From IMG/VR virus record IMGVR_UViG_3300031857_015401, positions 28,871 to 92,870 of that record: a stretch of 64,000 nucleotides of DNA, one strand, 5' to 3'. Made by a program: the position numbers and the translations under genes. Positions 1 through 64,000 of the stretch are shown piece by piece. The first letter of the stretch is position 1, and every line of letters begins with the position of its first letter. Under the pieces are notes generated by a model, which did not search any database, was not told the origin of the DNA, and saw only the letters and a list, made by a program, of their open reading frames with translations. The DNA is from a virus.

Positions 1-203
1 TGTCTGTGTTCAGCAAACTCCTCTGTGGACATACCAACCTCTTCTTCGTTTTCAGTCATAACAATAATCTGAGTTGGCATAAACATAATATTATCATCCC
101 AATCAAAGGCATAATATTTTGTATCTGGGTTTCCTTGTTCGTCAAACCCTTCTATTAAAGATTTTTTTCTAACGTATTTATAAACGTGTTCTTTTATATT
201 CAT
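1..203 (-). CDS. Partial HAD-superfamily-like protein (runs off the window start)
   Basis: Read manually: ATG at 203, MNIKEHVYKYVRKNLLIEGFDEQGNPDTKYYAFDWDDNIMFMPT...; AFDWDDNI resembles HAD motif I (DxD); no stop before position 1. Confidence 0.6.
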   Translation of the reverse strand, partial: MNIKEHVYKYVRKKSLIEGFDEQGNPDTKYYAFDWDDNIMFMPTQIIVMTENEEEVGMSTEEFAEHR

Positions 204-340
204 TTTTTATTAAGTTGTGACAATAATTTTTCTAACTGAGATTCAGTTATAATAATATTTTGTTTTTTTTGTGAATAGGAATTATAACTTTTAAAATCGT
301 TACCTACACTTTCTTTAATAAGTTTTTTTTGTATTTTCAT
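200..340 (-). CDS. Small hypothetical protein, 46 aa (possible internal head protein)
   Basis: Read manually: MKIQKKLIKESVGNDFKSYNSYSQKKQNIIITESQLEKLLSTLNKK*; TGA overlaps the next ATG (ATGA coupling); TATTTATA motif 12 nt upstream. Confidence 0.65.
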   Translation of the reverse strand: MKIQKKLIKESVGNDFKSYNSYSQKKQNIIITESQLEKLLSQLNKK

Positions 341-364
341 GACTTTTTATTTTATAAATATATA

Positions 365-390
365 AATGGGGAATATTCCTACTCCCCATT
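365..390 (-). terminator. Hairpin downstream of the tail sheath gene, probable intrinsic terminator
   Basis: Inverted repeat aatgggga (365-372) / tccccatt (383-390) about 20 nt after the sheath stop. Confidence 0.5.
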
Positions 391-409
391 ATATAAAATT
401 TATGTTTTA

Positions 410-3400
410 TCACACATCTTCAAAAGATGCTCCCGTTGGTGTGATTACAAACTCGATGTCAATATATTCTAACGCTCTTGTTGGTTTTAAGTAAATTTTA
501 CCTGTTAATGTATTAGAATCTAAATCTTCAGGAGTGTTAGAAACGGTAACTCTAAAGTCAATTAAACCTCTGTCTCTTCTTATAGAATCTAATATTGGAT
601 TAACTGAGTCTAAGAATTGTTGTCTAACTTTATCGTCATTTTGTTCAAATAATAATCTTACTGCCACAGCTGAGATTAATTTTCTTGCTTGTAGTAACAA
701 TCTTCTTACGTTAATTCTGTCAAGTGCAGATTCTTTAACTTGTAAAGTTTTATTACCCCAAATAACTGTACCAACATCAGAGAAAGTTGCAATTGGGTTA
801 ATTCTACCTTTATATAAAGTATCTCTATCTTCTTGAGTTAATTTTTTACGAGCTCTTACTGCATTTACTAAACCACGAGTATAACCTGCTGATGCAAACC
901 AAGGGAAAGCTATGTTATCGGTTAAAGCTAAGTTTTTAACAACTTCAGCCGTTGGCGGTAAGTAAATTTGTGTATTATTAACACTATCTCTTGTTAAAAC
1001 CCATGGGTAGTAAGTTGCGGTATAGTTAGAATCGATTGTTGTCTCTTCTAATGAATCAACCGCTTCTTGTGGATATCTCAACCCTTCTTCAACATCTTGG
1101 TAAGAAGGTAATAATAAATTAAAGTCAGGTGTTGTACAAATGTAAATTGAATCCGCCCTATCTGTTTCAACCATATCAATTGCATCCTCAACTAAGTTTG
1201 AGTTATATACGTAATCAATACCTGGTGTTACAAATACATTAATATTAACTGATTCAGGATTTGCAAAAGTTGTTTGACCCCATTTGTATGCGTAATAGTC
1301 AGTGTTCGCCCATGTTTCTTGGTTAGGACCTGCAATTTGTTTAAATGCTCCCCATCCAGACGCTGTTGGGTAAGTAGCTGATGATGCGGCTCCGTTTTTA
1401 AATCCTGATTGACCTAATGCAAATGAGTCTCCGTTTGTTCTACTTTCTCGATATATATCCCATCCGTCAAAACCACCGTATGCTAATAACGTGAATTTAC
1501 GAGTGTTTAGTCTGTAGTAAGGGTTATCACTATCTTCAGGTTCTGAATTAAATGATCCGGCACCAACTTCAAACATTTGAGTTGTTGCTGAATTAACAGT
1601 CATTGTTACAATAGTCGCCCCACTATCCATATGGAAACCTTTTGTAGTATAACCCCAAGATATGCCAACAGTATCAGTTGCTAAATTTGCTGGTATTTGT
1701 TTTCCTTTATAATCAAAAAAGTCATAATCAACTCCTGTAATATTAGATATACCTAAGTAAGCTCTTCTTGGGTTTTCACCATTTGAAATCACTGGGTTGT
1801 CTCCACCTGAAGATGAACCAAATGGTGGGTTATATATTGTATCACCAGGTTGTAAATATCTTGTTTTATAAACTACAAATGGAGGTGTTGCATTAGCGTA
1901 TTCTCTACTAATATAACCTTCAAATCCACAAGGTAATGCGTCTATAGGTGCTTCGTTATTAACCTCTAACATAACATATTTAGATTTAACTTCGTACTCA
2001 CCATTAGATGTACCTATTTTGTTTGCAACATAGTTATTTTGATTAGGATCCATAGAACAATTAGTAAAACTTTCTAAAACTCTTACGTTTTGATCATTAT
2101 CATAAAAATCCCTAATGAATACATCAAAAGTTCCATTAGCAAATGATATATTTCCAATTGACATTTTAACTAGTCTGTTCGCGGCGTTACCATCAGAAAT
2201 TAAAACAAACTTAAATAATTTATAAACTTTATTACCTCTTAATTCAGAAACAACATACGGAGTTTCAGGGGTTTGGTATTGTTCTAAATAGAAAGCGATT
2301 GAATCGTTATAATCAAAGTTAGTTGTGTCTGTCACACCCGGTAGATCAATTAATTCATTGTAAATACCTCTAATTTTACCTAACCTATAACCGGTTAATA
2401 ATAATGAAGTGTAAGATTCTTCAATAAATAAAGGTACTTCATTTCTATCTTTTCCAAAATTACTTCTTCCAAATACTTTAGATATGTATTTTGAATCTGT
2501 TGATGATAAAGATGTTTCAAAACTAAATGTTTCACTATCGTTTGTAATACCTGAAATTGCAAAAGTTTGGAATGGATTAGAAGATATTCCTGAATATGAA
2601 CCTGTAGTTATTATATCAACTCCTGTGGTTGCACTTACTACAAATCTAGGTCCTTTTTGAGTACTAGAGTAATTAGTAATACCTCTTGATCTTAAAGTAG
2701 CGACTACTAAATTATCATAATCAGTATAAGGTGTTCCTGAATAATTAGTAATATATAACTCCATTTGACCTGAATAAACACCGCCAGTTAATCCTGTAAT
2801 ACCGTTTAATACTGCACCAAAACCATATCCATAATAACTACCAATGTCATTGGCTCTACTATAAGAGAATAATGAGTAGTACCAAGGGTCATTAGAGAAT
2901 GAAGAAACGTCGTTATTTGCAAAAATTACATCATCAACACCAAACGTTTCTGTGAATGCTGTTGCCCCTCCACTTGTTATTGTTGCACCTGTGACAGCAG
3001 AAAAGGTAGGAGTATCTACTGAACCCCAAAAATACGCCGTTCTTCCTGAAAGTGCCGATGAATTAGCAAAGTAACCAATTTCATTTGAAATATATTCTTG
3101 AAAATCTAAATCTAATGTTGATGTTCCTCCAATACTATTTGTGTAGTTATTATAAAAACTTGAAGATAGTGGTGATGGAATTGTTCCTGTTATAGTTACT
3201 GTTCCTCCCGTTGTACCTGTAAAATACAAATACACAGGTGTTGATGGGGTTGTTCCTGTAATACCTAAAGTACTACTATCTAAATTACCTGTAGTTACAA
3301 TTGACCAAGACGGTCCAGCATCATAACCTGATAACCCAAGTATTCTAGATACAAATAATTGATTTGATTGTTGTAAATATGCCTTAGCTATGTAAGCAGC

Positions 3401-3628
3401 TTCATATTTAGGTATTTGAGTATTTACAAATTTTTCTGGACTTGTTCCACCAAAATATGTTTGAAACTCATCAAAATTAGTTATAAATATAGGTTCAAAG
3501 GCAGGACCCTGTAAAGTCTCACCAACTATTCCTAAAGTTGTTACACCAACACTTTGTGCAACGAAAGTTAAGTCTCTTTCTGAGGTATATACACCAGGAG
3601 AAACGAATACTTTTGTAGTAGATGCCAT
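410..3628 (-). CDS. Contractile tail sheath protein (T4 gp18-like), 1072 aa with large insertions
   Basis: N-terminal VSPGVYTSERD...TFITNFDEFQTYFG; C-terminal PWFASAGYTRG, RINPI, WGNKTL, INVRRLL, LFEQND, LKPTRALEYI. Confidence 0.95.
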   Translation of the reverse strand: MASTTKVFVSPGVYTSERDLTFVAQSVGVTTLGIVGETLQGPAFEPIFITNFDEFQTYFGGTSPEKFVNTQIPKYEAAYIAKAYLQQSNQLFVSRILGLSGYDAGPSWSIVTTGNLDSSTLGITGTTPSTPVYLYFTGTTGGTVTITGTIPSPLSSSFYNNYTNSIGGTSTLDLDFQEYISNEIGYFANSSALSGRTAYFWGSVDTPTFSAVTGATITSGGATAFTETFGVDDVIFANNDVSSFSNDPWYYSLFSYSRANDIGSYYGYGFGAVLNGITGLTGGVYSGQMELYITNYSGTPYTDYDNLVVATLRSRGITNYSSTQKGPRFVVSATTGVDIITTGSYSGISSNPFQTFAISGITNDSETFSFETSLSSTDSKYISKVFGRSNFGKDRNEVPLFIEESYTSLLLTGYRLGKIRGIYNELIDLPGVTDTTNFDYNDSIAFYLEQYQTPETPYVVSELRGNKVYKLFKFVLISDGNAANRLVKMSIGNISFANGTFDVFIRDFYDNDQNVRVLESFTNCSMDPNQNNYVANKIGTSNGEYEVKSKYVMLEVNNEAPIDALPCGFEGYISREYANATPPFVVYKTRYLQPGDTIYNPPFGSSSGGDNPVISNGENPRRAYLGISNITGVDYDFFDYKGKQIPANLATDTVGISWGYTTKGFHMDSGATIVTMTVNSATTQMFEVGAGSFNSEPEDSDNPYYRLNTRKFTLLAYGGFDGWDIYRESRTNGDSFALGQSGFKNGAASSATYPTASGWGAFKQIAGPNQETWANTDYYAYKWGQTTFANPESVNINVFVTPGIDYVYNSNLVEDAIDMVETDRADSIYICTTPDFNLLLPSYQDVEEGLRYPQEAVDSLEETTIDSNYTATYYPWVLTRDSVNNTQIYLPPTAEVVKNLALTDNIAFPWFASAGYTRGLVNAVRARKKLTQEDRDTLYKGRINPIATFSDVGTVIWGNKTLQVKESALDRINVRRLLLQARKLISAVAVRLLFEQNDDKVRQQFLDSVNPILDSIRRDRGLIDFRVTVSNTPEDLDSNTLTGKIYLKPTRALEYIDIEFVITPTGASFEDV

Positions 3629-3659
3629 TTTTCTATTTAATTAAAGATTTATTTTTTTA

Positions 3660-3667
3660 TATAAATA
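3660..3667 (-). promoter_or_regulatory. TATTTATA candidate late-promoter motif upstream of the tail sheath gene
   Basis: The same 8-mer recurs on the sense strand upstream of many structural genes (see findings). Confidence 0.6.
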
Positions 3668-3766
3668 CATTAAAAAAATGAAAAAAACTTAGGTCAAAAA
3701 TAATAAATATGTAATAGTATGAAAAAATTCTACTTTTTTTCTACCTTATAAAATATTTACTTATAT

Positions 3767-3916
3767 ATGAAAAAAATTAAAAATATAAAGATTTCAGAAG
3801 AGACTCATGAAATATTAAAAAAGTATTGTGAGGAAAACGGATTTAAACTTTATAAGTTTTTAGAAAATTTAATCATCAAAACATGTCAAAAAGAAAAAGA
3901 CATTTACGGAGAATAA
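3767..3916 (+). CDS. Small ribbon-helix-helix (CopG/Arc-like) DNA-binding protein, 49 aa
   Basis: Read manually: MKKIKNIKISEETHEILKKYCEENGFKLYKFLENLIIKTCQKEKDIYGE*; alternating beta strand then two helices split by a Gly turn; fills the gap exactly. Confidence 0.7.
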   Translation: MKKIKNIKISEETHEILKKYCEENGFKLYKFLENLIIKTCQKEKDIYGE

Positions 3917-4957
3917 TTAAACCAATACAGAATTTGTTTTAATTACTGATTGTTTTGTGTTATCTGTTTTAGTAACTATTACTTTTAAAGTATCCCCATC
4001 AGTTATTTGTATTACAGGTAAATCATCACCAAGATAATTATTATTTATAAAAACAGAATAACTTGAAACATTTTCTAATGTTGTAACATTTAAATCAACA
4101 GTGTATCTAAAAACTTCATTTAATTGAGTATTACCAGAAACAAATAATAAATCAAGGTCAAAACTTTTAGGTCTTGGTGGTTCTATTTTAACTCTTTTAC
4201 TTTTAGTTTTTGTGTCAAATTCAAACATAGTTACCGCTCTTGTTATTGCAGGAGAAACTTGAAATTCTTTTTCATCAAGTAACATACCCCTTAAAGTTAT
4301 TTTATAACTTTGAATATAGTATTTTCTTTTTTCAATTTCTTTAACTGATTCGTCGGTTGGGTCCTCTAAAAGTACTGACATATAGTGTCCGTTAATTTGA
4401 ACATACGCTTGTTTTGAAGTAAATTTTTGCATCATAAGTTTATTAAACTCATTTACTTCTCTCATTCTATTACAAAATATTTTTATAGTATATGTAATAT
4501 CTACAGGTACAGGTTGAGGAATTTTATATACATCCGCGCCTTTTCTTTGTCCGTCCCATGTTGGTACTGTGTAATAAAAAAATCTTAATCTTTCAGGTAT
4601 ATTTGCCGCCGCATTTTGCATTTTACCGTATTTAACTTCAGGTTGTCTAACAGTTATTATAAATGGTAAAGAAACATTTTTGTCTAAGTCTTGAAACTTC
4701 CATGTTTCTGTGAATTGAGACCAACTTTGAGTGGTAATAATTTTATCTACTGTTGGTACTGTTTTTTTATCAACGACTAATTTTAAATCAGTTTTAACAA
4801 AATCTAATATACCTCTATCCATATCGGCATGTAAAACCCCTTTTGGGAGATATGTGCCTTTATCGGTAATATCATCCAACATTTCTTGTCTTCTTTCAAC
4901 CCCCACCTTTTTAGGGACTAAAGGTAAATAATTTTTTATTTTTTTAGGTAATGACAT
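3917..4957 (-). CDS. Tail terminator / sheath completion protein (T4 gp15-like)
   Basis: PQPVPVDITYTIKIF...EFNKLMMQKF resembles the gp15 PVPY-type motif; lies next to sheath and neck genes. Confidence 0.6.
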   Translation of the reverse strand: MSLPKKIKNYLPLVPKKVGVERRQEMLDDITDKGTYLPKGVLHADMDRGILDFVKTDLKLVVDKKTVPTVDKIITTQSWSQFTETWKFQDLDKNVSLPFIITVRQPEVKYGKMQNAAANIPERLRFFYYTVPTWDGQRKGADVYKIPQPVPVDITYTIKIFCNRMREVNEFNKLMMQKFTSKQAYVQINGHYMSVLLEDPTDESVKEIEKRKYYIQSYKITLRGMLLDEKEFQVSPAITRAVTMFEFDTKTKSKRVKIEPPRPKSFDLDLLFVSGNTQLNEVFRYTVDLNVTTLENVSSYSVFINNNYLGDDLPVIQITDGDTLKVIVTKTDNTKQSVIKTNSVLV

Positions 4958-5472
4958 TATATTCCGTTAAATTCGTCGTTAGTTACAGGTGCCGCAATTA
5001 TTGTTCTGTAATATTTTTTATAACCACCATAAGTATGTTTATTATCTGAAGTAACTCTACCATCATTAACAACACTGTAGTATCTTACTTTATCTTCCGT
5101 TTCATAATAACCTAAGTAATCACCCAAAGAAATTTCAACAGCTAAATGATCTAAGTGTGATTGATAAACACTAAACGTCATATTACCTGGTTCTATTTGT
5201 GAAAGTTTCGATGTTCCGTAATCTGAATTTGTAGGAGCTTCTATTTTAACAAGACCTTTTAATTCTACAGGAGCCAAAAATTGTATCCCTTCTGTTAATG
5301 CCTCACCATAAACATCGTCGTTATTTGTTCTTTGTCTATCAACACGATATAAAACAACACTGAAATTCATATCACCCATTTGCCATTCCATACCCATTTC
5401 AATTTCTAAATTGAAGTCCTCTTCAGAAAAAAACTTATTTAATCTTGTTATTGGTACTCTTTTTTGTGTCAT
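4957..5472 (-). CDS. Head closure / neck protein (T4 gp14-like)
   Basis: VVLYRVD...DDVYGE...F..PVEL pattern; size and position upstream of the gp15-like gene. Confidence 0.6.
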   Translation of the reverse strand: MTQKRVPITRLNKFFSEEDFNLEIEMGMEWQMGDMNFSVVLYRVDRQRTNNDDVYGEALTEGIQFLAPVELKGLVKIEAPTNSDYGTSKLSQIEPGNMTFSVYQSHLDHLAVEISLGDYLGYYETEDKVRYYSVVNDGRVTSDNKHTYGGYKKYYRTIIAAPVTNDEFNGI

Positions 5473-5530
5473 ATATATAAATACTTTAATTGATTTTTTT
5501 ATATTATTTACTATTTTTATTTATAATATA

Positions 5531-7297
5531 ATGGAAGAATTAATTTCAAAAACTCCCGAAACAAGGGCCCTTCAGTTATTAGATGAATATGTTGGGTCAA
5601 ATAACTATATCTTGTCGTTAAAACACAAAAAACAAAATAGTAAGACATTTACACCTACAAGACCACAAGCAGAATACATTATAAATTTTCACGGAAGAGT
5701 GCCAAAGGTTGCAAAAAAATGGGTTAAACTTGATTCATATTTTGGTAAAAAAATGATGGAAGATAAGATGTATACAAAAGAACCATCAGAAATTTATGTT
5801 GAGAAGTTATTAGTTGAGAAAGATAAATCATACCATATATGGGGTAAAATATTTAGTGGGGAAACTTTACATGATTTTTGGATACCTAAATCGGCACTAA
5901 TAAAAGATAACGAGGTTAAAAATGTTGTTATTGAATATTCTAAGTACGAACACAGATCTCCGATGTCTCACCAAAAAGAGGCTATTGAAAAACTTGTTAG
6001 AAATAAAAAGTTTATCTTGGCTGATGATATGGGTCTTGGTAAAACAACATCAACAATTATATCTGCACTTGAAACAGGTGCAAAAAAAATATTAATAATT
6101 TGTCCTGCGTCTTTAAAAATAAATTGGGAAAGAGAGATTGCAAATTATTCAGACAGAACCGTATATATTGCAGAAGGTAAGAAATTTTCGGATGAATCTG
6201 ATTTTGTAATTATTAACTATGACATATTAAAAAACTTCCACGACCCAAAAAAGAAAGACGACTCTATAATTTTAAAATCAAATTTTGAATTGGTTATCAT
6301 GGATGAGGCTCACATGATCTCAAACCCACAAGCACAAAGGACAAAAATAGTAAACGATTTATGTGATAGGTTAGATAGGGTTTGGTTGTTAACAGGAACC
6401 CCAATGACATCAAGACCAATGAATTATTTTAATTTATTAAAATTGGTTGATAGTCCTGTTGCTGCTAATTGGATGGCTTACGCAAAAAGATATTGTAATG
6501 GTTATCAATTTAATGTTGGAAAAAGAAAAGTTTGGAATGTTACGGGAGCATCTAACTTAGATGAATTAAGAGAAAGAACTCAAACACATATTCTAAGAAG
6601 ATTAAAAGAAGAAGTTTTAGACTTACCTGATAAAATTATTACACCCGTTTATTTAAGATTAAAGTCAAAAGATTATGAAGAACTAATGGGTGAGTACTAT
6701 GATTGGTATGATAAAAACCAAGAAGAATCTTCGTCACTTACCATTCAGTTTGGTAAATTAATGAAAGTAAGAAAAGTAATTGCACAAGAAAAAGTTAAAT
6801 CAACAATTGAATTGGCAGAAAACATAATTGAACAAGGAAAAAAAGTTATCATATTTACAAACTTTACAGATACATTACAAGAAATATATAATCACTTTGG
6901 AAAATCTGCAGTTTATTTAGACGGATCTTGTTCAAAACCCCACCGTCAAAAAGCGGTGGACGACTTTCAAGAAAATGAAAAAATTAAAGTATTTGTTGGT
7001 AACTTAAAAGCCGCTGGTGTTGGTATAACATTAACCTCAGCTGAAGCAGTTATTATGAATGACTTATCATTTGTACCTGCTGAACACGCACAGGCGGAAG
7101 ACAGATCACATAGGATAGGTCAAAAAAATTCAACGTCAGTTTATTACCCATTATTTGAAAATACAATTGAAGGAGCAATTTATGACATCTTAACAAGAAA
7201 GAAAAAAATCATATCAACAGTAATGGGTGATGATCTATTATTGGATGAAGGGTCGTCAATAGAAGAAATGTTAAATATGATTTCTTCTAATAGATGA
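5531..7297 (+). CDS. SNF2-family helicase/ATPase (SMARCAL1/HARP-like)
   Basis: LADDMGLGKT, ICPASL, DEAH, LTGTP, LRRLKEEV, GVGITL, QAEDRSHRIGQ. Start moved to ATG 5531 because the TTG 5411 start overlaps the divergent gene. Confidence 0.93.
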   Translation: MEELISKTPETRALQLLDEYVGSNNYILSLKHKKQNSKTFTPTRPQAEYIINFHGRVPKVAKKWVKLDSYFGKKMMEDKMYTKEPSEIYVEKLLVEKDKSYHIWGKIFSGETLHDFWIPKSALIKDNEVKNVVIEYSKYEHRSPMSHQKEAIEKLVRNKKFILADDMGLGKTTSTIISALETGAKKILIICPASLKINWEREIANYSDRTVYIAEGKKFSDESDFVIINYDILKNFHDPKKKDDSIILKSNFELVIMDEAHMISNPQAQRTKIVNDLCDRLDRVWLLTGTPMTSRPMNYFNLLKLVDSPVAANWMAYAKRYCNGYQFNVGKRKVWNVTGASNLDELRERTQTHILRRLKEEVLDLPDKIITPVYLRLKSKDYEELMGEYYDWYDKNQEESSSLTIQFGKLMKVRKVIAQEKVKSTIELAENIIEQGKKVIIFTNFTDTLQEIYNHFGKSAVYLDGSCSKPHRQKAVDDFQENEKIKVFVGNLKAAGVGITLTSAEAVIMNDLSFVPAEHAQAEDRSHRIGQKNSTSVYYPLFENTIEGAIYDILTRKKKIISTVMGDDLLLDEGSSIEEMLNMISSNR

Positions 7298-7310
7298 TAT
7301 TTATAATATT

Positions 7311-8393
7311 ATGGAAATAGAATTAAATAATAGTGGTAATATAGAACAAAAAAAATTAATAAAAAAATTTATAGATTTTTTAGATAAAGAGTATCCATTA
7401 AAAAATGATTTAAAGATTGATTTTTTAGAAAAAAGAACGGGAACTATGACCACAGGTAGTAGGACTAACAATAACCGATTAAAAATATTAGTAAAAGATA
7501 GATTAAATAGAGATATTTTAAAAACTATCGCACACGAATGGATTCACGAATACCAAAGAACAGTTCTAAAAAGAAATAAGGGACCAAAAATTGGTGGTCA
7601 AAACGAAGACGAAGCCAATTCATTGGCCGGATCATTAATAAAAAAATTTGAAAAAAATAATAAATCTGAAGATAACATTATTTATAAACCGTTTCAAAAA
7701 AAAATTAATGAGTTAGAATTAAAAATTAATGAAGATTTAATTTTACAAAAAAGTATAATATCAGAAATTAAAAAGGTTAGTATTGAAAAACTTCCATATG
7801 ATTTTAATTCAGTAGAAACCTTCATTGATAGTGAGACAATGAAAACTCACTATACAAAACATTATAAAGGTTATGTTGATAAATTAAATTTAGAATTAGA
7901 AAAAATAAAAGGTAAAGATTTAGATTTAGAAGAAATTGTAAAAAACATTTCTAAATTTAATACAAAGGTTAAAAATAATGGTGGTGGCGCATTTAATCAC
8001 GCGTTGTTTTGGAAAATGTTGTCACCAAAAAAACAAATTTTAGAAGACCCGATAAAAAGTAAAATTATAAAACATTTTGGTTCTTTTGAAAAATTTAAAG
8101 AGGAATTTGAAGAAGAAGCAAAATCAAGATTTGGTTCAGGTTGGGTTTGGTTAATTTTAACAAAAAGTAACGGATTAAAGATTGTAACTACCGCGAATCA
8201 AGATAATCCACTTATGAACACAGAAAAAACCCAAGGTTATCCTTTATTAGGTCTTGATGTTTGGGAACACGCGTATTATTTAAAATATAAAAACGAAAGA
8301 GATAAATACGTTAAAAATTTTTGGAAAGTTGTTAATTGGGGGTTTGTTAATGATTTATACACAACCCAATTAAGAAAGAAATCAAATCAATAA
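7311..8393 (+). CDS. Fe/Mn superoxide dismutase with an N-terminal HExxH metallopeptidase-like domain
   Basis: SOD motifs LPY...HYTKHYKGYV, NGGGAFNHALFW, FGSGWVWL, NQDNP, LGLDVWEHAYY; N-terminal ~140 aa contain IAHEWIHEYQ...EDEANSLAG. Confidence 0.88.
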   Translation: MEIELNNSGNIEQKKLIKKFIDFLDKEYPLKNDLKIDFLEKRTGTMTTGSRTNNNRLKILVKDRLNRDILKTIAHEWIHEYQRTVLKRNKGPKIGGQNEDEANSLAGSLIKKFEKNNKSEDNIIYKPFQKKINELELKINEDLILQKSIISEIKKVSIEKLPYDFNSVETFIDSETMKTHYTKHYKGYVDKLNLELEKIKGKDLDLEEIVKNISKFNTKVKNNGGGAFNHALFWKMLSPKKQILEDPIKSKIIKHFGSFEKFKEEFEEEAKSRFGSGWVWLILTKSNGLKIVTTANQDNPLMNTEKTQGYPLLGLDVWEHAYYLKYKNERDKYVKNFWKVVNWGFVNDLYTTQLRKKSNQ

Positions 8394-8417
8394 GATATTT
8401 ATATAAAAATATATCTT

Positions 8418-9536
8418 ATGTCAACATCAATTATTTCAGAACCAGAAAGAGGTAAGTTGTATAAAAGAATTAGAAATCTTTTAGGTGCACCATTACGTTC
8501 AGTAGAGTTGGAAGACGAACAGATGGATTCATTATTAGAATTATCCGTTCAGGATTATGCTCAACACGTTAATGATTGGTTAATTGAATCTCAATGGTCT
8601 TCACTCTATGGATTAAACTTAGATGAACAATCCGTTACAAGGGCGTTTACTACAAGAAGTTTAGATTGGGAAACTCAATACACTTACTCGTATTCAAAAA
8701 TTGTTGGTTTACAGGCCGGGGGTGATTATGTTTTGAAAAAAGATTATATTGATTTAATACCAAATCAACAAATATATGAAATACCTGCAGGTAGAGAACT
8801 TAATGAACTTTTATGGTTTTCAAGATCTGAATTAGATGCTGCGTATTTTGATCCATTTATGGGTGGGTTTGGTGGTTTTGGGGGTATTGGTCTTGGTGGT
8901 GGTGCTGGATTTTCACAAATGGGTACAACGGGTAATTACTTTATAACACCTGCGTTTGATATCCTTTTAAGAATGCAAGATATTAATATTAAAAGAAGAT
9001 TAATCACAGGTGAATTAACATATAGAGTTACCGCATTACCTGAAGGTAAAAAAGCAATACATTTAATGAATGTTCCTGGTGGTAAATTTGATTTTGGTAA
9101 TATGAAAAATAAAGACTACAGAGTTTGGTATTGGTATTATGAAACAAATGATAGAGAAGATTGTTTGAAAAAAAATCCTGACATTGTAAAACTTCCTTCT
9201 GATGTACCTATTGATGAAATTAGGTGGGACGAATTAAATGGTCCGGCACAAACATGGGTTAGAAGGTGGTTCACCGCATATTGTAAAGAAACTTTAGCAA
9301 AAGTAAGAGGTAAATACAGTGGTAATTTAAAAACACCCGATAGTGAAGTAACTATTGAATGGCAATCTTTAAATACTGAAGCTAAAGATGAAAAAACATT
9401 GTTGTGGGAAGAACTAAAAACAAGATTAGAAAGATTAAGACCTGAAAAACAATGGGAAATTAAAGGTGCAATGGCTGAAAATATGAACAAAGCATTAAAA
9501 TTCAGACCATTTACAAGTCCGTATAATGTTATATAA
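8418..9536 (+). CDS. Neck protein / head-tail adaptor (T4 gp13-like)
   Basis: LGAPLRSVELEDEQ N-terminus and WVRRWFTAYCKETLAKVRGKY...EAKDEK..L.EEL C-terminus, both typical of gp13. Confidence 0.8.
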   Translation: MSTSIISEPERGKLYKRIRNLLGAPLRSVELEDEQMDSLLELSVQDYAQHVNDWLIESQWSSLYGLNLDEQSVTRAFTTRSLDWETQYTYSYSKIVGLQAGGDYVLKKDYIDLIPNQQIYEIPAGRELNELLWFSRSELDAAYFDPFMGGFGGFGGIGLGGGAGFSQMGTTGNYFITPAFDILLRMQDINIKRRLITGELTYRVTALPEGKKAIHLMNVPGGKFDFGNMKNKDYRVWYWYYETNDREDCLKKNPDIVKLPSDVPIDEIRWDELNGPAQTWVRRWFTAYCKETLAKVRGKYSGNLKTPDSEVTIEWQSLNTEAKDEKTLLWEELKTRLERLRPEKQWEIKGAMAENMNKALKFRPFTSPYNVI

Positions 9537-9542
9537 TTTTTT

Positions 9543-9875
9543 ATGGCAATTTTTAAAAGTGTACCATCAAAAAGAATTATAAACGGTAATGTTATTGAAA
9601 CATCTGAGTCAGCAATTGTTACAAATTCTTTTTATAAAACAAACGGAGAATATGCAATTGTTGTTAAAGGTATTGAAAAATGTGAAGTATTTTTAGATAG
9701 TAATACTACTGACCATGTTGTAATAAAATCGTTGACAGAAGTTATTGTTAAATCAGAAGAATTAATAGACGAAGAATTTAATGAAGTTGAACTAACTAAA
9801 GGTTCTTGTGTTGAGTTTAAAAAAATAGGATCCTTTTGGTATATACTATCTTCAGATGGGTTAAAGGGATCTTAG
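9543..9875 (+). CDS. Small beta-rich hypothetical protein, possibly virion-associated
   Basis: 110 aa ORF co-oriented with the neck gene; ends in a W-Y-I strand as in phage fibre beta-sandwich modules. Confidence 0.5.
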   Translation: MAIFKSVPSKRIINGNVIETSESAIVTNSFYKTNGEYAIVVKGIEKCEVFLDSNTTDHVVIKSLTEVIVKSEELIDEEFNEVELTKGSCVEFKKIGSFWYILSSDGLKGS

Positions 9876-12772
9876 TCAAAAACTAAAGACATTAGATCCC
9901 CATCTTCATCGAATTCATAAATATCATCATCATCTACTTCATTTTTTAACTTACTTTCTAACATAATTCTTCTATTGTTTTCAACTCTTTCACTATCCAC
10001 TAAATTAATTGTGTCATCAATATACATGTAGTAAGGGTCAATTCCAACACTTTTCCAAAACGTAACCTCCATATCAGAAAGGGTTAATACCTCATCTAAC
10101 TTATCTTGGTCTTTTTCTTTCATAGGAAACCCTCTACCTAATGTTGTTTGTGATTTTGTAAATATTGGCATATCTTTAGGGTCTTCAATTAAAATGTCTT
10201 TTCTAATTTCAGGACTATATACAACAAGTAACGGTTCAATTCTTTTATTAAATGCCGCCAAATATCTTGGTACATTATACTCACCTAATAAATCAGGATT
10301 TAATTCTATTTCTTTTTCATCGATTAAATAACAATTTAAAATAACTTCACTTTTTGATAACATTTCAAGTGGCACTGCACCATAACCATCCATGTAGTCT
10401 TGTATTTGTTTTTTAGTCATCTTGGTTGTTTTCTTTTGAACGTCTCCATGTGATTTTTTTTCACCGTTATTAACGTAATAGATTGTATCACCTAAACCAG
10501 GATTTTTACCTGCATTCATTAGAAGTTCCATATGTGCTTGACGTGACATTAAACTACCTGCTTTTGTTGTTTTTGTAATATGAACTTTATAATCTTCTAT
10601 TGATTGTTTAACACGGGCCTTATTCGCAATCTTTGCTAATGGAATTTGTTTATTAAATATTTTATCTACATACTCATAGTAAAAATCTAAAAACTCAGCA
10701 CCCTTACCATCAAGTAACATTCTTAGTCCTTTATCTAAAAATTCTGCCACATATGTTTGAAGTTTTTTAGATTTAATTGTATTACCTGTTAATTTAACTT
10801 TACCCTTATCTGTTAAAAGTGCGTAGTTTTTACGAGCCACGTTAATGGTTGCTGGCCATACACCATCAATATCAAGACCCATTTCATTTCTCATAAATAA
10901 ATCATTGTATTCTGCAACATCGGCTTCTGCTCCCGTATAAACTTTTCCTTCCTCAACTAAACCATTAAGACCCTTACCTACATAAGTGTAATTATCTCTA
11001 TCTTCAGGAGTTTCAAAGTTTACACCATCCGTATCCATTACAAGTGGCGTATACCCTTTACTCATGAAGTACATAATCATCTGTCGTAAATACTGCCTTC
11101 CGGTACACGTAATCTGTTCTCCCATGTCCATATCACCCCAAGGGAAGACGTGGGGTGCTGATAATGATCCAAAGAAGGCATTGATAAAGATTTTGATTGG
11201 TAATTGTTTCCTGTCGTATGAGACAGAAAGTTTCGGATCCGTTTTTTTAAATTCACTTGCTAAATTTTTATATTTTATACGGGTATCTCTAAAGTATTTT
11301 AACATACTTTTCATTGCTCCCGTTACATCACATTTAGGAAATACGTCATGAACCAACTGTATAGATGGATAAAGAGAAGAGTAGTCAAGTTTTAATACCT
11401 TTCTTGAATATCCTACTTGAAGTAATCTTGATAGTCCTCCTGTAAATTTTCTTTTTGGTAGCTTTTTAGGAATTGCTAAATTATGTTTATATGACCACGC
11501 ACACATAATCATCTTCCATAAGGTAGCCGTACCCATAGTTGAAAGTCTTTCATATGTTGTTGGTACAAGTTTAGAAAGTAAAAAGTTTGCTTGGTTAAAC
11601 TGCTCGTCAACAACCATTGTTTCGTAAAGGTCATCATCAAGGTAATCCTCAATTATTTTTGAACCTGTAATTTTTTTATATACATCGTCTCTTCTTGAAC
11701 ATATTTCATCTATTTTAGAATCAAGTCCTACTTTTTTGTAGTTACCATTTTCTTTATTCATCCAATATTCCTCATTGTCAAAATAAATTTTACCAATTTT
11801 ATCCCCTTCTACGTATACACGATTTTCTTTTTCCGCTTCAATAAACTTGGTAATGTACTTCAAAGACCAACTCTTAATGTCAGAGTTAATTGCTTGTGCT
11901 CTACGAACTGCATGGGCAATATCAATAATATTATAACCCCACATTTGTGTTTGAACGTAAGGTTCCATTTCATTTGCTAACTTTAAAATTCCGTCTTTTT
12001 GTTTTAATGAATAATCGGGGTTTAAAGTTTTTGCAATTTTTTTAATGTTTAATTTTAAAATCTCTGCACGTTTTAAAATAAAAGGAAAGTCAAAGAATGC
12101 TGAGTTGTATCCACCAACAAGAGAAGGTTTTAGTTTATCTATTGTTTCAAAAAACTCAATAATCATTTGTCTTTCTTCCTCTTCATTCTGAGCCGACAAT
12201 AATTTTAAAAAACCACGATTGTCTTTCATACCAATCAAGAATATTTTACTTGTCTTGGGATCTAAACCTGTGGTCTCGATATCGAATACAAACCTGTGTA
12301 TTTCATCATATTCGTCAAACCCTTTAAATAGTCTTTTACTTTTTTGAATTAAGTATTGTTCAACAGGTGAGAGAATTGTAATTGCGTCTGAATTATCTCT
12401 ACCCCATGGATCAAGACCGCCACCTTTAAAAAAGTTTACAAGGTTTGAATATGATTTTGTTGTTTTAACCAAGAACGTTAATCCGTTCTTTAATCTTTCG
12501 TCGCCGTGATCTTCTAATTTTTCTATGATAATACCGTTTTCGGACATTGCCTTTTTTTGTAGGTCTTTGTTACCTTTGTAAAAGTTTTTACTTCTAAGGT
12601 CACCAACCCATGCGAACGGAATAAATGTGTCCATTCTCAAAAGTTTTCCTTTGATTGGGTCTTGTATTACTTTAAATATTTTATCTGATTTGTAATCGTA
12701 TTCTAACGCTACGATATATTTTTCTTCGTCTTCGCCATGTAAAAAGCGTTCAATTTCTTCTTGTGGAACCAT
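9872..12772 (-). CDS. polB: Family B DNA polymerase
   Basis: ExoI FDIETTG, ExoII GYNSAFFDFPFI, motif A LDYSSLYPSI, motif B KIFINAFFG, motif C MDTDG, RKNY. Confidence 0.95.
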   Translation of the reverse strand: MVPQEEIERFLHGEDEEKYIVALEYDYKSDKIFKVIQDPIKGKLLRMDTFIPFAWVGDLRSKNFYKGNKDLQKKAMSENGIIIEKLEDHGDERLKNGLTFLVKTTKSYSNLVNFFKGGGLDPWGRDNSDAITILSPVEQYLIQKSKRLFKGFDEYDEIHRFVFDIETTGLDPKTSKIFLIGMKDNRGFLKLLSAQNEEEERQMIIEFFETIDKLKPSLVGGYNSAFFDFPFILKRAEILKLNIKKIAKTLNPDYSLKQKDGILKLANEMEPYVQTQMWGYNIIDIAHAVRRAQAINSDIKSWSLKYITKFIEAEKENRVYVEGDKIGKIYFDNEEYWMNKENGNYKKVGLDSKIDEICSRRDDVYKKITGSKIIEDYLDDDLYETMVVDEQFNQANFLLSKLVPTTYERLSTMGTATLWKMIMCAWSYKHNLAIPKKLPKRKFTGGLSRLLQVGYSRKVLKLDYSSLYPSIQLVHDVFPKCDVTGAMKSMLKYFRDTRIKYKNLASEFKKTDPKLSVSYDRKQLPIKIFINAFFGSLSAPHVFPWGDMDMGEQITCTGRQYLRQMIMYFMSKGYTPLVMDTDGVNFETPEDRDNYTYVGKGLNGLVEEGKVYTGAEADVAEYNDLFMRNEMGLDIDGVWPATINVARKNYALLTDKGKVKLTGNTIKSKKLQTYVAEFLDKGLRMLLDGKGAEFLDFYYEYVDKIFNKQIPLAKIANKARVKQSIEDYKVHITKTTKAGSLMSRQAHMELLMNAGKNPGLGDTIYYVNNGEKKSHGDVQKKTTKMTKKQIQDYMDGYGAVPLEMLSKSEVILNCYLIDEKEIELNPDLLGEYNVPRYLAAFNKRIEPLLVVYSPEIRKDILIEDPKDMPIFTKSQTTLGRGFPMKEKDQDKLDEVLTLSDMEVTFWKSVGIDPYYMYIDDTINLVDSERVENNRRIMLESKLKNEVDDDDIYEFDEDGDLMSLVFD

Positions 12773-12860
12773 ATTTGTATTTTTTAAATTTGGGTTATTA
12801 TACTCACAAAAAATATTGTGATTTCCCTTTCTTAATAAATACGAAATGGTTGGTCAAATG

Positions 12861-13214
12861 TCAAATAATGTTGATGTATAAATTTGAAACTATCGGGGCG
12901 ATTAATTCTCCATTTTCTAATATAACTGAAAACTCACCAATATACCTACCTTTTTTATTTGTGTCTTTTTGTGTCCATTTGTAAAAGATGTAATACTCTC
13001 TTTCTGAATCGGGGTTTGTTCTATTTTTATCTGTTAAATATGCTGGTTTCATAAATATTTTTTGAATTCCGTTGTCTTCACTTTTCATGGAAAAACGAAT
13101 ATTTGCATTATCTAAAATAGAATAAAAATCTTTCCATGAGTCGGTTCTTCCGTCTCTAATAACATCCATCTTTAAAATGGGTAGTGTTGTATTTTGTTGA
13201 ATAAAAAATTCCAT
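12861..13214 (-). CDS. BppU-N-like Ig-fold baseplate/fibre protein
   Basis: FFIQQNTTLPIL...IRFSM...YKWTQKDT...GRYIGEF pattern; located in the fibre operon. Confidence 0.55.
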   Translation of the reverse strand: MEFFIQQNTTLPILKMDVIRDGRTDSWKDFYSILDNANIRFSMKSEDNGIQKIFMKPAYLTDKNRTNPDSEREYYIFYKWTQKDTNKKGRYIGEFSVILENGELIAPIVSNLYINII

Positions 13215-13228
13215 ATATTATTTAATGT

Positions 13229-13951
13229 TTATAAACCATACCACCATTTAACGGCATTAAAATTATATAATATTTCTTCGTCAGTTAATCTTCTATTATA
13301 TAGATGGACCTCACCTATTGATCCATTTATAAATTGTTCCGAACCAAAACAACATGACCCCCAAGCAATAGCCGTCCACCAAACACTATTATCTAAAACA
13401 GATAAAGTTCCGGTTGTATGTGGGACTCCATTTATATACATTGTTGCGTTATTAGACGGTGAACCTGTCGCACCACTAAATGCTAATGTTACGTATCTCC
13501 ATTGATTATCTAACAAATTAATTCCTGTTGATGTAATTATATTCCCATTCCAACTATAAAAAAGTAAAACGTTATTGTTTGTAAAAATTCCCCAAGCATC
13601 TCGTTTAGTAACAATACCCGCAAATCCACTAGATGATGCGTTGATTTTTACCCAAACACCTACTGTTGCAGTTGTAAGTTGTGTTGATGGGTTGTTTGGT
13701 ACAACCATTTGTTTACTCGTTGTTTTATTAAAGTCAATAACACCTTTATTGTAAATTGGGGTGCCCCCGTTATTTGCGGGTGAGGTTTGTTGTGTAGATG
13801 TTGCATTATTACCCTCTGGATTTTTTGATAAATCAAACCAAGTAGTTCCTGTACTAGGAAATGAATTAATGTTTTTAGCATCTAAGTTAAAAACTAAACC
13901 TGATTGAGTAATTGAATAATTAAAGGTGTGTGAATTTACTATAAAACTCAT
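13229..13951 (-). CDS. LamG/concanavalin A-like lectin domain virion protein
   Basis: GLVFNLDA...SFPSTGTTWFDLS, WRYVTLAF, MYING, FINGSIGEVHLYNRRLTDEEILYNFNA. Confidence 0.8.
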   Translation of the reverse strand: MSFIVNSHTFNYSITQSGLVFNLDAKNINSFPSTGTTWFDLSKNPEGNNATSTQQTSPANNGGTPIYNKGVIDFNKTTSKQMVVPNNPSTQLTTATVGVWVKINASSSGFAGIVTKRDAWGIFTNNNVLLFYSWNGNIITSTGINLLDNQWRYVTLAFSGATGSPSNNATMYINGVPHTTGTLSVLDNSVWWTAIAWGSCCFGSEQFINGSIGEVHLYNRRLTDEEILYNFNAVKWWYGL

Positions 13952-13953
13952 AA

Positions 13954-15039
13954 TTAACTTGTTCTATTACCAATTATTGTAACTTTTAAGCCTCTTGCCG
14001 TTCCACTACCTGTCTGAGTTATTTTTACACTAATTTCGTCGTCATCTACCAAAATTGGTGTCGATATTACGGGTTGTGTTGTACCTAAAGCTTTTGATGT
14101 TTTTTGATTATTATCTATGGTTATTAAAGTAGATAATATTGTTGTTCCCGTATTTAAAATATCAACTGTAAAAGTATTACCACTTGTTTGTGCGGTTGTT
14201 AGTGAACCTCTAACCTCAGTAACTAACATGTTATATGGTATTCTAAAAGTTGTTGTTGTTCCAGTAATTAATGCGGTTATTTCATCAGAACAAGAAACTT
14301 GTATAACAACCGGCAAGTTTTGGTAGGTCGTTGCACTAAATGTGTTGGCAGATAAACCACCTGTAAAATTAGTTGGGTTAGTTACTGTCCCTCCCGAAAA
14401 AGAACCTCCTCCACCACCGCTAATACCTGTCAAATTAGAACCATCACCATAAAACGTTGTTCCACTAATTGTGGTTGCTGAAATAGAACCAGCAACTTCT
14501 AAATTTGCCGTTGCTGCAGTTGTACCGATACCAATCTTACCATCACTTTGAATTCTCATTCTCTCAACTCCAACGTCAGACCCAAAAGTCAAAGTACCTC
14601 CTGTTGTTTCTGTCGATATATCAAAAGTACCTCCAGTGTAAAACCAAGACATTTTTGCACCATAAACACTTGATGGTGTGCCAAAATATATTTGTGATGT
14701 ATTATTATCGGTAGTAAAAAGACCTACATTATTATTATTAAAACCTTGTACTATAAAATTAGTAGTAAATGGTAATCCTGATGATGGTATTTGTGATGTA
14801 CTGTTATTTACTTGTAATTTTGCTTGAGTACCTCCTGAAGTTGTTAAATATTCAATTCTACCAATATTAACACTACCACCTGAATTTATAATAAATGGAG
14901 TTAAATCAGGATTTGTACTATCTTCAATTAATACTGCATTTCCGGTTCCTAATTGACTAATATAAATTGCGTCTGTTGATGTATTAGAACTTATATTCAG
15001 TCCTCCACTTATTCCTAAAGAATCATAAAAATTTGTCAT
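13954..15039 (-). CDS. Tail fibre-like protein
   Basis: ERMRIQSDGKIGIGTTAATANLEVAG and FYGDGSNLTGI fibre repeats; Gly/Thr/Ser-rich; C-terminal beta-sandwich. Confidence 0.75.
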   Translation of the reverse strand: MTNFYDSLGISGGLNISSNTSTDAIYISQLGTGNAVLIEDSTNPDLTPFIINSGGSVNIGRIEYLTTSGGTQAKLQVNNSTSQIPSSGLPFTTNFIVQGFNNNNVGLFTTDNNTSQIYFGTPSSVYGAKMSWFYTGGTFDISTETTGGTLTFGSDVGVERMRIQSDGKIGIGTTAATANLEVAGSISATTISGTTFYGDGSNLTGISGGGGGSFSGGTVTNPTNFTGGLSANTFSATTYQNLPVVIQVSCSDEITALITGTTTTFRIPYNMLVTEVRGSLTTAQTSGNTFTVDILNTGTTILSTLITIDNNQKTSKALGTTQPVISTPILVDDDEISVKITQTGSGTARGLKVTIIGNRTS

Positions 15040-15044
15040 AATAA

Positions 15045-15209
15045 TTAATTTTTAAGTGAATATCCCTCTCTTATATAACCAAAATAATACTCTTCGAGTT
15101 CAATTTCATTTTGATTATTATAATAAATAATTTTTTGTTTATTGATAGTTCCTTCTACAGGATGATTAATACTATAATTTACAATTTCATATGTACCTAA
15201 GTAACCCAT
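15045..15209 (-). CDS. Small hypothetical protein, 54 aa (possible fibre accessory/chaperone)
   Basis: Read manually: MGYLGTYEIVNYSINHPVEGTINKTKNYLYNNQNEIELEEYYFGYIREGYSLKN*; fills the gap between two fibre genes exactly. Confidence 0.6.
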   Translation of the reverse strand: MGYLGTYEIVNYSINHPVEGTINKQKIIYYNNQNEIELEEYYFGYIREGYSLKN

Positions 15210-16571
15210 TTAAAAATCTATTAATACGTTTATTTGTTGTCTTACTGTTGTTGGGTTTGTTGCATATGCCGGAGTGTCCCATTCAATTTCTAATTTATCA
15301 CCAGCAACAACAGGTAATGGTGATGTTAATGTATAATTAATTAATGAACTTGACGAATCAAAAGTCGCGGCACTTGTTATAATTCTTGTGGTTGATTGTG
15401 TTATATTATTTATTGAAAATGTGTTTAATTCAGAAGATCCTAAAGTACCACCAATTGTTCTTGATATGGACACTTGTGTGATATTACCTGTTTTTTGTGA
15501 TATTAATCTTCTACCATCACTTGATGACGTAAGAGGAGCTAAATTAAATTGACCCCCAATAAAATATGAGACACTATCTGAAGGACTTACACTATCATGA
15601 CCAAAAAGTAATGCTATCGATCCCCTTGGCGTTGTAGATGTCAAAGAACCTCCAACAACAACAACTTTAACACCATTTAAAGAACTACTTAATGTAATAT
15701 CAAATGAATTTAGTTGATAGTTACTAATATTTCCAAAAATTTGTTGATTAGTATTTGTGTCTATAATTTGCGCTAATACTTCAGTTGTACCAAAATTGTG
15801 TGTTATTGAAACAGGGATTCCTGACGTATAGTTATTTGTTTGACTATAAGTATATCCAGTACTGAATCCTGTAATAGAAAACGTACCTCCCGTATTATTT
15901 GTGAATGTTGTGGTTCCTGCTGAATATGTACCACCAGTTACTCTGATGTCTGTGGGTAAATTTTGATATGTTGTTGCTGAAATTGTATTTACGTTTAAAG
16001 TACCATTTAATATTGCCTGTGATCCATCAAAAGTAAAATTAGATTCCCCTGTTATCACACCAGAAGTACCAAGAGAGGTTAAAACGTAATTATTAACGTT
16101 GTTTAAAATTTGAGCCACTCCGCTAGTTCCTGATGTTCCATTTATTCCGCTAGTTCCTGATGTTCCATTTATTCCGCTAGTTCCTGATGTTCCATTTATT
16201 CCGCTAGTTCCATTTATTCCGCTAGTTCCTGATGTTCCATTTATTCCGCTAGTTCCTGATGTTCCATTAATACCCGATGTTCCGTCAATCCCTGACATTG
16301 GTATAGTTACTGTATTACCATCGTTACGGTAAAGATATAATATCGATGTTCCCGAAAAAAATGTACCGCCAGTAACAAATGTGTTAGTATCTGCAGCAAT
16401 ATTCACAGATAAAGTACCTCCGGTTGGGTTAATTAAAGTTAAAGTACTTGAAGAATAAGTAATTCCGCTTACCCCCAAACTTTGTAGATAATACAAATTA
16501 TTATCCATATCTGCAAATGTAAGTTTTGCATTCTTATTATCAGGAGGTAGTATTCTAGTTATTAATGACAT
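15210..16571 (-). CDS. Collagen-like fibre protein
   Basis: N-terminal KNAKLTFADMDNNL fibre-attachment-type motif; 20 consecutive G-X-Y triplets (mostly GTS/GIN); ITHNFGT fibre motif. Confidence 0.75.
   Translation of the reverse strand: MSLITRILPPDNKNAKLTFADMDNNLYYLQSLGVSGITYSSSTLTLINPTGGTLSVNIAADTNTFVTGGTFFSGTSILYLYRNDGNTVTIPMSGIDGTSGINGTSGTSGINGTSGTSGINGTSGINGTSGTSGINGTSGTSGINGTSGTSGVAQILNNVNNYVLTSLGTSGVITGESNFTFDGSQAILNGTLNVNTISATTYQNLPTDIRVTGGTYSAGTTTFTNNTGGTFSITGFSTGYTYSQTNNYTSGIPVSITHNFGTTEVLAQIIDTNTNQQIFGNISNYQLNSFDITLSSSLNGVKVVVVGGSLTSTTPRGSIALLFGHDSVSPSDSVSYFIGGQFNLAPLTSSSDGRRLISQKTGNITQVSISRTIGGTLGSSELNTFSINNITQSTTRIITSAATFDSSSSLINYTLTSPLPVVAGDKLEIEWDTPAYATNPTTVRQQINVLIDF
16120..16272. 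repeat. 27-bp tandem repeat (ccgctagttcctgatgttccatttatt) encoding GTS-GIN-GTS, with one 18-bp shortened unit
   Basis: Units at 16120, 16147, 16174, 16201 (18 bp), 16219 and a degenerate unit at 16246. Confidence 0.92.
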
Positions 16572-16592
16572 TTTATTTTATAAATATAAAGT

Positions 16593-18521
16593 TTATTCAA
16601 AATAGAAGAAATCCGCATAACCCTCTTCCATATAACCGTTAGTTACCGTACAGTTTGGACACCAAAAATCAAATAGATTAAATTTATTTTTTAATATTCT
16701 AAAATTATGTTGTACTTGTGGAGAACTTAAAGGTTCAACGTACATTCTAAATTGTGATATTCCACCCATAAAAGTTCCTCCAAAATTTTGTTCTAATAAA
16801 ATATTTGTTGAAAGTCCTGATAATGTTGTTGCGGATAAAATATTATTCGGAAATAATTCAGGGTCTTGTATGTAAGGTCCGTATGGGTTTGAGCAACCAG
16901 AAAAAATTAAATGGTCATGCAATCCTTGGGTTCCTCCACCAAATGAAATATTAAACGGAACACCAACCTGTTTTTCCTTTTCTGTATTTAATTCTCTTGG
17001 TATTATCTCTTCAAAATCCTCAATAACTAAAAACAAATACCCATTAACATAAAGTTTTAACGTTCCCAATCTATAATCTAATTCCTCAAACCATTTTCTA
17101 TCAAATCTAACTTTATAAACTTTTGGTTCTTTTGTGTCACCAGGATGTGTATTCGGTGGAGATATCAATTTATAAGATTGTCCATCAATAGACGATTGGT
17201 AAGTTTCTAACCTTAAATCATTAAGTCCTCCTAAATTTAATAAATCACATTCTTCAATAGTTTTATACCTTTCAAAAACAGCACTTATCATTACCCATCT
17301 TTCTTCATCTGTGTCATCACATGCTAAATTACATATTTCATAAATTGGTGGTGTTACCACTGTTGTTATTGTATATCCTGTTTGAAATGTTACTCCTGTT
17401 GTTTCACAAGTTCCTGTTGTAACGCAATCACCTGTTATTTTTATATATTTAACAGCTAAACTCGGATTTAATGGACACCCACTAAATTGAAAAGAAAGTG
17501 CGTTTGATAGTACATCAAACTTAGGATCTGTTTCAGGTAAGGGTACTATTTCTGTCGACGCACAACCACAATTACAACCTGTATTATGGACAGTTGTAAA
17601 ACCACTATTAGGGTAAACGTGAATACAATTTGCATTTGTAACGCCAGTATCTGAACAAGCACAAGATTCAATACAAGTTAAATCATTTGTAACTCTTGTA
17701 TACCCTGAATTTGATTCTGGTGTTCCTGTTGCACTATGGTAATATTTATTTTCTGACCTTGTACCAAAATAAAAGAATGTCCCTGCGTTTGATGGGTAAA
17801 CATCATTTAAATATTGTTCAGTAGCATAGTTAGGGTTATATTCTTCAGTTATTCTTGGTTTTAATAACATTTCAACTGACCAACCCTTATTTACTCTTTC
17901 AGGAAAAACTTCATAATCATGACCAAATAATTTGTAAAACCCTTGATAAAACCCGCCATATAATTCTTGGTAATACCCAACAGTGTCGCCTGTTTTTGAT
18001 ACAATATTATAAAGAGTGTTTTTTGATCTCCCCGAAAATTTTACATTTGGTGATTTTGCAAAACTTCTAACGGGGTGCATTTTAAATCTACTATCCCTGT
18101 AATCAGGTTCAAATTTGTAAGTATTATCTATTCCTTTTATATAATATAAAGTTTCACCAGTTATTTGATTAAATAAACCATTGTCTGTAGCAACTAAACC
18201 AACATCACAAATACCAGTGTACGCGGTATAACAAGAATAATCTAATTTTTTTGGGTTATAATAATTTAATGAAACTAGTGTGTTATCATCATAATAGTCA
18301 CCAAAATCTATTGTATATTGTTTTGTAGAACCTGAATTTGATAAATCAAACCTTATTGGTAACCTATTACCATCATTTACAGCAATAACGTCATCTGAGA
18401 ACACAACTTCTTCGTCATAATCTCTTTCATCTGAAGCCAAAGTAAGGTCAAAATACTGACCATAGTTTAGTTTCATTTTATATCTTGGGTAATAATACGA
18501 ATTTATGTTCTGACTTGACAT
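16593..18521 (-). CDS. Large Cys-rich putative structural protein with an interrupted LamG-like core
   Basis: GWSVEMLLK, WVMISAVF, GTLKLYVNG, FMGGISQFRMYVEPLS; heads the fibre operon; late-type motif upstream. Confidence 0.55.
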   Translation of the reverse strand: MSSQNINSYYYPRYKMKLNYGQYFDLTLASDERDYDEEVVFSDDVIAVNDGNRLPIRFDLSNSGSTKQYTIDFGDYYDDNTLVSLNYYNPKKLDYSCYTAYTGICDVGLVATDNGLFNQITGETLYYIKGIDNTYKFEPDYRDSRFKMHPVRSFAKSPNVKFSGRSKNTLYNIVSKTGDTVGYYQELYGGFYQGFYKLFGHDYEVFPERVNKGWSVEMLLKPRITEEYNPNYATEQYLNDVYPSNAGTFFYFGTRSENKYYHSATGTPESNSGYTRVTNDLTCIESCACSDTGVTNANCIHVYPNSGFTTVHNTGCNCGCASTEIVPLPETDPKFDVLSNALSFQFSGCPLNPSLAVKYIKITGDCVTTGTCETTGVTFQTGYTITTVVTPPIYEICNLACDDTDEERWVMISAVFERYKTIEECDLLNLGGLNDLRLETYQSSIDGQSYKLISPPNTHPGDTKEPKVYKVRFDRKWFEELDYRLGTLKLYVNGYLFLVIEDFEEIIPRELNTEKEKQVGVPFNISFGGGTQGLHDHLIFSGCSNPYGPYIQDPELFPNNILSATTLSGLSTNILLEQNFGGTFMGGISQFRMYVEPLSSPQVQHNFRILKNKFNLFDFWCPNCTVTNGYMEEGYADFFYFE

Positions 18522-18532
18522 TCTTTTTTATG

Positions 18533-18559
18533 ATAAATACTTTAATCGCAGTATTTATA
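18533..18559. promoter_or_regulatory. Back-to-back divergent TATTTAT(A/C) motifs
   Basis: ataaata at 18533-18539 (minus sense, before 18521) and tatttata at 18552-18559 (plus sense, before 18573) in a 51-bp intergenic gap. Confidence 0.6.
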
Positions 18560-18572
18560 GGTAAAAGCCTGA

Positions 18573-19328
18573 ATGAAAACATATAAATATTCAACAAAGG
18601 AAAGAGCAGAAAGGGTTGCAAAAACACTTGGTTGCTCAGGCTCACACTATCACAATGAAGATGGTAATAGAAAATATATGCCCTGTAAGGACATGAAAAC
18701 TTTTAAAGAAAAAACAAAAAAAGAAAAAAAAGGAAAAGAAGAAGAGGTTACTGAATTAATTGATGATGATGGTACTTGGTTAACATCAAGTATTCCTTTA
18801 TTAGACCCAGCATCAAGTCTAAATGGTCTGTCTTTTACTGATAGAACTGTTGGTATGTCTAGAATGCCAAGAGACCCTTTATTAAGAGGTTGGTATGGGT
18901 ATTACGGAGAAGGAACAATCAAAGAGGAAGATATGGAAGATGCGTTTGGTTTTGAAGACACTATGTTTATGGATTATAAAGATACTGTAAAACATTTTCA
19001 AAAAAAATTAGGGTTAGACAAAGAGGACGCCGTTGATAGGACCATACAACAAGGTAAAAAACCTAATTTACATAAAAGGACACCAAAAAAAATAAGTAAA
19101 TTAAAAAACTTTATAGACAGATTAATTTTAAAAGAAAAAGAAATCGATGAATCTGAGATTGCCGAAGATGTGTTAGTTGATAAAACAAAATCTAATTTTT
19201 TAAATAAAAAAGAAAATGAAGATGTTAATAAATTGATATTAAAAAATATTAATTCATTAAAAAAAATGGCAAGAAATCAAGGAATAACAACACAACAACT
19301 TGTAAGATTAATTAGTCGTGAACAGTAA
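18573..19328 (+). CDS. Hypothetical protein with N-terminal DUF3721-like Cys/His domain
   Basis: YSTKERAERVAKTLGCSGSHYH...YMPC matches the GCxGxH...MPC signature. Confidence 0.6.
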   Translation: MKTYKYSTKERAERVAKTLGCSGSHYHNEDGNRKYMPCKDMKTFKEKTKKEKKGKEEEVTELIDDDGTWLTSSIPLLDPASSLNGLSFTDRTVGMSRMPRDPLLRGWYGYYGEGTIKEEDMEDAFGFEDTMFMDYKDTVKHFQKKLGLDKEDAVDRTIQQGKKPNLHKRTPKKISKLKNFIDRLILKEKEIDESEIAEDVLVDKTKSNFLNKKENEDVNKLILKNINSLKKMARNQGITTQQLVRLISREQ

Positions 19329-19770
19329 TTTATACAATAGAAAGGCAAAATTACCTGATGATTTGATAAAACATTTAAAACAATGTGCCGGTTCTGTTAG
19401 TGCTGATTCAAATACGGAGGGATTTAATAGAAATAAAGAAATAGTTAGTAGCGGAGTTGTTACTTACCAACAAATAAAAAGAATAAAAAATTGGTTTGAT
19501 CAATTTACAGGTAAAAAAGAAGATGCTCCTTTTATTTTAAATGGTGGTGATAGGATGAAATCGTGGTGTGATGAGGTTTTAAGAGTTTGGAGAGACAACG
19601 ATTCATCTAGTAAAGAACATAAAAGCGATGCTGGAATGCAAAACCAATATTTAGATTCTCATGAAAAAAATAGTTTTAATCTAAACGATAAACACACAAC
19701 AACGGTAGATAATTTAAAAGTTGAAAACGAGATAAAAAGAATAAATAAACTTATAAAAATAATAAATTAA
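19318..19770 (+). CDS. Hypothetical phage protein
   Basis: 150 aa, coupled to neighbours; G..R...I......VT...IKRI..WF...F.L.GG....W resembles a helical module seen in phage head-associated proteins. Confidence 0.55.
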   Translation: MNSNLYNRKAKLPDDLIKHLKQCAGSVSADSNTEGFNRNKEIVSSGVVTYQQIKRIKNWFDQFTGKKEDAPFILNGGDRMKSWCDEVLRVWRDNDSSSKEHKSDAGMQNQYLDSHEKNSFNLNDKHTTTVDNLKVENEIKRINKLIKIIN

Positions 19771-19771
19771 A

Positions 19772-20065
19772 ATGGCGGTACAATCAGATAAAATAGATTT
19801 TTCTCAACCTGATAATGAGTTGTCAAGAATTGCTGAAGAGCAAAGAAAAAAATTATTTCCAAGAAATGATTTTAAACCAACCGACCCTTATTCGTCAGTT
19901 CATCCTGATGCTTTAGCTAATGGTGACAAAATTGGTAGGGGGACTGGTGGTGATTTAGATATTTATAACAATAATATTGGAACATCTGATGATGTAACAA
20001 AAAGAAAAGAAGAGTTAAAAGTAAATAAATATTCATCTAACAACCCATACTATAACGTTAAATGA
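19772..20065 (+). CDS. Hypothetical phage protein
   Basis: 97 aa ORF in a tightly packed operon; HPDALANGDKIGRGTG. Confidence 0.6.
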   Translation: MAVQSDKIDFSQPDNELSRIAEEQRKKLFPRNDFKPTDPYSSVHPDALANGDKIGRGTGGDLDIYNNNIGTSDDVTKRKEELKVNKYSSNNPYYNVK

Positions 20066-20454
20066 AACTTCTTAACAGTTTAAAAGGTTTGGTTACTGAG
20101 GCTGCGGCTCTTGGTGATGTTCAAGATTCTATAAAGAAAAAATCTATTATGATTATTTATTACGATGGTGATGATAATGGAGGAAAGGGATATAGAACAA
20201 TAGAACCTGTATGTTTAGGATATAGTAAAAGAGGAAATTTAGTACTAAGAGCATGGGAAAGAGAAGGAGCGTCTTGGTCAGAAAAAAATAAAGGAAATAT
20301 TTTACCTGGTTGGAGGTTATTTAGATTAGATAAAATCTTTACATATAAACCAACTATGGATAATTTTATGGATATAAGACCTTACTATAACCCTAATGGT
20401 GATAGATCTATGGATAGGGTCTTAATAAATGCAAAATTTGATAATATAACATAA
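20062..20454 (+). CDS. Stand-alone WYL-domain protein
   Basis: IYY...RTIEPVCLG...LRAW...WRLFRLDKI, the WYL signature; no HTH domain. Confidence 0.82.
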   Translation: MKLLNSLKGLVTEAAALGDVQDSIKKKSIMIIYYDGDDNGGKGYRTIEPVCLGYSKRGNLVLRAWEREGASWSEKNKGNILPGWRLFRLDKIFTYKPTMDNFMDIRPYYNPNGDRSMDRVLINAKFDNIT

Positions 20455-20455
20455 T

Positions 20456-21082
20456 ATGGGAACAGCCGAAGATTTGATGCAAAGATTAGCAGTATCAAAA
20501 AAAATAATGGAAAAACATAATGAAATAAAAAGGGGGGACGCTAGATCAATTAACCCATCGGTACAGGAATTTGAACCGGTTTCTGCAAACTATAATATAC
20601 CGCAAGAATTTATTTCTGAACAAACAACACCTAAAAGTACATATGATCCATCACAACCTTTAGATATGGATAGAATTAAAAATTCAAAATTACCTGATGA
20701 AATTAAACAACTAATGTTTGAACACCCAATAGTACAACCAAGCTCAATTGGTGCCACCGCATTGTCTGATGAAGTTATTGAGGGAGCACAAAGACTAATG
20801 GGTAAAACTAATAAAATCACAGAACAACCTAAAGAAATAAAAACCCAAACAACAAAAATTATTACTGAAAATCATACAAATTCTAATATTAATGTTTCAG
20901 AAATTAAAAATATGATTAGAGATGTTGTTAGAGATACAGTTAGAGATGTTGTTAGAGAAGAACTAAAAGATGCCGGCATGTTAGTAGAATCAACACAAAA
21001 TTCAAACGAAACAATACAATTTAAAGTTGGTCAACATTTGTTTATTGGTAAAGTAACAAAAATTAAAAAATTAGAAAAATAA
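20456..21082 (+). CDS. Hypothetical phage protein
   Basis: 208 aa; SKLPDEIKQLM motif; IRDVVRDTVRDVVREEL helix. Confidence 0.6.
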   Translation: MGTAEDLMQRLAVSKKIMEKHNEIKRGDARSINPSVQEFEPVSANYNIPQEFISEQTTPKSTYDPSQPLDMDRIKNSKLPDEIKQLMFEHPIVQPSSIGATALSDEVIEGAQRLMGKTNKITEQPKEIKTQTTKIITENHTNSNINVSEIKNMIRDVVRDTVRDVVREELKDAGMLVESTQNSNETIQFKVGQHLFIGKVTKIKKLEK

Positions 21083-21102
21083 TATTATTTGAGTATCATC
21101 TG

Positions 21103-21136
21103 AAATCCACTCCAAAAGGGTGGATTTTTTGTTTTA
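21103..21136 (+). terminator. Intrinsic terminator ending the WYL operon
   Basis: Stem aaatccact / ggtggattt followed by a T tract, 20 nt after the stop at 21082. Confidence 0.75.
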
Positions 21137-21169
21137 TATTTTTTATATTTTATTTAAATTATATTTTAA

Positions 21170-22381
21170 ATGAAAAAAATAAAAGTATTAGTACTCCCAT
21201 CAGACCGCACGGGAGTTGGAAAATTTAGGTCTGTTGATCCTCATGTAATGTTACAAAATAATCATTCAGACGAATTTCACGTAGATATTGATTACGAACC
21301 AAAAATTAATGATATAAATTATTGGAAACAATATGATATTGTTCATTTTCATAGATCCATTGGCCAAGATTATAACCAAGCACCGAATATTATTAAAAAT
21401 TTAAACGCTTTAGGTATTGTAACAATTATGGATTTGGATGATTATTGGTTACCTACTAAAGAACACCCAGTACATCAGTTAGTAGTTCAAAATAAGTTAC
21501 ATGAAAAAATTATGGATAACTTAAAAGTTGCAGGTCATGTAACGACAACAACGTCTATTTTTGCTACAGAAATATCTAAACTTAATAAGAATGTTTATGT
21601 GTTACCAAACGCAATAAATCCAAACGAGCAACAGTTTAAAGCAGAAACATTACCTTCAGATAAGTTAAGATTTGGTTGGTTAGGTGGTTCTTCACATTTA
21701 CACGACTTAAAATTATTAGACGGTACAATTAATAAATTAAAACCGTATAACGATAAGTTTAGTATGTACCTTTGTGGTTTTGATATTAGAGGTAGTGTTA
21801 CAGAAATAAATAAAGAAACTGGAGAACAAAAACAAAGACCAATTAGACCTGAAGAAACTGTTTGGGCTCGTTACGAAGAAATATTCACAGATAACTATAG
21901 AATGGTTACTCCTGAACATAAAGATTTTTTAATGAAATTTAAAGAAGAAGATTACGTTTCTGATGTCTTACCTTTCTATAATAGAATTTGGACAAAACCT
22001 GTAACGAGTTATGCTGCAAATTATAGATGGTTTGACGTTTCATTAGCACCAATTAAAAACCATATCTTTAATAGAGTTAAGTCACAATTAAAAGTAATTG
22101 AAGCAGGGTTTTATAAAAAAGCATTAATCGCATCTAATGTTGGTCCTTACACAATTGATTTAAAACATTCTTTAAAAAATGGTGAATTTACTGATGGAAA
22201 TGCGCTTTTAGTGGATGAGGTAAGAAATGGTGATTGGTCTAAATACATGAAAAAATTAATTGACAACCCTAATTTCGCGTATGATTTAGGCCAACGTCTT
22301 TATGAAACAGTTAAAGACACATACGACTTAAATAAAGTAACAAAAGATAGAGCAGAATTATATAAAACACTTGTAAAATGA
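21170..22381 (+). CDS. GT-B fold glycosyltransferase (GT4-like)
   Basis: MDLDDYW, VLPNAIN, FGWLGGSSH, DVSLAPI...FNRVKSQLKVIEAG...IASNVGPY. Confidence 0.85.
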   Translation: MKKIKVLVLPSDRTGVGKFRSVDPHVMLQNNHSDEFHVDIDYEPKINDINYWKQYDIVHFHRSIGQDYNQAPNIIKNLNALGIVTIMDLDDYWLPTKEHPVHQLVVQNKLHEKIMDNLKVAGHVTTTTSIFATEISKLNKNVYVLPNAINPNEQQFKAETLPSDKLRFGWLGGSSHLHDLKLLDGTINKLKPYNDKFSMYLCGFDIRGSVTEINKETGEQKQRPIRPEETVWARYEEIFTDNYRMVTPEHKDFLMKFKEEDYVSDVLPFYNRIWTKPVTSYAANYRWFDVSLAPIKNHIFNRVKSQLKVIEAGFYKKALIASNVGPYTIDLKHSLKNGEFTDGNALLVDEVRNGDWSKYMKKLIDNPNFAYDLGQRLYETVKDTYDLNKVTKDRAELYKTLVK

Positions 22382-23097
22382 TAAACATACCTATAACAAA
22401 AATTTTATTCTTGGATATTGAAACCGTTGGTGGTTGTCCTGATTTAGAATCTTGTGAAAGATTTAGTCCTGAAATTGCAGAACAATTTCATAAATATTTT
22501 GATTGGTTTATTAAAAGGTTTCCTGAAGATAATACAATAGGTAAATCTGAAATAGAATTAAAAAATGAGGTGTTTAAAAAGAGATCCGCTCTTGTTCCTG
22601 AATTTGCAAAAATTGTTTGTGTTTCTATGGCGTTTGTATTGGATAACGGAGAAATTAAAAAACAAACATTTTCAGGTGACGATGAAAAAGAATTATTGTT
22701 ACAAGTAAGAAATCTTTTGGATAGATGTCAAAAGTTAGATTTTTATTTATGTGGACATAATCTTAAAAATTTTGATATTCCTATGATGGCAAAAAGAATG
22801 ATTATTAATGGTATTATGCCATCAAAACTTCTTCCATCGTATGATACAAAACCTTGGGAGGTAAAAGCGATTGACACAAAAGAAATATGGCAATATGGAG
22901 CATACACGGCCATTGGATCATTAGATTTAGTTTGTTCAACAATGGGAATACCAACACCAAAAGATGGTGAAGTCACTGGAGATAAAGTTCATCACGCTTA
23001 TTGGGTGGAACAAAAATTACCACAAATTTCAGAATATTGTGAAAAAGATGTTAATGTATTAATTGAATTTATAAAAAAACTAAAAGAATTAAAGTAA
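22378..23097 (+). CDS. Stand-alone PolB-like 3'-5' exonuclease (DEDDy)
   Basis: FLDIETV, GHNLKNFDIP, YCEKDV. Confidence 0.85.
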   Translation: MINIPITKILFLDIETVGGCPDLESCERFSPEIAEQFHKYFDWFIKRFPEDNTIGKSEIELKNEVFKKRSALVPEFAKIVCVSMAFVLDNGEIKKQTFSGDDEKELLLQVRNLLDRCQKLDFYLCGHNLKNFDIPMMAKRMIINGIMPSKLLPSYDTKPWEVKAIDTKEIWQYGAYTAIGSLDLVCSTMGIPTPKDGEVTGDKVHHAYWVEQKLPQISEYCEKDVNVLIEFIKKLKELK

Positions 23098-23702
23098 TGA
23101 TTGAAAAAGTTAAAGATTTACAAAACAAATTAAAATTAATCCAAGACCTAAAATCTAGTTTTTTGGAACGTGAAGATTTTTCTGAAGATGAACCAAAAAC
23201 AATTGAAGAATTAGGTATTGATGAAGATATGATATCAAAACATTTTGAAGATCAAATGATAAAAAAAGTTTCTTTAGAATATACAAATTCTTCTGATAAT
23301 AAAGAACCTGAATACGCTTACGGGTCCGACTCTGGTTTTGATTTAAGATCAACCGAAGAATTATGGGTACAAGGAAATGATAGAAAATTAATACCGACAG
23401 GTCTAAGATTTGATATTCCTGATGGGTATGAAATACAAGTAAGAAGTAAAAGTGGTTTAGCATTAAATCAAGGACTAATGGTTTTAAATTCGCCAGGCAC
23501 TGTGGATAGTGGATATCAGGGTGAAATTAAAGTTATTTTATTTAACACAACAAAAGAAAGAATTAAAATAGAAAAGGGTCAAAAAATTGCACAAGCAGTT
23601 CTTTGTCCTGTAATTAATGGAAAATGGATTAACTTAGTTAAAGTTGAAGAGATTGGTGAGAAAGATAGAAACGATAAAGGATTTGGTAGTACTGGTTTAT
23701 GA
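23097..23702 (+). CDS. dut: Trimeric dUTPase
   Basis: SGFDL, QVRSKSG, GTVDSGYQGEI, KIAQ, RNDKGFGSTG. Confidence 0.95.
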   Translation: MIEKVKDLQNKLKLIQDLKSSFLEREDFSEDEPKTIEELGIDEDMISKHFEDQMIKKVSLEYTNSSDNKEPEYAYGSDSGFDLRSTEELWVQGNDRKLIPTGLRFDIPDGYEIQVRSKSGLALNQGLMVLNSPGTVDSGYQGEIKVILFNTTKERIKIEKGQKIAQAVLCPVINGKWINLVKVEEIGEKDRNDKGFGSTGL

Positions 23703-25336
23703 TTACAATAGGATTTTCTACAAGAAAAATTGATAATGATTTTGTTGAGTTGTTAAAAAAAACTTCAGGGATACCTAAATGTGAAATTGTACCGGTCGAA
23801 AATAACGGTCAGTTTTCATTAACTGAAGTTTATAATAAAATAATAAACGACTCTTCAAACGATATTGTGGTATTGTGTCATGATGATATATATTTTGATA
23901 CCAAAAATTGGGGAAATAAAATTTTAAACCATTTTAAAAGAAATAAAGATTATGGTGTATTAGGTTTGGCTGGAACAACTAATATGCCAAAATCAGCAAA
24001 ATGGTGGGAAGACTTTTCAAAAATGAAAGGTATTGTAAATCATGAACATGAAGGTAAAAAATGGGAATCAAAATATTCGGCAAGTAAAGGAAACCAATTA
24101 GACGACGTTGTTTTAGTTGATGGTCTTTTTATTGTTATTAACAAACAAAATATTAAAAAAAATTTTAATGAAGGCATAAAAGGATTTCATTTTTATGATG
24201 TTGATTTTTCTTTTAGAAATTTTATAGACGGTGTTAAAATTGGTGTTATGTATGATGTCAGAGTCACCCATAAATCAATTGGTCAAACAAACGAACAGTG
24301 GGAAAAAAATAGAGAGGTGTTCGCTGAAAAATATAAAGACATATTACCCGTTAAGGTTAAAAGAAATTTGAACATAGATTCACCATTAAAAGTTTTACTT
24401 TCTTGTTTATTTTTTAAAACATTTACCGGTTCAGAAATGTATGTTTATGAATTAGCAAGAGGTTTAAAAAAATTAAATTGTGATGTTACTGTTTTATCTG
24501 ACATTAATGGACCGTTATCACAAATTGCAAAATCACAAGGGATTAAAGTTTTAGGTTTTAACGACGCCCCCGGTTATAAAATGGGAGACGGAAAATGGGG
24601 ATTTAATACTCCACAAGGAGTTCAACCATCACAACCAAATATGTTATATAAAATGGGTGAGGTTGATTTTGACATTATCCATACACAACATACACCAATA
24701 ACAAACCAAATGTGTCAAATGTACCCAAACGTTGATAAAATATCAACAATACATTCTGAAGTTATAGAATTAGAAAATCCGGTTTTAAATGAATCAATCA
24801 AAAAATATATTTGTATTAGACCTGAAATACAAGAACATATTACAAATAATTTTAACATCGACATTAATAACACTGAAGTGATTTACAACCCAATAGATAC
24901 TGATAGATTTAACACAAAAAATACAAAAGACGATGGGTATATTTTATTTGTTGGGACGTTAGATTATTTAAGAGAAAACACAATTAAAGATTTAGTTGAA
25001 TATACAAAATCAATAGGTAAAGAATTTTGGTTGGTTGGTGAAAATAAATCAAACTATTTAGAAGATTTATTAAAATCAGAACACGTAAAACATTATGATG
25101 CAACAAATAAAGTTGAGAATTTTGTAAAAAATTGTAGTGAGACTGCGGGCATACTTTTAGGAAGAACAACTATTGAGGGTTGGATGTGTGGAAAACCTGG
25201 TTGGATTTATAATGTAGATGAATCTGGATATATTTTAAATAAAGAAAAGTTTGACATTCCTAAAGATATTAATAAATTTAATTCTTTAGAAGTATCAAAA
25301 AAAATAAAAGAAGAGTATATAAAAATTTTAAACTAA
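23699..25336 (+). CDS. Bifunctional glycosyltransferase: GT-A (GT2-like) fused to GT-B (GT4-like)
   Basis: N-half LCHDD, VDGLF, FHFYDVD, VTHKS; C-half TGSEMYVYELARGL, HSE, VIYNPIDTDRF, GRTTIEG. Confidence 0.85.
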   Translation: MITIGFSTRKIDNDFVELLKKTSGIPKCEIVPVENNGQFSLTEVYNKIINDSSNDIVVLCHDDIYFDTKNWGNKILNHFKRNKDYGVLGLAGTTNMPKSAKWWEDFSKMKGIVNHEHEGKKWESKYSASKGNQLDDVVLVDGLFIVINKQNIKKNFNEGIKGFHFYDVDFSFRNFIDGVKIGVMYDVRVTHKSIGQTNEQWEKNREVFAEKYKDILPVKVKRNLNIDSPLKVLLSCLFFKTFTGSEMYVYELARGLKKLNCDVTVLSDINGPLSQIAKSQGIKVLGFNDAPGYKMGDGKWGFNTPQGVQPSQPNMLYKMGEVDFDIIHTQHTPITNQMCQMYPNVDKISTIHSEVIELENPVLNESIKKYICIRPEIQEHITNNFNIDINNTEVIYNPIDTDRFNTKNTKDDGYILFVGTLDYLRENTIKDLVEYTKSIGKEFWLVGENKSNYLEDLLKSEHVKHYDATNKVENFVKNCSETAGILLGRTTIEGWMCGKPGWIYNVDESGYILNKEKFDIPKDINKFNSLEVSKKIKEEYIKILN

Positions 25337-26340
25337 TGAAAATATTATTTTGTCTTGGGACTAGGCCTGAGTGGTTAAAAATAAAACCCCTTATAAATAT
25401 TTTAGATAAAAAAAATTACGATATTTTTTTTACTGGTCAACATCAAGATTTATTAAAAGACTTAGAATTTGATTACAACGTTAATGTTATAAACAATAAA
25501 AATCGACTTGATGATATTATTATTTCATGTATGTTAAATTTTCCTACAGAAAAATACGATTACGTTTTAGTACAAGGAGACACTGGTTCTGCCTTAGGGT
25601 GTGCGTTGGCAGCATATAATAGAAAAATAAAATTAATACATTTAGAAGCAGGACTTAGAACTTATGATTTAGAAAACCCATATCCCGAAGAGTCTTATAG
25701 ACAAATAATATCAAGAATATCGTCAATTAATTTATGTCCAACAAACGTTTCTTTTAATAATTTAACAAATGAAAAAGTTTCGGGTAAAACATATGTTGTT
25801 GGTAACACTGTTTTAGATAATTTAATAGATTTAAAAGAAAAATCTAATTATGGTGATGACGTTTTAGTTACTTTACATAGAAGAGAAAACCATGACATTA
25901 TGGATAGATGGTTTTTAGAATTAAATAAACTATCAAAAAAGTACCCTAATTTAAATTTTATTTTACCAATACACCCAAACCCAAATGTTCAAAAATACAA
26001 AAACATTTTAGATAAAAAAATTAAAGTTGTTAATCCATTATCACACGGTGATTTAATTAAAATTTTATTAAATTGTAAATTTGTTATTACTGATAGTGGA
26101 GGTATTCAAGAAGAAGCAACATTTTTAAATAAAAAATCTATAGTTTGTAGAAAAACAACAGAAAGACCTGAAGGTATAAGTACCGGTCATTTATTTTTAT
26201 GTAATGAAACAAAAAATTTAGATGAGTTGGTTTACATAATTAATAAAAATTATTATATTAATAATGAATGTCCATATGGTAATGGAACTTCATCAAAGCA
26301 AATAATAGAAATTTTAAAAAATGATTACAGTAATCCTTAA
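25336..26340 (+). CDS. wecB: UDP-N-acetylglucosamine 2-epimerase (non-hydrolysing)
   Basis: GTRPE, TGQH, VQGDT, HLEAGLRT, PYPEE, TLHRREN, HPNP, TDSGGIQEEA, TERPE. Confidence 0.93.
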   Translation: MKILFCLGTRPEWLKIKPLINILDKKNYDIFFTGQHQDLLKDLEFDYNVNVINNKNRLDDIIISCMLNFPTEKYDYVLVQGDTGSALGCALAAYNRKIKLIHLEAGLRTYDLENPYPEESYRQIISRISSINLCPTNVSFNNLTNEKVSGKTYVVGNTVLDNLIDLKEKSNYGDDVLVTLHRRENHDIMDRWFLELNKLSKKYPNLNFILPIHPNPNVQKYKNILDKKIKVVNPLSHGDLIKILLNCKFVITDSGGIQEEATFLNKKSIVCRKTTERPEGISTGHLFLCNETKNLDELVYIINKNYYINNECPYGNGTSSKQIIEILKNDYSNP

Positions 26341-27049
26341 TGGTTATAAAAGATCTTCTCATTTTGAGAGACAATTAAATGCAATAAAGTCACAAACATT
26401 AAGACCTAAAGAAATAATGTTATGGCAAAATAAAGGTGAGGATTTTGAGATATCTTTAACCGAACAAACAACACACGCAAATTGTAATAAAAATTTAGGT
26501 GTTTGGGCTAGATTTGCATTTGCATTAAATGCAAAAACAGAATATGTTTGTATTTTTGATGATGACACAATACCTGGTACAAAATGGTTAGAAAACTGTT
26601 ATAATACAATACAAACAAATGATGGTTTATTAGGAACTATTGGTGTAAAATTTTTAGATAAAAATAATTACGTTTCTAATGTTAGGGTTGGTTGGGACAG
26701 ACCAAATAATCAAACAGAAGTAGTTGATATTGTTGGTCATTCTTGGTTTTTTAAAAGAGAAGATTTGGCAACTTTTTGGAGAGAGTTACCTGATTTAAAT
26801 CACAATACTTTAGTTGGTGAGGATATGCATTTTTCATACACGTTACAAAAGTACACAAATAAAAAAACATACGTTCCTCCGCACCCACCGTCTGATATGG
26901 AAATGTGGGGTAGTAAACCTGACACCGCATGGACAATTGGTACGGATTCGGCAGCAATATCAAAAGATTGGTCAAACATGAACGCTATGAACCAAGCGTT
27001 TATAGGATATATAAATAAAGGATTTAAAATATTAAAAGATAATATATGA
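26321..27049 (+). CDS. GT-A fold glycosyltransferase
   Basis: ITVILNGYKR, CIFDDD (DxD), GEDMHFS. Confidence 0.75.
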   Translation: MITVILNGYKRSSHFERQLNAIKSQTLRPKEIMLWQNKGEDFEISLTEQTTHANCNKNLGVWARFAFALNAKTEYVCIFDDDTIPGTKWLENCYNTIQTNDGLLGTIGVKFLDKNNYVSNVRVGWDRPNNQTEVVDIVGHSWFFKREDLATFWRELPDLNHNTLVGEDMHFSYTLQKYTNKKTYVPPHPPSDMEMWGSKPDTAWTIGTDSAAISKDWSNMNAMNQAFIGYINKGFKILKDNI

Positions 27050-27834
27050 AAACATTTATATCGGACTTTAATAAAATTAAAAAATTTATTGAAAATAACG
27101 TAAATTTTTCATTTACAAGATTTTCTGATGGAGAACTTTTTGTATTACAAAACAAAAGATTAGAACTTAATGAGGATCATTATATTATTGGAAACAGTAG
27201 AGGAGGTGGGTGGTACAATAAAGAAGAACAAAAAACTTTTATACCTGGTGAACATGAATTTTATAGAAAAAAATTAGAAGAGTCTCTACAATGCAATTTA
27301 CCTAATTTTTATCGTGGCATATGTACAAGACCTGATGTTGATTTAGAAACCTTTAATTGGATGGTTAATTTAGCAGGTGGAGATAGTGAAACACTTACTT
27401 GGTCTAATCTACTAATAAATGGTAATTACGAAAGATATTTAAATGAAATAGTTCCTTTATTTAAAAACAAAGAAATTATTTTTATTGTTAATGAAAGTGC
27501 TAATTTTGATAAATTACCTTTTATAGTTAAAAAAGATTTTAGAGTTGGTACAAACTGTTTTATTAATAATTATGACTTAATAGAAACAATTAAATCTTAT
27601 ATTATTGAAAACAATATTGAAAATCATTTATTTTTGGTTTCAGCGGCTAGTTTTAGTAATTTATTAATTCACGAATTACATAAATTATCAAATAAAAACA
27701 CATATTTAGAAATTGGTAGTACGTTGAATCCATTGATGGGTATGGAAGGTTGGAAAGGTAGTCGTGGTTATTTACGAGAATATTGGTTGGGTCAAAATAG
27801 AAATTATTTAAATATGGATTGTTTATGGAATTAA
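27046..27834 (+). CDS. GT-D fold-like (DUF1792-related) glycosyltransferase
   Basis: FSFTRFSDGE near the N-terminus and YLEIGS near the C-terminus. Confidence 0.6.
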   Translation: MKTFISDFNKIKKFIENNVNFSFTRFSDGELFVLQNKRLELNEDHYIIGNSRGGGWYNKEEQKTFIPGEHEFYRKKLEESLQCNLPNFYRGICTRPDVDLETFNWMVNLAGGDSETLTWSNLLINGNYERYLNEIVPLFKNKEIIFIVNESANFDKLPFIVKKDFRVGTNCFINNYDLIETIKSYIIENNIENHLFLVSAASFSNLLIHELHKLSNKNTYLEIGSTLNPLMGMEGWKGSRGYLREYWLGQNRNYLNMDCLWN

Positions 27835-28232
27835 AATTAGTTAAAAACAAAAAAAAATATTACGAATTTATTCGTAATATGAGGATACATCCTGATAACG
27901 AGTCGGGATTTTTAGAAAAAGTCAACATAACTTCAGAACAACAAGAAAATTATATGAAAAAATATAATGATTGTTATTATGTTGCCATTTTAAATGAAAG
28001 TCCTGTTGGGTATGTTGGTGTTGTTGACAATGATATAAGAATTTGTACAGACCCTTCATATAAAAAAACAGGTGCCGGAACTTTTATGTTAAATGAAATA
28101 ATGAAATTATATCCAAATGCAACTGCAAAAATATTAAAAGATAATGTTGCAAGTTTGTCTCTTTTTAAAAAATGTAATTTTACTATTGTTAATGACGATG
28201 AAAATCTTTATTATTTAAAATATGGAATATAG
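27819..28232 (+). CDS. GNAT N-acetyltransferase (PseH-like)
   Basis: PSYKKTGAGT acetyl-CoA motif and NVASLSLFKKCNF; adjacent to an aminotransferase; start may be 27825. Confidence 0.75.
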   Translation: MFMELKLVKNKKKYYEFIRNMRIHPDNESGFLEKVNITSEQQENYMKKYNDCYYVAILNESPVGYVGVVDNDIRICTDPSYKKTGAGTFMLNEIMKLYPNATAKILKDNVASLSLFKKCNFTIVNDDENLYYLKYGI

Positions 28233-28887
28233 AAGACCAAAAAACAACCCATACAAAGTTGTACAAATGTTTGAAGAGGAGGTTGCGGATTATACAGGTG
28301 CACCTTATGCCGTTTCTGTTGATAACTGTACTAATGCATTATTTTTATGTTTAAAATACTTAAAAAATGTAAATTTTTTAGATAATGCAACACCAATAAC
28401 AATACCATCTAAAACATACTTGTCTGTACCACAATCAATTATTCATGCTGGTTTTATGCCAATATTTGATACAAGGGATAAATCTAACAATTGGCAAGGA
28501 ATTTATAAATTAGAACCATTACCTATATACGATTCAGCAAAAAGATTTACATCTAATATGTACATACACGGAACATTTATGTGTTTATCTTTTCATATAA
28601 AAAAACATTTAAAGATTGGTAAAGGCGGTATGATTTTAACAGACAATAAAGATGCTGTTGAGTGGTTTAAAAAGGCTAGGTATGAAGGTCGTGGTGAAAA
28701 ACTTTACCACGAGGACGATATAGATATGTTAGGGTGGAATATGTATATGACCCCACAACAAGCATCTCACGGATTATCACTTATGCAAAATTATCCATTA
28801 AACGTTCCTGATCTTGGAGAAAATAATGGGTATAGAGATTTAACAGAATTTACTGTTTTTAAAAATTATAAAAAAATAACAAAATGA
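28222..28887 (+). CDS. Short DegT/DnrJ/EryC1/StrS-family PLP-dependent enzyme (221 aa)
   Basis: FEEEVADYTGAPYAVSVDNCTNAL, YDSA, SFHIKKHLKIGKGGMILTD. Confidence 0.8.
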   Translation: MEYRRPKNNPYKVVQMFEEEVADYTGAPYAVSVDNCTNALFLCLKYLKNVNFLDNATPITIPSKTYLSVPQSIIHAGFMPIFDTRDKSNNWQGIYKLEPLPIYDSAKRFTSNMYIHGTFMCLSFHIKKHLKIGKGGMILTDNKDAVEWFKKARYEGRGEKLYHEDDIDMLGWNMYMTPQQASHGLSLMQNYPLNVPDLGENNGYRDLTEFTVFKNYKKITK

Positions 28888-29522
28888 AAAAAATAACAAT
28901 CGAAAACAAAGAAGAGTGGAAAAAATACATAATGAAAGAAGCGAATTATTCTTTACCTGATGAATGTAGAGGTGGATTATGTGTAGATGCAGGATGTAAT
29001 ATTGGTGATTTTCCTATGAATAATAAAAATAGATTTGACAAATATATTTGCTATGACGTTTTTCAAGAAAATATAGATGAATGTAAAAAAAATACAGACA
29101 CACTTGGTTGTATTGTAGAAATACATAAAAAAGCGGTTTGGTCAGAATCTGGAAAAAAAATTAACGTTATGGCTTATAGGCAAAACGAGAATGGAGATTT
29201 ACAACATTTTGGTAATTCGGGAAATGTGGGTTGTATTGAAATTGTTGGTGATGGTGGTCAGGGATGGACTAAAGATAATGTAATCGATACTGTTGAAACT
29301 ATTTGTATAGAAGATATAAAAAAAACATATGGGAATATAAAACTGTTAAAGGTTGACGTTGAGGGGTCTGAATATAGTTTTTTACTTAACAAAGATCTAT
29401 CAAATATTGATTATATTGTTGGTGAATTTCATTTTGAAAAAGAAAAAAAAGACAATTTAGATTCTTGGATATGTAAAACACATGATAAGTTAGATGGTTA
29501 CTACAAATTAAAAACAATATAA
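28884..29522 (+). CDS. FkbM-family SAM methyltransferase
   Basis: VDAGCNIG, KAVWSE, LLKVDVEGSEY, IVGEFH. Confidence 0.85.
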   Translation: MKKITIENKEEWKKYIMKEANYSLPDECRGGLCVDAGCNIGDFPMNNKNRFDKYICYDVFQENIDECKKNTDTLGCIVEIHKKAVWSESGKKINVMAYRQNENGDLQHFGNSGNVGCIEIVGDGGQGWTKDNVIDTVETICIEDIKKTYGNIKLLKVDVEGSEYSFLLNKDLSNIDYIVGEFHFEKEKKDNLDSWICKTHDKLDGYYKLKTI

Positions 29523-29527
29523 AATTT

Positions 29528-30055
29528 ATGATTATTGGTAATGATGTCGTTATTGATGATTTTGCAACTTTTAAAAGACCCGAATTAGTTGAAATTGGTA
29601 ATCATGTATCGATAGATCATGGATTTTATTGCACAACTTCTTTAAATATTGGTGATTATGTGCACATATCACCCTATGTTACTTGTATTGGTGGGTCTCA
29701 AGGTGTTTTTATAGCAAAAGGTTTTAATAATATAATGTCGGGTGCTAGAATTATATGTAGTTCAGATAGATTTGATGATAGCGGACTTTTTGGTGCAATG
29801 ATCCCTAAAAAATATAAAGGTAAACAAATAACAAAACCAGTAATTATGGAAGAATTTTCAAATATTGGTACTAATTCTATTGTTTTACCCGGATCAATAC
29901 TTAGAAAAGGTGTATTATTAGCTGCCGGTAGTTTGTTAATTGGGGATACAGAAGAATGGGGGGTATATAAAGGTAATCCCGCAAAATTAGTTAAAAAAAT
30001 AGATGGGTCAAAAATCATAAATCAATCATTGAACTTAGGGTATAAAAATATTTAA
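29528..30055 (+). CDS. Hexapeptide-repeat (left-handed beta-helix) O/N-acyltransferase
   Basis: IGNDVVID, IGNHVSID, IGDYVHIS, IGTNSIVLPG, YKGNPAK. Confidence 0.85.
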   Translation: MIIGNDVVIDDFATFKRPELVEIGNHVSIDHGFYCTTSLNIGDYVHISPYVTCIGGSQGVFIAKGFNNIMSGARIICSSDRFDDSGLFGAMIPKKYKGKQITKPVIMEEFSNIGTNSIVLPGSILRKGVLLAAGSLLIGDTEEWGVYKGNPAKLVKKIDGSKIINQSLNLGYKNI

Positions 30056-30056
30056 T

Positions 30057-30953
30057 ATGTCAATAATAACTAATGGATTAACCCAAGACGGTTTTGGCGC
30101 TAGACTACAAAGAGCAATTAATACAATGTCATTTACATTTTACTTAAATGATAAATATAATACAAACATAGAGTATGTTCATACTCCATTTTCATATGAA
30201 GGTTTTGGTGAAGATTTTAGTTTAGGTGAAAGGGATAGGGAAATAGGAGATAATAGATACCCATACGATGAAATAACAAGAGAAGGTTATTTAAAAAGAG
30301 CAAATTTATGGGATAGTTTTGTAAACTACCAGGGTAAAATAATTACAGATATAGATTTAAATACGTACAATATAATTGATGAATTCGATTACCAATATAA
30401 TAAACTTTTTTACGATATCCATCAAGGAGAAACTAAAAATAATATTTATGTAGTCAAATATTTACAATCACAATTAAATAATGGTTTTATTAATTTTAAT
30501 AATATTGATTTTTATTATGATCAGATAAAAAAAAGAATACCGATAATAGAAAAAGAACATAACAATGAAATTATAATTCATATAAGAAGAAAAGATGCTA
30601 TTAATTTTGGGTATGATAGATTTTTATCTGATGAATATTATTTGGATTTATTAGATAAGCTTAAATCTTTTAAAGAAAAATATAAAATAACTATTCATAC
30701 ACAAAGAAAAAATTTTGATTATAATAAATATTGTGGTTGGGATATTTGTTATGACGATGAAATTGAAGACTACGACCTGTTTAAAAAAATGGTTAATTGT
30801 AAAGTTTTAGTTGTTGGTAAAAGTTCTTTTAGTATTGCAGCAGCAATGTTAAATAAAAATATTATTGTATATCCCGAACAACCAACAAGAAAACTTGATA
30901 GATGGATAAATAAAATAAACTTTTTTAATTTAATAGAAAATTATGGATTATAG
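30057..30953 (+). CDS. Fucosyltransferase-like protein (GT11/GT23 clan)
   Basis: DGFGARLQ, IIHIRRKD, VVGKSSFSIAAA. Confidence 0.6.
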   Translation: MSIITNGLTQDGFGARLQRAINTMSFTFYLNDKYNTNIEYVHTPFSYEGFGEDFSLGERDREIGDNRYPYDEITREGYLKRANLWDSFVNYQGKIITDIDLNTYNIIDEFDYQYNKLFYDIHQGETKNNIYVVKYLQSQLNNGFINFNNIDFYYDQIKKRIPIIEKEHNNEIIIHIRRKDAINFGYDRFLSDEYYLDLLDKLKSFKEKYKITIHTQRKNFDYNKYCGWDICYDDEIEDYDLFKKMVNCKVLVVGKSSFSIAAAMLNKNIIVYPEQPTRKLDRWINKINFFNLIENYGL

Positions 30954-31779
30954 GTTGGTAAAAGTTGATAGCTATGGTAGTGGGTTTTTTGGTAATTTTT
31001 TTACCATTTTATCAAATATTATAGGTCACGAAAATAGTGGTTATTACCCGTATGTTAATATTAATAAATCCGTTTGGGCCAATGGGTATGACCCAAGATA
31101 CGATTTGTCACCACCAGAAAACGCAGATAACCCGTGGGATTGGTGGTTTGATCAACCAATTCCAAAAACCGATGATAATATACATTATTTACCATTTGTT
31201 GGAAACGCATATTTTCCAGCAAACACAAAAGTTTGGGGTAGAAATGATATACCATATGCTAAAAGTGTGTCAGATAAGTACATAAAAATTAAAGATCATA
31301 TATTAGAAAAAATTAATGATTTTTATGAAAAAAATTTAAAAAATGAAATAGTTTTAGGTATTATGGCAAGAGGTGCCGAAATGGGGATATGCCATCCAGA
31401 ATATGGGAATCAAGGAATAAATGATTGGATTAATGAAACAAAAAAAATTATAAGTTTACATCCAGAAATTACTAAAATTTTTTTAGTAACTGAAGAATCT
31501 TATTATGTTGAAGAATTTAAAAAAGAATTTGACAATTTAATTTATATGACTGATGTATATAGAAGGACCACAGAATCTTTAGAAGACATTGTAAATTTTT
31601 CATTATTATATTGTTTAGTGACACCAAGAGAAAACCATAAAAAACTTTTAGGTGAAGAATGTTTAATTCAGGCTAAATTATTAAGTAGGTCCGATTATCT
31701 TTTAGTTAAACAATGTGGTACATCTTCAGCGGCGATATTTTTTGCCGATAATAATTTAAAAAACGTATTTTATATATAA
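30943..31779 (+). CDS. NodZ/O-fucosyltransferase-like protein (GT23 clan)
   Basis: SGFFGNF, LGIMARG, IFLVTEE, AKLLSRSDYL. Confidence 0.62.
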   Translation: MDYRLVKVDSYGSGFFGNFFTILSNIIGHENSGYYPYVNINKSVWANGYDPRYDLSPPENADNPWDWWFDQPIPKTDDNIHYLPFVGNAYFPANTKVWGRNDIPYAKSVSDKYIKIKDHILEKINDFYEKNLKNEIVLGIMARGAEMGICHPEYGNQGINDWINETKKIISLHPEITKIFLVTEESYYVEEFKKEFDNLIYMTDVYRRTTESLEDIVNFSLLYCLVTPRENHKKLLGEECLIQAKLLSRSDYLLVKQCGTSSAAIFFADNNLKNVFYI

Positions 31780-31782
31780 AAA

Positions 31783-32433
31783 ATGAATAGAACAGAAATT
31801 ATAAATCATATAATATCAAAATATAATTTTGATACATATTTGGAAATCGGAGTAAGTGACGTTAATTTAAACTTTAACCACATAAAAATAAAAAATAAAA
31901 TTGGGGTTGACCCAAACCCTGATGTTTGGGGAATTGACTACAATATGACTTCTGACGATTTTTTTAAAATTAATAAACAAAAATTTGATATTATTTTCAT
32001 TGATGGTATGCATGAGTTTCATTTTGTTTATAGAGACATAATAAACTCATTAGATATACTAAACGAAAATGGGGTTATCGTTTTACACGATTGTAATCCC
32101 GAAAATGAAGTTATTCAAATGGTGCCGGAAACAAAAGATGGTATTTGGACCAATCAAGAGTGGGTTGATTTTGCAGAAAATTGGAGAAAATTATCTGTTG
32201 ATGGTAATTGGAGTGGTGATTGTTGGAAAGCCATTGTTAAATTTAGATCACTTCATAATAATTTTAAAACTTTTGTTATTGATACTGATTTTGGTGTGGG
32301 AATAATAACCAAATCTACTAAATCAGTAGAACCATTAATATTAAATGAAGAATTAACATATAAAAATTTAGAAAAAAATAGAAAAGAATGGTTAAATCTT
32401 TTTTCTATTGATGATTTCATAAATAATATATAA
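31783..32433 (+). CDS. Class I SAM methyltransferase (Methyltransf_24-like)
   Basis: YLEIGV, GVDP, FDIIFIDGMH, GVIVLHDCNP. Confidence 0.85.
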   Translation: MNRTEIINHIISKYNFDTYLEIGVSDVNLNFNHIKIKNKIGVDPNPDVWGIDYNMTSDDFFKINKQKFDIIFIDGMHEFHFVYRDIINSLDILNENGVIVLHDCNPENEVIQMVPETKDGIWTNQEWVDFAENWRKLSVDGNWSGDCWKAIVKFRSLHNNFKTFVIDTDFGVGIITKSTKSVEPLILNEELTYKNLEKNRKEWLNLFSIDDFINNI

Positions 32434-32441
32434 TTTTTATT

Positions 32442-33167
32442 ATGACAAAATATAAATACAATAGTTATGTATTAGGTAAAGTTCCTGAAAACTTACAAAG
32501 ACCGGACATTTATAAACTAAAAGAGTCTGGTTATGACTTTAATGATGCCAGAGAAATTATAGATATTTTTGAAGAAAAAATTGCAAAATTTGCTGGATGT
32601 AAATTTGCAGTTTTGACTGATTGTTGCTCACACGGACTATTTCTTTGTTTAAAATATATACAAAGAAAAAAAGAAATAGATGTTGATCAAAAAATTACTA
32701 TACCTAATAGGACGTATATATCTGCACCAATGCAAATTATACATTCAGGTTATAAAGTAAATTTTGAAGATATTGAATGGTCGGGGTTATATCAATTAAA
32801 ACCAACAAGAATTTATGATAGTGCAGTAAGATGGACAAAAAATATGTACGTCGGTAATAATGCGTTACAGGTTATTTCTTTTCAATTTAAAAAAAGAATC
32901 CCAATAGGAAAAGGAGGGGTTATATTAACCGATGATGAAGAAGCCGCCAAAATGTTAAAACTTATGAGTTACGATGGAAGGGATTTAACTGTACCATATG
33001 ATGATGAAAACCATATAAAAACAATGGGATATCATATGTATATGACACCCGAAGATGCAGCTAGAGGAATACTTTTAATGGATCAAACACCTGAAATAAA
33101 TGAAGACGCTTGTAATCATACAAATTATATGGATGTTGAACAAATGTTAAAAAATATATCTTTATGA
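32442..33167 (+). CDS. Second short DegT/DnrJ-family PLP-dependent enzyme (241 aa)
   Basis: FEEKIAKFAG, YDSA, SFQFKKRIPIGKGGVILTDD; clear paralog of 28222-28887. Confidence 0.8.
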   Translation: MTKYKYNSYVLGKVPENLQRPDIYKLKESGYDFNDAREIIDIFEEKIAKFAGCKFAVLTDCCSHGLFLCLKYIQRKKEIDVDQKITIPNRTYISAPMQIIHSGYKVNFEDIEWSGLYQLKPTRIYDSAVRWTKNMYVGNNALQVISFQFKKRIPIGKGGVILTDDEEAAKMLKLMSYDGRDLTVPYDDENHIKTMGYHMYMTPEDAARGILLMDQTPEINEDACNHTNYMDVEQMLKNISL

Positions 33168-34117
33168 AGACAAAAATATTATTATTAGGTGGATATGGTT
33201 TTTTAGGTTCAAATATACACAACGAATTTATTAATGACCAAAATTATGAAATTTTTTGTGAAAGTAGAAGAACAGATTGTGATATGTTAAATTATGAAAA
33301 ATTATATCAAAAAATAAAAACAATTATGCCAAATATAATAATTTATTGTTCGGCTAATGTTGGTTCTGTTAACTATGTTACAAATTATGCCGCGGATGTT
33401 ATAGATAATAATTTAAATATGTGTTTAAATTTATACAAATCGGTTAAAAATATTAATAAAGATATTTTAATTATTAATCCATTGGCTAATTGTTCATATC
33501 CTGGTAATATAGATATACAACACGAATCTATGTGGTGGGATGGAAAAATACACGAGTCAGTTGAGTCATTTGGTATGTTTAAAAAAACGTCATTTATTAT
33601 TTCAGAATGTTACAAAAAACAGTATGGGATAAAAACTATTAATATTATGTTAGGTGGTGGATATGGTGAAGGTGATCATACCGACGAAGAAAAGACGCAC
33701 GCAATGAATGGAATAATTCTAAGAATGATAAAATCCAAAAAAAACAATGAAAATAAGTTTGTTGTTTGGGGTACAGGATCACCAATTAGGGAATGGGTTT
33801 ATATGTCAGACGTTGCTAAAATAATAAAAGAAGTTATTGACAAAAATATGTATAACATTCCTAATCCTTTAAACATTGGTCAAAATAATGGAATTTCTAT
33901 TTTGGATATAGTTAATATAGTTAAAGAAGAATTAAATTATAATGGAAAAATTATTTTTGATACCACTAAGCAGGATGGTGCACCAAAAAAAGTTTTGGGG
34001 TCCACATTGTTTGATCAGTTTTTCCCAAACTTTAAATTTACAAACCATAATGATGGTATAAAAAAAACAATTAAATATTATTTAGAAAAATATGAAAGTA
34101 ATAGTATCGACTTGTGA
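33164..34117 (+). CDS. GDP-L-fucose synthase (Fcl/WcaG)-like SDR with an altered catalytic triad
   Basis: GGYGFLG, AxVG, NCSYP, VVWGTGSPIREW, DGAPKK; YxxxK is replaced by FGMFK. Confidence 0.8.
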   Translation: MKTKILLLGGYGFLGSNIHNEFINDQNYEIFCESRRTDCDMLNYEKLYQKIKTIMPNIIIYCSANVGSVNYVTNYAADVIDNNLNMCLNLYKSVKNINKDILIINPLANCSYPGNIDIQHESMWWDGKIHESVESFGMFKKTSFIISECYKKQYGIKTINIMLGGGYGEGDHTDEEKTHAMNGIILRMIKSKKNNENKFVVWGTGSPIREWVYMSDVAKIIKEVIDKNMYNIPNPLNIGQNNGISILDIVNIVKEELNYNGKIIFDTTKQDGAPKKVLGSTLFDQFFPNFKFTNHNDGIKKTIKYYLEKYESNSIDL

Positions 34118-34817
34118 TAAATACATAAATTGTGTTGAAGCGTTAAAATATACATTTGATAAAAATGGGGGGTCTGATTTTGATGTTACAATACTAGGGT
34201 TTAAAGAACCAAATTTTGATTATGGAAATTGGAAATTTTTTTCTATGGGTACTGATGTTGGTCCACAAAATTTGAGTAACGATTTATGGACTTTTTTTAA
34301 AGATTTTGATGATGAAATTTTTCTTTGGTTAAATGATGACATAGTTTTAGTTGATGGTATAGATATTGAATTGTTAAATGAAATGAAAGATATGATACTA
34401 AATAACAAATCAATTGGAAGGATAACTGCAACATCGGCAACTAAAAATCATTATGGAAATTATCCTGTCTATGAAGTTAAAGATGGTTATGAGTACCGTG
34501 AAGTACCACAAAACGCAGAATATAGACTATCTTTAAATTCAAGTATATGGAGAACATCTTATTTTAAAAAATATTGTCAGCAAGGTGCTGGTAATTGGGT
34601 ATGGGAAACAAGAAGCGATGCTTTAAATGATGGATATACAATTTTAGGGACTATTGGTAGATACGCAATTGATTTTGGTCATCTATTTAGATTTGGTAAT
34701 TTACATCTTTCACATAATTGGTATATGTCCGAATACACAAATAAAACTTTATCTGTAGAAGATAAAAATAAAGTTGAAAATATAATAAACAATAATTATA
34801 ATTTATTAAAAAAATGA
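34092..34817 (+). CDS. Putative GT-A fold glycosyltransferase
   Basis: VIVSTCDKY, LWLNDD, YRLSLNSSIW, WVWE; glycan-locus context. Confidence 0.55.
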   Translation: MKVIVSTCDKYINCVEALKYTFDKNGGSDFDVTILGFKEPNFDYGNWKFFSMGTDVGPQNLSNDLWTFFKDFDDEIFLWLNDDIVLVDGIDIELLNEMKDMILNNKSIGRITATSATKNHYGNYPVYEVKDGYEYREVPQNAEYRLSLNSSIWRTSYFKKYCQQGAGNWVWETRSDALNDGYTILGTIGRYAIDFGHLFRFGNLHLSHNWYMSEYTNKTLSVEDKNKVENIINNNYNLLKK

Positions 34818-35749
34818 AAGTATTAATAACAGGAGGAGCCGGTTATTTAGGATCAACTTTATCTGAGTTGTTATTAGATAATGGGTATGAAGTAACAGTT
34901 TTGGATAATTTAATGTACAATCAGTTATCCATTTTACATTTATTTAAAAAAGAAAATTTTAAATTTATAAATGGGGATGTTAGAGATAAAAGTCTATTAA
35001 AGTCACTTGTTAATTTAAACGATGTTTTAATACCTTTAGCCGCTATTGTAGGTATGCCAGCTTGTAAATCAAACGAGCAATTAGCAATAGATGTTAATTT
35101 TGAACAAATTAAAACAATTGTTGAGTTTATGGGGGAAAGCCAAAAAATTATACTCCCAAACACCAACTCACAATACGGGTCGTCTGATAAAATTATTACC
35201 GAAGAGTCACCATTTAATCCATTATCATTATATGCCAAAACTAAATGTGATGCAGAAGATATGATGTTAACAAAAGGTAATGGTATTTCTTTAAGATTAG
35301 CAACTGTTTTTGGCGTTTCACCAAGAATGAGAACCGATCTTTTGGTTAATGATTTTGTTTATAAAAGTTTGGTGGATGGTTATTTAGTTTTATTTGAATC
35401 TCATTTTAAAAGAAATTATATACACGTACAGGATATTGCTAGGACTTTTCTTTTTATGATTAAAAACTACGATGATTGTAAGGGACAAGCATTTAATGTT
35501 GGTTTATCTACAGCAAATTTAAGTAAATTAGAATTAGCAAATAAAATTAAAGAATATTTACCTTCTTTAGTAATTAAAGAAGATAATTTTAAAGAAGATT
35601 TTGATAAAAGAAATTATATAGTTTCTAATCAAAAATTAGAATCTAAAGGATGGAAACCACTGTATGATTTGGATTACGGTATAAATCAACTAATCCAAGC
35701 ATATTCAGTAGTAATAAATAAAAATAACTCAAATTTTACAAATTTATGA
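34814..35749 (+). CDS. NAD-dependent NDP-sugar epimerase/dehydratase (extended SDR)
   Basis: ITGGAGYLG, GDVRD, LAAIVG, YAKTK, LRLATVFG, RNYIHVQD. Confidence 0.9.
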   Translation: MKVLITGGAGYLGSTLSELLLDNGYEVTVLDNLMYNQLSILHLFKKENFKFINGDVRDKSLLKSLVNLNDVLIPLAAIVGMPACKSNEQLAIDVNFEQIKTIVEFMGESQKIILPNTNSQYGSSDKIITEESPFNPLSLYAKTKCDAEDMMLTKGNGISLRLATVFGVSPRMRTDLLVNDFVYKSLVDGYLVLFESHFKRNYIHVQDIARTFLFMIKNYDDCKGQAFNVGLSTANLSKLELANKIKEYLPSLVIKEDNFKEDFDKRNYIVSNQKLESKGWKPLYDLDYGINQLIQAYSVVINKNNSNFTNL

Positions 35750-36147
35750 CAAGAAAATATTTACCAACATTAAGCGAATTAATTGATAGACTTTCAATTG
35801 TACAATTAAAGGAAGTCTTTATTTCCGAACATAAATCTGAGTATGCACAAGAAATAAAAGATATTGTTCATGACATTCAACAACACATTAATGAAAATAA
35901 ATCTGAAATCACCGCAGAAACAATTAGAGCTATCGTTGTTTTAAGTCAAATGAATCTACATATTTGGCATAACGAATCCAATTACCGCAAAGGAATTAAA
36001 GACGGGAATAATTTAGAATTGACACACGGTATAAATGGAATTCGTAACACGGCAAAAAATAAAATCCAAGAGGTTGTTGGTGGTCGTAAAGATTATAAAA
36101 TTGATTGTTTAGCCGCTGAATTTAAAGATTGGGAAATTAGTTGGTAA
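35746..36147 (+). CDS. Hypothetical helical protein (DUF6165-like) of glycan loci
   Basis: SELIDRLSIVQLK...N..IW..E...R...N..R...KN.I pattern. Confidence 0.55.
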   Translation: MTRKYLPTLSELIDRLSIVQLKEVFISEHKSEYAQEIKDIVHDIQQHINENKSEITAETIRAIVVLSQMNLHIWHNESNYRKGIKDGNNLELTHGINGIRNTAKNKIQEVVGGRKDYKIDCLAAEFKDWEISW

Positions 36148-36148
36148 T

Positions 36149-36907
36149 ATGAAAATACTTGTAATTGGGGATTCCTGTCAAGACGTTTTTATATATGGTA
36201 AATGTGAAAGGTTATGTCCTGACGCACCTGTACCCGTTTTAATACCATATAAAACTAAAACAATGGGTGGTATGGCATTAAATGTTTATGAAAATCTAAA
36301 ATCTTTAGGTGTTAACGTTGATATTGTCACTAACAAAAAAAAGATATTAAAAACAAGATATATAGATGAAGTTTCTAATCAGTTAATTTTAAGGGTAGAC
36401 TCTGAAAAAAATGGATATGATCGGATACAAAATATTGAATTAATAAATTTTAATCTGTATGACGCGGTCATAATATCTGACTACGATAAAGGATTTTTAT
36501 CTTATGATGATATTAAGTACATATGTAATAATCATAGCTATGTTTTTATAGACACTAAAAAAATAATTGATTCTAATTTTATTAATTGTAAATTTATTAA
36601 AATAAACGAACACGAATATAAAAATAATTTAAATCAAAGTAATTTTTTAAATAAAATTGAAAATAAATTAATTATTACTTTAGGTAGTAAGGGATCAATG
36701 CATAATAAAAAAATATATCCAGTAGAAAAAGTTGAAATTAAAGATATGGTGGGTGCCGGAGATACTTTTATTTCAGTATTTACATATAAGTTTATTTTAA
36801 CTAATAATATAGTAGAGTCAATTAGATTTGCTAATGAGTGTGCAACAATTATAGTACAACACAAAGGAGTAAATAAAATTGGTGATTTTATAAAAATAAG
36901 TAAATGA
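36149..36907 (+). CDS. PfkB-family heptose-7-phosphate kinase (RfaE domain I / HldA-like)
   Basis: LVIGD...D...G..ERLCPDAPVPV, ISDYDKG, ITLGSKG, DMVGAGDTF. Confidence 0.85.
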   Translation: MKILVIGDSCQDVFIYGKCERLCPDAPVPVLIPYKTKTMGGMALNVYENLKSLGVNVDIVTNKKKILKTRYIDEVSNQLILRVDSEKNGYDRIQNIELINFNLYDAVIISDYDKGFLSYDDIKYICNNHSYVFIDTKKIIDSNFINCKFIKINEHEYKNNLNQSNFLNKIENKLIITLGSKGSMHNKKIYPVEKVEIKDMVGAGDTFISVFTYKFILTNNIVESIRFANECATIIVQHKGVNKIGDFIKISK

Positions 36908-37638
36908 CAAGAAAAAAACAACCAAACCAAAACGAAGAGTCAGAATTAAAACCATTTTCAAGAAAAGATTTTATTAATTCAGTAATTAAAAAAAAAGTTA
37001 AAAACAAATTTTTAACACAAAGTCAAGAAGAATACTACAATCTTTTAAAAAACAATCAAATAACTATTTGTTCAGGACCGGCAGGGGTTGGTAAATCGTA
37101 TATAGCAATGAAGGCGGCTGTCGATTTATTAATGGACCCAAATAACTCATATGAAAAACTTGTTATTGTTAGACCAGCAGTTGAGGCCGAAGAAAAACTT
37201 GGTTCACTACCAGGAAATTTAGAAGAAAAATTAGACCCTTATATTTTCCCATCATACTATCTATTAAATAAAATTATAGGTAAAGAGGCTCGTGAAAAAT
37301 TAAAAGATGCCGAAATTATTGAAGTATTTGCTTTAGCATACATGAGAGGAATGAATATAGATAATACAATTTTAATATTTGAAGAGTCACAAAACTCAAG
37401 CCCTAATCAAATGAAATTACTATTGACAAGGATAGGTTTCAATAGTAAATTTTTCATATCGGGAGATATTGAACAAACTGATCGATATAAAGATAAAAAA
37501 CATTCAGGACTTTATGATGCAATTCATAAATTTAAAAATGTTTCCGACATTGGTGTTTTTGAATTTAGTGATGAAGACGTTGTTAGAAACCCGCTAATAA
37601 GTAAGATATTAAAAAAGTATGAAGAGAATAGGGATTGA
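36904..37638 (+). CDS. phoH: PhoH-family ATPase
   Basis: GPAGVGKS, RPAVEAEEKLGSLPG, YMRG, LLTRIG, GDIEQTD, DVVRNPL. Confidence 0.93.
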   Translation: MTRKKQPNQNEESELKPFSRKDFINSVIKKKVKNKFLTQSQEEYYNLLKNNQITICSGPAGVGKSYIAMKAAVDLLMDPNNSYEKLVIVRPAVEAEEKLGSLPGNLEEKLDPYIFPSYYLLNKIIGKEAREKLKDAEIIEVFALAYMRGMNIDNTILIFEESQNSSPNQMKLLLTRIGFNSKFFISGDIEQTDRYKDKKHSGLYDAIHKFKNVSDIGVFEFSDEDVVRNPLISKILKKYEENRD

Positions 37639-38269
37639 AATTAACGGAGTTCTTAGAGATACTATTGGTAAATTTACGCAATTATATGAAAAACATATGA
37701 TTGATGAAGATGAACACGATGGTAAAACTTTTGAATTAGATATTTCTGGTAATACGGAAGAGTTAGTATCTAAGGAAGAATTTGAATATAAAATTTTAAG
37801 TGATGTCACTTCATTAAATTTGATGAATCATTTTAGATTTAATGGTGAAGAAGAATTATACTCATTTATGTATGAAGATTTTGCTATGCAAATTTTTGGT
37901 CATGCGGGATCAACAGAAACTTTTACTTTTAACGATTTAAATGATTTATATATAAAATATAGAGACAAAAACGAATTACTAATAGTTTCAGACGAAATGG
38001 GTAAATCTAAACCAGCATCATTATTTTTCCTTTCTAAGTTTGGTTGCCAATTAGAGAAAGTAAAATTTTATTCAAATTCAACAAAAAAATCAATGTGGGA
38101 TGAAATTGATGTTTTACTTACTGCGAATCCTGACTTAATATTAGAAAAACCAAAAGATAAAATTGTCGTTAAATATAACACAATTTATAATAAAAATATC
38201 GACTGTGAATATGAAATAACTACATTGAAGGAGTTCGACGAAATTTTACAAAAATTTAACATATGCTGA
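37619..38269 (+). CDS. HAD/5'-nucleotidase-like protein with a degenerate catalytic motif
   Basis: RIGIEINGVLRD aligns with the IGIDIDGVL motif of 5'(3')-nucleotidases but lacks both Asp residues. Confidence 0.55.
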   Translation: MKRIGIEINGVLRDTIGKFTQLYEKHMIDEDEHDGKTFELDISGNTEELVSKEEFEYKILSDVTSLNLMNHFRFNGEEELYSFMYEDFAMQIFGHAGSTETFTFNDLNDLYIKYRDKNELLIVSDEMGKSKPASLFFLSKFGCQLEKVKFYSNSTKKSMWDEIDVLLTANPDLILEKPKDKIVVKYNTIYNKNIDCEYEITTLKEFDEILQKFNIC

Positions 38270-38553
38270 CATTTTTAGGTGAAAATTACTACTTAGATAT
38301 TGACGAGTTAGAAAAACAAGTTAGTTATGAAAAATCAGTTTTACCTGTAACATATAGTGGTGAAACTGAAATGCCTGAACAACAAATTAGTGTTACTAGA
38401 TTTGAAACTTTTAAAGGATTGATTGATGTGATACTAACAGAAAGAGAAGATTTAGATGAAGGTTTAGGTGCTCACGCAGGTAAAGACCTATCAATACCAT
38501 TTAAAATTGCATTTAATACGCTTTTAATAAACAATATACTTAAAACACTCTAA
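38263..38553 (+). CDS. Hypothetical phage protein
   Basis: 96 aa ORF coupled to neighbours; C-terminal FKIAFNTLL. Confidence 0.6.
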   Translation: MLTFLGENYYLDIDELEKQVSYEKSVLPVTYSGETEMPEQQISVTRFETFKGLIDVILTEREDLDEGLGAHAGKDLSIPFKIAFNTLLINNILKTL

Positions 38554-38558
38554 TAAAA

Positions 38559-39623
38559 ATGGATTTAGAAAAAATTGAAAAACTAGAACAGTCTATTAGA
38601 AACTTAGAAAATAAATCTGTTAGAATTTATTTTTTAGTTCAAGACACAAAAGGAAACCCAAAGGCATCTATAAAATATATTTATGATGTTGCATTAACCT
38701 TAAAAAACAATGGGTTTAATCCTATTATCATACATGAAACAAAAGAATATACTGGAGTTTCTGAGTGGATAGATGATAGGTATAATGAATTACCTCATCA
38801 AACAATTGACGGTCAAAATTTGGCAATTTCACCTGAAGATTTTATTGTCATTCCTGAAATTTATGGTCATGTCATGGATCAATTAAAAAATTTCCCTTGT
38901 GGTAAAATTGTTTTATGTCAGGCATATGACCACATGTTAGAAACATTACCACCTGGAGTATCTTGGTCACAATATGGGTTTTTAAAGGTTATTACAACTA
39001 ATGAAAATCAAAAGAAGTATGTTTCAGATATTATGAGAGGAGTTACTTTTGATGTAATTGAACCAAAATTAGATGATGTTTTTTCTAAAAAAGAAAAACC
39101 GTCTAAACCTATTATCGCAATTCATACTCGTGAGCAAAGAGACACTGCAAAAATTATCAAAAGTTTTTATTTAAAATACCCTCAATATAGATGGATCACA
39201 TTTAGAGATATGAGAGGAATTAAACAAGATGACTTTGCTAAATTTTTAAAAGAATCTTATGTATCAATATGGGTTGATTTAGAATCTGGTTTTGGTACAT
39301 ACCCTTTAGAGTCGATGTCTTGTGGAACTCCGGTTATTGGTAAAGTACCATCACTAAAACCAGGATGGATGAATGACTCTAATGGTATTTGGACTTACGA
39401 ATTTAATGATATAATTGACATCATTGCTAATTTTACTCAAAATTGGTTAGAAGATAATATTTCAGAATCTCTTTATGAAAACATGAAATTAACTTCAAAT
39501 AGATACTCAACTGATAGTCAATTCACGTCATCGGTTATTGAAACATTTGAAGATTATATTGAAACAAGAAAAACATCATTTAACGAACAGTTAGAAAAAA
39601 TAAAAGAAACAACAGAAAATTAA
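38559..39623 (+). CDS. GT-B fold glycosyltransferase
   Basis: DFIVIPE, SGFGTYPLESMSCGTPVIG (GT4-like C-terminal motif). Confidence 0.75.
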   Translation: MDLEKIEKLEQSIRNLENKSVRIYFLVQDTKGNPKASIKYIYDVALTLKNNGFNPIIIHETKEYTGVSEWIDDRYNELPHQTIDGQNLAISPEDFIVIPEIYGHVMDQLKNFPCGKIVLCQAYDHMLETLPPGVSWSQYGFLKVITTNENQKKYVSDIMRGVTFDVIEPKLDDVFSKKEKPSKPIIAIHTREQRDTAKIIKSFYLKYPQYRWITFRDMRGIKQDDFAKFLKESYVSIWVDLESGFGTYPLESMSCGTPVIGKVPSLKPGWMNDSNGIWTYEFNDIIDIIANFTQNWLEDNISESLYENMKLTSNRYSTDSQFTSSVIETFEDYIETRKTSFNEQLEKIKETTEN

Positions 39624-39628
39624 TAATT

Positions 39629-40441
39629 ATGGAAGAAAAAAATATATTCGATGTATCGGTTATTTTACCAATTGATTCATCAAAACATTTAGACTTTAGT
39701 GAACTTTTAGAAAGATCTATTAAATCTTTAAAAAACCAAACAGTTGGTATTAATGAGTTAGTAATTGTTCATACAAGTGAAGAAACTTTAAAATTGGCTT
39801 TAAGTAGTTTTGATTTTAGTGGTTTAACGGTTAATTTAGTTGAAAACACAGGTTCTAAAGATTTTGCAACTCAAGTTAGTTTAGGTGTAAAAAACGCAAA
39901 AAGTAAATGGATATCAATTTTAGAGTTTGACGATGAGTATTCATCTATTTGGTTTAAAAATGTTAAAAGATTTGCAGAAGCATATTCAGATGTTGAGGCA
40001 TTTTTACCTTTAGTTGTTGATACTGATGAAAAAGGAGTATTTGCTGGATTTACAAATGAAGCAAGTTTTGCGGTTAGTTTAAATAGTGAGATAGGGGTAT
40101 TAACTAATGATGTTCTATTAAATTACCAAAATTTTCAATCTAGTGGAATGGTAATTAAAAAATCAACATTTGAAAGTAATGGTGGTTTAAAACCATCAAT
40201 AAAATTAACATTTGTGTATGAATACCTTTTAAGATTAACGTATAACTCAGTTAAAATTATGACAATCCCAAGAATTGGTTATAAACACACAAATATGAGA
40301 GAAGGGTCTATATTTTGGAATTATAAATATGGAGATCAAAGAATGACTGATAATGAAGTTTCTTTCTGGTTGGAAACTGCGAAAAAAGAACACTTTTTCA
40401 CAGCTGATAGGGACATAAAATATGAGCCCCAAACTGTTTAA
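39629..40441 (+). CDS. GT2-family glycosyltransferase
   Basis: VSVILP, SIKSLKNQT, GVKNAKSKWISILEFDD. Confidence 0.8.
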   Translation: MEEKNIFDVSVILPIDSSKHLDFSELLERSIKSLKNQTVGINELVIVHTSEETLKLALSSFDFSGLTVNLVENTGSKDFATQVSLGVKNAKSKWISILEFDDEYSSIWFKNVKRFAEAYSDVEAFLPLVVDTDEKGVFAGFTNEASFAVSLNSEIGVLTNDVLLNYQNFQSSGMVIKKSTFESNGGLKPSIKLTFVYEYLLRLTYNSVKIMTIPRIGYKHTNMREGSIFWNYKYGDQRMTDNEVSFWLETAKKEHFFTADRDIKYEPQTV

Positions 40442-41184
40442 TGAATTTAGAAAATGAAGACAAAAGTTTAATAGAGAATAAGACAAGTAAAAAAGTAAAA
40501 GTTAATAATTACTTTGACACTCGTGAAGAGGAGGCGGTGAGAATGTATATCACCGCCAAAACTCGTGAAGAAAAAGAGGAAATATATAATACCTATTTAA
40601 AAGACCCATTAACTAAGATGATTGAATCAATCATCAGAAGGTACAAGCTATATCGTAAAGATATGGATTATCAAGACGTGCATCATGACACACATTCTTT
40701 TTTGATGACAAAGGTTGATAAATTTAAACCTGATAAAAATAAGAAAGCATATTCTTATTTTGGTACTATCTGTAAAAACTACTTAATGGGTCAAATACAA
40801 AAAGACCAAAAAGATAGTAACAGAAAAATTTCATACGAAGATATTTCATCAACTTTAGAAAACAGACCTGACATGGTTTATTACATGGAGTTTGAAAGTA
40901 TGGACGCACAAAAAACAATAGAAATTTTTAAACAGGATTTAAAAAAATACATAACCGAAACAAATATGAATGAAAATGAATCGAAGTTGGGTTATGCTCT
41001 AATTGAATTATTTGAAAACTATGGTAATATTTTTATTGGAAACGATAATAACAAATTTAATAAAAATATTGTTTTATTATCTCTTAGAGAGATGACTAAT
41101 TTAAACACAAAAGAAATAAGAATTTATTTAAAAAAATATAAAATATTATACACAAAAACATTAAAGCGTATATATAGCGAATAA
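40441..41184 (+). CDS. Phage late-transcription sigma factor (T4 gp55-like)
   Basis: NNYF..., KFKPDKNKKAYSYFGTICKNYL resembles sigma region 2 of gp55-type factors; small size; precedes structural genes. Confidence 0.72.
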   Translation: MNLENEDKSLIENKTSKKVKVNNYFDTREEEAVRMYITAKTREEKEEIYNTYLKDPLTKMIESIIRRYKLYRKDMDYQDVHHDTHSFLMTKVDKFKPDKNKKAYSYFGTICKNYLMGQIQKDQKDSNRKISYEDISSTLENRPDMVYYMEFESMDAQKTIEIFKQDLKKYITETNMNENESKLGYALIELFENYGNIFIGNDNNKFNKNIVLLSLREMTNLNTKEIRIYLKKYKILYTKTLKRIYSE

Positions 41185-41208
41185 TTTAAAATATAATATT
41201 TATATATT

Positions 41209-41577
41209 ATGAATAGAACAAGAAAAAAAGAAATATCATTAAATAAAGACTCGGTTCTTAGTTTAATGCAAGAAATTTATAATGAGTTGGTTGAACAAAG
41301 AGCAACCGCTATTAGGATACAAAATAAAATGTTAACCATGTTAAAAGATCCTGAAGACATGACTCTTATTGGCCCAATTATAAAGGAACAACAAAAAATT
41401 ATTAACGATACGATAGAAAAAAAATTAAGTCTTTCTAAATTACAATCTACTATTTGGGAAAAAAGTAATAACAATAAAGAAGATAATTTTACATTATCGG
41501 AAATGGATGACGATTTATTACAAACATTAATTAAAAAAGATGTGGATAATAACAATAATCAAAATTATAAGTTGTAA
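41209..41577 (+). CDS. Hypothetical coiled-coil protein
   Basis: 122 aa, two long helices; TATTTATA 4 nt upstream of the ATG. Confidence 0.6.
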   Translation: MNRTRKKEISLNKDSVLSLMQEIYNELVEQRATAIRIQNKMLTMLKDPEDMTLIGPIIKEQQKIINDTIEKKLSLSKLQSTIWEKSNNNKEDNFTLSEMDDDLLQTLIKKDVDNNNNQNYKL

Positions 41578-41580
41578 AAA

Positions 41581-43350
41581 ATGGGCGCAGATACTAAAGC
41601 AGACTTAGAGGCTATAAAATCAACAATAAGGGCAATTAAAACCGTTAAAAAACAAAAAGCGGAAATAAAGGCCAGAAAAAAAAAGAATCTTAGTCAGAAA
41701 ACCGATAAGGCAAAAAAACTAACAGTAGACACAATTAAAAATTTTGACAAAGTTTTAAAAAGTAGAACTAAAAGTCTTTTTGAGGAATTAATAGAATTGT
41801 TTGTACAAACAAACGAAACAATAGATGAAAGTATAAAAAAACAAAAAGAATCGTTTGAAAAAAAATTCAATAAAAAAATACCAAAAAAAGGAAAAAGAAA
41901 ACAAGAAAAACAAGAACAAAAAGTAGATGAAGATAAACCTAATGTTGCTCTTTTAAAAATACAAAACTCAAGTACTTTTAGAAACTTAGGTAAAATATTT
42001 TTTACTGCTATTGAAAATACAAAGGCTAAAATATCACAATTACTTATTGAGGACATTATATCGACGATAGGTTGTTCTGAGGAACAATCATATAGTAATT
42101 TATCTCAAACATCTACACCAGTGTATGTTAATTTAAAAACTATTGATTTATTTAATATTTTAAAGCAATCACCTGAAGATGAACTTGGTAGTTTAAAATA
42201 TGAAAAAAGCGAAACCCAAAATGGTGAAATACCTTATTCAATGAATAGACAACTATATCGTAGATTAAGTTCGCCTCAATCTTTTTCGCAAGAATATGGT
42301 CTTTCATTTAAAGGTATTTCAGGTCAAGAATTATTTGATATACAATATGTTGATAACTATATAAATCAAAATGGTAATACTTTTTATGGTGATTATTTTA
42401 AAGTTACCCTTAAAAATCAAGCAAATAATAGAAACAATATATCTGATTTTTTAAATGACTATTATAGTAGTATTGATGTTTTTAATTTAGATGGTTTAAT
42501 TATTACAATACTTGGTCAAATTTTTGGAGCTTTTAATGTAGGGATTTCACCTGAAGAAACAAAAGAATTGTCTAAATTTAATAAAATAGTAACAAGATTT
42601 TTAGGATTATGTAATGACCCGACACAAAAAATAGACATTACAGGTACAGGAAAATTAAGTGATGGTGATTTAATTGATGATAGTTTTTTTGAATTGACCG
42701 CATCTGAAGAAGTTGAATTAGAAGAGACGGTTAATAGAATAATAAATGGTTTAGCCACTTTTGAAGATTGTGAAACTTTAAATTTACCTGTAAATGTTCC
42801 CGCAGTAAAAAGTGTTGCAAATGATGTAATTAAAGAAAATAAAGCAACAGCAAAAATAAATAAATTTTTTAATGGTATTGATGATTTAACTTCTGATCCT
42901 AACTGGGGACAACCTCAAGGATTAAATATAAATCTTTCAATAGAGTTTGATATTTTAGCAAAACTACCTCTTTCTTTGTTTATTACGATTTTATCCCCTA
43001 AAGTTATGTTAGGTTTTATGATTATGGTAAAATCACTATCAACAAACCTAACAGATTTTTTGGACTTAAATGAATTTTTAAAAAAGTATAAAAAATTTAT
43101 TGCAAAATTCACAAGAAATATTATTGGTCTTTTTTTAGAAGAACTTACAAACGAAATTAAAAAGAATTTAAAAAAATTAGTACAGTCTTTACTTAAAGAC
43201 ATAAAAGATGAACTTTTAGATAAAAGAACAAAAATGTATGTTACAATAGCACAGGCATTACTTATAATAGGTACAGGTATTGTCGATTATAGACAATGTA
43301 AAAGTGTTATTGATGACATACTCAGACTAATAAACTTAATAGTAAATTAA
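41581..43350 (+). CDS. Large hypothetical protein in the baseplate operon
   Basis: 589 aa; Lys-rich N-terminus, helical and partly hydrophobic C-terminus; upstream of the gp5-like gene. Confidence 0.6.
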   Translation: MGADTKADLEAIKSTIRAIKTVKKQKAEIKARKKKNLSQKTDKAKKLTVDTIKNFDKVLKSRTKSLFEELIELFVQTNETIDESIKKQKESFEKKFNKKIPKKGKRKQEKQEQKVDEDKPNVALLKIQNSSTFRNLGKIFFTAIENTKAKISQLLIEDIISTIGCSEEQSYSNLSQTSTPVYVNLKTIDLFNILKQSPEDELGSLKYEKSETQNGEIPYSMNRQLYRRLSSPQSFSQEYGLSFKGISGQELFDIQYVDNYINQNGNTFYGDYFKVTLKNQANNRNNISDFLNDYYSSIDVFNLDGLIITILGQIFGAFNVGISPEETKELSKFNKIVTRFLGLCNDPTQKIDITGTGKLSDGDLIDDSFFELTASEEVELEETVNRIINGLATFEDCETLNLPVNVPAVKSVANDVIKENKATAKINKFFNGIDDLTSDPNWGQPQGLNINLSIEFDILAKLPLSLFITILSPKVMLGFMIMVKSLSTNLTDFLDLNEFLKKYKKFIAKFTRNIIGLFLEELTNEIKKNLKKLVQSLLKDIKDELLDKRTKMYVTIAQALLIIGTGIVDYRQCKSVIDDILRLINLIVN

Positions 43351-43356
43351 AAAAAT

Positions 43357-43650
43357 ATGCCAATAACAGGACTACCAAATTTTATTTTAGCAGGTGCCAG
43401 TTTATTGAACGGGAGTTCTGACACAGGAGCATTTGCAAATGTAATATTAAGATTACAAGAATCAGGATTACCAACTGACGATAACGCCGATGGATCACCA
43501 AACTTAATGAATTTAGCTTTTTTATGTTTAATTCAAGGTATGAATGAAGAAGCAACAAAAAATAGTAAAGTAGAGGTTTTTATTCCTCCTTTGGCTGTTA
43601 CACCAGCAGGATTCACCACACCAACAAAAGCGTACGGTAAATGTTATTAA
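43357..43650 (+). CDS. Small hypothetical protein in the baseplate operon
   Basis: 97 aa, tightly packed. Confidence 0.55.
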   Translation: MPITGLPNFILAGASLLNGSSDTGAFANVILRLQESGLPTDDNADGSPNLMNLAFLCLIQGMNEEATKNSKVEVFIPPLAVTPAGFTTPTKAYGKCY

Positions 43651-43651
43651 T

Positions 43652-43855
43652 ATGGACAGTATTAAAGTATTAGAAATTTTAAAAAATTATAAAAACACAT
43701 CTAATAAAGAATTATTAGAGGTTATGGATTTTTTAAAAGATGATTTTGATAAAACAAAAGAAACTATTTTAAAATTAACATACCATTTAGATTCTACTGA
43801 AATTACTTATAATAAATTATTAGAAGAAATGAATAATAGAGTAAAAAATGTCTGA
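43652..43855 (+). CDS. Small coiled-coil hypothetical protein
   Basis: 67 aa; stop overlaps the next start. Confidence 0.6.
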   Translation: MDSIKVLEILKNYKNTSNKELLEVMDFLKDDFDKTKETILKLTYHLDSTEITYNKLLEEMNNRVKNV

Positions 43856-45434
43856 CGGTTTTAAACAAAATATGACACAAGAAATGTCCCAAAATTTTTA
43901 TTGGGGTGAGTGTGTTAATAATGATGATCCTTTAATGTTAGGTAGGGCTAGAATCAGGCCCCTAATAAAAAATATCGACCAAGTTTTAAAGTCAGCAGAA
44001 AAAAAAGGTTTTTCTGAAACAAGTAAAACACCTGAAAAAAATGGTCCTTGGTCTGATTTAGATCCTTTAATACATCTTTCATTTTTACCGTTTTTTATTA
44101 ATCAAGTACCTAAAATTGGTGAGCGGGTAATGATATTTTATTTTGATCGTAAAAGAACGACAGGTAGAAATAAATTTTACATGATTGCTCCTTTTTCTTC
44201 ACCTACAACAATTAAAGAAGAGAATTATAATTCATCAAGAACTCATTTAGATGACGGATATCAAAACTCATTATCAAGTCTACCTAATATTAAAAACAAT
44301 GACGGATCTTATAAAGACTCATCAAAAACAGGTGTGTTTGTTGACCCAATAGATATTAGTTTAAATGGTAGAGATAGTGCAGATGTTATTGTTAAAGACA
44401 ATGAGATTTTATTAAGGGCGGGAAAACATTATGATTTTGTTAGGAATGAAATTCCAGCACCAAACCCTAAAAGGGCCTTTTTACAATTAACTAATTTAAA
44501 ACAAAAAAAATCTGTCGGTAATCCAGAAGAAATATTAAAATTTAAAGATAGAATAGATCAAAATAAATACCTAATAGAGTACTATTGCACTACACAAAAT
44601 AGCACTGTAAATTTATTTTCTGGAGGAATTTATATTTATAAATTACCAGAAAATGATAGTTATTTAACACAAGCAGGTGTTTTAGATAACGATACTGTAT
44701 TGACCGCAAAAACATCATACCCATTAGTTTATAGTACAATTATTGGACCTCCCGTTAGTAACCCATTACCTATGGAAGATTTTGCAAAGTTTATTACTGA
44801 TACTATAAGAAATTTTCATGATGGGCCATCCGCATTTACAGACATTTTTAATGGTGAACAATTCCCTTTCTTTTTTAGGGCAGACGATTCAATAAGAGGA
44901 ACATTAAATAATTTAACAGATAATGTTGACTTAAATTCTGTTCAAAATATGTCTAAATTAGTAAGTTTGGTGAAGGTTAATAAGACTCAAATAAATTCCG
45001 GTTATGGGACTGTTTATAAAAATTTTATATCTCCAAACCCGTTTAAAATAGAAAAAGAAATCGTATCACCAATTAACACGATTGCCGAAGATAATAGTAT
45101 AGGTATTATGGGTGCCAATAAATTATATTTATTAAGTCATGAAAGTCAAATTGAGGGTAAAAAAAGAATAGATTTATCAAATACTATATATGGTATAAGC
45201 GGAGAAACAATATTTGATGAAATAGAACCTAACACTTCTTCTGTTGTTAGGGGAGAGCCTTTATTAGAATTACTTCAGTTAATAGTTAATTTTTTAATAA
45301 CCCACGATCACCCATACCCAATGTTACCACCAACACCAGTATCAAGAGCATCACTGATTAGTACTGATGATGTTTTAGTAAAAATGCAAGAGGCATACTT
45401 TAAAGTTTTAAATAGTAATATTCGGATTAACTAA
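43848..45434 (+). CDS. Baseplate central spike (T4 gp5 / P2 gpV-like), no recognisable lysozyme domain
   Basis: OB-fold GECVNNDDPLMLGRARIR...PKIGERV; C-terminal VRGEPL...LITHDHPY (HxH apex motif). Confidence 0.75.
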   Translation: MSDGFKQNMTQEMSQNFYWGECVNNDDPLMLGRARIRPLIKNIDQVLKSAEKKGFSETSKTPEKNGPWSDLDPLIHLSFLPFFINQVPKIGERVMIFYFDRKRTTGRNKFYMIAPFSSPTTIKEENYNSSRTHLDDGYQNSLSSLPNIKNNDGSYKDSSKTGVFVDPIDISLNGRDSADVIVKDNEILLRAGKHYDFVRNEIPAPNPKRAFLQLTNLKQKKSVGNPEEILKFKDRIDQNKYLIEYYCTTQNSTVNLFSGGIYIYKLPENDSYLTQAGVLDNDTVLTAKTSYPLVYSTIIGPPVSNPLPMEDFAKFITDTIRNFHDGPSAFTDIFNGEQFPFFFRADDSIRGTLNNLTDNVDLNSVQNMSKLVSLVKVNKTQINSGYGTVYKNFISPNPFKIEKEIVSPINTIAEDNSIGIMGANKLYLLSHESQIEGKKRIDLSNTIYGISGETIFDEIEPNTSSVVRGEPLLELLQLIVNFLITHDHPYPMLPPTPVSRASLISTDDVLVKMQEAYFKVLNSNIRIN

Positions 45435-45456
45435 CTATTTATAGTAAAAAGTTAAT

Positions 45457-46917
45457 ATGTCTATTCACAAGTCTTATTTTGATAAAACAAATACATTAAT
45501 ATATAATTCATATACTAATACGGCAAGAAACCCAATAGTTGAGTTGTTTTATGGTAGAGTTGATAATATTGCAGTCCCATTAGGTTATAGTAGATATATT
45601 TTTAATATTGATTTAACCGACTTACAAGAAAAAATAACAGATAAAATAATATCTACAGGATGTACTTCTTTTAGTGAGATTAAACACACTTTAAGAATGA
45701 CAAATACTTCTTTTTTTGATAACGAATTGCTAAACGATAAAACATCACAAGGTAGAAGAAGGGCAACTTCTTTTGATTTAATTTTATTTAGAATACCACA
45801 AAACCAACAATGGGATAGTGGGGTCGGTTATGATTATTACGACTTTAATTCAAATCCATTAAATGATAGGTCGTTTTCTAATAGGCCATCAAATTGGTTT
45901 GAAACAACAACAATTAGTGGGTGGACAACACCTGGACTATATGATAATGAAAATTCAGTAACAGGAACAGGGGTTAATTATTCAGGTTTAACTATTATTG
46001 ATACTCAACACTTTGAATTTGGTAATGAAGATATTGAGTTTGATATGACAAATGAAATTAATTCAATTCTTAGTGGTGGGACAACCGGAGTAACAGGATG
46101 GGGAATTGCATATTACCCTGAAGTTGAAAATATTTCAGGATTAACTGAAAACTATTCTGTTGGGTTTTTCTCTCCTCACACTCAAACATTTTATGAACCA
46201 TTTTTAGAAACAAGTTATAATGACTTAATTTTAGATGATAGAAATCATTTTATAAATGAAAGTGTAAATAATCTTTATTTGTACCTTTATGAAGACGGAA
46301 TACCTGTAAATTTGGATGCAAACCCGACTGTTGATATTTTAGATATAAATGGGGATCCGGTCGATGGATTTACAGGATTAACTAGTTGTTTAGTTACTGA
46401 GGGGGTTTATAAAGTCACAATAAATAATTTATCTTCAGAAAGTCTTCCTTGTTTATATTATGATTTATGGAAAAATTTAAGTATTAATGGTTCGTCTATT
46501 GATGATGTTGAAAATGATTTTGCGGTTCAACCTAAATCAAATAAGTATAAAATAGGTACAACAACTGAAAACCCTAAACTATACGGATTTAGTTTTGATG
46601 GAATTAAACAAAGTGAAAAAGTATTAAACACCGATATTAGAAAAATTAACGTTAATATTAAAGAAGCATATACATCAAAATCAACGTTAAGTAATATTAA
46701 AGTATATTATAGAATATATGTAAAAGAAGGTGATAAAACCGAAGTTCAGGTTCAAGATTGGACTAGAATTAATAGAACACCCGACGGACATTATTTTATT
46801 TTTGATACAAGAGATAAAATACCAAATGAATATTATGTAGATATTAAAGTTGTTAGTGACAAAAACACAGAAACCTATAAACGGGAATTGCAATTCCAAA
46901 TAGTAAATAAAAAATGA
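45457..46917 (+). CDS. Putative virion structural (baseplate-associated) protein
   Basis: 486 aa, beta-rich with Ig-like C-terminal modules; late-type motif at 45436-45443. Confidence 0.55.
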   Translation: MSIHKSYFDKTNTLIYNSYTNTARNPIVELFYGRVDNIAVPLGYSRYIFNIDLTDLQEKITDKIISTGCTSFSEIKHTLRMTNTSFFDNELLNDKTSQGRRRATSFDLILFRIPQNQQWDSGVGYDYYDFNSNPLNDRSFSNRPSNWFETTTISGWTTPGLYDNENSVTGTGVNYSGLTIIDTQHFEFGNEDIEFDMTNEINSILSGGTTGVTGWGIAYYPEVENISGLTENYSVGFFSPHTQTFYEPFLETSYNDLILDDRNHFINESVNNLYLYLYEDGIPVNLDANPTVDILDINGDPVDGFTGLTSCLVTEGVYKVTINNLSSESLPCLYYDLWKNLSINGSSIDDVENDFAVQPKSNKYKIGTTTENPKLYGFSFDGIKQSEKVLNTDIRKINVNIKEAYTSKSTLSNIKVYYRIYVKEGDKTEVQVQDWTRINRTPDGHYFIFDTRDKIPNEYYVDIKVVSDKNTETYKRELQFQIVNKK

Positions 46918-46918
46918 T

Positions 46919-47380
46919 ATGAACATACAAAGTATTATTAGAAAAGTTTTAAGAGAAGAAGAAAATAAAAGGTCTTCAAGATACATGTTTTTTTCTAACC
47001 TACAACAAATGAGAAGACAATGTGATTTACTTCTTGATTTAGATGAAGAAATGGTTGAGGATATATTAGATAATGGTCATGATTGGGCTCAAGACCATAT
47101 CGCGGAAGCAAAAAATAATATGGATCAAGTTTTTGATTTTATTATGAATGAATCCAAAAAAGATGGTATGGAATTATCTATGTCTATAGATGATAAAGAT
47201 ATGGTTGAAGAAGGTCGTAAAAAAACTGGGACTAAATTATGTGCTAGAGGTAAATCAGCGGCAAAGGCAAAATTTGACGTGTATCCATCGGCTTATGCTA
47301 ACGGATATGCCGTACAAGTTTGTAAAGGAAAAATTAAAGGATTAGACGGTAAAAAACATTGTTCAGGTTCTTTTTGTTAA
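46919..47380 (+). CDS. Protein with C-terminal KFDVYPSAYAN (DUF5872-like) module
   Basis: GKSAAKAKFDVYPSAYANGYAVQVCKG; N-terminal IIRKVLREE; DWAQDHI motif. Confidence 0.65.
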   Translation: MNIQSIIRKVLREEENKRSSRYMFFSNLQQMRRQCDLLLDLDEEMVEDILDNGHDWAQDHIAEAKNNMDQVFDFIMNESKKDGMELSMSIDDKDMVEEGRKKTGTKLCARGKSAAKAKFDVYPSAYANGYAVQVCKGKIKGLDGKKHCSGSFC

Positions 47381-48087
47381 AGGGAACTCAAAATATTTCT
47401 AACAATAATATCTAAAGACTCTTTTTGAGTCTTTTTTGGTTTATATGATGTCATTACAGGTTTTTGTCCTTTACCCGATTGTGTATCTTTTTTTTCTGCA
47501 TTTCTTTTTTGTTGACAAGCAGATCTTTTTTCGCTATCGGACATTTTACCGGCAACACCGGCTGCTCGACATTTAGGGTACCCACCTTTATCAGTATCTT
47601 GTCTTCCACAAGGAGGATGTTTCCCATCAACTTTTCTACATATATTTACCCAAGGACCTTTTGGTTGTTTTGACCCTTTTGGTTTTTTCTTTGTCCCAAA
47701 CCAAACCGCTAAATCTTCATTTAATGGTATTTTATCTAACTCAACCCATTCACCAACTATTGGAACTATTTTTTTACCTTTACCTGGTGTAGGATTTATT
47801 GGTCCACCTTCTTCATCACTAAGTTGTTTATGTGTTTTGTTATATTTACTAATTCTTCTTGATTTTGCTTCTAATTTTTTTCTATCTTTTTTGTGTGAAT
47901 CTAAACTACCGTCATAACTATCGTATTCTAATTCAGAATTAAAATATTTAGAAACTTTATTTGTAAAAGGACCCATGACACTATCATCCCAATCTACTTC
48001 ACCCATAGTTAATGGTCCGTTATAGTTACCTGAGTACCTTGAGCTAGTGGTTTCATTTAAAACCTTTTTGATTATTTTTTCAATCAT
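47377..48087 (-). CDS. Basic protein with EDLxxWF / CGR / YPKC module
   Basis: NEDLAVWF...GPWVNIC...HPPCGR...YPKCRAA...MSDSEKRSA...KR; N-terminal IIKKVLNE. Confidence 0.65.
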   Translation of the reverse strand: MIEKIIKKVLNETTSSRYSGNYNGPLTMGEVDWDDSVMGPFTNKVSKYFNSELEYDSYDGSLDSHKKDRKKLEAKSRRISKYNKTHKQLSDEEGGPINPTPGKGKKIVPIVGEWVELDKIPLNEDLAVWFGTKKKPKGSKQPKGPWVNICRKVDGKHPPCGRQDTDKGGYPKCRAAGVAGKMSDSEKRSACQQKRNAEKKDTQSGKGQKPVMTSYKPKKTQKESLDIIVRNILSSL

Positions 48088-48101
48088 ATACTATAAATAT
48101 A

Positions 48102-48560
48102 TTAATGTTTTAAATAATACGAATAAAACATTACGTGCATATGATAAAATACTAAAGTAATTATTCCCCAAGTTTCCATCCAAAAAAATCCACCAAAAAA
48201 TAAAAAGAAAATGGAAAATAAATATATTGGTAAATAAAATCTAAATTTTTTAATAGACCATAAAGGGATTAACGATATTATAAAAAAAGATATTGCAAAT
48301 ATATTGTGTAATACCATCCAATCTTGTACTGAAAATACAGTTAATAAAAGTAACAACACCGCAGGTATTCTCCATTTAGGTAGATCAAATAAAAAATAAC
48401 TAACAAGTGCATTTGAAAAAATAAATAAAGGTTGTAGGGGTGTTTCCCATGATTGTGATATTGATTGTAATTCCCCAAAACTAAAATAAATTATAAAAGG
48501 TTGTAATACTGCCAAAACAGAAGTAAACAACCTTTTTATAATTTCAAATTTACTTATCAT
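48102..48560 (-). CDS. Polytopic membrane protein (about 5-6 TM, DUF998/Frag1-like)
   Basis: Very hydrophobic; SISQSW and LHNIFAISFF motifs; start overlaps the stop of the upstream secreted protein. Confidence 0.6.
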   Translation of the reverse strand: MISKFEIIKRLFTSVLAVLQPFIIYFSFGELQSISQSWETPLQPLFIFSNALVSYFLFDLPKWRIPAVLLLLLTVFSVQDWMVLHNIFAISFFIISLIPLWSIKKFRFYLPIYLFSIFFLFFGGFFWMETWGIITLVFYHMHVMFYSYYLKH

Positions 48561-50578
48561 CTAATAGTTTTTCTCATAGTACCGTCTTCATATACTTCAA
48601 AAACAACTCCTTTATATGTTTCATTAACTTCTTGACCTGCAAGATTTATATATTTGACAATTTTTTTACTTGAGAAAAACCCTTCTATTGATATTGGTCC
48701 GTATATTTTATACTGACCATCAATATCATACTGTAATAATCTATAATAAACAGTATTATTTTGATTATAGTAGTCAAGATAAGTGTAGTTAATTAATGAT
48801 TGACTATTACCAGCCGAAGGTCTACTACCAATGATTCTCCAATCTTCACCATTTTCACTTCTTTCAATATCAAAATGAGATGAATTTTGTTCTGATGCGG
48901 TTGCCCATTTTAAATTATTAAATGAAGGATATCTAACACCTTCAAAATATATTAGTTCTACTGGTAATGACACAGGATTTGAAAGTCTGACTGTGTATTC
49001 TTCTATTTCACCATAACCATATCCTGTTGAATAATATGCGTCGTTTGATGGTGTCACTCCCCAAGCTGATAAAACTCTCATTAAAAAGTCACCTGTTGCA
49101 GCATCTGATGGTATTGTAATTAATTGTGATGTTGAATTTGCTGGTGCTTTTTGTAAAACATTTTCAGTTGTTTGAAAAGTACCATCACCATTATAGTCAA
49201 TCCATGCGGCATATCCTTGACCTGACTGAAAAGTATTTGTTGCGGTAACACTTAATTGATACGGTTCTCCTTTTGTTAATTCAATAACTTGAGAAGTAAA
49301 ATCTTGATAAGCATCTCCATCGTTTGTGGACGTGTTATTAATATTACCAAATGTTACATTTGATATATAATCTCCATCATCGATTCCTGTTGAATATGTT
49401 GATGCATTTCTTAAATTTACACTAACAACATTACTTAAACCTGAAGGACAATTACCATTTTTAGATGTTGTTCTAAACCAAATTTGTGTTTGTTGTACAT
49501 TCATTCTAATACTATATGGGTTTGCAGGATTACTTGTTGACCCCGCAACTGTTGTAAAGTTGTTAAAAGACCACTCTATCAATGTAATGCTTCCTTCGTT
49601 ACCGCTTGTTGTTAATGTTGTTGCATCATTAACAGTAGTATTTGATTTTGACGAAGTAATTGTTCCACCATTTGTTGGTGTTGTACAAACTGTAACTGAT
49701 GTTATATTAGCCGCAAACCCACCCCAAGTACCGACATTAGAAATATCAGTTGTCCATCTAATTGTAAGTTGTCCTGAAGCATTTTCTGCAGTTACATTAG
49801 GCGGTATTGTTGTACCATTAAGTGTTGCAAGTAATGTTGATGAGGTATTTGGACCATCGTAAATGTATAGATAATCATAATTTGTTTCTAAATCCATTTG
49901 AGTGAATTGTAGTTGTAATTTTTTTGTATTATCAGATGGTGTTAATGTTATTGTTCTATCAACACTATTTGTATAACCACCAGCAGCAGGACCTACAGGA
50001 CCAACGTCGTCTGTTAATGTATATGTAAATGTTGAATTTAATGTTTGTGAACAAGCCCCAATCATAGGTATTAATGTGTTTTCACTTGAAACTGTTGATG
50101 TAATCCCTAAATCATCTACATATCTTTCGTGTGTACCTGATCCTCTAGCGTCAATTAACCTAATATAAACATTTGTTAAACTTAATGCTCCAATGTTTAA
50201 TGTGTATTGTTGATATGTTGCAGTAACTGATGTAATAGAACCTCTAGTTGTCCAAGTTGTTCCATCTGGTGACGTTTGTATGTTTAATGTCCAAGCAGTT
50301 GTGTTTGAACTTCTTCTATACCAAAATGTTAATACCCCAGGATTTGCAATTAATGGTGTTCTAATCGCATCATTAACACCATTAAATGTCAACATATTAG
50401 TCCCTGTTCTTACAGGTGTTGTACCATAAGGAACTGAAGTGTTTGTCCACGTACCTTTTTGTGTTGGTAGTGCGGAACTAAAACTTTCATAAAGAAAGTA
50501 TTGATTACATTGTGAAAATAAAATAGACGTTGTGATTGTACTAACCACAAAAAAGATTAAAATAAATAATTTTTTCAT
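48557..50578 (-). CDS. Secreted multidomain adhesin-like protein: signal peptide, CUB-like, GEVED, LPVEL Ig-like domain and T9SS-type C-terminus
   Basis: MKKLFILIFF...LFS|Q; LETNYDYLYIYDG (CUB); YISNVTFG...WIDYNGDGTF...GEIEEY (GEVED); LPVELIYF...WATASEQNSSHFDIERS...YYRLLQYDIDG; tail INLAGQEV...YEDGTMRK. Confidence 0.82.
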   Translation of the reverse strand: MKKLFILIFFVVSTITTSILFSQCNQYFLYESFSSALPTQKGTWTNTSVPYGTTPVRTGTNMLTFNGVNDAIRTPLIANPGVLTFWYRRSSNTTAWTLNIQTSPDGTTWTTRGSITSVTATYQQYTLNIGALSLTNVYIRLIDARGSGTHERYVDDLGITSTVSSENTLIPMIGACSQTLNSTFTYTLTDDVGPVGPAAGGYTNSVDRTITLTPSDNTKKLQLQFTQMDLETNYDYLYIYDGPNTSSTLLATLNGTTIPPNVTAENASGQLTIRWTTDISNVGTWGGFAANITSVTVCTTPTNGGTITSSKSNTTVNDATTLTTSGNEGSITLIEWSFNNFTTVAGSTSNPANPYSIRMNVQQTQIWFRTTSKNGNCPSGLSNVVSVNLRNASTYSTGIDDGDYISNVTFGNINNTSTNDGDAYQDFTSQVIELTKGEPYQLSVTATNTFQSGQGYAAWIDYNGDGTFQTTENVLQKAPANSTSQLITIPSDAATGDFLMRVLSAWGVTPSNDAYYSTGYGYGEIEEYTVRLSNPVSLPVELIYFEGVRYPSFNNLKWATASEQNSSHFDIERSENGEDWRIIGSRPSAGNSQSLINYTYLDYYNQNNTVYYRLLQYDIDGQYKIYGPISIEGFFSSKKIVKYINLAGQEVNETYKGVVFEVYEDGTMRKTIR

Positions 50579-50589
50579 TATAGTATTTT

Positions 50590-50634
50590 TAAAAAAATAA
50601 AAGATTCCCCTATAATAAATATAAGGAAATCTTT
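50590..50634 (-). terminator. 14-bp hairpin plus U tract between the S8 protease and CUB/GEVED genes
   Basis: On the minus-strand RNA aaagauuuccuuau pairs fully (two G-U) with auaggggaaucuuu, followed by uauuuuuuu. Confidence 0.55.
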
Positions 50635-50792
50635 ATTTGGTCAACCTATTTGATGTGTAAATTATTATTTATTGGGGAATCGTTTATATTTACACTGTGT
50701 GGGTGATTATTTTTATTACCATCATAACGGAAAATGTTATACTGGTGACTAATGTTGTTAAAATTATGTTAAATAATTTATTTTTCATTATA

Positions 50793-52223
50793 TTAGTTTT
50801 TATAAATTCTTTTTACAATTATGTTGTTGTCAACTATAAAATACATTCCAGGAAGAGCGTTATCTAAATTTGTTGTTTTACCATTTACATCAATCACAAC
50901 GATATTACCAAAACCTTCAGACAACTCTTTTTGTCCTTTATCCCATCCGTAGTGATTTCCGTTTCCTCCTTGATTTCCACCACCTTGACCAGGGTTAGAA
51001 GAGTCAACTCCGTCCTCATCATTTCCGTGACCATTATTACCGTCATTATTAGATAAGTCAATTAAGTTTTGAACCATTCTTAACGCTTCACCTGAGTTTA
51101 ATCTACCTGATCCTATTTTACCAATATAATTAGGGTTTAATGAGTCAATATTAACTGCGCTTACTCTTAAAATTGAATCTATTTCGTAATTTGTTAAATC
51201 AGGTTTTAGTGATAACATTAAAGCCACAGTTCCTGTAACAAATGGTGCTGCAAATGATGTACCATTTGAATATGTGTACCATTCCGGTGCTGGTGTAACA
51301 GGTACGTTATAACCAGGAGCACAAATATCAACAGATGAATTTGTTTGGTGTCTTGTTGATGGATTACCGATAGTTCTTTCTATATTATCTTGACTACCTA
51401 CACTTGTTACCGCAAATACGTTATTGTAAGCCGCTGGGTAAACTAATGCGTTAGGATTACCACATGTACTTCCGTTTCCTGCTGCAGCAACGATAAATGT
51501 TCCGTTGTTATAGATCTCATCAATTGCTTGTTGTGCATAGATATTATAGTTACATCCTGATGACCAAGATAAGTTAATAACTTTTGCCCCGCCGTATGAT
51601 GCCATTAACATGTCGTTATAATTCATTCTAAATAGGTTAAGTGTTGTATTATAACCTATAGAAGAGATACCAATATAGTTATTTGTGTTTCCTGCAACTA
51701 TTGTTGCCACGGCCGTACCATGTGTTCTTGTTGCTGTGTTTGTGTTGTCATAATAATTAATTTTACCGTTTAGTTCTTCGTGGGTGTTATAGTAATTTTG
51801 GTCAGAAATAGCCACGTTTAGATTGGGATTTCCCGTTGTGTATGACCATGCTGTTTGAGCATTTATTAAATCTAATGCCCAATTATTAGAAAATGTTGTA
51901 TTGTAGTCGTTTGGTAATTCTAATGTTTCATATGTTGGTGCGTATTCAATACCTTTTAAACCGTTTACTTTATGTAATGAAGTATACAAATCAACAACAT
52001 CACAATCACATGTAAATTCATATACATTTTGTAGAGACTCTTGTCTTGAAGATGGAAAGGCTTTTCTATATTGTAAATCAGTTTTTACTGTGGTGGGTAA
52101 TGTTTGTAATTCTAATTTATTAACATCTTCTACTGTTACCCATACACTTCCTTTTTGTGCGAAAGACACTACAGTTAATAAACTAATTAGTAAAGTTGAG
52201 ATTGTTGTTTTTAAGTTCTTCAT
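50793..52223 (-). CDS. Secreted S8 (subtilisin-like) serine protease with a short T9SS-like C-terminus
   Basis: Signal peptide ...VSFA|Q; propeptide; triad VAISD, HGTAVA, GTSFAAP; oxyanion AAAGN; tail VIDVNGK...LPGMYFI...KRIYKN. Confidence 0.88.
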   Translation of the reverse strand: MKNLKTTISTLLISLLTVVSFAQKGSVWVTVEDVNKLELQTLPTTVKTDLQYRKAFPSSRQESLQNVYEFTCDCDVVDLYTSLHKVNGLKGIEYAPTYETLELPNDYNTTFSNNWALDLINAQTAWSYTTGNPNLNVAISDQNYYNTHEELNGKINYYDNTNTATRTHGTAVATIVAGNTNNYIGISSIGYNTTLNLFRMNYNDMLMASYGGAKVINLSWSSGCNYNIYAQQAIDEIYNNGTFIVAAAGNGSTCGNPNALVYPAAYNNVFAVTSVGSQDNIERTIGNPSTRHQTNSSVDICAPGYNVPVTPAPEWYTYSNGTSFAAPFVTGTVALMLSLKPDLTNYEIDSILRVSAVNIDSLNPNYIGKIGSGRLNSGEALRMVQNLIDLSNNDGNNGHGNDEDGVDSSNPGQGGGNQGGNGNHYGWDKGQKELSEGFGNIVVIDVNGKTTNLDNALPGMYFIVDNNIIVKRIYKN

Positions 52224-52391
52224 TTCTATTGGTTTAATTTGTAATTTATTATTTTCTACACCAATAGATATGTGAAAGGCCCCGTAAAAGACCTGTTTTT
52301 GATACCCTAAAAAGGTTACTTTACAACTATAACCCTATAAACATCTAAGTAATTTTACCCATATATTTAGTAGTTATTACTTGAATTATAT

Positions 52392-52425
52392 AAAAACAAA
52401 AAAGGTCAGATTTCTCTGACCTTTT
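52392..52425 (-). terminator. Intrinsic terminator of the major capsid gene
   Basis: Perfect stem aaaaggtcaga / tctgacctttt with a 4-nt loop, 20 nt past the MCP stop; T tract on the minus strand. Confidence 0.8.
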
Positions 52426-52444
52426 CCTTATGTTAAGATATTGA

Positions 52445-54232
52445 TTATCTCAATTCTCTCAAGTCGAATGTTCTAACACCATCAACTACGATTCTACCAT
52501 AGAAACGGTTGTTAACCATTTTCTTAGCGTATCTCGTCATTATACCTTTAATAGGTGTAAAGTTGAATGGGTTATACATTGTAGGTGTTAATTGTAGAGG
52601 TACATATGGAGCGTAAACGTATCCTGTATCTAACAATGAAGAACCTTTGTGTCCTAATAAGATTGTGTTAGGTGGGAAGTAAGGATCTCTATACACTTGG
52701 TATCTTCCTGATAATGTACCAACTCTTTCAATACCCATGTTGTATTGATCTTGCTCAGGTGAAGCGTTAGATACGTGGAAGTACTCAAGGTCATCAAAGA
52801 TAGCTGAAATCTCAGAAGAAACAACAATCCAATTGGCACCACCTCTAAGTGTAGACTTGTGGATTTGTGCAGAAACTTGGTTAATTGCGGTAATCAAAGT
52901 TTGATTCCAATCTTTTTGTGTGTATTGAGTTAATGGATTTGCTGCTGTTCCTCTTTTCCATCCATTGTAATCCCATCTTAAAGTCCATGCAGCTCCTTTT
53001 CTAAGGTCTCTCAAGATTTCTCTATCAATTTCAGCAGCTACTTGTTCAGACAATAAAGCCGTTAATTCAGCTTCAGCATCGATGTTATGGAATGCAGAAA
53101 CGTCTTGTGCCAATTCAGGAGACCATTGTGCTCTTAGTTTTCTTTCTGTAACAGATACAGTAACTGACTCAAGGTCAAAAGAAACTTCACCAATTTTATC
53201 TTCAAATTCTAATTCTTGATATACTCTATAAGTTGCGGTGAATTCTGTGTTAACACCTGCATCACCAGCAATAGTAGTAGTTAAACCTGAATAACCATCT
53301 AATGAAGTTGCTCCTATTGAACAAGGTACTTGTAAATCTACTTCTAAGTAAATTTTACCGTCAGCAGAACAAATATTATCATAAGAACCACCGTTTCCAT
53401 CAGTACCAAAAGTTGTTGAAGTTTGTGTACCATATTGAACAATTCCTTTACCGTATTTTTGAGTTACTACTCTAAATAATAGGTTAGAACCAGAAACTCC
53501 TGAAAAAGCAGCGCCCGCACCACTATTAGCAGTCACTGTTAAATCAGAAAGGAATGATTCGTTATCCATTTCTTGACCATCAGGACCAATTAATTTACCT
53601 GCTCCTGCGTTAGAGAATCCTGACATAACAAGTAATACTTTTCTATATTCACCAGCAGTATACCCTGAAGGAATTAATTCACCATTTGACCACACAACTG
53701 TAGTAACAGAAGCGGTAAGTGCTGAATATCTACCTTTTGAATAATCAAAAAGACCTGCGGGATCTAAACCAGGCTCATTTCCTTCATAAAATCTGTCATA
53801 AAGGTTTTTTCCTGAATTATAAGCCGCTTGAGAAGCTGCTTGAGTTGGTCCTCCATCTGCACCAATAGGTGAAAAATGTTCATTACCAGTATTATAACCT
53901 TGAATTTTAGGTACAAAGTAGAACAATTTACCGATTGGTAAGTTCATTGCTTGTACTGATACTAAATCGTTAGCTAATAATTTAGAGAATACTCTTCTAA
54001 CGATAGGGAATACAACTGTTTCAAAAGAACCTGAACTATCAGTTGATGCCGCTTCATTAATTAGGTGAGACGCTTGGTTTTCATATAATTGTGCCATGTT
54101 CTCTTTAACGTGTCCTCTTAGACCGTCTAGGAATCCTAATCTATCCCATTTGTTGATTGTATCTTCTTTGATAACTTTAAGGTGTTTTAACCCAATGTTA
54201 CCAACAAGACCTGATTCTAATAATGCTCCCAT
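52445..54232 (-). CDS. Major capsid protein (T4 gp23-like)
   Basis: FPIVRRVF...VSVQAMNLP.G, RKLRAQWSPELAQDV.AFH.IDAEAEL, AAEIDREI, GYVYAPYVPL, GIMTRYA. Confidence 0.97.
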   Translation of the reverse strand: MGALLESGLVGNIGLKHLKVIKEDTINKWDRLGFLDGLRGHVKENMAQLYENQASHLINEAASTDSSGSFETVVFPIVRRVFSKLLANDLVSVQAMNLPIGKLFYFVPKIQGYNTGNEHFSPIGADGGPTQAASQAAYNSGKNLYDRFYEGNEPGLDPAGLFDYSKGRYSALTASVTTVVWSNGELIPSGYTAGEYRKVLLVMSGFSNAGAGKLIGPDGQEMDNESFLSDLTVTANSGAGAAFSGVSGSNLLFRVVTQKYGKGIVQYGTQTSTTFGTDGNGGSYDNICSADGKIYLEVDLQVPCSIGATSLDGYSGLTTTIAGDAGVNTEFTATYRVYQELEFEDKIGEVSFDLESVTVSVTERKLRAQWSPELAQDVSAFHNIDAEAELTALLSEQVAAEIDREILRDLRKGAAWTLRWDYNGWKRGTAANPLTQYTQKDWNQTLITAINQVSAQIHKSTLRGGANWIVVSSEISAIFDDLEYFHVSNASPEQDQYNMGIERVGTLSGRYQVYRDPYFPPNTILLGHKGSSLLDTGYVYAPYVPLQLTPTMYNPFNFTPIKGIMTRYAKKMVNNRFYGRIVVDGVRTFDLRELR

Positions 54233-54305
54233 TTTTTAATTTTTAATTAGAGTTTATTTTTATTTTATGTATATAAATATACAGTAATTTTAAAAAGTTT
54301 ATTTT

Positions 54306-55784
54306 TTATTTAATTTTTGCCATTAAATCTCTCATTCTCAAGAATTGAGGATTTTCATAAGTTTTACTTTCAATCAAATTAGTTGCCGATCCAGTCTGTG
54401 GTGTTTTAATAACTTTTCTCTCGATAGATTCCGTAACTATCGGTTGACTTTCTTTTCCTCCTAATTCTTTTTTGATTGATTGATAAAGATTTTTAGATTC
54501 TTTTAAAGTTTCAACTGAGTCAAATCTTCTAAGAATATTAATCTTTTCTTGTTTAGTGGTTGAGTGTTCTGTAAATAGTCTTGTTGAATAAGCCAAATTA
54601 GAATTAAATACTGCAACTTCATTTAGTTTAGTTCTAAAGAAATCTAACGCCTTTTTATATTCTTCATTTTTTTCTTTTAACAATTCTACTTGTTTGTATT
54701 GAGACTCAGATACTTGTCTTGGTGCGGTAACTCTACCTCTTTCGGCTCTTCTTCTATATGTCATAGTTCTTGATGCTTCAGTAGTTTCCGCATCTAAATT
54801 TTCTACACTATCAACTAAACCTTCGTTATTTTCTTCTTCCCATTCGTTGAATTCTTCTTCATCCATTTCGGTTTCAGTAACTCCGTGTTTAATAGAAGGG
54901 TATTTAAATTTAGGCCCTTTACCTGTCATACCTCTACCTCCTGATTTTCTATCTTCTTTAAAACCTTTCATATTAACACCTGATTTAGGCATACCTAATT
55001 TTGGTTTACCCATACCTGTGCCTTTGGCTTTAAAAGACTCTAAAACTGACTCCAAAGTATCTTGGTCTATTTCATAAAAAGTTTGATCTTCTTCATACAT
55101 TGAAGGTTCGATTTCGCTTTCTTCTCCAAATCCACCCACCATAGAATCTTCTTCGTACATTTCAAAAGTTTCTTCTTCTCCAAAAGGATTTTCACCGTCA
55201 ACCTCTAATTCATAGATATTTTCAGTTGGCTCCATATACGAATTATCTTCATTCCACTCACCTTCTTCCATATAATTTTCCATCATGTGTTCAGGATTGT
55301 TTGATTCGTCACCCAATTGTATTAAATACTCAGTATTGTTATTTGGGTCTGATAAATGAATTCCTGTTTCGTCTTTTTTAACAATAACACCATCTTCATC
55401 TCCCATTAATTTAAATACTTTCATCACATCACTCATTGGTGCTTGTGTCATATCTAATGGTGGTAACTCATCTGTTGGTTGATCACCCTCAACTTCAGCA
55501 TCTACTTCAACTTCATCTTCCATTTCTGGTTCTTCCATTTCAGGTTCTTCCATTTCAGGTTCTTCTACATCTTCTACTTCAGTATCAACATCAACTTCTT
55601 GATCTTCTTCTTGTTCACGTAGTTTTCTTTTTTTCGGAACATTTAATGATTCCCTTACTAATTCACTGATTTCTTCCTTCATAGTAGAAGCAAGTATTCC
55701 TTTTGCGTTTTCACTGATAGCATTTTCAACGGACTTTATTTGTAATAAAGCCTCTTCTACTACCGATTTTTCTTTCATACTCAT
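54306..55784 (-). CDS. Prohead core scaffolding protein (T4 gp22-like position)
   Basis: Very acidic; coiled-coil C-terminus (KLNEVAVFNSNLAY); many L/I/V-x-E sites; lies between the protease and MCP genes; EEPEM x3 repeat. Confidence 0.75.
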   Translation of the reverse strand: MSMKEKSVVEEALLQIKSVENAISENAKGILASTMKEEISELVRESLNVPKKRKLREQEEDQEVDVDTEVEDVEEPEMEEPEMEEPEMEDEVEVDAEVEGDQPTDELPPLDMTQAPMSDVMKVFKLMGDEDGVIVKKDETGIHLSDPNNNTEYLIQLGDESNNPEHMMENYMEEGEWNEDNSYMEPTENIYELEVDGENPFGEEETFEMYEEDSMVGGFGEESEIEPSMYEEDQTFYEIDQDTLESVLESFKAKGTGMGKPKLGMPKSGVNMKGFKEDRKSGGRGMTGKGPKFKYPSIKHGVTETEMDEEEFNEWEEENNEGLVDSVENLDAETTEASRTMTYRRRAERGRVTAPRQVSESQYKQVELLKEKNEEYKKALDFFRTKLNEVAVFNSNLAYSTRLFTEHSTTKQEKINILRRFDSVETLKESKNLYQSIKKELGGKESQPIVTESIERKVIKTPQTGSATNLIESKTYENPQFLRMRDLMAKIK

Positions 55785-55887
55785 TTTTTTATATAATGTG
55801 TTATGCGTTTATTTTATTAAATAAATATGCAGTTTTTTAAAAAAGTTAGTTTTTTTTATAGTTTAAAAAGAAATAATTAATAAGCAC

Positions 55888-55921
55888 AAAAAAAGGGAAC
55901 ACATATTGTATCCCCTTTTTA
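55888..55921 (-). terminator. Probable intrinsic terminator after the DUF4494-like gene
   Basis: Imperfect stem aaaaaggga..aca / tgt.tccccttttt flanked by A/T tracts. Confidence 0.55.
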
Positions 55922-55941
55922 ATAAAAATTTTACTTAAAAA

Positions 55942-56151
55942 TTATTCAATTACCTCATCAATTTTACTTTCAACGATTGCGGTTATTCTCCAATCCATTG
56001 TGTAAGTTTCATAAACTTTAGTTACTTTAGCTTCTACATCGGTAGGACTATAACCTTTAACCAATTTTTCTTCTTTAAGTTTTTTTACTTTTCCTGTGTT
56101 TTCATCAACCATATCGGTTGTTACTTTTGCTACGAAATATTTTTCATCCAT
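55942..56151 (-). CDS. DUF4494-like small protein (Bacteroidota-associated)
   Basis: YFVAKV...ENTGKVKKLKEEKLV...S.TDVEAKV...ITAIVESKIDEV. Confidence 0.65.
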   Translation of the reverse strand: MDEKYFVAKVTTDMVDENTGKVKKLKEEKLVKGYSPTDVEAKVTKVYETYTMDWRITAIVESKIDEVIE

Positions 56152-56162
56152 GTCTTATAAAT

Positions 56163-56867
56163 TTATTTATCCAAATAATCGGATAATCTTTTCATTAAGT
56201 CAATAGATTTACCTAAAGGATTTGATTCTACACTTTGGTGTTCAGTTAATTTTTCTTCATACTTTGGTCTATCTTCTTTATTTAAATAAAGGTATGCTCC
56301 CGGCGTAGATGGAGATGAAACAAGGTCAAAACAAATTAATTCAAAATCTTCTTGTACTTCATTTTGTTCTCCTTTTTTAACTAATGAACCAACTCCTCTT
56401 GAAGACACTCCCATAGTAACACCTTGTCTCATCATGTTTGCTGCAACATCTCCTTTAGAAGAAATAATACCTCTTTCATGAAAACCTGGTGAAGTTAATA
56501 ATTTAATTTTACCCATTAACACGTTATCTTCCCACCACACATCAGTTATTAAATGAGCTACTCTATCTAAATCAATAAGTGAAGATTCAGGGTGATTAAG
56601 TTCAGAAATTGACATTCCCCTATTAATCATTTCTTTATATTTTTCGGCTTCTCTTTTTAATATTTTTTCAGGATATATTCTACCATTTCTATTTGGTACC
56701 CCATATTTTTGTAATGTTGCATAAAACACAAAAGGTTTAGAATGATCTAACTGTCCGTAAGATTCTTTTATTACTTGACTGTTTCTATATTCATTTGGGT
56801 TAATAATCCCCGCGTCCCACTCAACTAAAATTCCTTTACCTGTATCATTTGGTCCTAATATTTTCAT
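56163..56867 (-). CDS. Prohead protease (T4 gp21-like)
   Basis: NRNGRIYP, ELNHP, MGVSSRGVGS, FDLVSSPSTPGAY. Confidence 0.93.
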   Translation of the reverse strand: MKILGPNDTGKGILVEWDAGIINPNEYRNSQVIKESYGQLDHSKPFVFYATLQKYGVPNRNGRIYPEKILKREAEKYKEMINRGMSISELNHPESSLIDLDRVAHLITDVWWEDNVLMGKIKLLTSPGFHERGIISSKGDVAANMMRQGVTMGVSSRGVGSLVKKGEQNEVQEDFELICFDLVSSPSTPGAYLYLNKEDRPKYEEKLTEHQSVESNPLGKSIDLMKRLSDYLDK

Positions 56868-56889
56868 AATATATTTTTTAAAATAAATA

Positions 56890-57339
56890 TTAGCTAATCA
56901 CAGTTTCTTTAATTTTTGTTTTACTTAATGTGAAATACTTTGATTTTTTTAAATCATCGTGATATATTGATGATATTATTTTTTTAAGTTTGCTTCTTAA
57001 AATTAATGATTTGAAGTCTAAAGATTTATCGTGAACAAATAATGTTATTTCTAAATTTAAAAAACTTTTTTTATTTTTTTGAATTCCGCTAGTTCTTAAA
57101 TCAAGATCAACAATTTGTTTTTTTTCAAAAGTTGTAAACTCAACAACCTCTAATAATGTGTGTAAAATTTGTCTTTTTAAAATTCCTGTAATCCTATTCC
57201 AATTTTCTTCGTCTGTTATGGGTTCTATCCAAGTTTGTAGTACAACATAAATTGATTTTAATTCTTTTGAGTCGACTGTTCCGTAGTGACATTTTGCATC
57301 ATCAAAAATGTTTAATTTTGATGTCTTTCCTTTTTTCAT
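56890..57339 (-). CDS. Hypothetical phage protein
   Basis: 149 aa; YGTVD, IVDLDLRTSGI, FLNLEITLF. Confidence 0.6.
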   Translation of the reverse strand: MKKGKTSKLNIFDDAKCHYGTVDSKELKSIYVVLQTWIEPITDEENWNRITGILKRQILHTLLEVVEFTTFEKKQIVDLDLRTSGIQKNKKSFLNLEITLFVHDKSLDFKSLILRSKLKKIISSIYHDDLKKSKYFTLSKTKIKETVIS

Positions 57340-57371
57340 TTTTCATTTCTTACAAGTTTATTGTTTTAACA

Positions 57372-57400
57372 ATTATAATAAAACTTTAAGTACTTGTCAA
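57372..57400 (-). promoter_or_regulatory. Exact sigma70-type promoter TTGACA-N17-TATAAT
   Basis: Plus-strand tgtcaa at 57395-57400 and attata at 57372-57377, 17-nt spacer, intergenic, 32 nt upstream of the ATG at 57339. Confidence 0.55.
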
Positions 57401-57447
57401 AATTTAAAAAATATCCTAATATTTATATAATAAAACCAAAAAAATTT

Positions 57448-57636
57448 ATGATAATAGTTCCAGTAAAAAACGAAAAGTCTTTAGAACAAGCATTAAAAAC
57501 TTATAAGTTTAAAATTTATAAAACAAAACAAATTCAAAAATTACAAGAAAGACAAGAGTTTACAAAACCTTCAGTTAAAAAAAGAGCTCAGAAAAAAAAG
57601 GCTCAATATAGACAAAAAAATCAAACTTCTTCTTGA
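57448..57636 (+). CDS. rpsU: Ribosomal protein bS21 (Bacteroidota/Flavobacteriia-type)
   Basis: MIIVPVKNEKSLEQALKTYK.K..KT....L.ERQEFTKPSVKKR...KKAQY; start reassigned to ATG 57448. Confidence 0.9.
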   Translation: MIIVPVKNEKSLEQALKTYKFKIYKTKQIQKLQERQEFTKPSVKKRAQKKKAQYRQKNQTSS

Positions 57637-57875
57637 TCTTTTTTATTATCTATTTTTTTCCCAAATATTAATTCTGTTGAGGTTAAACCTAAAGATCCAA
57701 ACGCCAATAATCCAATAACATCAACTAACGATTCGTCAGGACAAAGTGTTCCTTGTGAAAATACTGAAGCCATCAAACTAACTATTAAACTTATAACACA
57801 AATTATACCTACAAACCTTTTTGATGATAGTGTGGTTGATCCTGAACCTAAAAGAGATTTAAAAAATTTTGTCAT
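57621..57875 (-). CDS. Small two-TM membrane protein (holin-like)
   Basis: SSKRF followed by two hydrophobic helices and a charged C-terminal tail. Confidence 0.5.
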   Translation of the reverse strand: MTKFFKSLLGSGSTTLSSKRFVGIICVISLIVSLMASVFSQGTLCPDESLVDVIGLLAFGSLGLTSTELIFGKKIDNKKDQEEV

Positions 57876-58603
57876 AAACCTAAACTTAATTTTTTAAGTT
57901 TATAATATTCATAATGATCACATTTAGACTCTTTAATTTTTTCAATTGTTTTTGAAATTGTATTATTTAAATCGCTATCTTTTGATTCATTAATTGAGTT
58001 TTTTAAATTATCTAAAACTATTTTTTTTGTTTTTACAAACTCTTCTTTTAAATCATCCCCATTTAAAGAAAGTATTTCATTTAATTCTTTTTGTTCAGAT
58101 TCATTTAAACTTATTTCTTTTTTTAATGTTTCATTTGCGATTTTTACCATAGAAGATATTGGTAAATTTGTTTCTTGTATTGTTAATTCTGATTTTTTAT
58201 TTTCAGAAATTAATGTTTTTTTAATAGTATTTTTTGATTCTAGTATTGACTCTAAATTTCTTATAGATTTATTATATATTGCATTATCAATATCTCTATA
58301 ATTGTTTTTAGATTCTTTTATATATTTAGAAACCCATGTATCTAACCTATTAATAATATTTTTTGAACTTGAAATTAAAATTTGAGAATATTCTAAAGAC
58401 TCATTTAGGTAATCTTCAGCCAAATCTTTATCCAATCCCTTATTTGTAGATAAGTCGTCATATATGTAGTATAATTCAGAAATATCTTTATTTTCTAAAA
58501 CCATAATTTTAAATTCTTTCATAAAATTTTTAAATTGCGGTTTTTGATAAAGGTTAGTTGATGCCTTTTCTATTTTTGTTTTAATTGTACCAAAAGTATT
58601 CAT
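57872..58603 (-). CDS. Hypothetical helical protein in the head module (possible prohead core component)
   Basis: 243 aa downstream of portal; many I/L-x-E sites (LNE, IKE, ILE, ISE, INE); late-type motif upstream. Confidence 0.55.
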   Translation of the reverse strand: MNTFGTIKTKIEKASTNLYQKPQFKNFMKEFKIMVLENKDISELYYIYDDLSTNKGLDKDLAEDYLNESLEYSQILISSSKNIINRLDTWVSKYIKESKNNYRDIDNAIYNKSIRNLESILESKNTIKKTLISENKKSELTIQETNLPISSMVKIANETLKKEISLNESEQKELNEILSLNGDDLKEEFVKTKKIVLDNLKNSINESKDSDLNNTISKTIEKIKESKCDHYEYYKLKKLSLGL

Positions 58604-58623
58604 ATCTTTTTTAGTTATAAATA

Positions 58624-60438
58624 TTACTTATCTATTAAATCTTTCAATTTTTGATCTATTTCGACTAAAGAATTTCTACCTTTAGATAAATCTATAGTTT
58701 CAGGACTATTAAATAATGTATTTTCTAATATTAAATCTAAATCATTTCTTACTAATCTTTCTGTTGGCATTCCAGTATCACCTTCTGGTGGTGGTGCCGG
58801 TGCTCCTCCACCTGTATCTCCTCCTGGAGGTGGTGCCGGTGATCCTCCACCTGTATCTCCTCCCGCTTCTCCTCCAGCAGCTGGAGCCCCTTCTTTTTTA
58901 CCATAAAGTTTATCTATATTATCAAATATACCTGTTTTAGTAATTACTTCTGCGGTTTTTTCTAATTCAGCATAAACCGCTCTTTCAATTCTTTGTTGTT
59001 GCACATCTAATCTTATCTCTTCATCAGAAAACCCTAAAATGTGTTTTTTAGCCCATGACCCTGATACAGGTGCCAATGACTTTGCTACTTCTGCCGTCGC
59101 ATCTTTATAAAGAGTTATCTTTTCTTTCCATATTTCTAAATTTAATAATTCACCTTGTTTAGATGGATTATTTAAACTTAAAGTAAAGTTGGTTAATTCA
59201 TCTTCAAACCCTAATAAAAATAAATGGATGATTGCTATTTTATTTAATTCAGCAATCATTGATTTTTGTATTCTATTAATTGTTCTTGCAAATCTTATAT
59301 CAAGTAAAGATAAGTTTTTACCGTCACCTACCGCCTCTTCAAATCCTAAATATGCTTTAGGTATTCTTAATGCGGTTACAAGTTTCTTTTGAATATATTC
59401 AATATCCGCAATTTCTGCCAAGTTAGCAGCACCCGCCAAAGTAGTAATTGGTTCGGGGGCACCAGCATCCCTAACAGGAATAAAGTAATCTTGATCTACA
59501 GCCATTTGGTTGTATCTCATATCAACATTACCTGTTTTATTATCAACAATTTGATCTCTTTTAAATTTACCGGCAACCCTTTGTACGTAAGCATCAACAT
59601 CTTTATCGTCCATATTACCAACAAATACTTTAAATACTCTTCTTTCAGGTGCTCTTGATACACGATATATTAACATCGCATCTTCACATAATAAAAGTTG
59701 TTTCCAAATACGCCTTGCTTTTTCTAACATAGATGTACCATAAGGTAATTTTCTATCATCACCTAATATTCTAAAATGACCAACTTCCCAAGTGTTAAAT
59801 TCCATATTTTTTTCTTTCCAAACAAACTTTAAAGCATCGTTCTCCATTTCTTGACTATATTTGTCAGGTTGAAATCTCATACCTTTTTCTAATCTTTCAA
59901 TTTGGATGTTTGGTAATTGCTGACAACCAACAATACCTTTTTCAGGGTCTAACTTTAAATAAATAAAATTGTCACCAAACTTACAAGTGTTTCTTGTCCA
60001 CATTGGTAAGTTTGTATTGATGTCTAATTTATTTGTAAATAAATCGGTTAATACTTGTTTTATTCTTTTTGATTCCGAATAAACTTTTAAGATTATACCG
60101 TCTTGATCTGGTGTTGTTGATTCCTCGGCATATATATCTAACGCCGCAGATATTTCAGGAGTATATTCCATTGATTCATAATCGTAATACGATGCCATCC
60201 TTGTCGGTTCGTAATAAACCGCTTGTTGATATAAATTACTTTCAACTTTTTGCCATTGTTGTCCAATGTACATAGTTTGTTGAGACTGTAATTTTTCAGT
60301 TTCGTATTCTTGTTTGTTTGTTGTTTTTAGTAATTCTTTTTTGTCGAATTTAAAAACAGGTGTTTGTTGGTCTAAGTTGGCGTTAGGTCCAAAAACTCTC
60401 CCTAATCTTTGCCAAACTGTATATTTTTGTTCTGCCAT
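58624..60438 (-). CDS. Portal protein (T4 gp20-like)
   Basis: YESMEYTPEISAALDIYAEE, EDAMLIYRVSRAPERRVF, DYFIPVR, ITTLAGA, LRIPK; Gly/Pro-rich tail. Confidence 0.95.
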   Translation of the reverse strand: MAEQKYTVWQRLGRVFGPNANLDQQTPVFKFDKKELLKTTNKQEYETEKLQSQQTMYIGQQWQKVESNLYQQAVYYEPTRMASYYDYESMEYTPEISAALDIYAEESTTPDQDGIILKVYSESKRIKQVLTDLFTNKLDINTNLPMWTRNTCKFGDNFIYLKLDPEKGIVGCQQLPNIQIERLEKGMRFQPDKYSQEMENDALKFVWKEKNMEFNTWEVGHFRILGDDRKLPYGTSMLEKARRIWKQLLLCEDAMLIYRVSRAPERRVFKVFVGNMDDKDVDAYVQRVAGKFKRDQIVDNKTGNVDMRYNQMAVDQDYFIPVRDAGAPEPITTLAGAANLAEIADIEYIQKKLVTALRIPKAYLGFEEAVGDGKNLSLLDIRFARTINRIQKSMIAELNKIAIIHLFLLGFEDELTNFTLSLNNPSKQGELLNLEIWKEKITLYKDATAEVAKSLAPVSGSWAKKHILGFSDEEIRLDVQQQRIERAVYAELEKTAEVITKTGIFDNIDKLYGKKEGAPAAGGEAGGDTGGGSPAPPPGGDTGGGAPAPPPEGDTGMPTERLVRNDLDLILENTLFNSPETIDLSKGRNSLVEIDQKLKDLIDK

Positions 60439-60476
60439 AGTTTTTTTATTAAAAAAATAATATCAAAAGAATAAAA

Positions 60477-62255
60477 TTAAACTCTTCTTCCTCCGAATAA
60501 CCATAAATACTTTTGATAATCACTTTGAGTTACTGTATTTCTATTCATTCCCATTTGATCATACATTGTTACAGGTATTCCTGGATTAAAATTTTGGTGT
60601 GAGTCTTTAAATGTTGAAGTTTCTGTTGCCCAAGATTCTAACATCGCCTTTGCTTGTTCAGTTGCTTTTTCTAATTTTGAAAATGAGGTTTCTGCAACAT
60701 ATAACGCCATAGCCATTGCCATTATAAGGTCATCATGTTGTCCTTTTTGATGGTCAGGTTTTCCGTTTATATATACAAAAGTATTTAATTCGTTATACAG
60801 TCTTTGGGACCTAACTCCAAAATCGTGTCTTAATGCCTCCTCAAAGGCGGCAACTATTTGGACTCTTTTTGAATTAAAGTTAATACCAGGTATTTTATCT
60901 TGTGCTTTTGGGTCCCATTTCCATTTATCAGCAGGATTAATACCGTCCACATATAAATTTTTATACCCTAATTCTTGGAGTTTTCTTGATGTCGCAACAC
61001 CCATACCACCGGTTATATCCGTAACAATAAACGCATTATACATTATTCCCCATTTGTAAGCAATTTCTGCAACAACATCAGGAGGGACTTTTCCAATGTA
61101 TTCTAAAACTTGTTCTCTATTATCAAAATCAATAATTGTAAATGTTGTAAAATCCTCACTATCACCACGAGAAACGTCCATACCCATAATATATCGATGA
61201 CCAGCAACAGGTTCTTTCCATTGCCATAATGCACCACCCATTAATTTATTGTTCGGTTCTTTTAATTGGTTATCTTTTATGGTTTTCATAGTTTCAGGAG
61301 GTATTACATTATCTCCCGAACCTAAAAAGTTACATTCAAGTTCTTGTGATATTTTTCTTCTATCAAACTTTAATTTTTTAGCCATGGCCTCAAACCAAGA
61401 ACTATAAGCCTTGTATCCACCATTTTCTATCCTTTCTTTTATTTCATTAAAATCTCTATCAGAAACTTTAATCTCTGAATAATCTATAGTTATTTCATTA
61501 TCTTTATAGTCAGCCCTATTTAACATATAATGAACAATATCACTACATTTAATTAGTTTTAAATCTTTTGAGTATCTCGGATCTCTAAACCAATACATTT
61601 CAGTAATTCTGAAGTCATTCATTCCTTTAATTGCCTGACTGTATATTGAGTAATAGATAGGGTCAAATCCATTTGGTGTTGAAATTACAATTACTTTACC
61701 TCCTGTTGAAAGGGAAGCCATACATGCTGACCAAAAATCCTCATCGGCATTAATATAAGCCGCCTCGTCAAATATTAATATTGTTGGGGTATATCCACGT
61801 AAAGCATCTTTTGATGTTGCAACCGCCTTTACCTCACAACCATTAGTTAATTTAAAATGTCTTTGTGAATTTTTTTCATTAGAAAACCCAACACCCATCC
61901 ATTTTGGCCATTGTTCAACAAACGCACGAACTTTATTTGCCATCTCAACGGCAGTATCCATTTTGTTTGCGATAATTAGGATTTTTTCAGGTTTTTCTTT
62001 ACGAGCAAAAACTAATCTTTTTGATGCCCATGCTGAGGTTACAGTAGAAACGCCTGCCTGACGATATTTTAATGCAATATTTTCATCACATTCGTCATAA
62101 TCTTTAACCAAAGTAACTTGGTCATTAAATAGTTCTAATGGTACGTATTTTGATTGTGTGTTGTCGTATGTTTGTAAATATGTTTTAAGTGCGTATGGTG
62201 TATCATTTACGCATTTTGCATATTCTAATAAGGCTTGTTCCCTTGTTAACGACAT
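60477..62255 (-). CDS. terL: Terminase large subunit (T4 gp17-like)
   Basis: KYRQAGVST (Walker A), LIFDEAA (Walker B), ISTPNG, QELECNF, GMDVSRG, HDDLIMA. Confidence 0.95.
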   Translation of the reverse strand: MSLTREQALLEYAKCVNDTPYALKTYLQTYDNTQSKYVPLELFNDQVTLVKDYDECDENIALKYRQAGVSTVTSAWASKRLVFARKEKPEKILIIANKMDTAVEMANKVRAFVEQWPKWMGVGFSNEKNSQRHFKLTNGCEVKAVATSKDALRGYTPTILIFDEAAYINADEDFWSACMASLSTGGKVIVISTPNGFDPIYYSIYSQAIKGMNDFRITEMYWFRDPRYSKDLKLIKCSDIVHYMLNRADYKDNEITIDYSEIKVSDRDFNEIKERIENGGYKAYSSWFEAMAKKLKFDRRKISQELECNFLGSGDNVIPPETMKTIKDNQLKEPNNKLMGGALWQWKEPVAGHRYIMGMDVSRGDSEDFTTFTIIDFDNREQVLEYIGKVPPDVVAEIAYKWGIMYNAFIVTDITGGMGVATSRKLQELGYKNLYVDGINPADKWKWDPKAQDKIPGINFNSKRVQIVAAFEEALRHDFGVRSQRLYNELNTFVYINGKPDHQKGQHDDLIMAMAMALYVAETSFSKLEKATEQAKAMLESWATETSTFKDSHQNFNPGIPVTMYDQMGMNRNTVTQSDYQKYLWLFGGRRV

Positions 62256-62258
62256 TCA

Positions 62259-62834
62259 TTATCTTTTAAACTTTTTAATTGTTTTTAATAAATCACCTTT
62301 TGTTGTTGTTGGATTTAAATGACTTTCAATTAATTTCATTATACTCTCTTCAAGTTTTTTTACATTTTCTTTAGATTCCGATTTCTTTTTTTCAGGAAGT
62401 CCTTTGTGTTTTGTTGATGCGAAATCTTTTAAATCTTTTTTAAACATATCTTTTGACATATCTTGGACTTTTTTTGAGACTTTTGATTTTGGTGTATCTC
62501 CTTTTTTAACAGAAAGAGCTAAACCCATTAGTTTTTGTTGTTGTTTTGAAACCGATCTTTCGGTCATTTCCATTTCACCAACAGTAGCAGTATCGTCGTT
62601 TGGGTTCATTTTAACTTTATCTGGGTCAGTAGTTTTAACCTTTTCAAAAAATTTCTTTTGGTCATTAGCATCTTTAAGATTATATTTTGTACTAGTAACA
62701 CTAGTCTCTTCTTTAGTTTCTTTTTTAGATTTTTTTGCTCTTTCATAAAGAACATTTATTTGATTAGATGTTAAGTTTTCTAAAAAAGAGATTGAAACTC
62801 CCTCTTGTAATAATGTCTGTATTTTATAATTCAT
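62259..62834 (-). CDS. DUF3008-like domain protein
   Basis: SKQQQKLMGLAL..KKG...M.KKDLKDFASTKHKGLPEK; likely start MNYKIQ at 62834 (track start 62846). Confidence 0.65.
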   Translation of the reverse strand: MNYKIQTLLQEGVSISFLENLTSNQINVLYERAKKSKKETKEETSVTSTKYNLKDANDQKKFFEKVKTTDPDKVKMNPNDDTATVGEMEMTERSVSKQQQKLMGLALSVKKGDTPKSKVSKKVQDMSKDMFKKDLKDFASTKHKGLPEKKKSESKENVKKLEESIMKLIESHLNPTTTKGDLLKTIKKFKR

Positions 62835-63243
62835 GTGTCCCATCACTTACCAAATTTTTTTCCCATTTTAATACGATGTCTCTTTCGTATAATTTGTTTT
62901 CAACACTGTCAACACTCTCTCCGTATTGAAAAACAAGACGTTTTCTTTTATTTATTAAAATTTCATCACTATCACCCTTTTCCCAACCTAAAGCAATTAC
63001 ACCATCAACAGCATCATAAACACCAAAAAAATCTGAATTTTGAATTAAAATAAGTTCAATTTCAGAATTTTTTAAAACACCAACTTTTTTTACGTAATCA
63101 ATATTAGGTGGTTGTGGTCTTCCATTTGCTGGTTCTGCATCCCAATCATCACCCCAAACATCATCAACATCAGAAAAGATAAATTCATATATATTATCTC
63201 CTCTAAAATTAGGTCCTAATTCGTTTACATAAACTAAATTCAT
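62824..63243 (-). CDS. Hypothetical phage protein
   Basis: 139 aa; LVYVNELG...YEFIFS...DAVDGVIALGWE. Confidence 0.6.
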   Translation of the reverse strand: MNLVYVNELGPNFRGDNIYEFIFSDVDDVWGDDWDAEPANGRPQPPNIDYVKKVGVLKNSEIELILIQNSDFFGVYDAVDGVIALGWEKGDSDEILINKRKRLVFQYGESVDSVENKLYERDIVLKWEKNLVSDGTHEL

Positions 63244-64000
63244 ATAACCCTCCCTCTTGGTGTTACTCTATATTGTTTTCCGTTTTTAACAAAAATTAAA
63301 TTTTCTTGGTTTGTTCTACCAATAAACTTAGCATTTTCATTTAACATCGCTAAACCTGTTTCAAACTGATCGATAGTTTCACTTAATTTTCTTAATTCTT
63401 TTTTTGTTTCAACTAATTGTAATTTTTTTCTTAAAAAGTCTTTTTTTCTTTTTTCTTCTAAAATTGGTTTTTCTGAAGGTTTAATATCAAAATATTTAGA
63501 TAAAACTTTTGCAACATTAGATTCCATAACAGGAGGTTCTGATGGTGGTGCAGGTTCATTAGATGGTTCCTCACCCATTGGTGGTTCTGTCATATCTAAA
63601 TCTTCTTCTGTTCCCATATCTAAATCCTCATCTCCCATATCATATTCATCCCCTTCATCAAATTTAGCCATTATATCGTCTTTATCGTCTTCGTCTAGAT
63701 TTTCTAAATTAATTGCCGATAATATAGAATTAACAACATATTTAATATCTTGTGAATCCATTCCTTTATCTTTGTCAAAAGATCTTATTTTTTGACTTAA
63801 TCTTCCTGTAAGTTTTTGTATTGATTTTAACCCTGACGGTCCTGAAGGTTGTTCTTCATCATCTGAAGGTTCCTCCATTCCCATATCTTCTCCTTCAGGT
63901 GCTGGTGGTTCCATTCCCATATCTTCTCCTTCAGGTGCTGGTGGTTCCATTCCCATATCTTCTCCTTCAGGTGCTGGTGGTTCCATTCCCATATCTTCTC
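63240..64000 (-). CDS. C-terminal part of a large acidic low-complexity protein (start lies beyond the window)
   Basis: Frame stays open to the window edge; MGMEPPAPEGED repeats; IQKLTGRLSQKIR...IKYVVNSILSA. Confidence 0.7.
   Translation of the reverse strand, partial: EDMGMEPPAPEGEDMGMEPPAPEGEDMGMEPPAPEGEDMGMEEPSDDEEQPSGPSGLKSIQKLTGRLSQKIRSFDKDKGMDSQDIKYVVNSILSAINLENLDEDDKDDIMAKFDEGDEYDMGDEDLDMGTEEDLDMTEPPMGEEPSNEPAPPSEPPVMESNVAKVLSKYFDIKPSEKPILEEKRKKDFLRKKLQLVETKKELRKLSETIDQFETGLAMLNENAKFIGRTNQENLIFVKNGKQYRVTPRGRVI
63875..64000. repeat. 36-bp perfect tandem repeat, at least 3.5 copies, encoding MGMEPPAPEGED
   Basis: ccattcccatatcttctccttcaggtgctggtggtt at 63875, 63911, 63947 and a partial copy at 63983. 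Confidence 0.95.

Follow-up and report, generated by a model that had tools for sequence, protein, structure and literature searches.

Directly behind the major capsid gene of a T4-like phage of freshwater lies a cassette of three ORFs, all on the minus strand. The cassette is accessory and encodes two proteins with Bacteroidota-style Sec signal peptides, a subtilisin-family serine protease and a CUB/GEVED/LPVEL protein, together with a multi-pass membrane protein. Judged by sequence, the tails of the two large proteins look like a minimal form of the type IX secretion (T9SS) tag, and because of this resemblance it is probable that the phage directs proteins of its own to the infected cell's surface. 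On balance, we hold it probable that the cassette is moron-like and that the host T9SS would export both of its short-tailed cargo proteins.

The cassette and its slot behind the capsid gene

In the window (the whole stretch of 64,000 nucleotides analysed), the protease gene (50,793–52,223, minus strand; 476 aa) is followed by the gene of the CUB/GEVED/LPVEL protein (48,557–50,578, minus strand; 673 aa) and that of the membrane protein (48,102–48,560, minus strand; 152 aa), whose start and the stop of the 673-aa gene share 4 nt. Two conserved genes flank the slot. Upstream is the major capsid protein gene (52,445–54,232, minus strand), which matches Pfam Gp23 (E 1.1e-72) and whose product has Flavobacterium phage vB_FspM_immuto as its best named phage relative (39% identity). 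Downstream is a 236-aa conserved phage gene (47,377–48,087, minus strand), whose homologues come after the capsid gene or after inserted genes in 49 of 80 related loci. A terminator-like hairpin (52,398–52,427, minus strand; 13 pairs, 4 of them GC, with a T-rich tail) marks the upstream border of the cassette, between the capsid gene stop and the protease gene: the original prediction of three co-oriented genes right behind a capsid gene terminator was correct in both gene positions and border. Another terminator-like hairpin (50,600–50,634, minus strand; 15 pairs, T run) separates the protease gene from the 673-aa gene; such hairpins are thus found on both sides of the protease gene, and none follows the 673-aa or the membrane gene.

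The variable cargo slot that had been anticipated next to the capsid gene is present: across the 49 related loci which show both flanks, the gap from the capsid gene to the next conserved one ranges from 70 to 5146 bp and its contents differ, with 24 gaps shorter than 400 bp and 10 holding a short-tail gene. On two independent viral contigs of other samples, for example (L009 and L010), the capsid gene is again followed by the protease, the short-tail gene, the membrane gene and the next phage gene, in this order. In a relative with a 78% identical capsid protein (L105, a 229-kb contig), the capsid gene is immediately followed by the gene of an S8 protein with SprB repeats and a Por_Secre_tail (tail 43.9 bits), and the slot also holds a second Por_Secre_tail protein (51.4 bits). 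Presence and content varying between conserved structural genes, and genes that are host-derived, are features shared with phage morons and hypervariable slots; the flanking hairpins extend this likeness to the protease gene only. Unlike morons and metagenomic islands in general, the slot carries cargo that is largely of a single functional class, exported proteins whose tails are of the secretion type, with other inserted genes among them.

Both outer junctions, near 48.0 and 52.4 kb, which the original prediction had singled out for checking, are bridged in independent runs, and this makes mis-assembly unlikely. The cassette is covered by three DNA runs from three studies, and contigs of independent metagenomes bridge 47,828–48,352 (X12) and 48,511–48,679 (X9) and cover 51,853–52,457 (X2). 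Although close bacterial relatives exist for both large genes, we give next to no credence to the cassette being host DNA wrongly joined to phage DNA: apart from the bridging contigs, the five-gene order on the independent viral contigs speaks against it, as does a G+C content of 0.30–0.33 in the cassette, within the 0.26–0.35 seen elsewhere in the window.

The protease and its C-terminal tail

In the protease, a signal peptide and an S8 domain are followed by a Gly/Asn-rich linker, which is conserved, and by a short tail at the C-terminus. It matches Pfam Peptidase_S8 (E 1.9e-31; 109.9 bits against a cut-off of 21.8) and PHROG 3677 'protease' (E 5.4e-41). D141, H168 and S323, which from their motifs we take to be the catalytic triad, are invariant in 20 aligned homologues. 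The Pfam match together with this presumed Asp-His-Ser triad places the protein in the Peptidase S8 (subtilase) family, and it appears to be the intact subtilisin that had been predicted.

Signal peptides were called by eye and with a hydropathy script. Both large proteins show a basic start, a hydrophobic stretch and then Gln at residue 23 (FS/Q and FA/Q, the stroke marking the predicted end of the signal peptide), and Q23 of the protease is invariant in the alignment of 20 homologues. The script flagged 8 of the 103 ATG-initiated ORFs of at least 70 aa in the whole 92.9-kb record; by reading, only two of the eight, those of the protease and the 673-aa protein, combine the three features. By eye and script, both proteins therefore carry the Sec signal peptide, ending before a Gln, that was predicted and that T9SS cargo has. 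The further claim that this Gln is a T9SS hallmark fails: Bochtler 2018 describes Gln after the signal-peptidase site as general for Bacteroidota SPI substrates.

The tail of the protease comprises its last ~38 aa (50,796–50,909, minus strand; ..VVIDVNGK..PGMYFIV..VKRIYKN). Against a profile of 57 bacterial canonical CTDs it scores 95.7% in hhalign (E 1e-8, 38 columns), and 20 column-shuffled controls reach at most 4.7%. In the alignment, the N-terminal half of the CTD and a 16-column middle part are missing, and the tail pairs with the region of strand 3 and with the two final strands of the Por_Secre_tail domain. It carries motifs B (DVNGK), D (PGMYF) and E (KRIYK), and G459 and Y461 of its GxY motif do not vary among homologues, whether short- or long-tailed. 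What the protease keeps is just the part of the type A CTD that bears these three motifs.

Bacterial orthologues carry the full-length, canonical form of the tail. Metagenome homologues of 52–56% identity have a Pfam Por_Secre_tail at the same place, orthologues occur in 41 of 151 candidate host-family genomes (up to 62% identity), and all 7 complete bacterial orthologues inspected end in a yPNP...GxY...K tail. A host family of subtilisins secreted by T9SS gave rise to the phage protease. None of the 151 host-family genomes searched yielded the compact phage-type protease with its short tail; matches there extend no further than residue 469, so there is no host precedent for exactly that tail.

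The 673-aa protein, its LPVEL module and the membrane protein

The 673-aa protein consists of a signal peptide, an N-terminal region, CUB (217–282) and GEVED (456–530) domains, an FN3-like LPVEL domain and a short tail. GEVED (PF20009; E 1.8e-14, 54.7 bits against 24.4) and CUB (PF00431; E 2.1e-07, 31.7 bits against 21.4) both exceed their Pfam cut-offs. The LPVEL domain (48,680–48,979, minus strand) is modelled by AF2 with seven strands (pLDDT about 88–90) and resembles an FN3-type sandwich (VIA-align Z 11.0, rmsd 2.4 over 89 residues of 5z06_B). This agrees with the predicted CUB-GEVED-LPVEL set with its Ig-like domain, the FN3-type fold being that of a model. Fold searches returned only generic FN3 folds and barely probed the tail.

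That tail, the last ~40 aa (48,560–48,679, minus strand; KKIVKYINLAGQEVNETYKGVVFEVYEDGTMRKTIR), sits at the extreme C-terminus, as does that of the protease. In the AF2 model of the 140-aa module it forms three strands (107–111, 125–130 and 135–139), behind a linker in which pLDDT dips to 74 (module residues 101–110). G115 and Q116 are invariant and K105, G124, Y130, D132, G133 and K137 nearly so; the motif D position reads G-V/I-V/I, not GxY. We rejected a seven-strand Ig-like CTD sandwich for this tail, which is modelled as three strands behind the FN3 domain: the predicted CTD fold is not reproduced, and the modelled form would instead fit short CTDs.

The two tail families resemble each other (hhalign 89%, E 2.3e-6, 35 columns; shuffles at most 4.3%), and the second tail compared directly with the canonical CTD profile scores 3.9%, no better than shuffles (3.8%). 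HMM scans recovered the predicted Peptidase_S8, GEVED and CUB, but PF18962 (Por_Secre_tail), PF13585, TIGR04183 and TIGR04131 matched neither tail (last 100–140 aa, E ≤ 10), and whole-protein Pfam and NCBIfam scans of both large proteins gave no T9SS type A CTD match. The T9SS link of the tails, as read from these alignments, is homology to a shortened form, not family membership. The original prediction is upheld to the extent that both large proteins look like exported, host-type T9SS cargo; the TIGR04183/Por_Secre_tail match that it proposed to look for is absent from both tails.

The module recurs in many proteins. The last 139 aa are 55–89% identical in the best 120 of 252 matching proteins (E ≤ 0.001), and these 120 carry differing N-terminal domains: the N-terminal domains are exchanged, but the LPVEL-type tail and the FN3 domain are conserved to the same degree. 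Por_Secre_tail follows the LPVEL domain at E ≤ 0.01 in 84 of 88 complete bacterial proteins (at least 27 bits in 70 of the 88); by these profile matches, the LPVEL domain in bacteria precedes the T9SS tail. The host is most likely, from its sequence relations, a Crocinitomicaceae-type member of the Flavobacteriales. A profile of LPVEL plus short tail (A2) matched 144 of the 151 candidate host-family genomes, with 1312 matches in total; 128 among the 150 matches listed reach model position 134 or beyond, and the chain stops within 5 residues of the tail in all 10 loci and all 20 regions retrieved from the host family. SprA exceeded its cut-off in 40 of 41 candidate host-family genomes. On these counts, LPVEL plus short tail is a module that is common in the likely host family and not a phage peculiarity, and the 'LPVEL FN3 + short tail' module at the end of the phage's binding protein is the host family's own.

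A gene behind the capsid gene, encoding Ig-like and lectin-like modules with a conserved C-terminus and a variable N-terminus, is also what a Hoc-like virion decoration would look like, its C-terminal module binding the capsid and displaying the variable N-terminal domains. We consider this very improbable: an export signal is visible by eye in all 27 homologues of the 673-aa protein with an intact N-terminus, the same C-terminal module ends very many bacterial chromosomal proteins, and the short-tail gene is missing from most relatives (present in 10 of 49).

The 152-aa protein found no match in Pfam, PHROG or NCBIfam. AF2 models it as a helical bundle (pLDDT 92.6), and its family comprises 112 close homologues and 126 representative clusters. 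DUF7103 (PF23396) was considered, with a lead scored 0.87–0.94 in Atlas: 22 of 39 distant relatives match at E ≤ 0.01 and 4 of the 39 pass its cut-off (27 bits or more). Membership was rejected, the protein's own sequence having no Pfam match, and it appears to be a distant relative of DUF7103 at best. Its gene adjoins a short-tail gene in every membrane-gene locus seen and is present in 12 of 30 short-tail loci; homologues were found in none of the 151 candidate-host genomes, a distribution which marks it as a phage-lineage family.

This constant, translationally coupled neighbour would also fit a short tail by which machinery other than T9SS sorts or anchors the protein, either an undescribed host system or the 152-aa protein itself, acting as a dock that holds cargo at the inner membrane. 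The LPVEL-type tail's lack of significant direct similarity to canonical CTDs points the same way. We nevertheless judge this improbable. The second tail is related by homology to the protease tail, which in turn is so related to canonical CTDs, and in 84 of 88 other LPVEL proteins its place is taken by Por_Secre_tail. The membrane protein, which most short-tail loci and all 151 host genomes lack, cannot be what keeps the tail conserved.

Known secretion tags and the proposed export route

The phage tails share with canonical CTDs (PF18962/TIGR04183) their place at the extreme C-terminus, behind a linker on Sec-exported cargo, and the protease tail also has the GxY and a terminal basic motif; bacterial protease orthologues and other LPVEL proteins carry a canonical CTD at the very position of the phage tails. 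They differ in being about half as long and below every model threshold, and the second is modelled with three strands rather than seven.

Another counterpart is the short CTD class of Prevotella intermedia as described by Ye 2025 (PMC11969387): 40–55 aa, predicted to form one three-stranded sheet equivalent to strands 3, 6 and 7 of long CTDs, and retaining motifs B, D and E, reported there as the PorV-contacting part. These CTDs were found with T9SS-derived HMMs and are cleaved and glycosylated, with five cleavage sites measured. According to its authors, P. intermedia is the sole species reported with both kinds of CTD, and the short ones are shown to work in that species only. Set against this published description, the phage tails agree in length (~38–40 aa) and in following a linker; the second has three strands in its model, and that of the protease can be aligned to strand 3 and the final two strands of long CTDs. 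The protease has all three motifs; the second tail has G115-Q116 and K137 but G-V/I-V/I in place of D. Unlike the P. intermedia domains, the phage tails are missed by curated models, are known from sequence and model alone, and belong to freshwater Flavobacteriales and their phages.

The missing CTD parts of the protease, the silence of the CTD models and the position of the cassette in the late structural region, behind the capsid gene, are what one would expect if the tails were decayed remnants. Sec alone would then take the proteins as far as the periplasm, and at lysis or later they would act, for instance, on envelope proteins or debris in which progeny phage would be trapped, with T9SS uninvolved. 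We think this unlikely: across many diverged proteins the passenger domains change but the tails stay strongly conserved, motifs B, D and E are exactly what has been retained (the PorV-contacting part in the account of Ye 2025, PMC11969387), and the same short module ends very many host proteins.

Phage-encoded T9SS cargo as such is already in print. The 76-kb 'Cryophage' encodes type A cargo by annotation (Bellas 2020, PMC7468147), as do crAss-related gut phage contigs, in cluster 2 of which such genes lie beside head genes (de Jonge 2019, PMC6949934); both papers proposed hijacking of the host T9SS and superinfection exclusion. The original prediction's belief that no such phage system had been characterised stands as regards experiment in these accounts, but not as regards annotation. 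All these phages have variable genes for exported enzymes or binding proteins with T9SS-type tails. The Cryophage and gut contigs are described with canonical sorting domains; the phage in the window differs in its short-form tails, its T4-like (Gp23) lineage with a defined slot, running from the capsid gene to the gene after it, and the coupling of the cargo to a phage-only membrane gene.

In the explanation we favour, export by the host T9SS, the cassette would occupy a hypervariable slot, bounded by the capsid gene and the next conserved gene, in an abundant freshwater T4-like phage lineage. After Sec export, the host T9SS shuttle and translocon would read both tails, by analogy with P. intermedia's short CTDs; late in infection, the protease and the lectin-like protein would arrive at the surface or in the medium and change the cell surface, and in the inner membrane the second cargo might be a target or a partner of the phage-only membrane protein. 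What purpose this would serve, whether removal of receptors, exclusion, release or adhesion, is speculation.

More tentatively, three-strand short CTDs could form a second widespread T9SS class in freshwater Flavobacteriales, one which a T4-like phage exploits through a swap-in slot and a phage-only membrane protein. If so, short CTDs would be no Prevotella oddity and would usually be fused behind an LPVEL FN3 domain; the slot behind the capsid gene would load host-compatible cargo such as the protease and lectin-like proteins; and a phage-only inner-membrane protein that handles cargo would be a viral add-on to a bacterial secretion pathway.

The capsid-proximal cassette and its assembly

The IMG/VR record is 92.9 kb long (~30% complete by CheckV estimate), and the window is its final 64 kb. 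In order, its minus strand carries genes for the terminase, the portal protein and the prohead protease, then an acidic 492-aa gene at the scaffold position that returned no family match, and a Gp23-type major capsid gene. The closest named relative of the capsid protein comes from Flavobacterium phage vB_FspM_immuto (39% identity). Behind the capsid gene (52445-54232), the minus strand displays a terminator-like hairpin (52427-52398) followed by a gene for a 476-aa Peptidase_S8 protease (50793-52223), and a second hairpin (50634-50600) separates the protease gene from a 673-aa CUB and GEVED gene (48557-50578). The gene of a 152-aa membrane protein (48102-48560) overlaps the stop of the 673-aa gene by 4 nt, and a conserved 236-aa phage gene (47377-48087) starts 14 nt beyond it. 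The open reading frames, hairpins and Peptidase_S8, CUB and GEVED matches confirm the three-gene cassette that had been proposed to lie behind the capsid terminator.

Twelve sequencing runs, mostly freshwater or lake metagenomes, each contain half or more of the words sampled from this stretch. Among four runs compared, contig pieces covered 30 of 30 bins in both X2 and X12, and 26 of 30 in X9. Three contigs cross junctions: one of 525 nt from X12 links the membrane gene to the 236-aa gene (47828-48352), one from X9 links the membrane gene to the 673-aa gene (48511-48679), and one of 613 nt from X2 (51853-52457) extends from within the protease gene across the terminator and reaches 13 nt into the capsid gene. 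The X12 and X2 contigs thus support the cassette as real DNA at its two outer borders. Other contigs of X2 and X12 fuse ~47.7 kb to ~52.4 kb (47667-52443), omitting ~4.7 kb, with short sides of just 25-32 letters, and further ones omit 2.05 or 3.8 kb. These hint at co-occurring relatives, from which they probably derive, in which the interval is empty or differently filled.

A sigma-70 promoter scan found no excess of sites (31, against 36.8 in shuffled sequence), and Bacteroidota promoters differ from the sigma-70 consensus. The RNA run X20 contained small contig pieces on the protease and capsid genes and none on the 673-aa and 152-aa genes; because these pieces could stem from DNA carry-over, we do not count them as evidence of transcription.

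The window also encodes an Fe/Mn superoxide dismutase (7311-8393, plus strand; Sod_Fe_N and Sod_Fe_C) with an N-terminal extension of ~150 aa of no assigned family, and, two genes apart on the minus strand (13229-16571), a Laminin_G_3 (concanavalin-like) protein and a collagen-repeat protein, which are probably fibre or receptor-binding parts. A run of sugar-nucleotide and polysaccharide genes occupies ~17 kb of the plus strand (23699-40441), with PhoH within it: GT2/GT4 glycosyltransferases, a UDP-GlcNAc 2-epimerase, two partial DegT-type aminotransferase ORFs, GNAT and hexapeptide acyltransferases, FkbM-type and other methyltransferases, two NAD epimerase/dehydratases and a PfkB kinase. Anchoring of type A cargo of the secretion system of type IX (T9SS) goes through amino-sugar linkers, and a tie between this gene run and the cassette is therefore conceivable.

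Export signals and short C-terminal tails

Inspection by eye and a hydropathy script found that both large cassette proteins have a basic residue at the start, then a hydrophobic stretch, and Gln at residue 23. The script flagged 8 of the 103 ATG-initiated ORFs of at least 70 aa in the whole record, and by our reading just these two display the full export-signal pattern. The original prediction had treated Gln after the signal peptidase I site as a T9SS hallmark. This does not hold: in the account of Bochtler (2018) the Q-rule is general to Bacteroidota signal peptidase I substrates, and it has also been noted for P. gingivalis phages (Matrishin 2023).

The expected Por_Secre_tail/TIGR04183-type tails were likewise absent from Pfam and NCBIfam scans, in which no T9SS tail model matched either whole cassette protein or its last 100-140 residues, even at E <= 10. 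It is homology that links the cassette tails to the T9SS signal. In protease homologues of 52-56% identity the C-terminus is a Pfam Por_Secre_tail, to whose '..D..G..V' strand and 'GxY....K' end the phage tail aligns, with G459 and Y461 invariant. Profile-profile alignment with hhalign matched 81 short protease tails to 57 bacterial canonical tails over 38 columns (probability 95.7%, E 1e-8; column-shuffled controls at most 4.7%, n=20), with the N-terminal half and a 16-column middle piece of the canonical C-terminal sorting domain (CTD) absent. This shows the protease tail to be a homologue of that part of the T9SS type A signal which carries the motifs.

Protease orthologues of up to 62% identity occur in 41 of 151 genomes of the likely host family (Crocinitomicaceae-type Flavobacteriales, the family containing the best-matching MAG). 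They are longer (open frames of ~450-1570 aa), all seven complete ones inspected end in canonical-looking tails, and none among the 151 genomes searched extends into a phage-type tail; the compact protease with a short tail was found on phage-type contigs only. Between the catalytic domain and the tail, at 50931-51050 (residues ~392-431), lies a Gly/Asn-rich motif (DGNNGHGND.DG.D..NPG) that is invariant in 20 of 20 aligned homologues, short- and long-tailed. This motif, which also matches a small PHROG of unknown function, may serve as a processing site or bind metal.

The last 139 residues of the 673-aa protein form a module of an FN3-like domain (called LPVEL) and a ~40-aa tail. This module recurs in 252 metagenome proteins (E <= 0.001), with 55-89% identity in the 120 listed, behind variable N-terminal parts (CUB, GEVED, GBD_T9SS_assoc, fn3 and F5/8-type domains). 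In the AlphaFold2 model (pLDDT 88), three short strands come after an FN3 sandwich of seven strands. Foldseek and VIA-align matched the model to generic FN3 folds (Z up to 11.0 in VIA-align), searches that barely test the tail part; a PDB profile search with the module returned weak FN3/CBM matches only (E 0.11 and above), and PHROGs held no match for the 673-aa or 152-aa protein.

A scan of species-representative genomes located LPVEL in 78 loci, nearly all titled Bacteroidota, the best matches bearing the titles Crocinitomicaceae, Lishizhenia or Flavobacteriales. In the 88 complete bacterial proteins of those loci, the stretch behind LPVEL is mostly 72-96 aa long, and it matches Por_Secre_tail in 84 at E <= 0.01 (in 70 at 27 bits or more), the four that fail at E <= 0.01 being at loci L118, L129, L140 and L141. 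Judged by these domain matches, LPVEL is a domain that normally stands before a T9SS tail.

The profile of the second tail, that of the 673-aa protein, matches the protease tails end to end (hhalign 89%, E 2.3e-6; shuffles at most 4.3%), which shows at the profile level that the two cassette tails are homologous to each other. Compared directly with canonical CTDs, a set of 21 LPVEL-type tails from phages gave 2.8% and a set of 51 from hosts and phages gave 3.9%, no higher than expected from shuffles (3.8%). By these alignments the second tail is linked to the T9SS signal transitively, not directly.

LPVEL and short tail together, as one module, are matched in 144 of the 151 host-family genomes (1312 matches), in some cases on contigs of up to 4.6 Mb, and 128 among the 150 matches listed of the 1312 reach model position 134 or beyond. 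In this family, a stop codon follows the short tail within five residues at all 10 loci inspected and in all 20 additional regions. The short tail of the second protein is therefore the host family's own module, a common C-terminal one, and the family possesses a T9SS, the SprA translocon scoring above cut-off in 40 of 41 genomes. The capsid protein matched none of five MAGs, so nothing indicates that the MAG contigs with matches belong to this phage; L118, a MAG locus with the short tail, had been considered a phage contaminant and was later accounted for by the host-wide module.

An accessory slot and a coupled membrane gene

Thirty viral loci were retrieved via the C-terminal module. Those that include the capsid gene all fall into a single lineage, with capsid proteins 70-78% identical, and in them a short-tail gene follows the capsid gene; three of the thirty (L009, L010 and L012) contain the protease. 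As an unbiased set, we retrieved 80 loci via the capsid protein (70-89% identity, out of more than 871 matches in the viral collection). Both flanks of the slot are present in 49 of these, with 70-5146 bp between the capsid gene and the 236-aa gene: the gap is below 400 bp in 24 and holds a short-tail gene in 10, in keeping with a variable cargo slot next to the capsid gene, for which a survey of related phages had been proposed. We conclude that the cassette is accessory and host-derived, and encodes two Sec-type exported proteins.

The remaining gaps hold unrelated genes, including a recurring ORF of 225-228 aa (L044:7397-8077, L070:5936-6616, L094:8986-9672, L095:1997-2674, L099:3448-4134, L101:3940-4626 and L107:4099-4779) with the C-terminal end ...NLQP(M/L)W..ENIRKSNK. 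From this motif we take it to resemble a homing-endonuclease-type mobile gene, which would fit a recombination hot spot.

The 229-kb contig L105 (capsid protein 78% identical) has five exported genes in a row directly behind the capsid gene (9015-15809). They encode an S8 protease with SprB repeats and a Por_Secre_tail (43.9 bits), a 275-aa SprB-repeat protein with a Por_Secre_tail (51.4 bits), a protein with SprB repeats only, and two LPVEL proteins, one complete with a short tail and one interrupted by the locus end. The slot thus accepts long- and short-tailed cargo alike.

A high-confidence model (pLDDT 92.6) predicts the 152-aa protein to be a bundle of membrane helices, for which its best VIA-align match, a designed helical barrel (Z 8.7), is uninformative. 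It has 112 close homologues, none of them named, and 126 representative clusters. The polar residues H85, N86, E129 and H140 are invariant or nearly so. Among 39 distant family members, 22 match DUF7103 at E <= 0.01 and four score above its cut-off; the protein would be, at best, a distant relative of DUF7103. Its gene occurs in 12 of the 30 module-retrieved loci and adjoins a short-tail gene in all 12, in ten of them downstream on the same strand and abutting the end of the cargo gene, and in two upstream on the opposite strand. This tight coupling suggests that the membrane protein acts on, or with, short-tail cargo. The profile of the membrane protein matched none of the 151 host-family genomes, a result that, with no positive-control genome, is valid for the searched genomes only.

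Short tails as candidate secretion signals

Prevotella intermedia has 48 short (~40-55 aa) and 32 long CTDs, and the authors of that count describe it as the only species reported with both kinds (Ye 2025, PMC11969387). In their account the predicted fold of the short CTDs is a single sheet of three strands, which correspond to strands 3, 6 and 7 of the long ones, with motifs B, D and E retained; five short-CTD cleavage sites were measured and glycosylation was observed. Work cited there found the last 22 residues of Hbp35 to be absolutely required for GFP secretion and attachment. The cassette tails resemble these short CTDs in length and position and, by prediction for the second tail and by alignment for the protease tail, may do so in strand number; the protease tail resembles them in its motifs too. 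When given a foreign CTD, P. gingivalis failed to secrete it properly (Mizgalska 2024), which would explain why a phage carries host-type tails.

On balance, we lean slightly towards export of the cassette proteins through the host T9SS, with surface remodelling as the presumed purpose. Against such export stand the lack of a model match and the indirect link of the second tail.

That no characterised phage T9SS system was known holds for experiments, of which we found none on phage T9SS cargo in the literature searched; it does not hold for annotation. The 76-kb 'Cryophage' was described from annotation as carrying three variable genes as T9SS cargo, together with the idea of hijacking and exclusion (Bellas 2020, PMC7468147), and in phage contigs from the gut, proteins with sorting domains were annotated next to the head genes (de Jonge 2019, PMC6949934). 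Our literature search found no report of short CTDs outside P. intermedia. Phage T9SS cargo as a concept and the short CTD as a signal class are thus already in print; new are the combination of phage cargo with a short CTD, the extension of short tails to freshwater Flavobacteriales, a slot of defined position and a membrane gene coupled to the cargo.

The slot offers a test bed: natural cargo variants abound at this one site, some accompanied by the coupled membrane gene and others not. Should the short tails function, tails of ~40 residues would be handy as secretion tags, and the minimal T9SS signal described from a single oral species would prove common among environmental Bacteroidota, where curated models miss it, so that cargo counts for these bacteria would be too low. 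A very abundant lake phage lineage would then send its own enzymes to the host surface during infection, a tractable case for what phages gain from surface remodelling.
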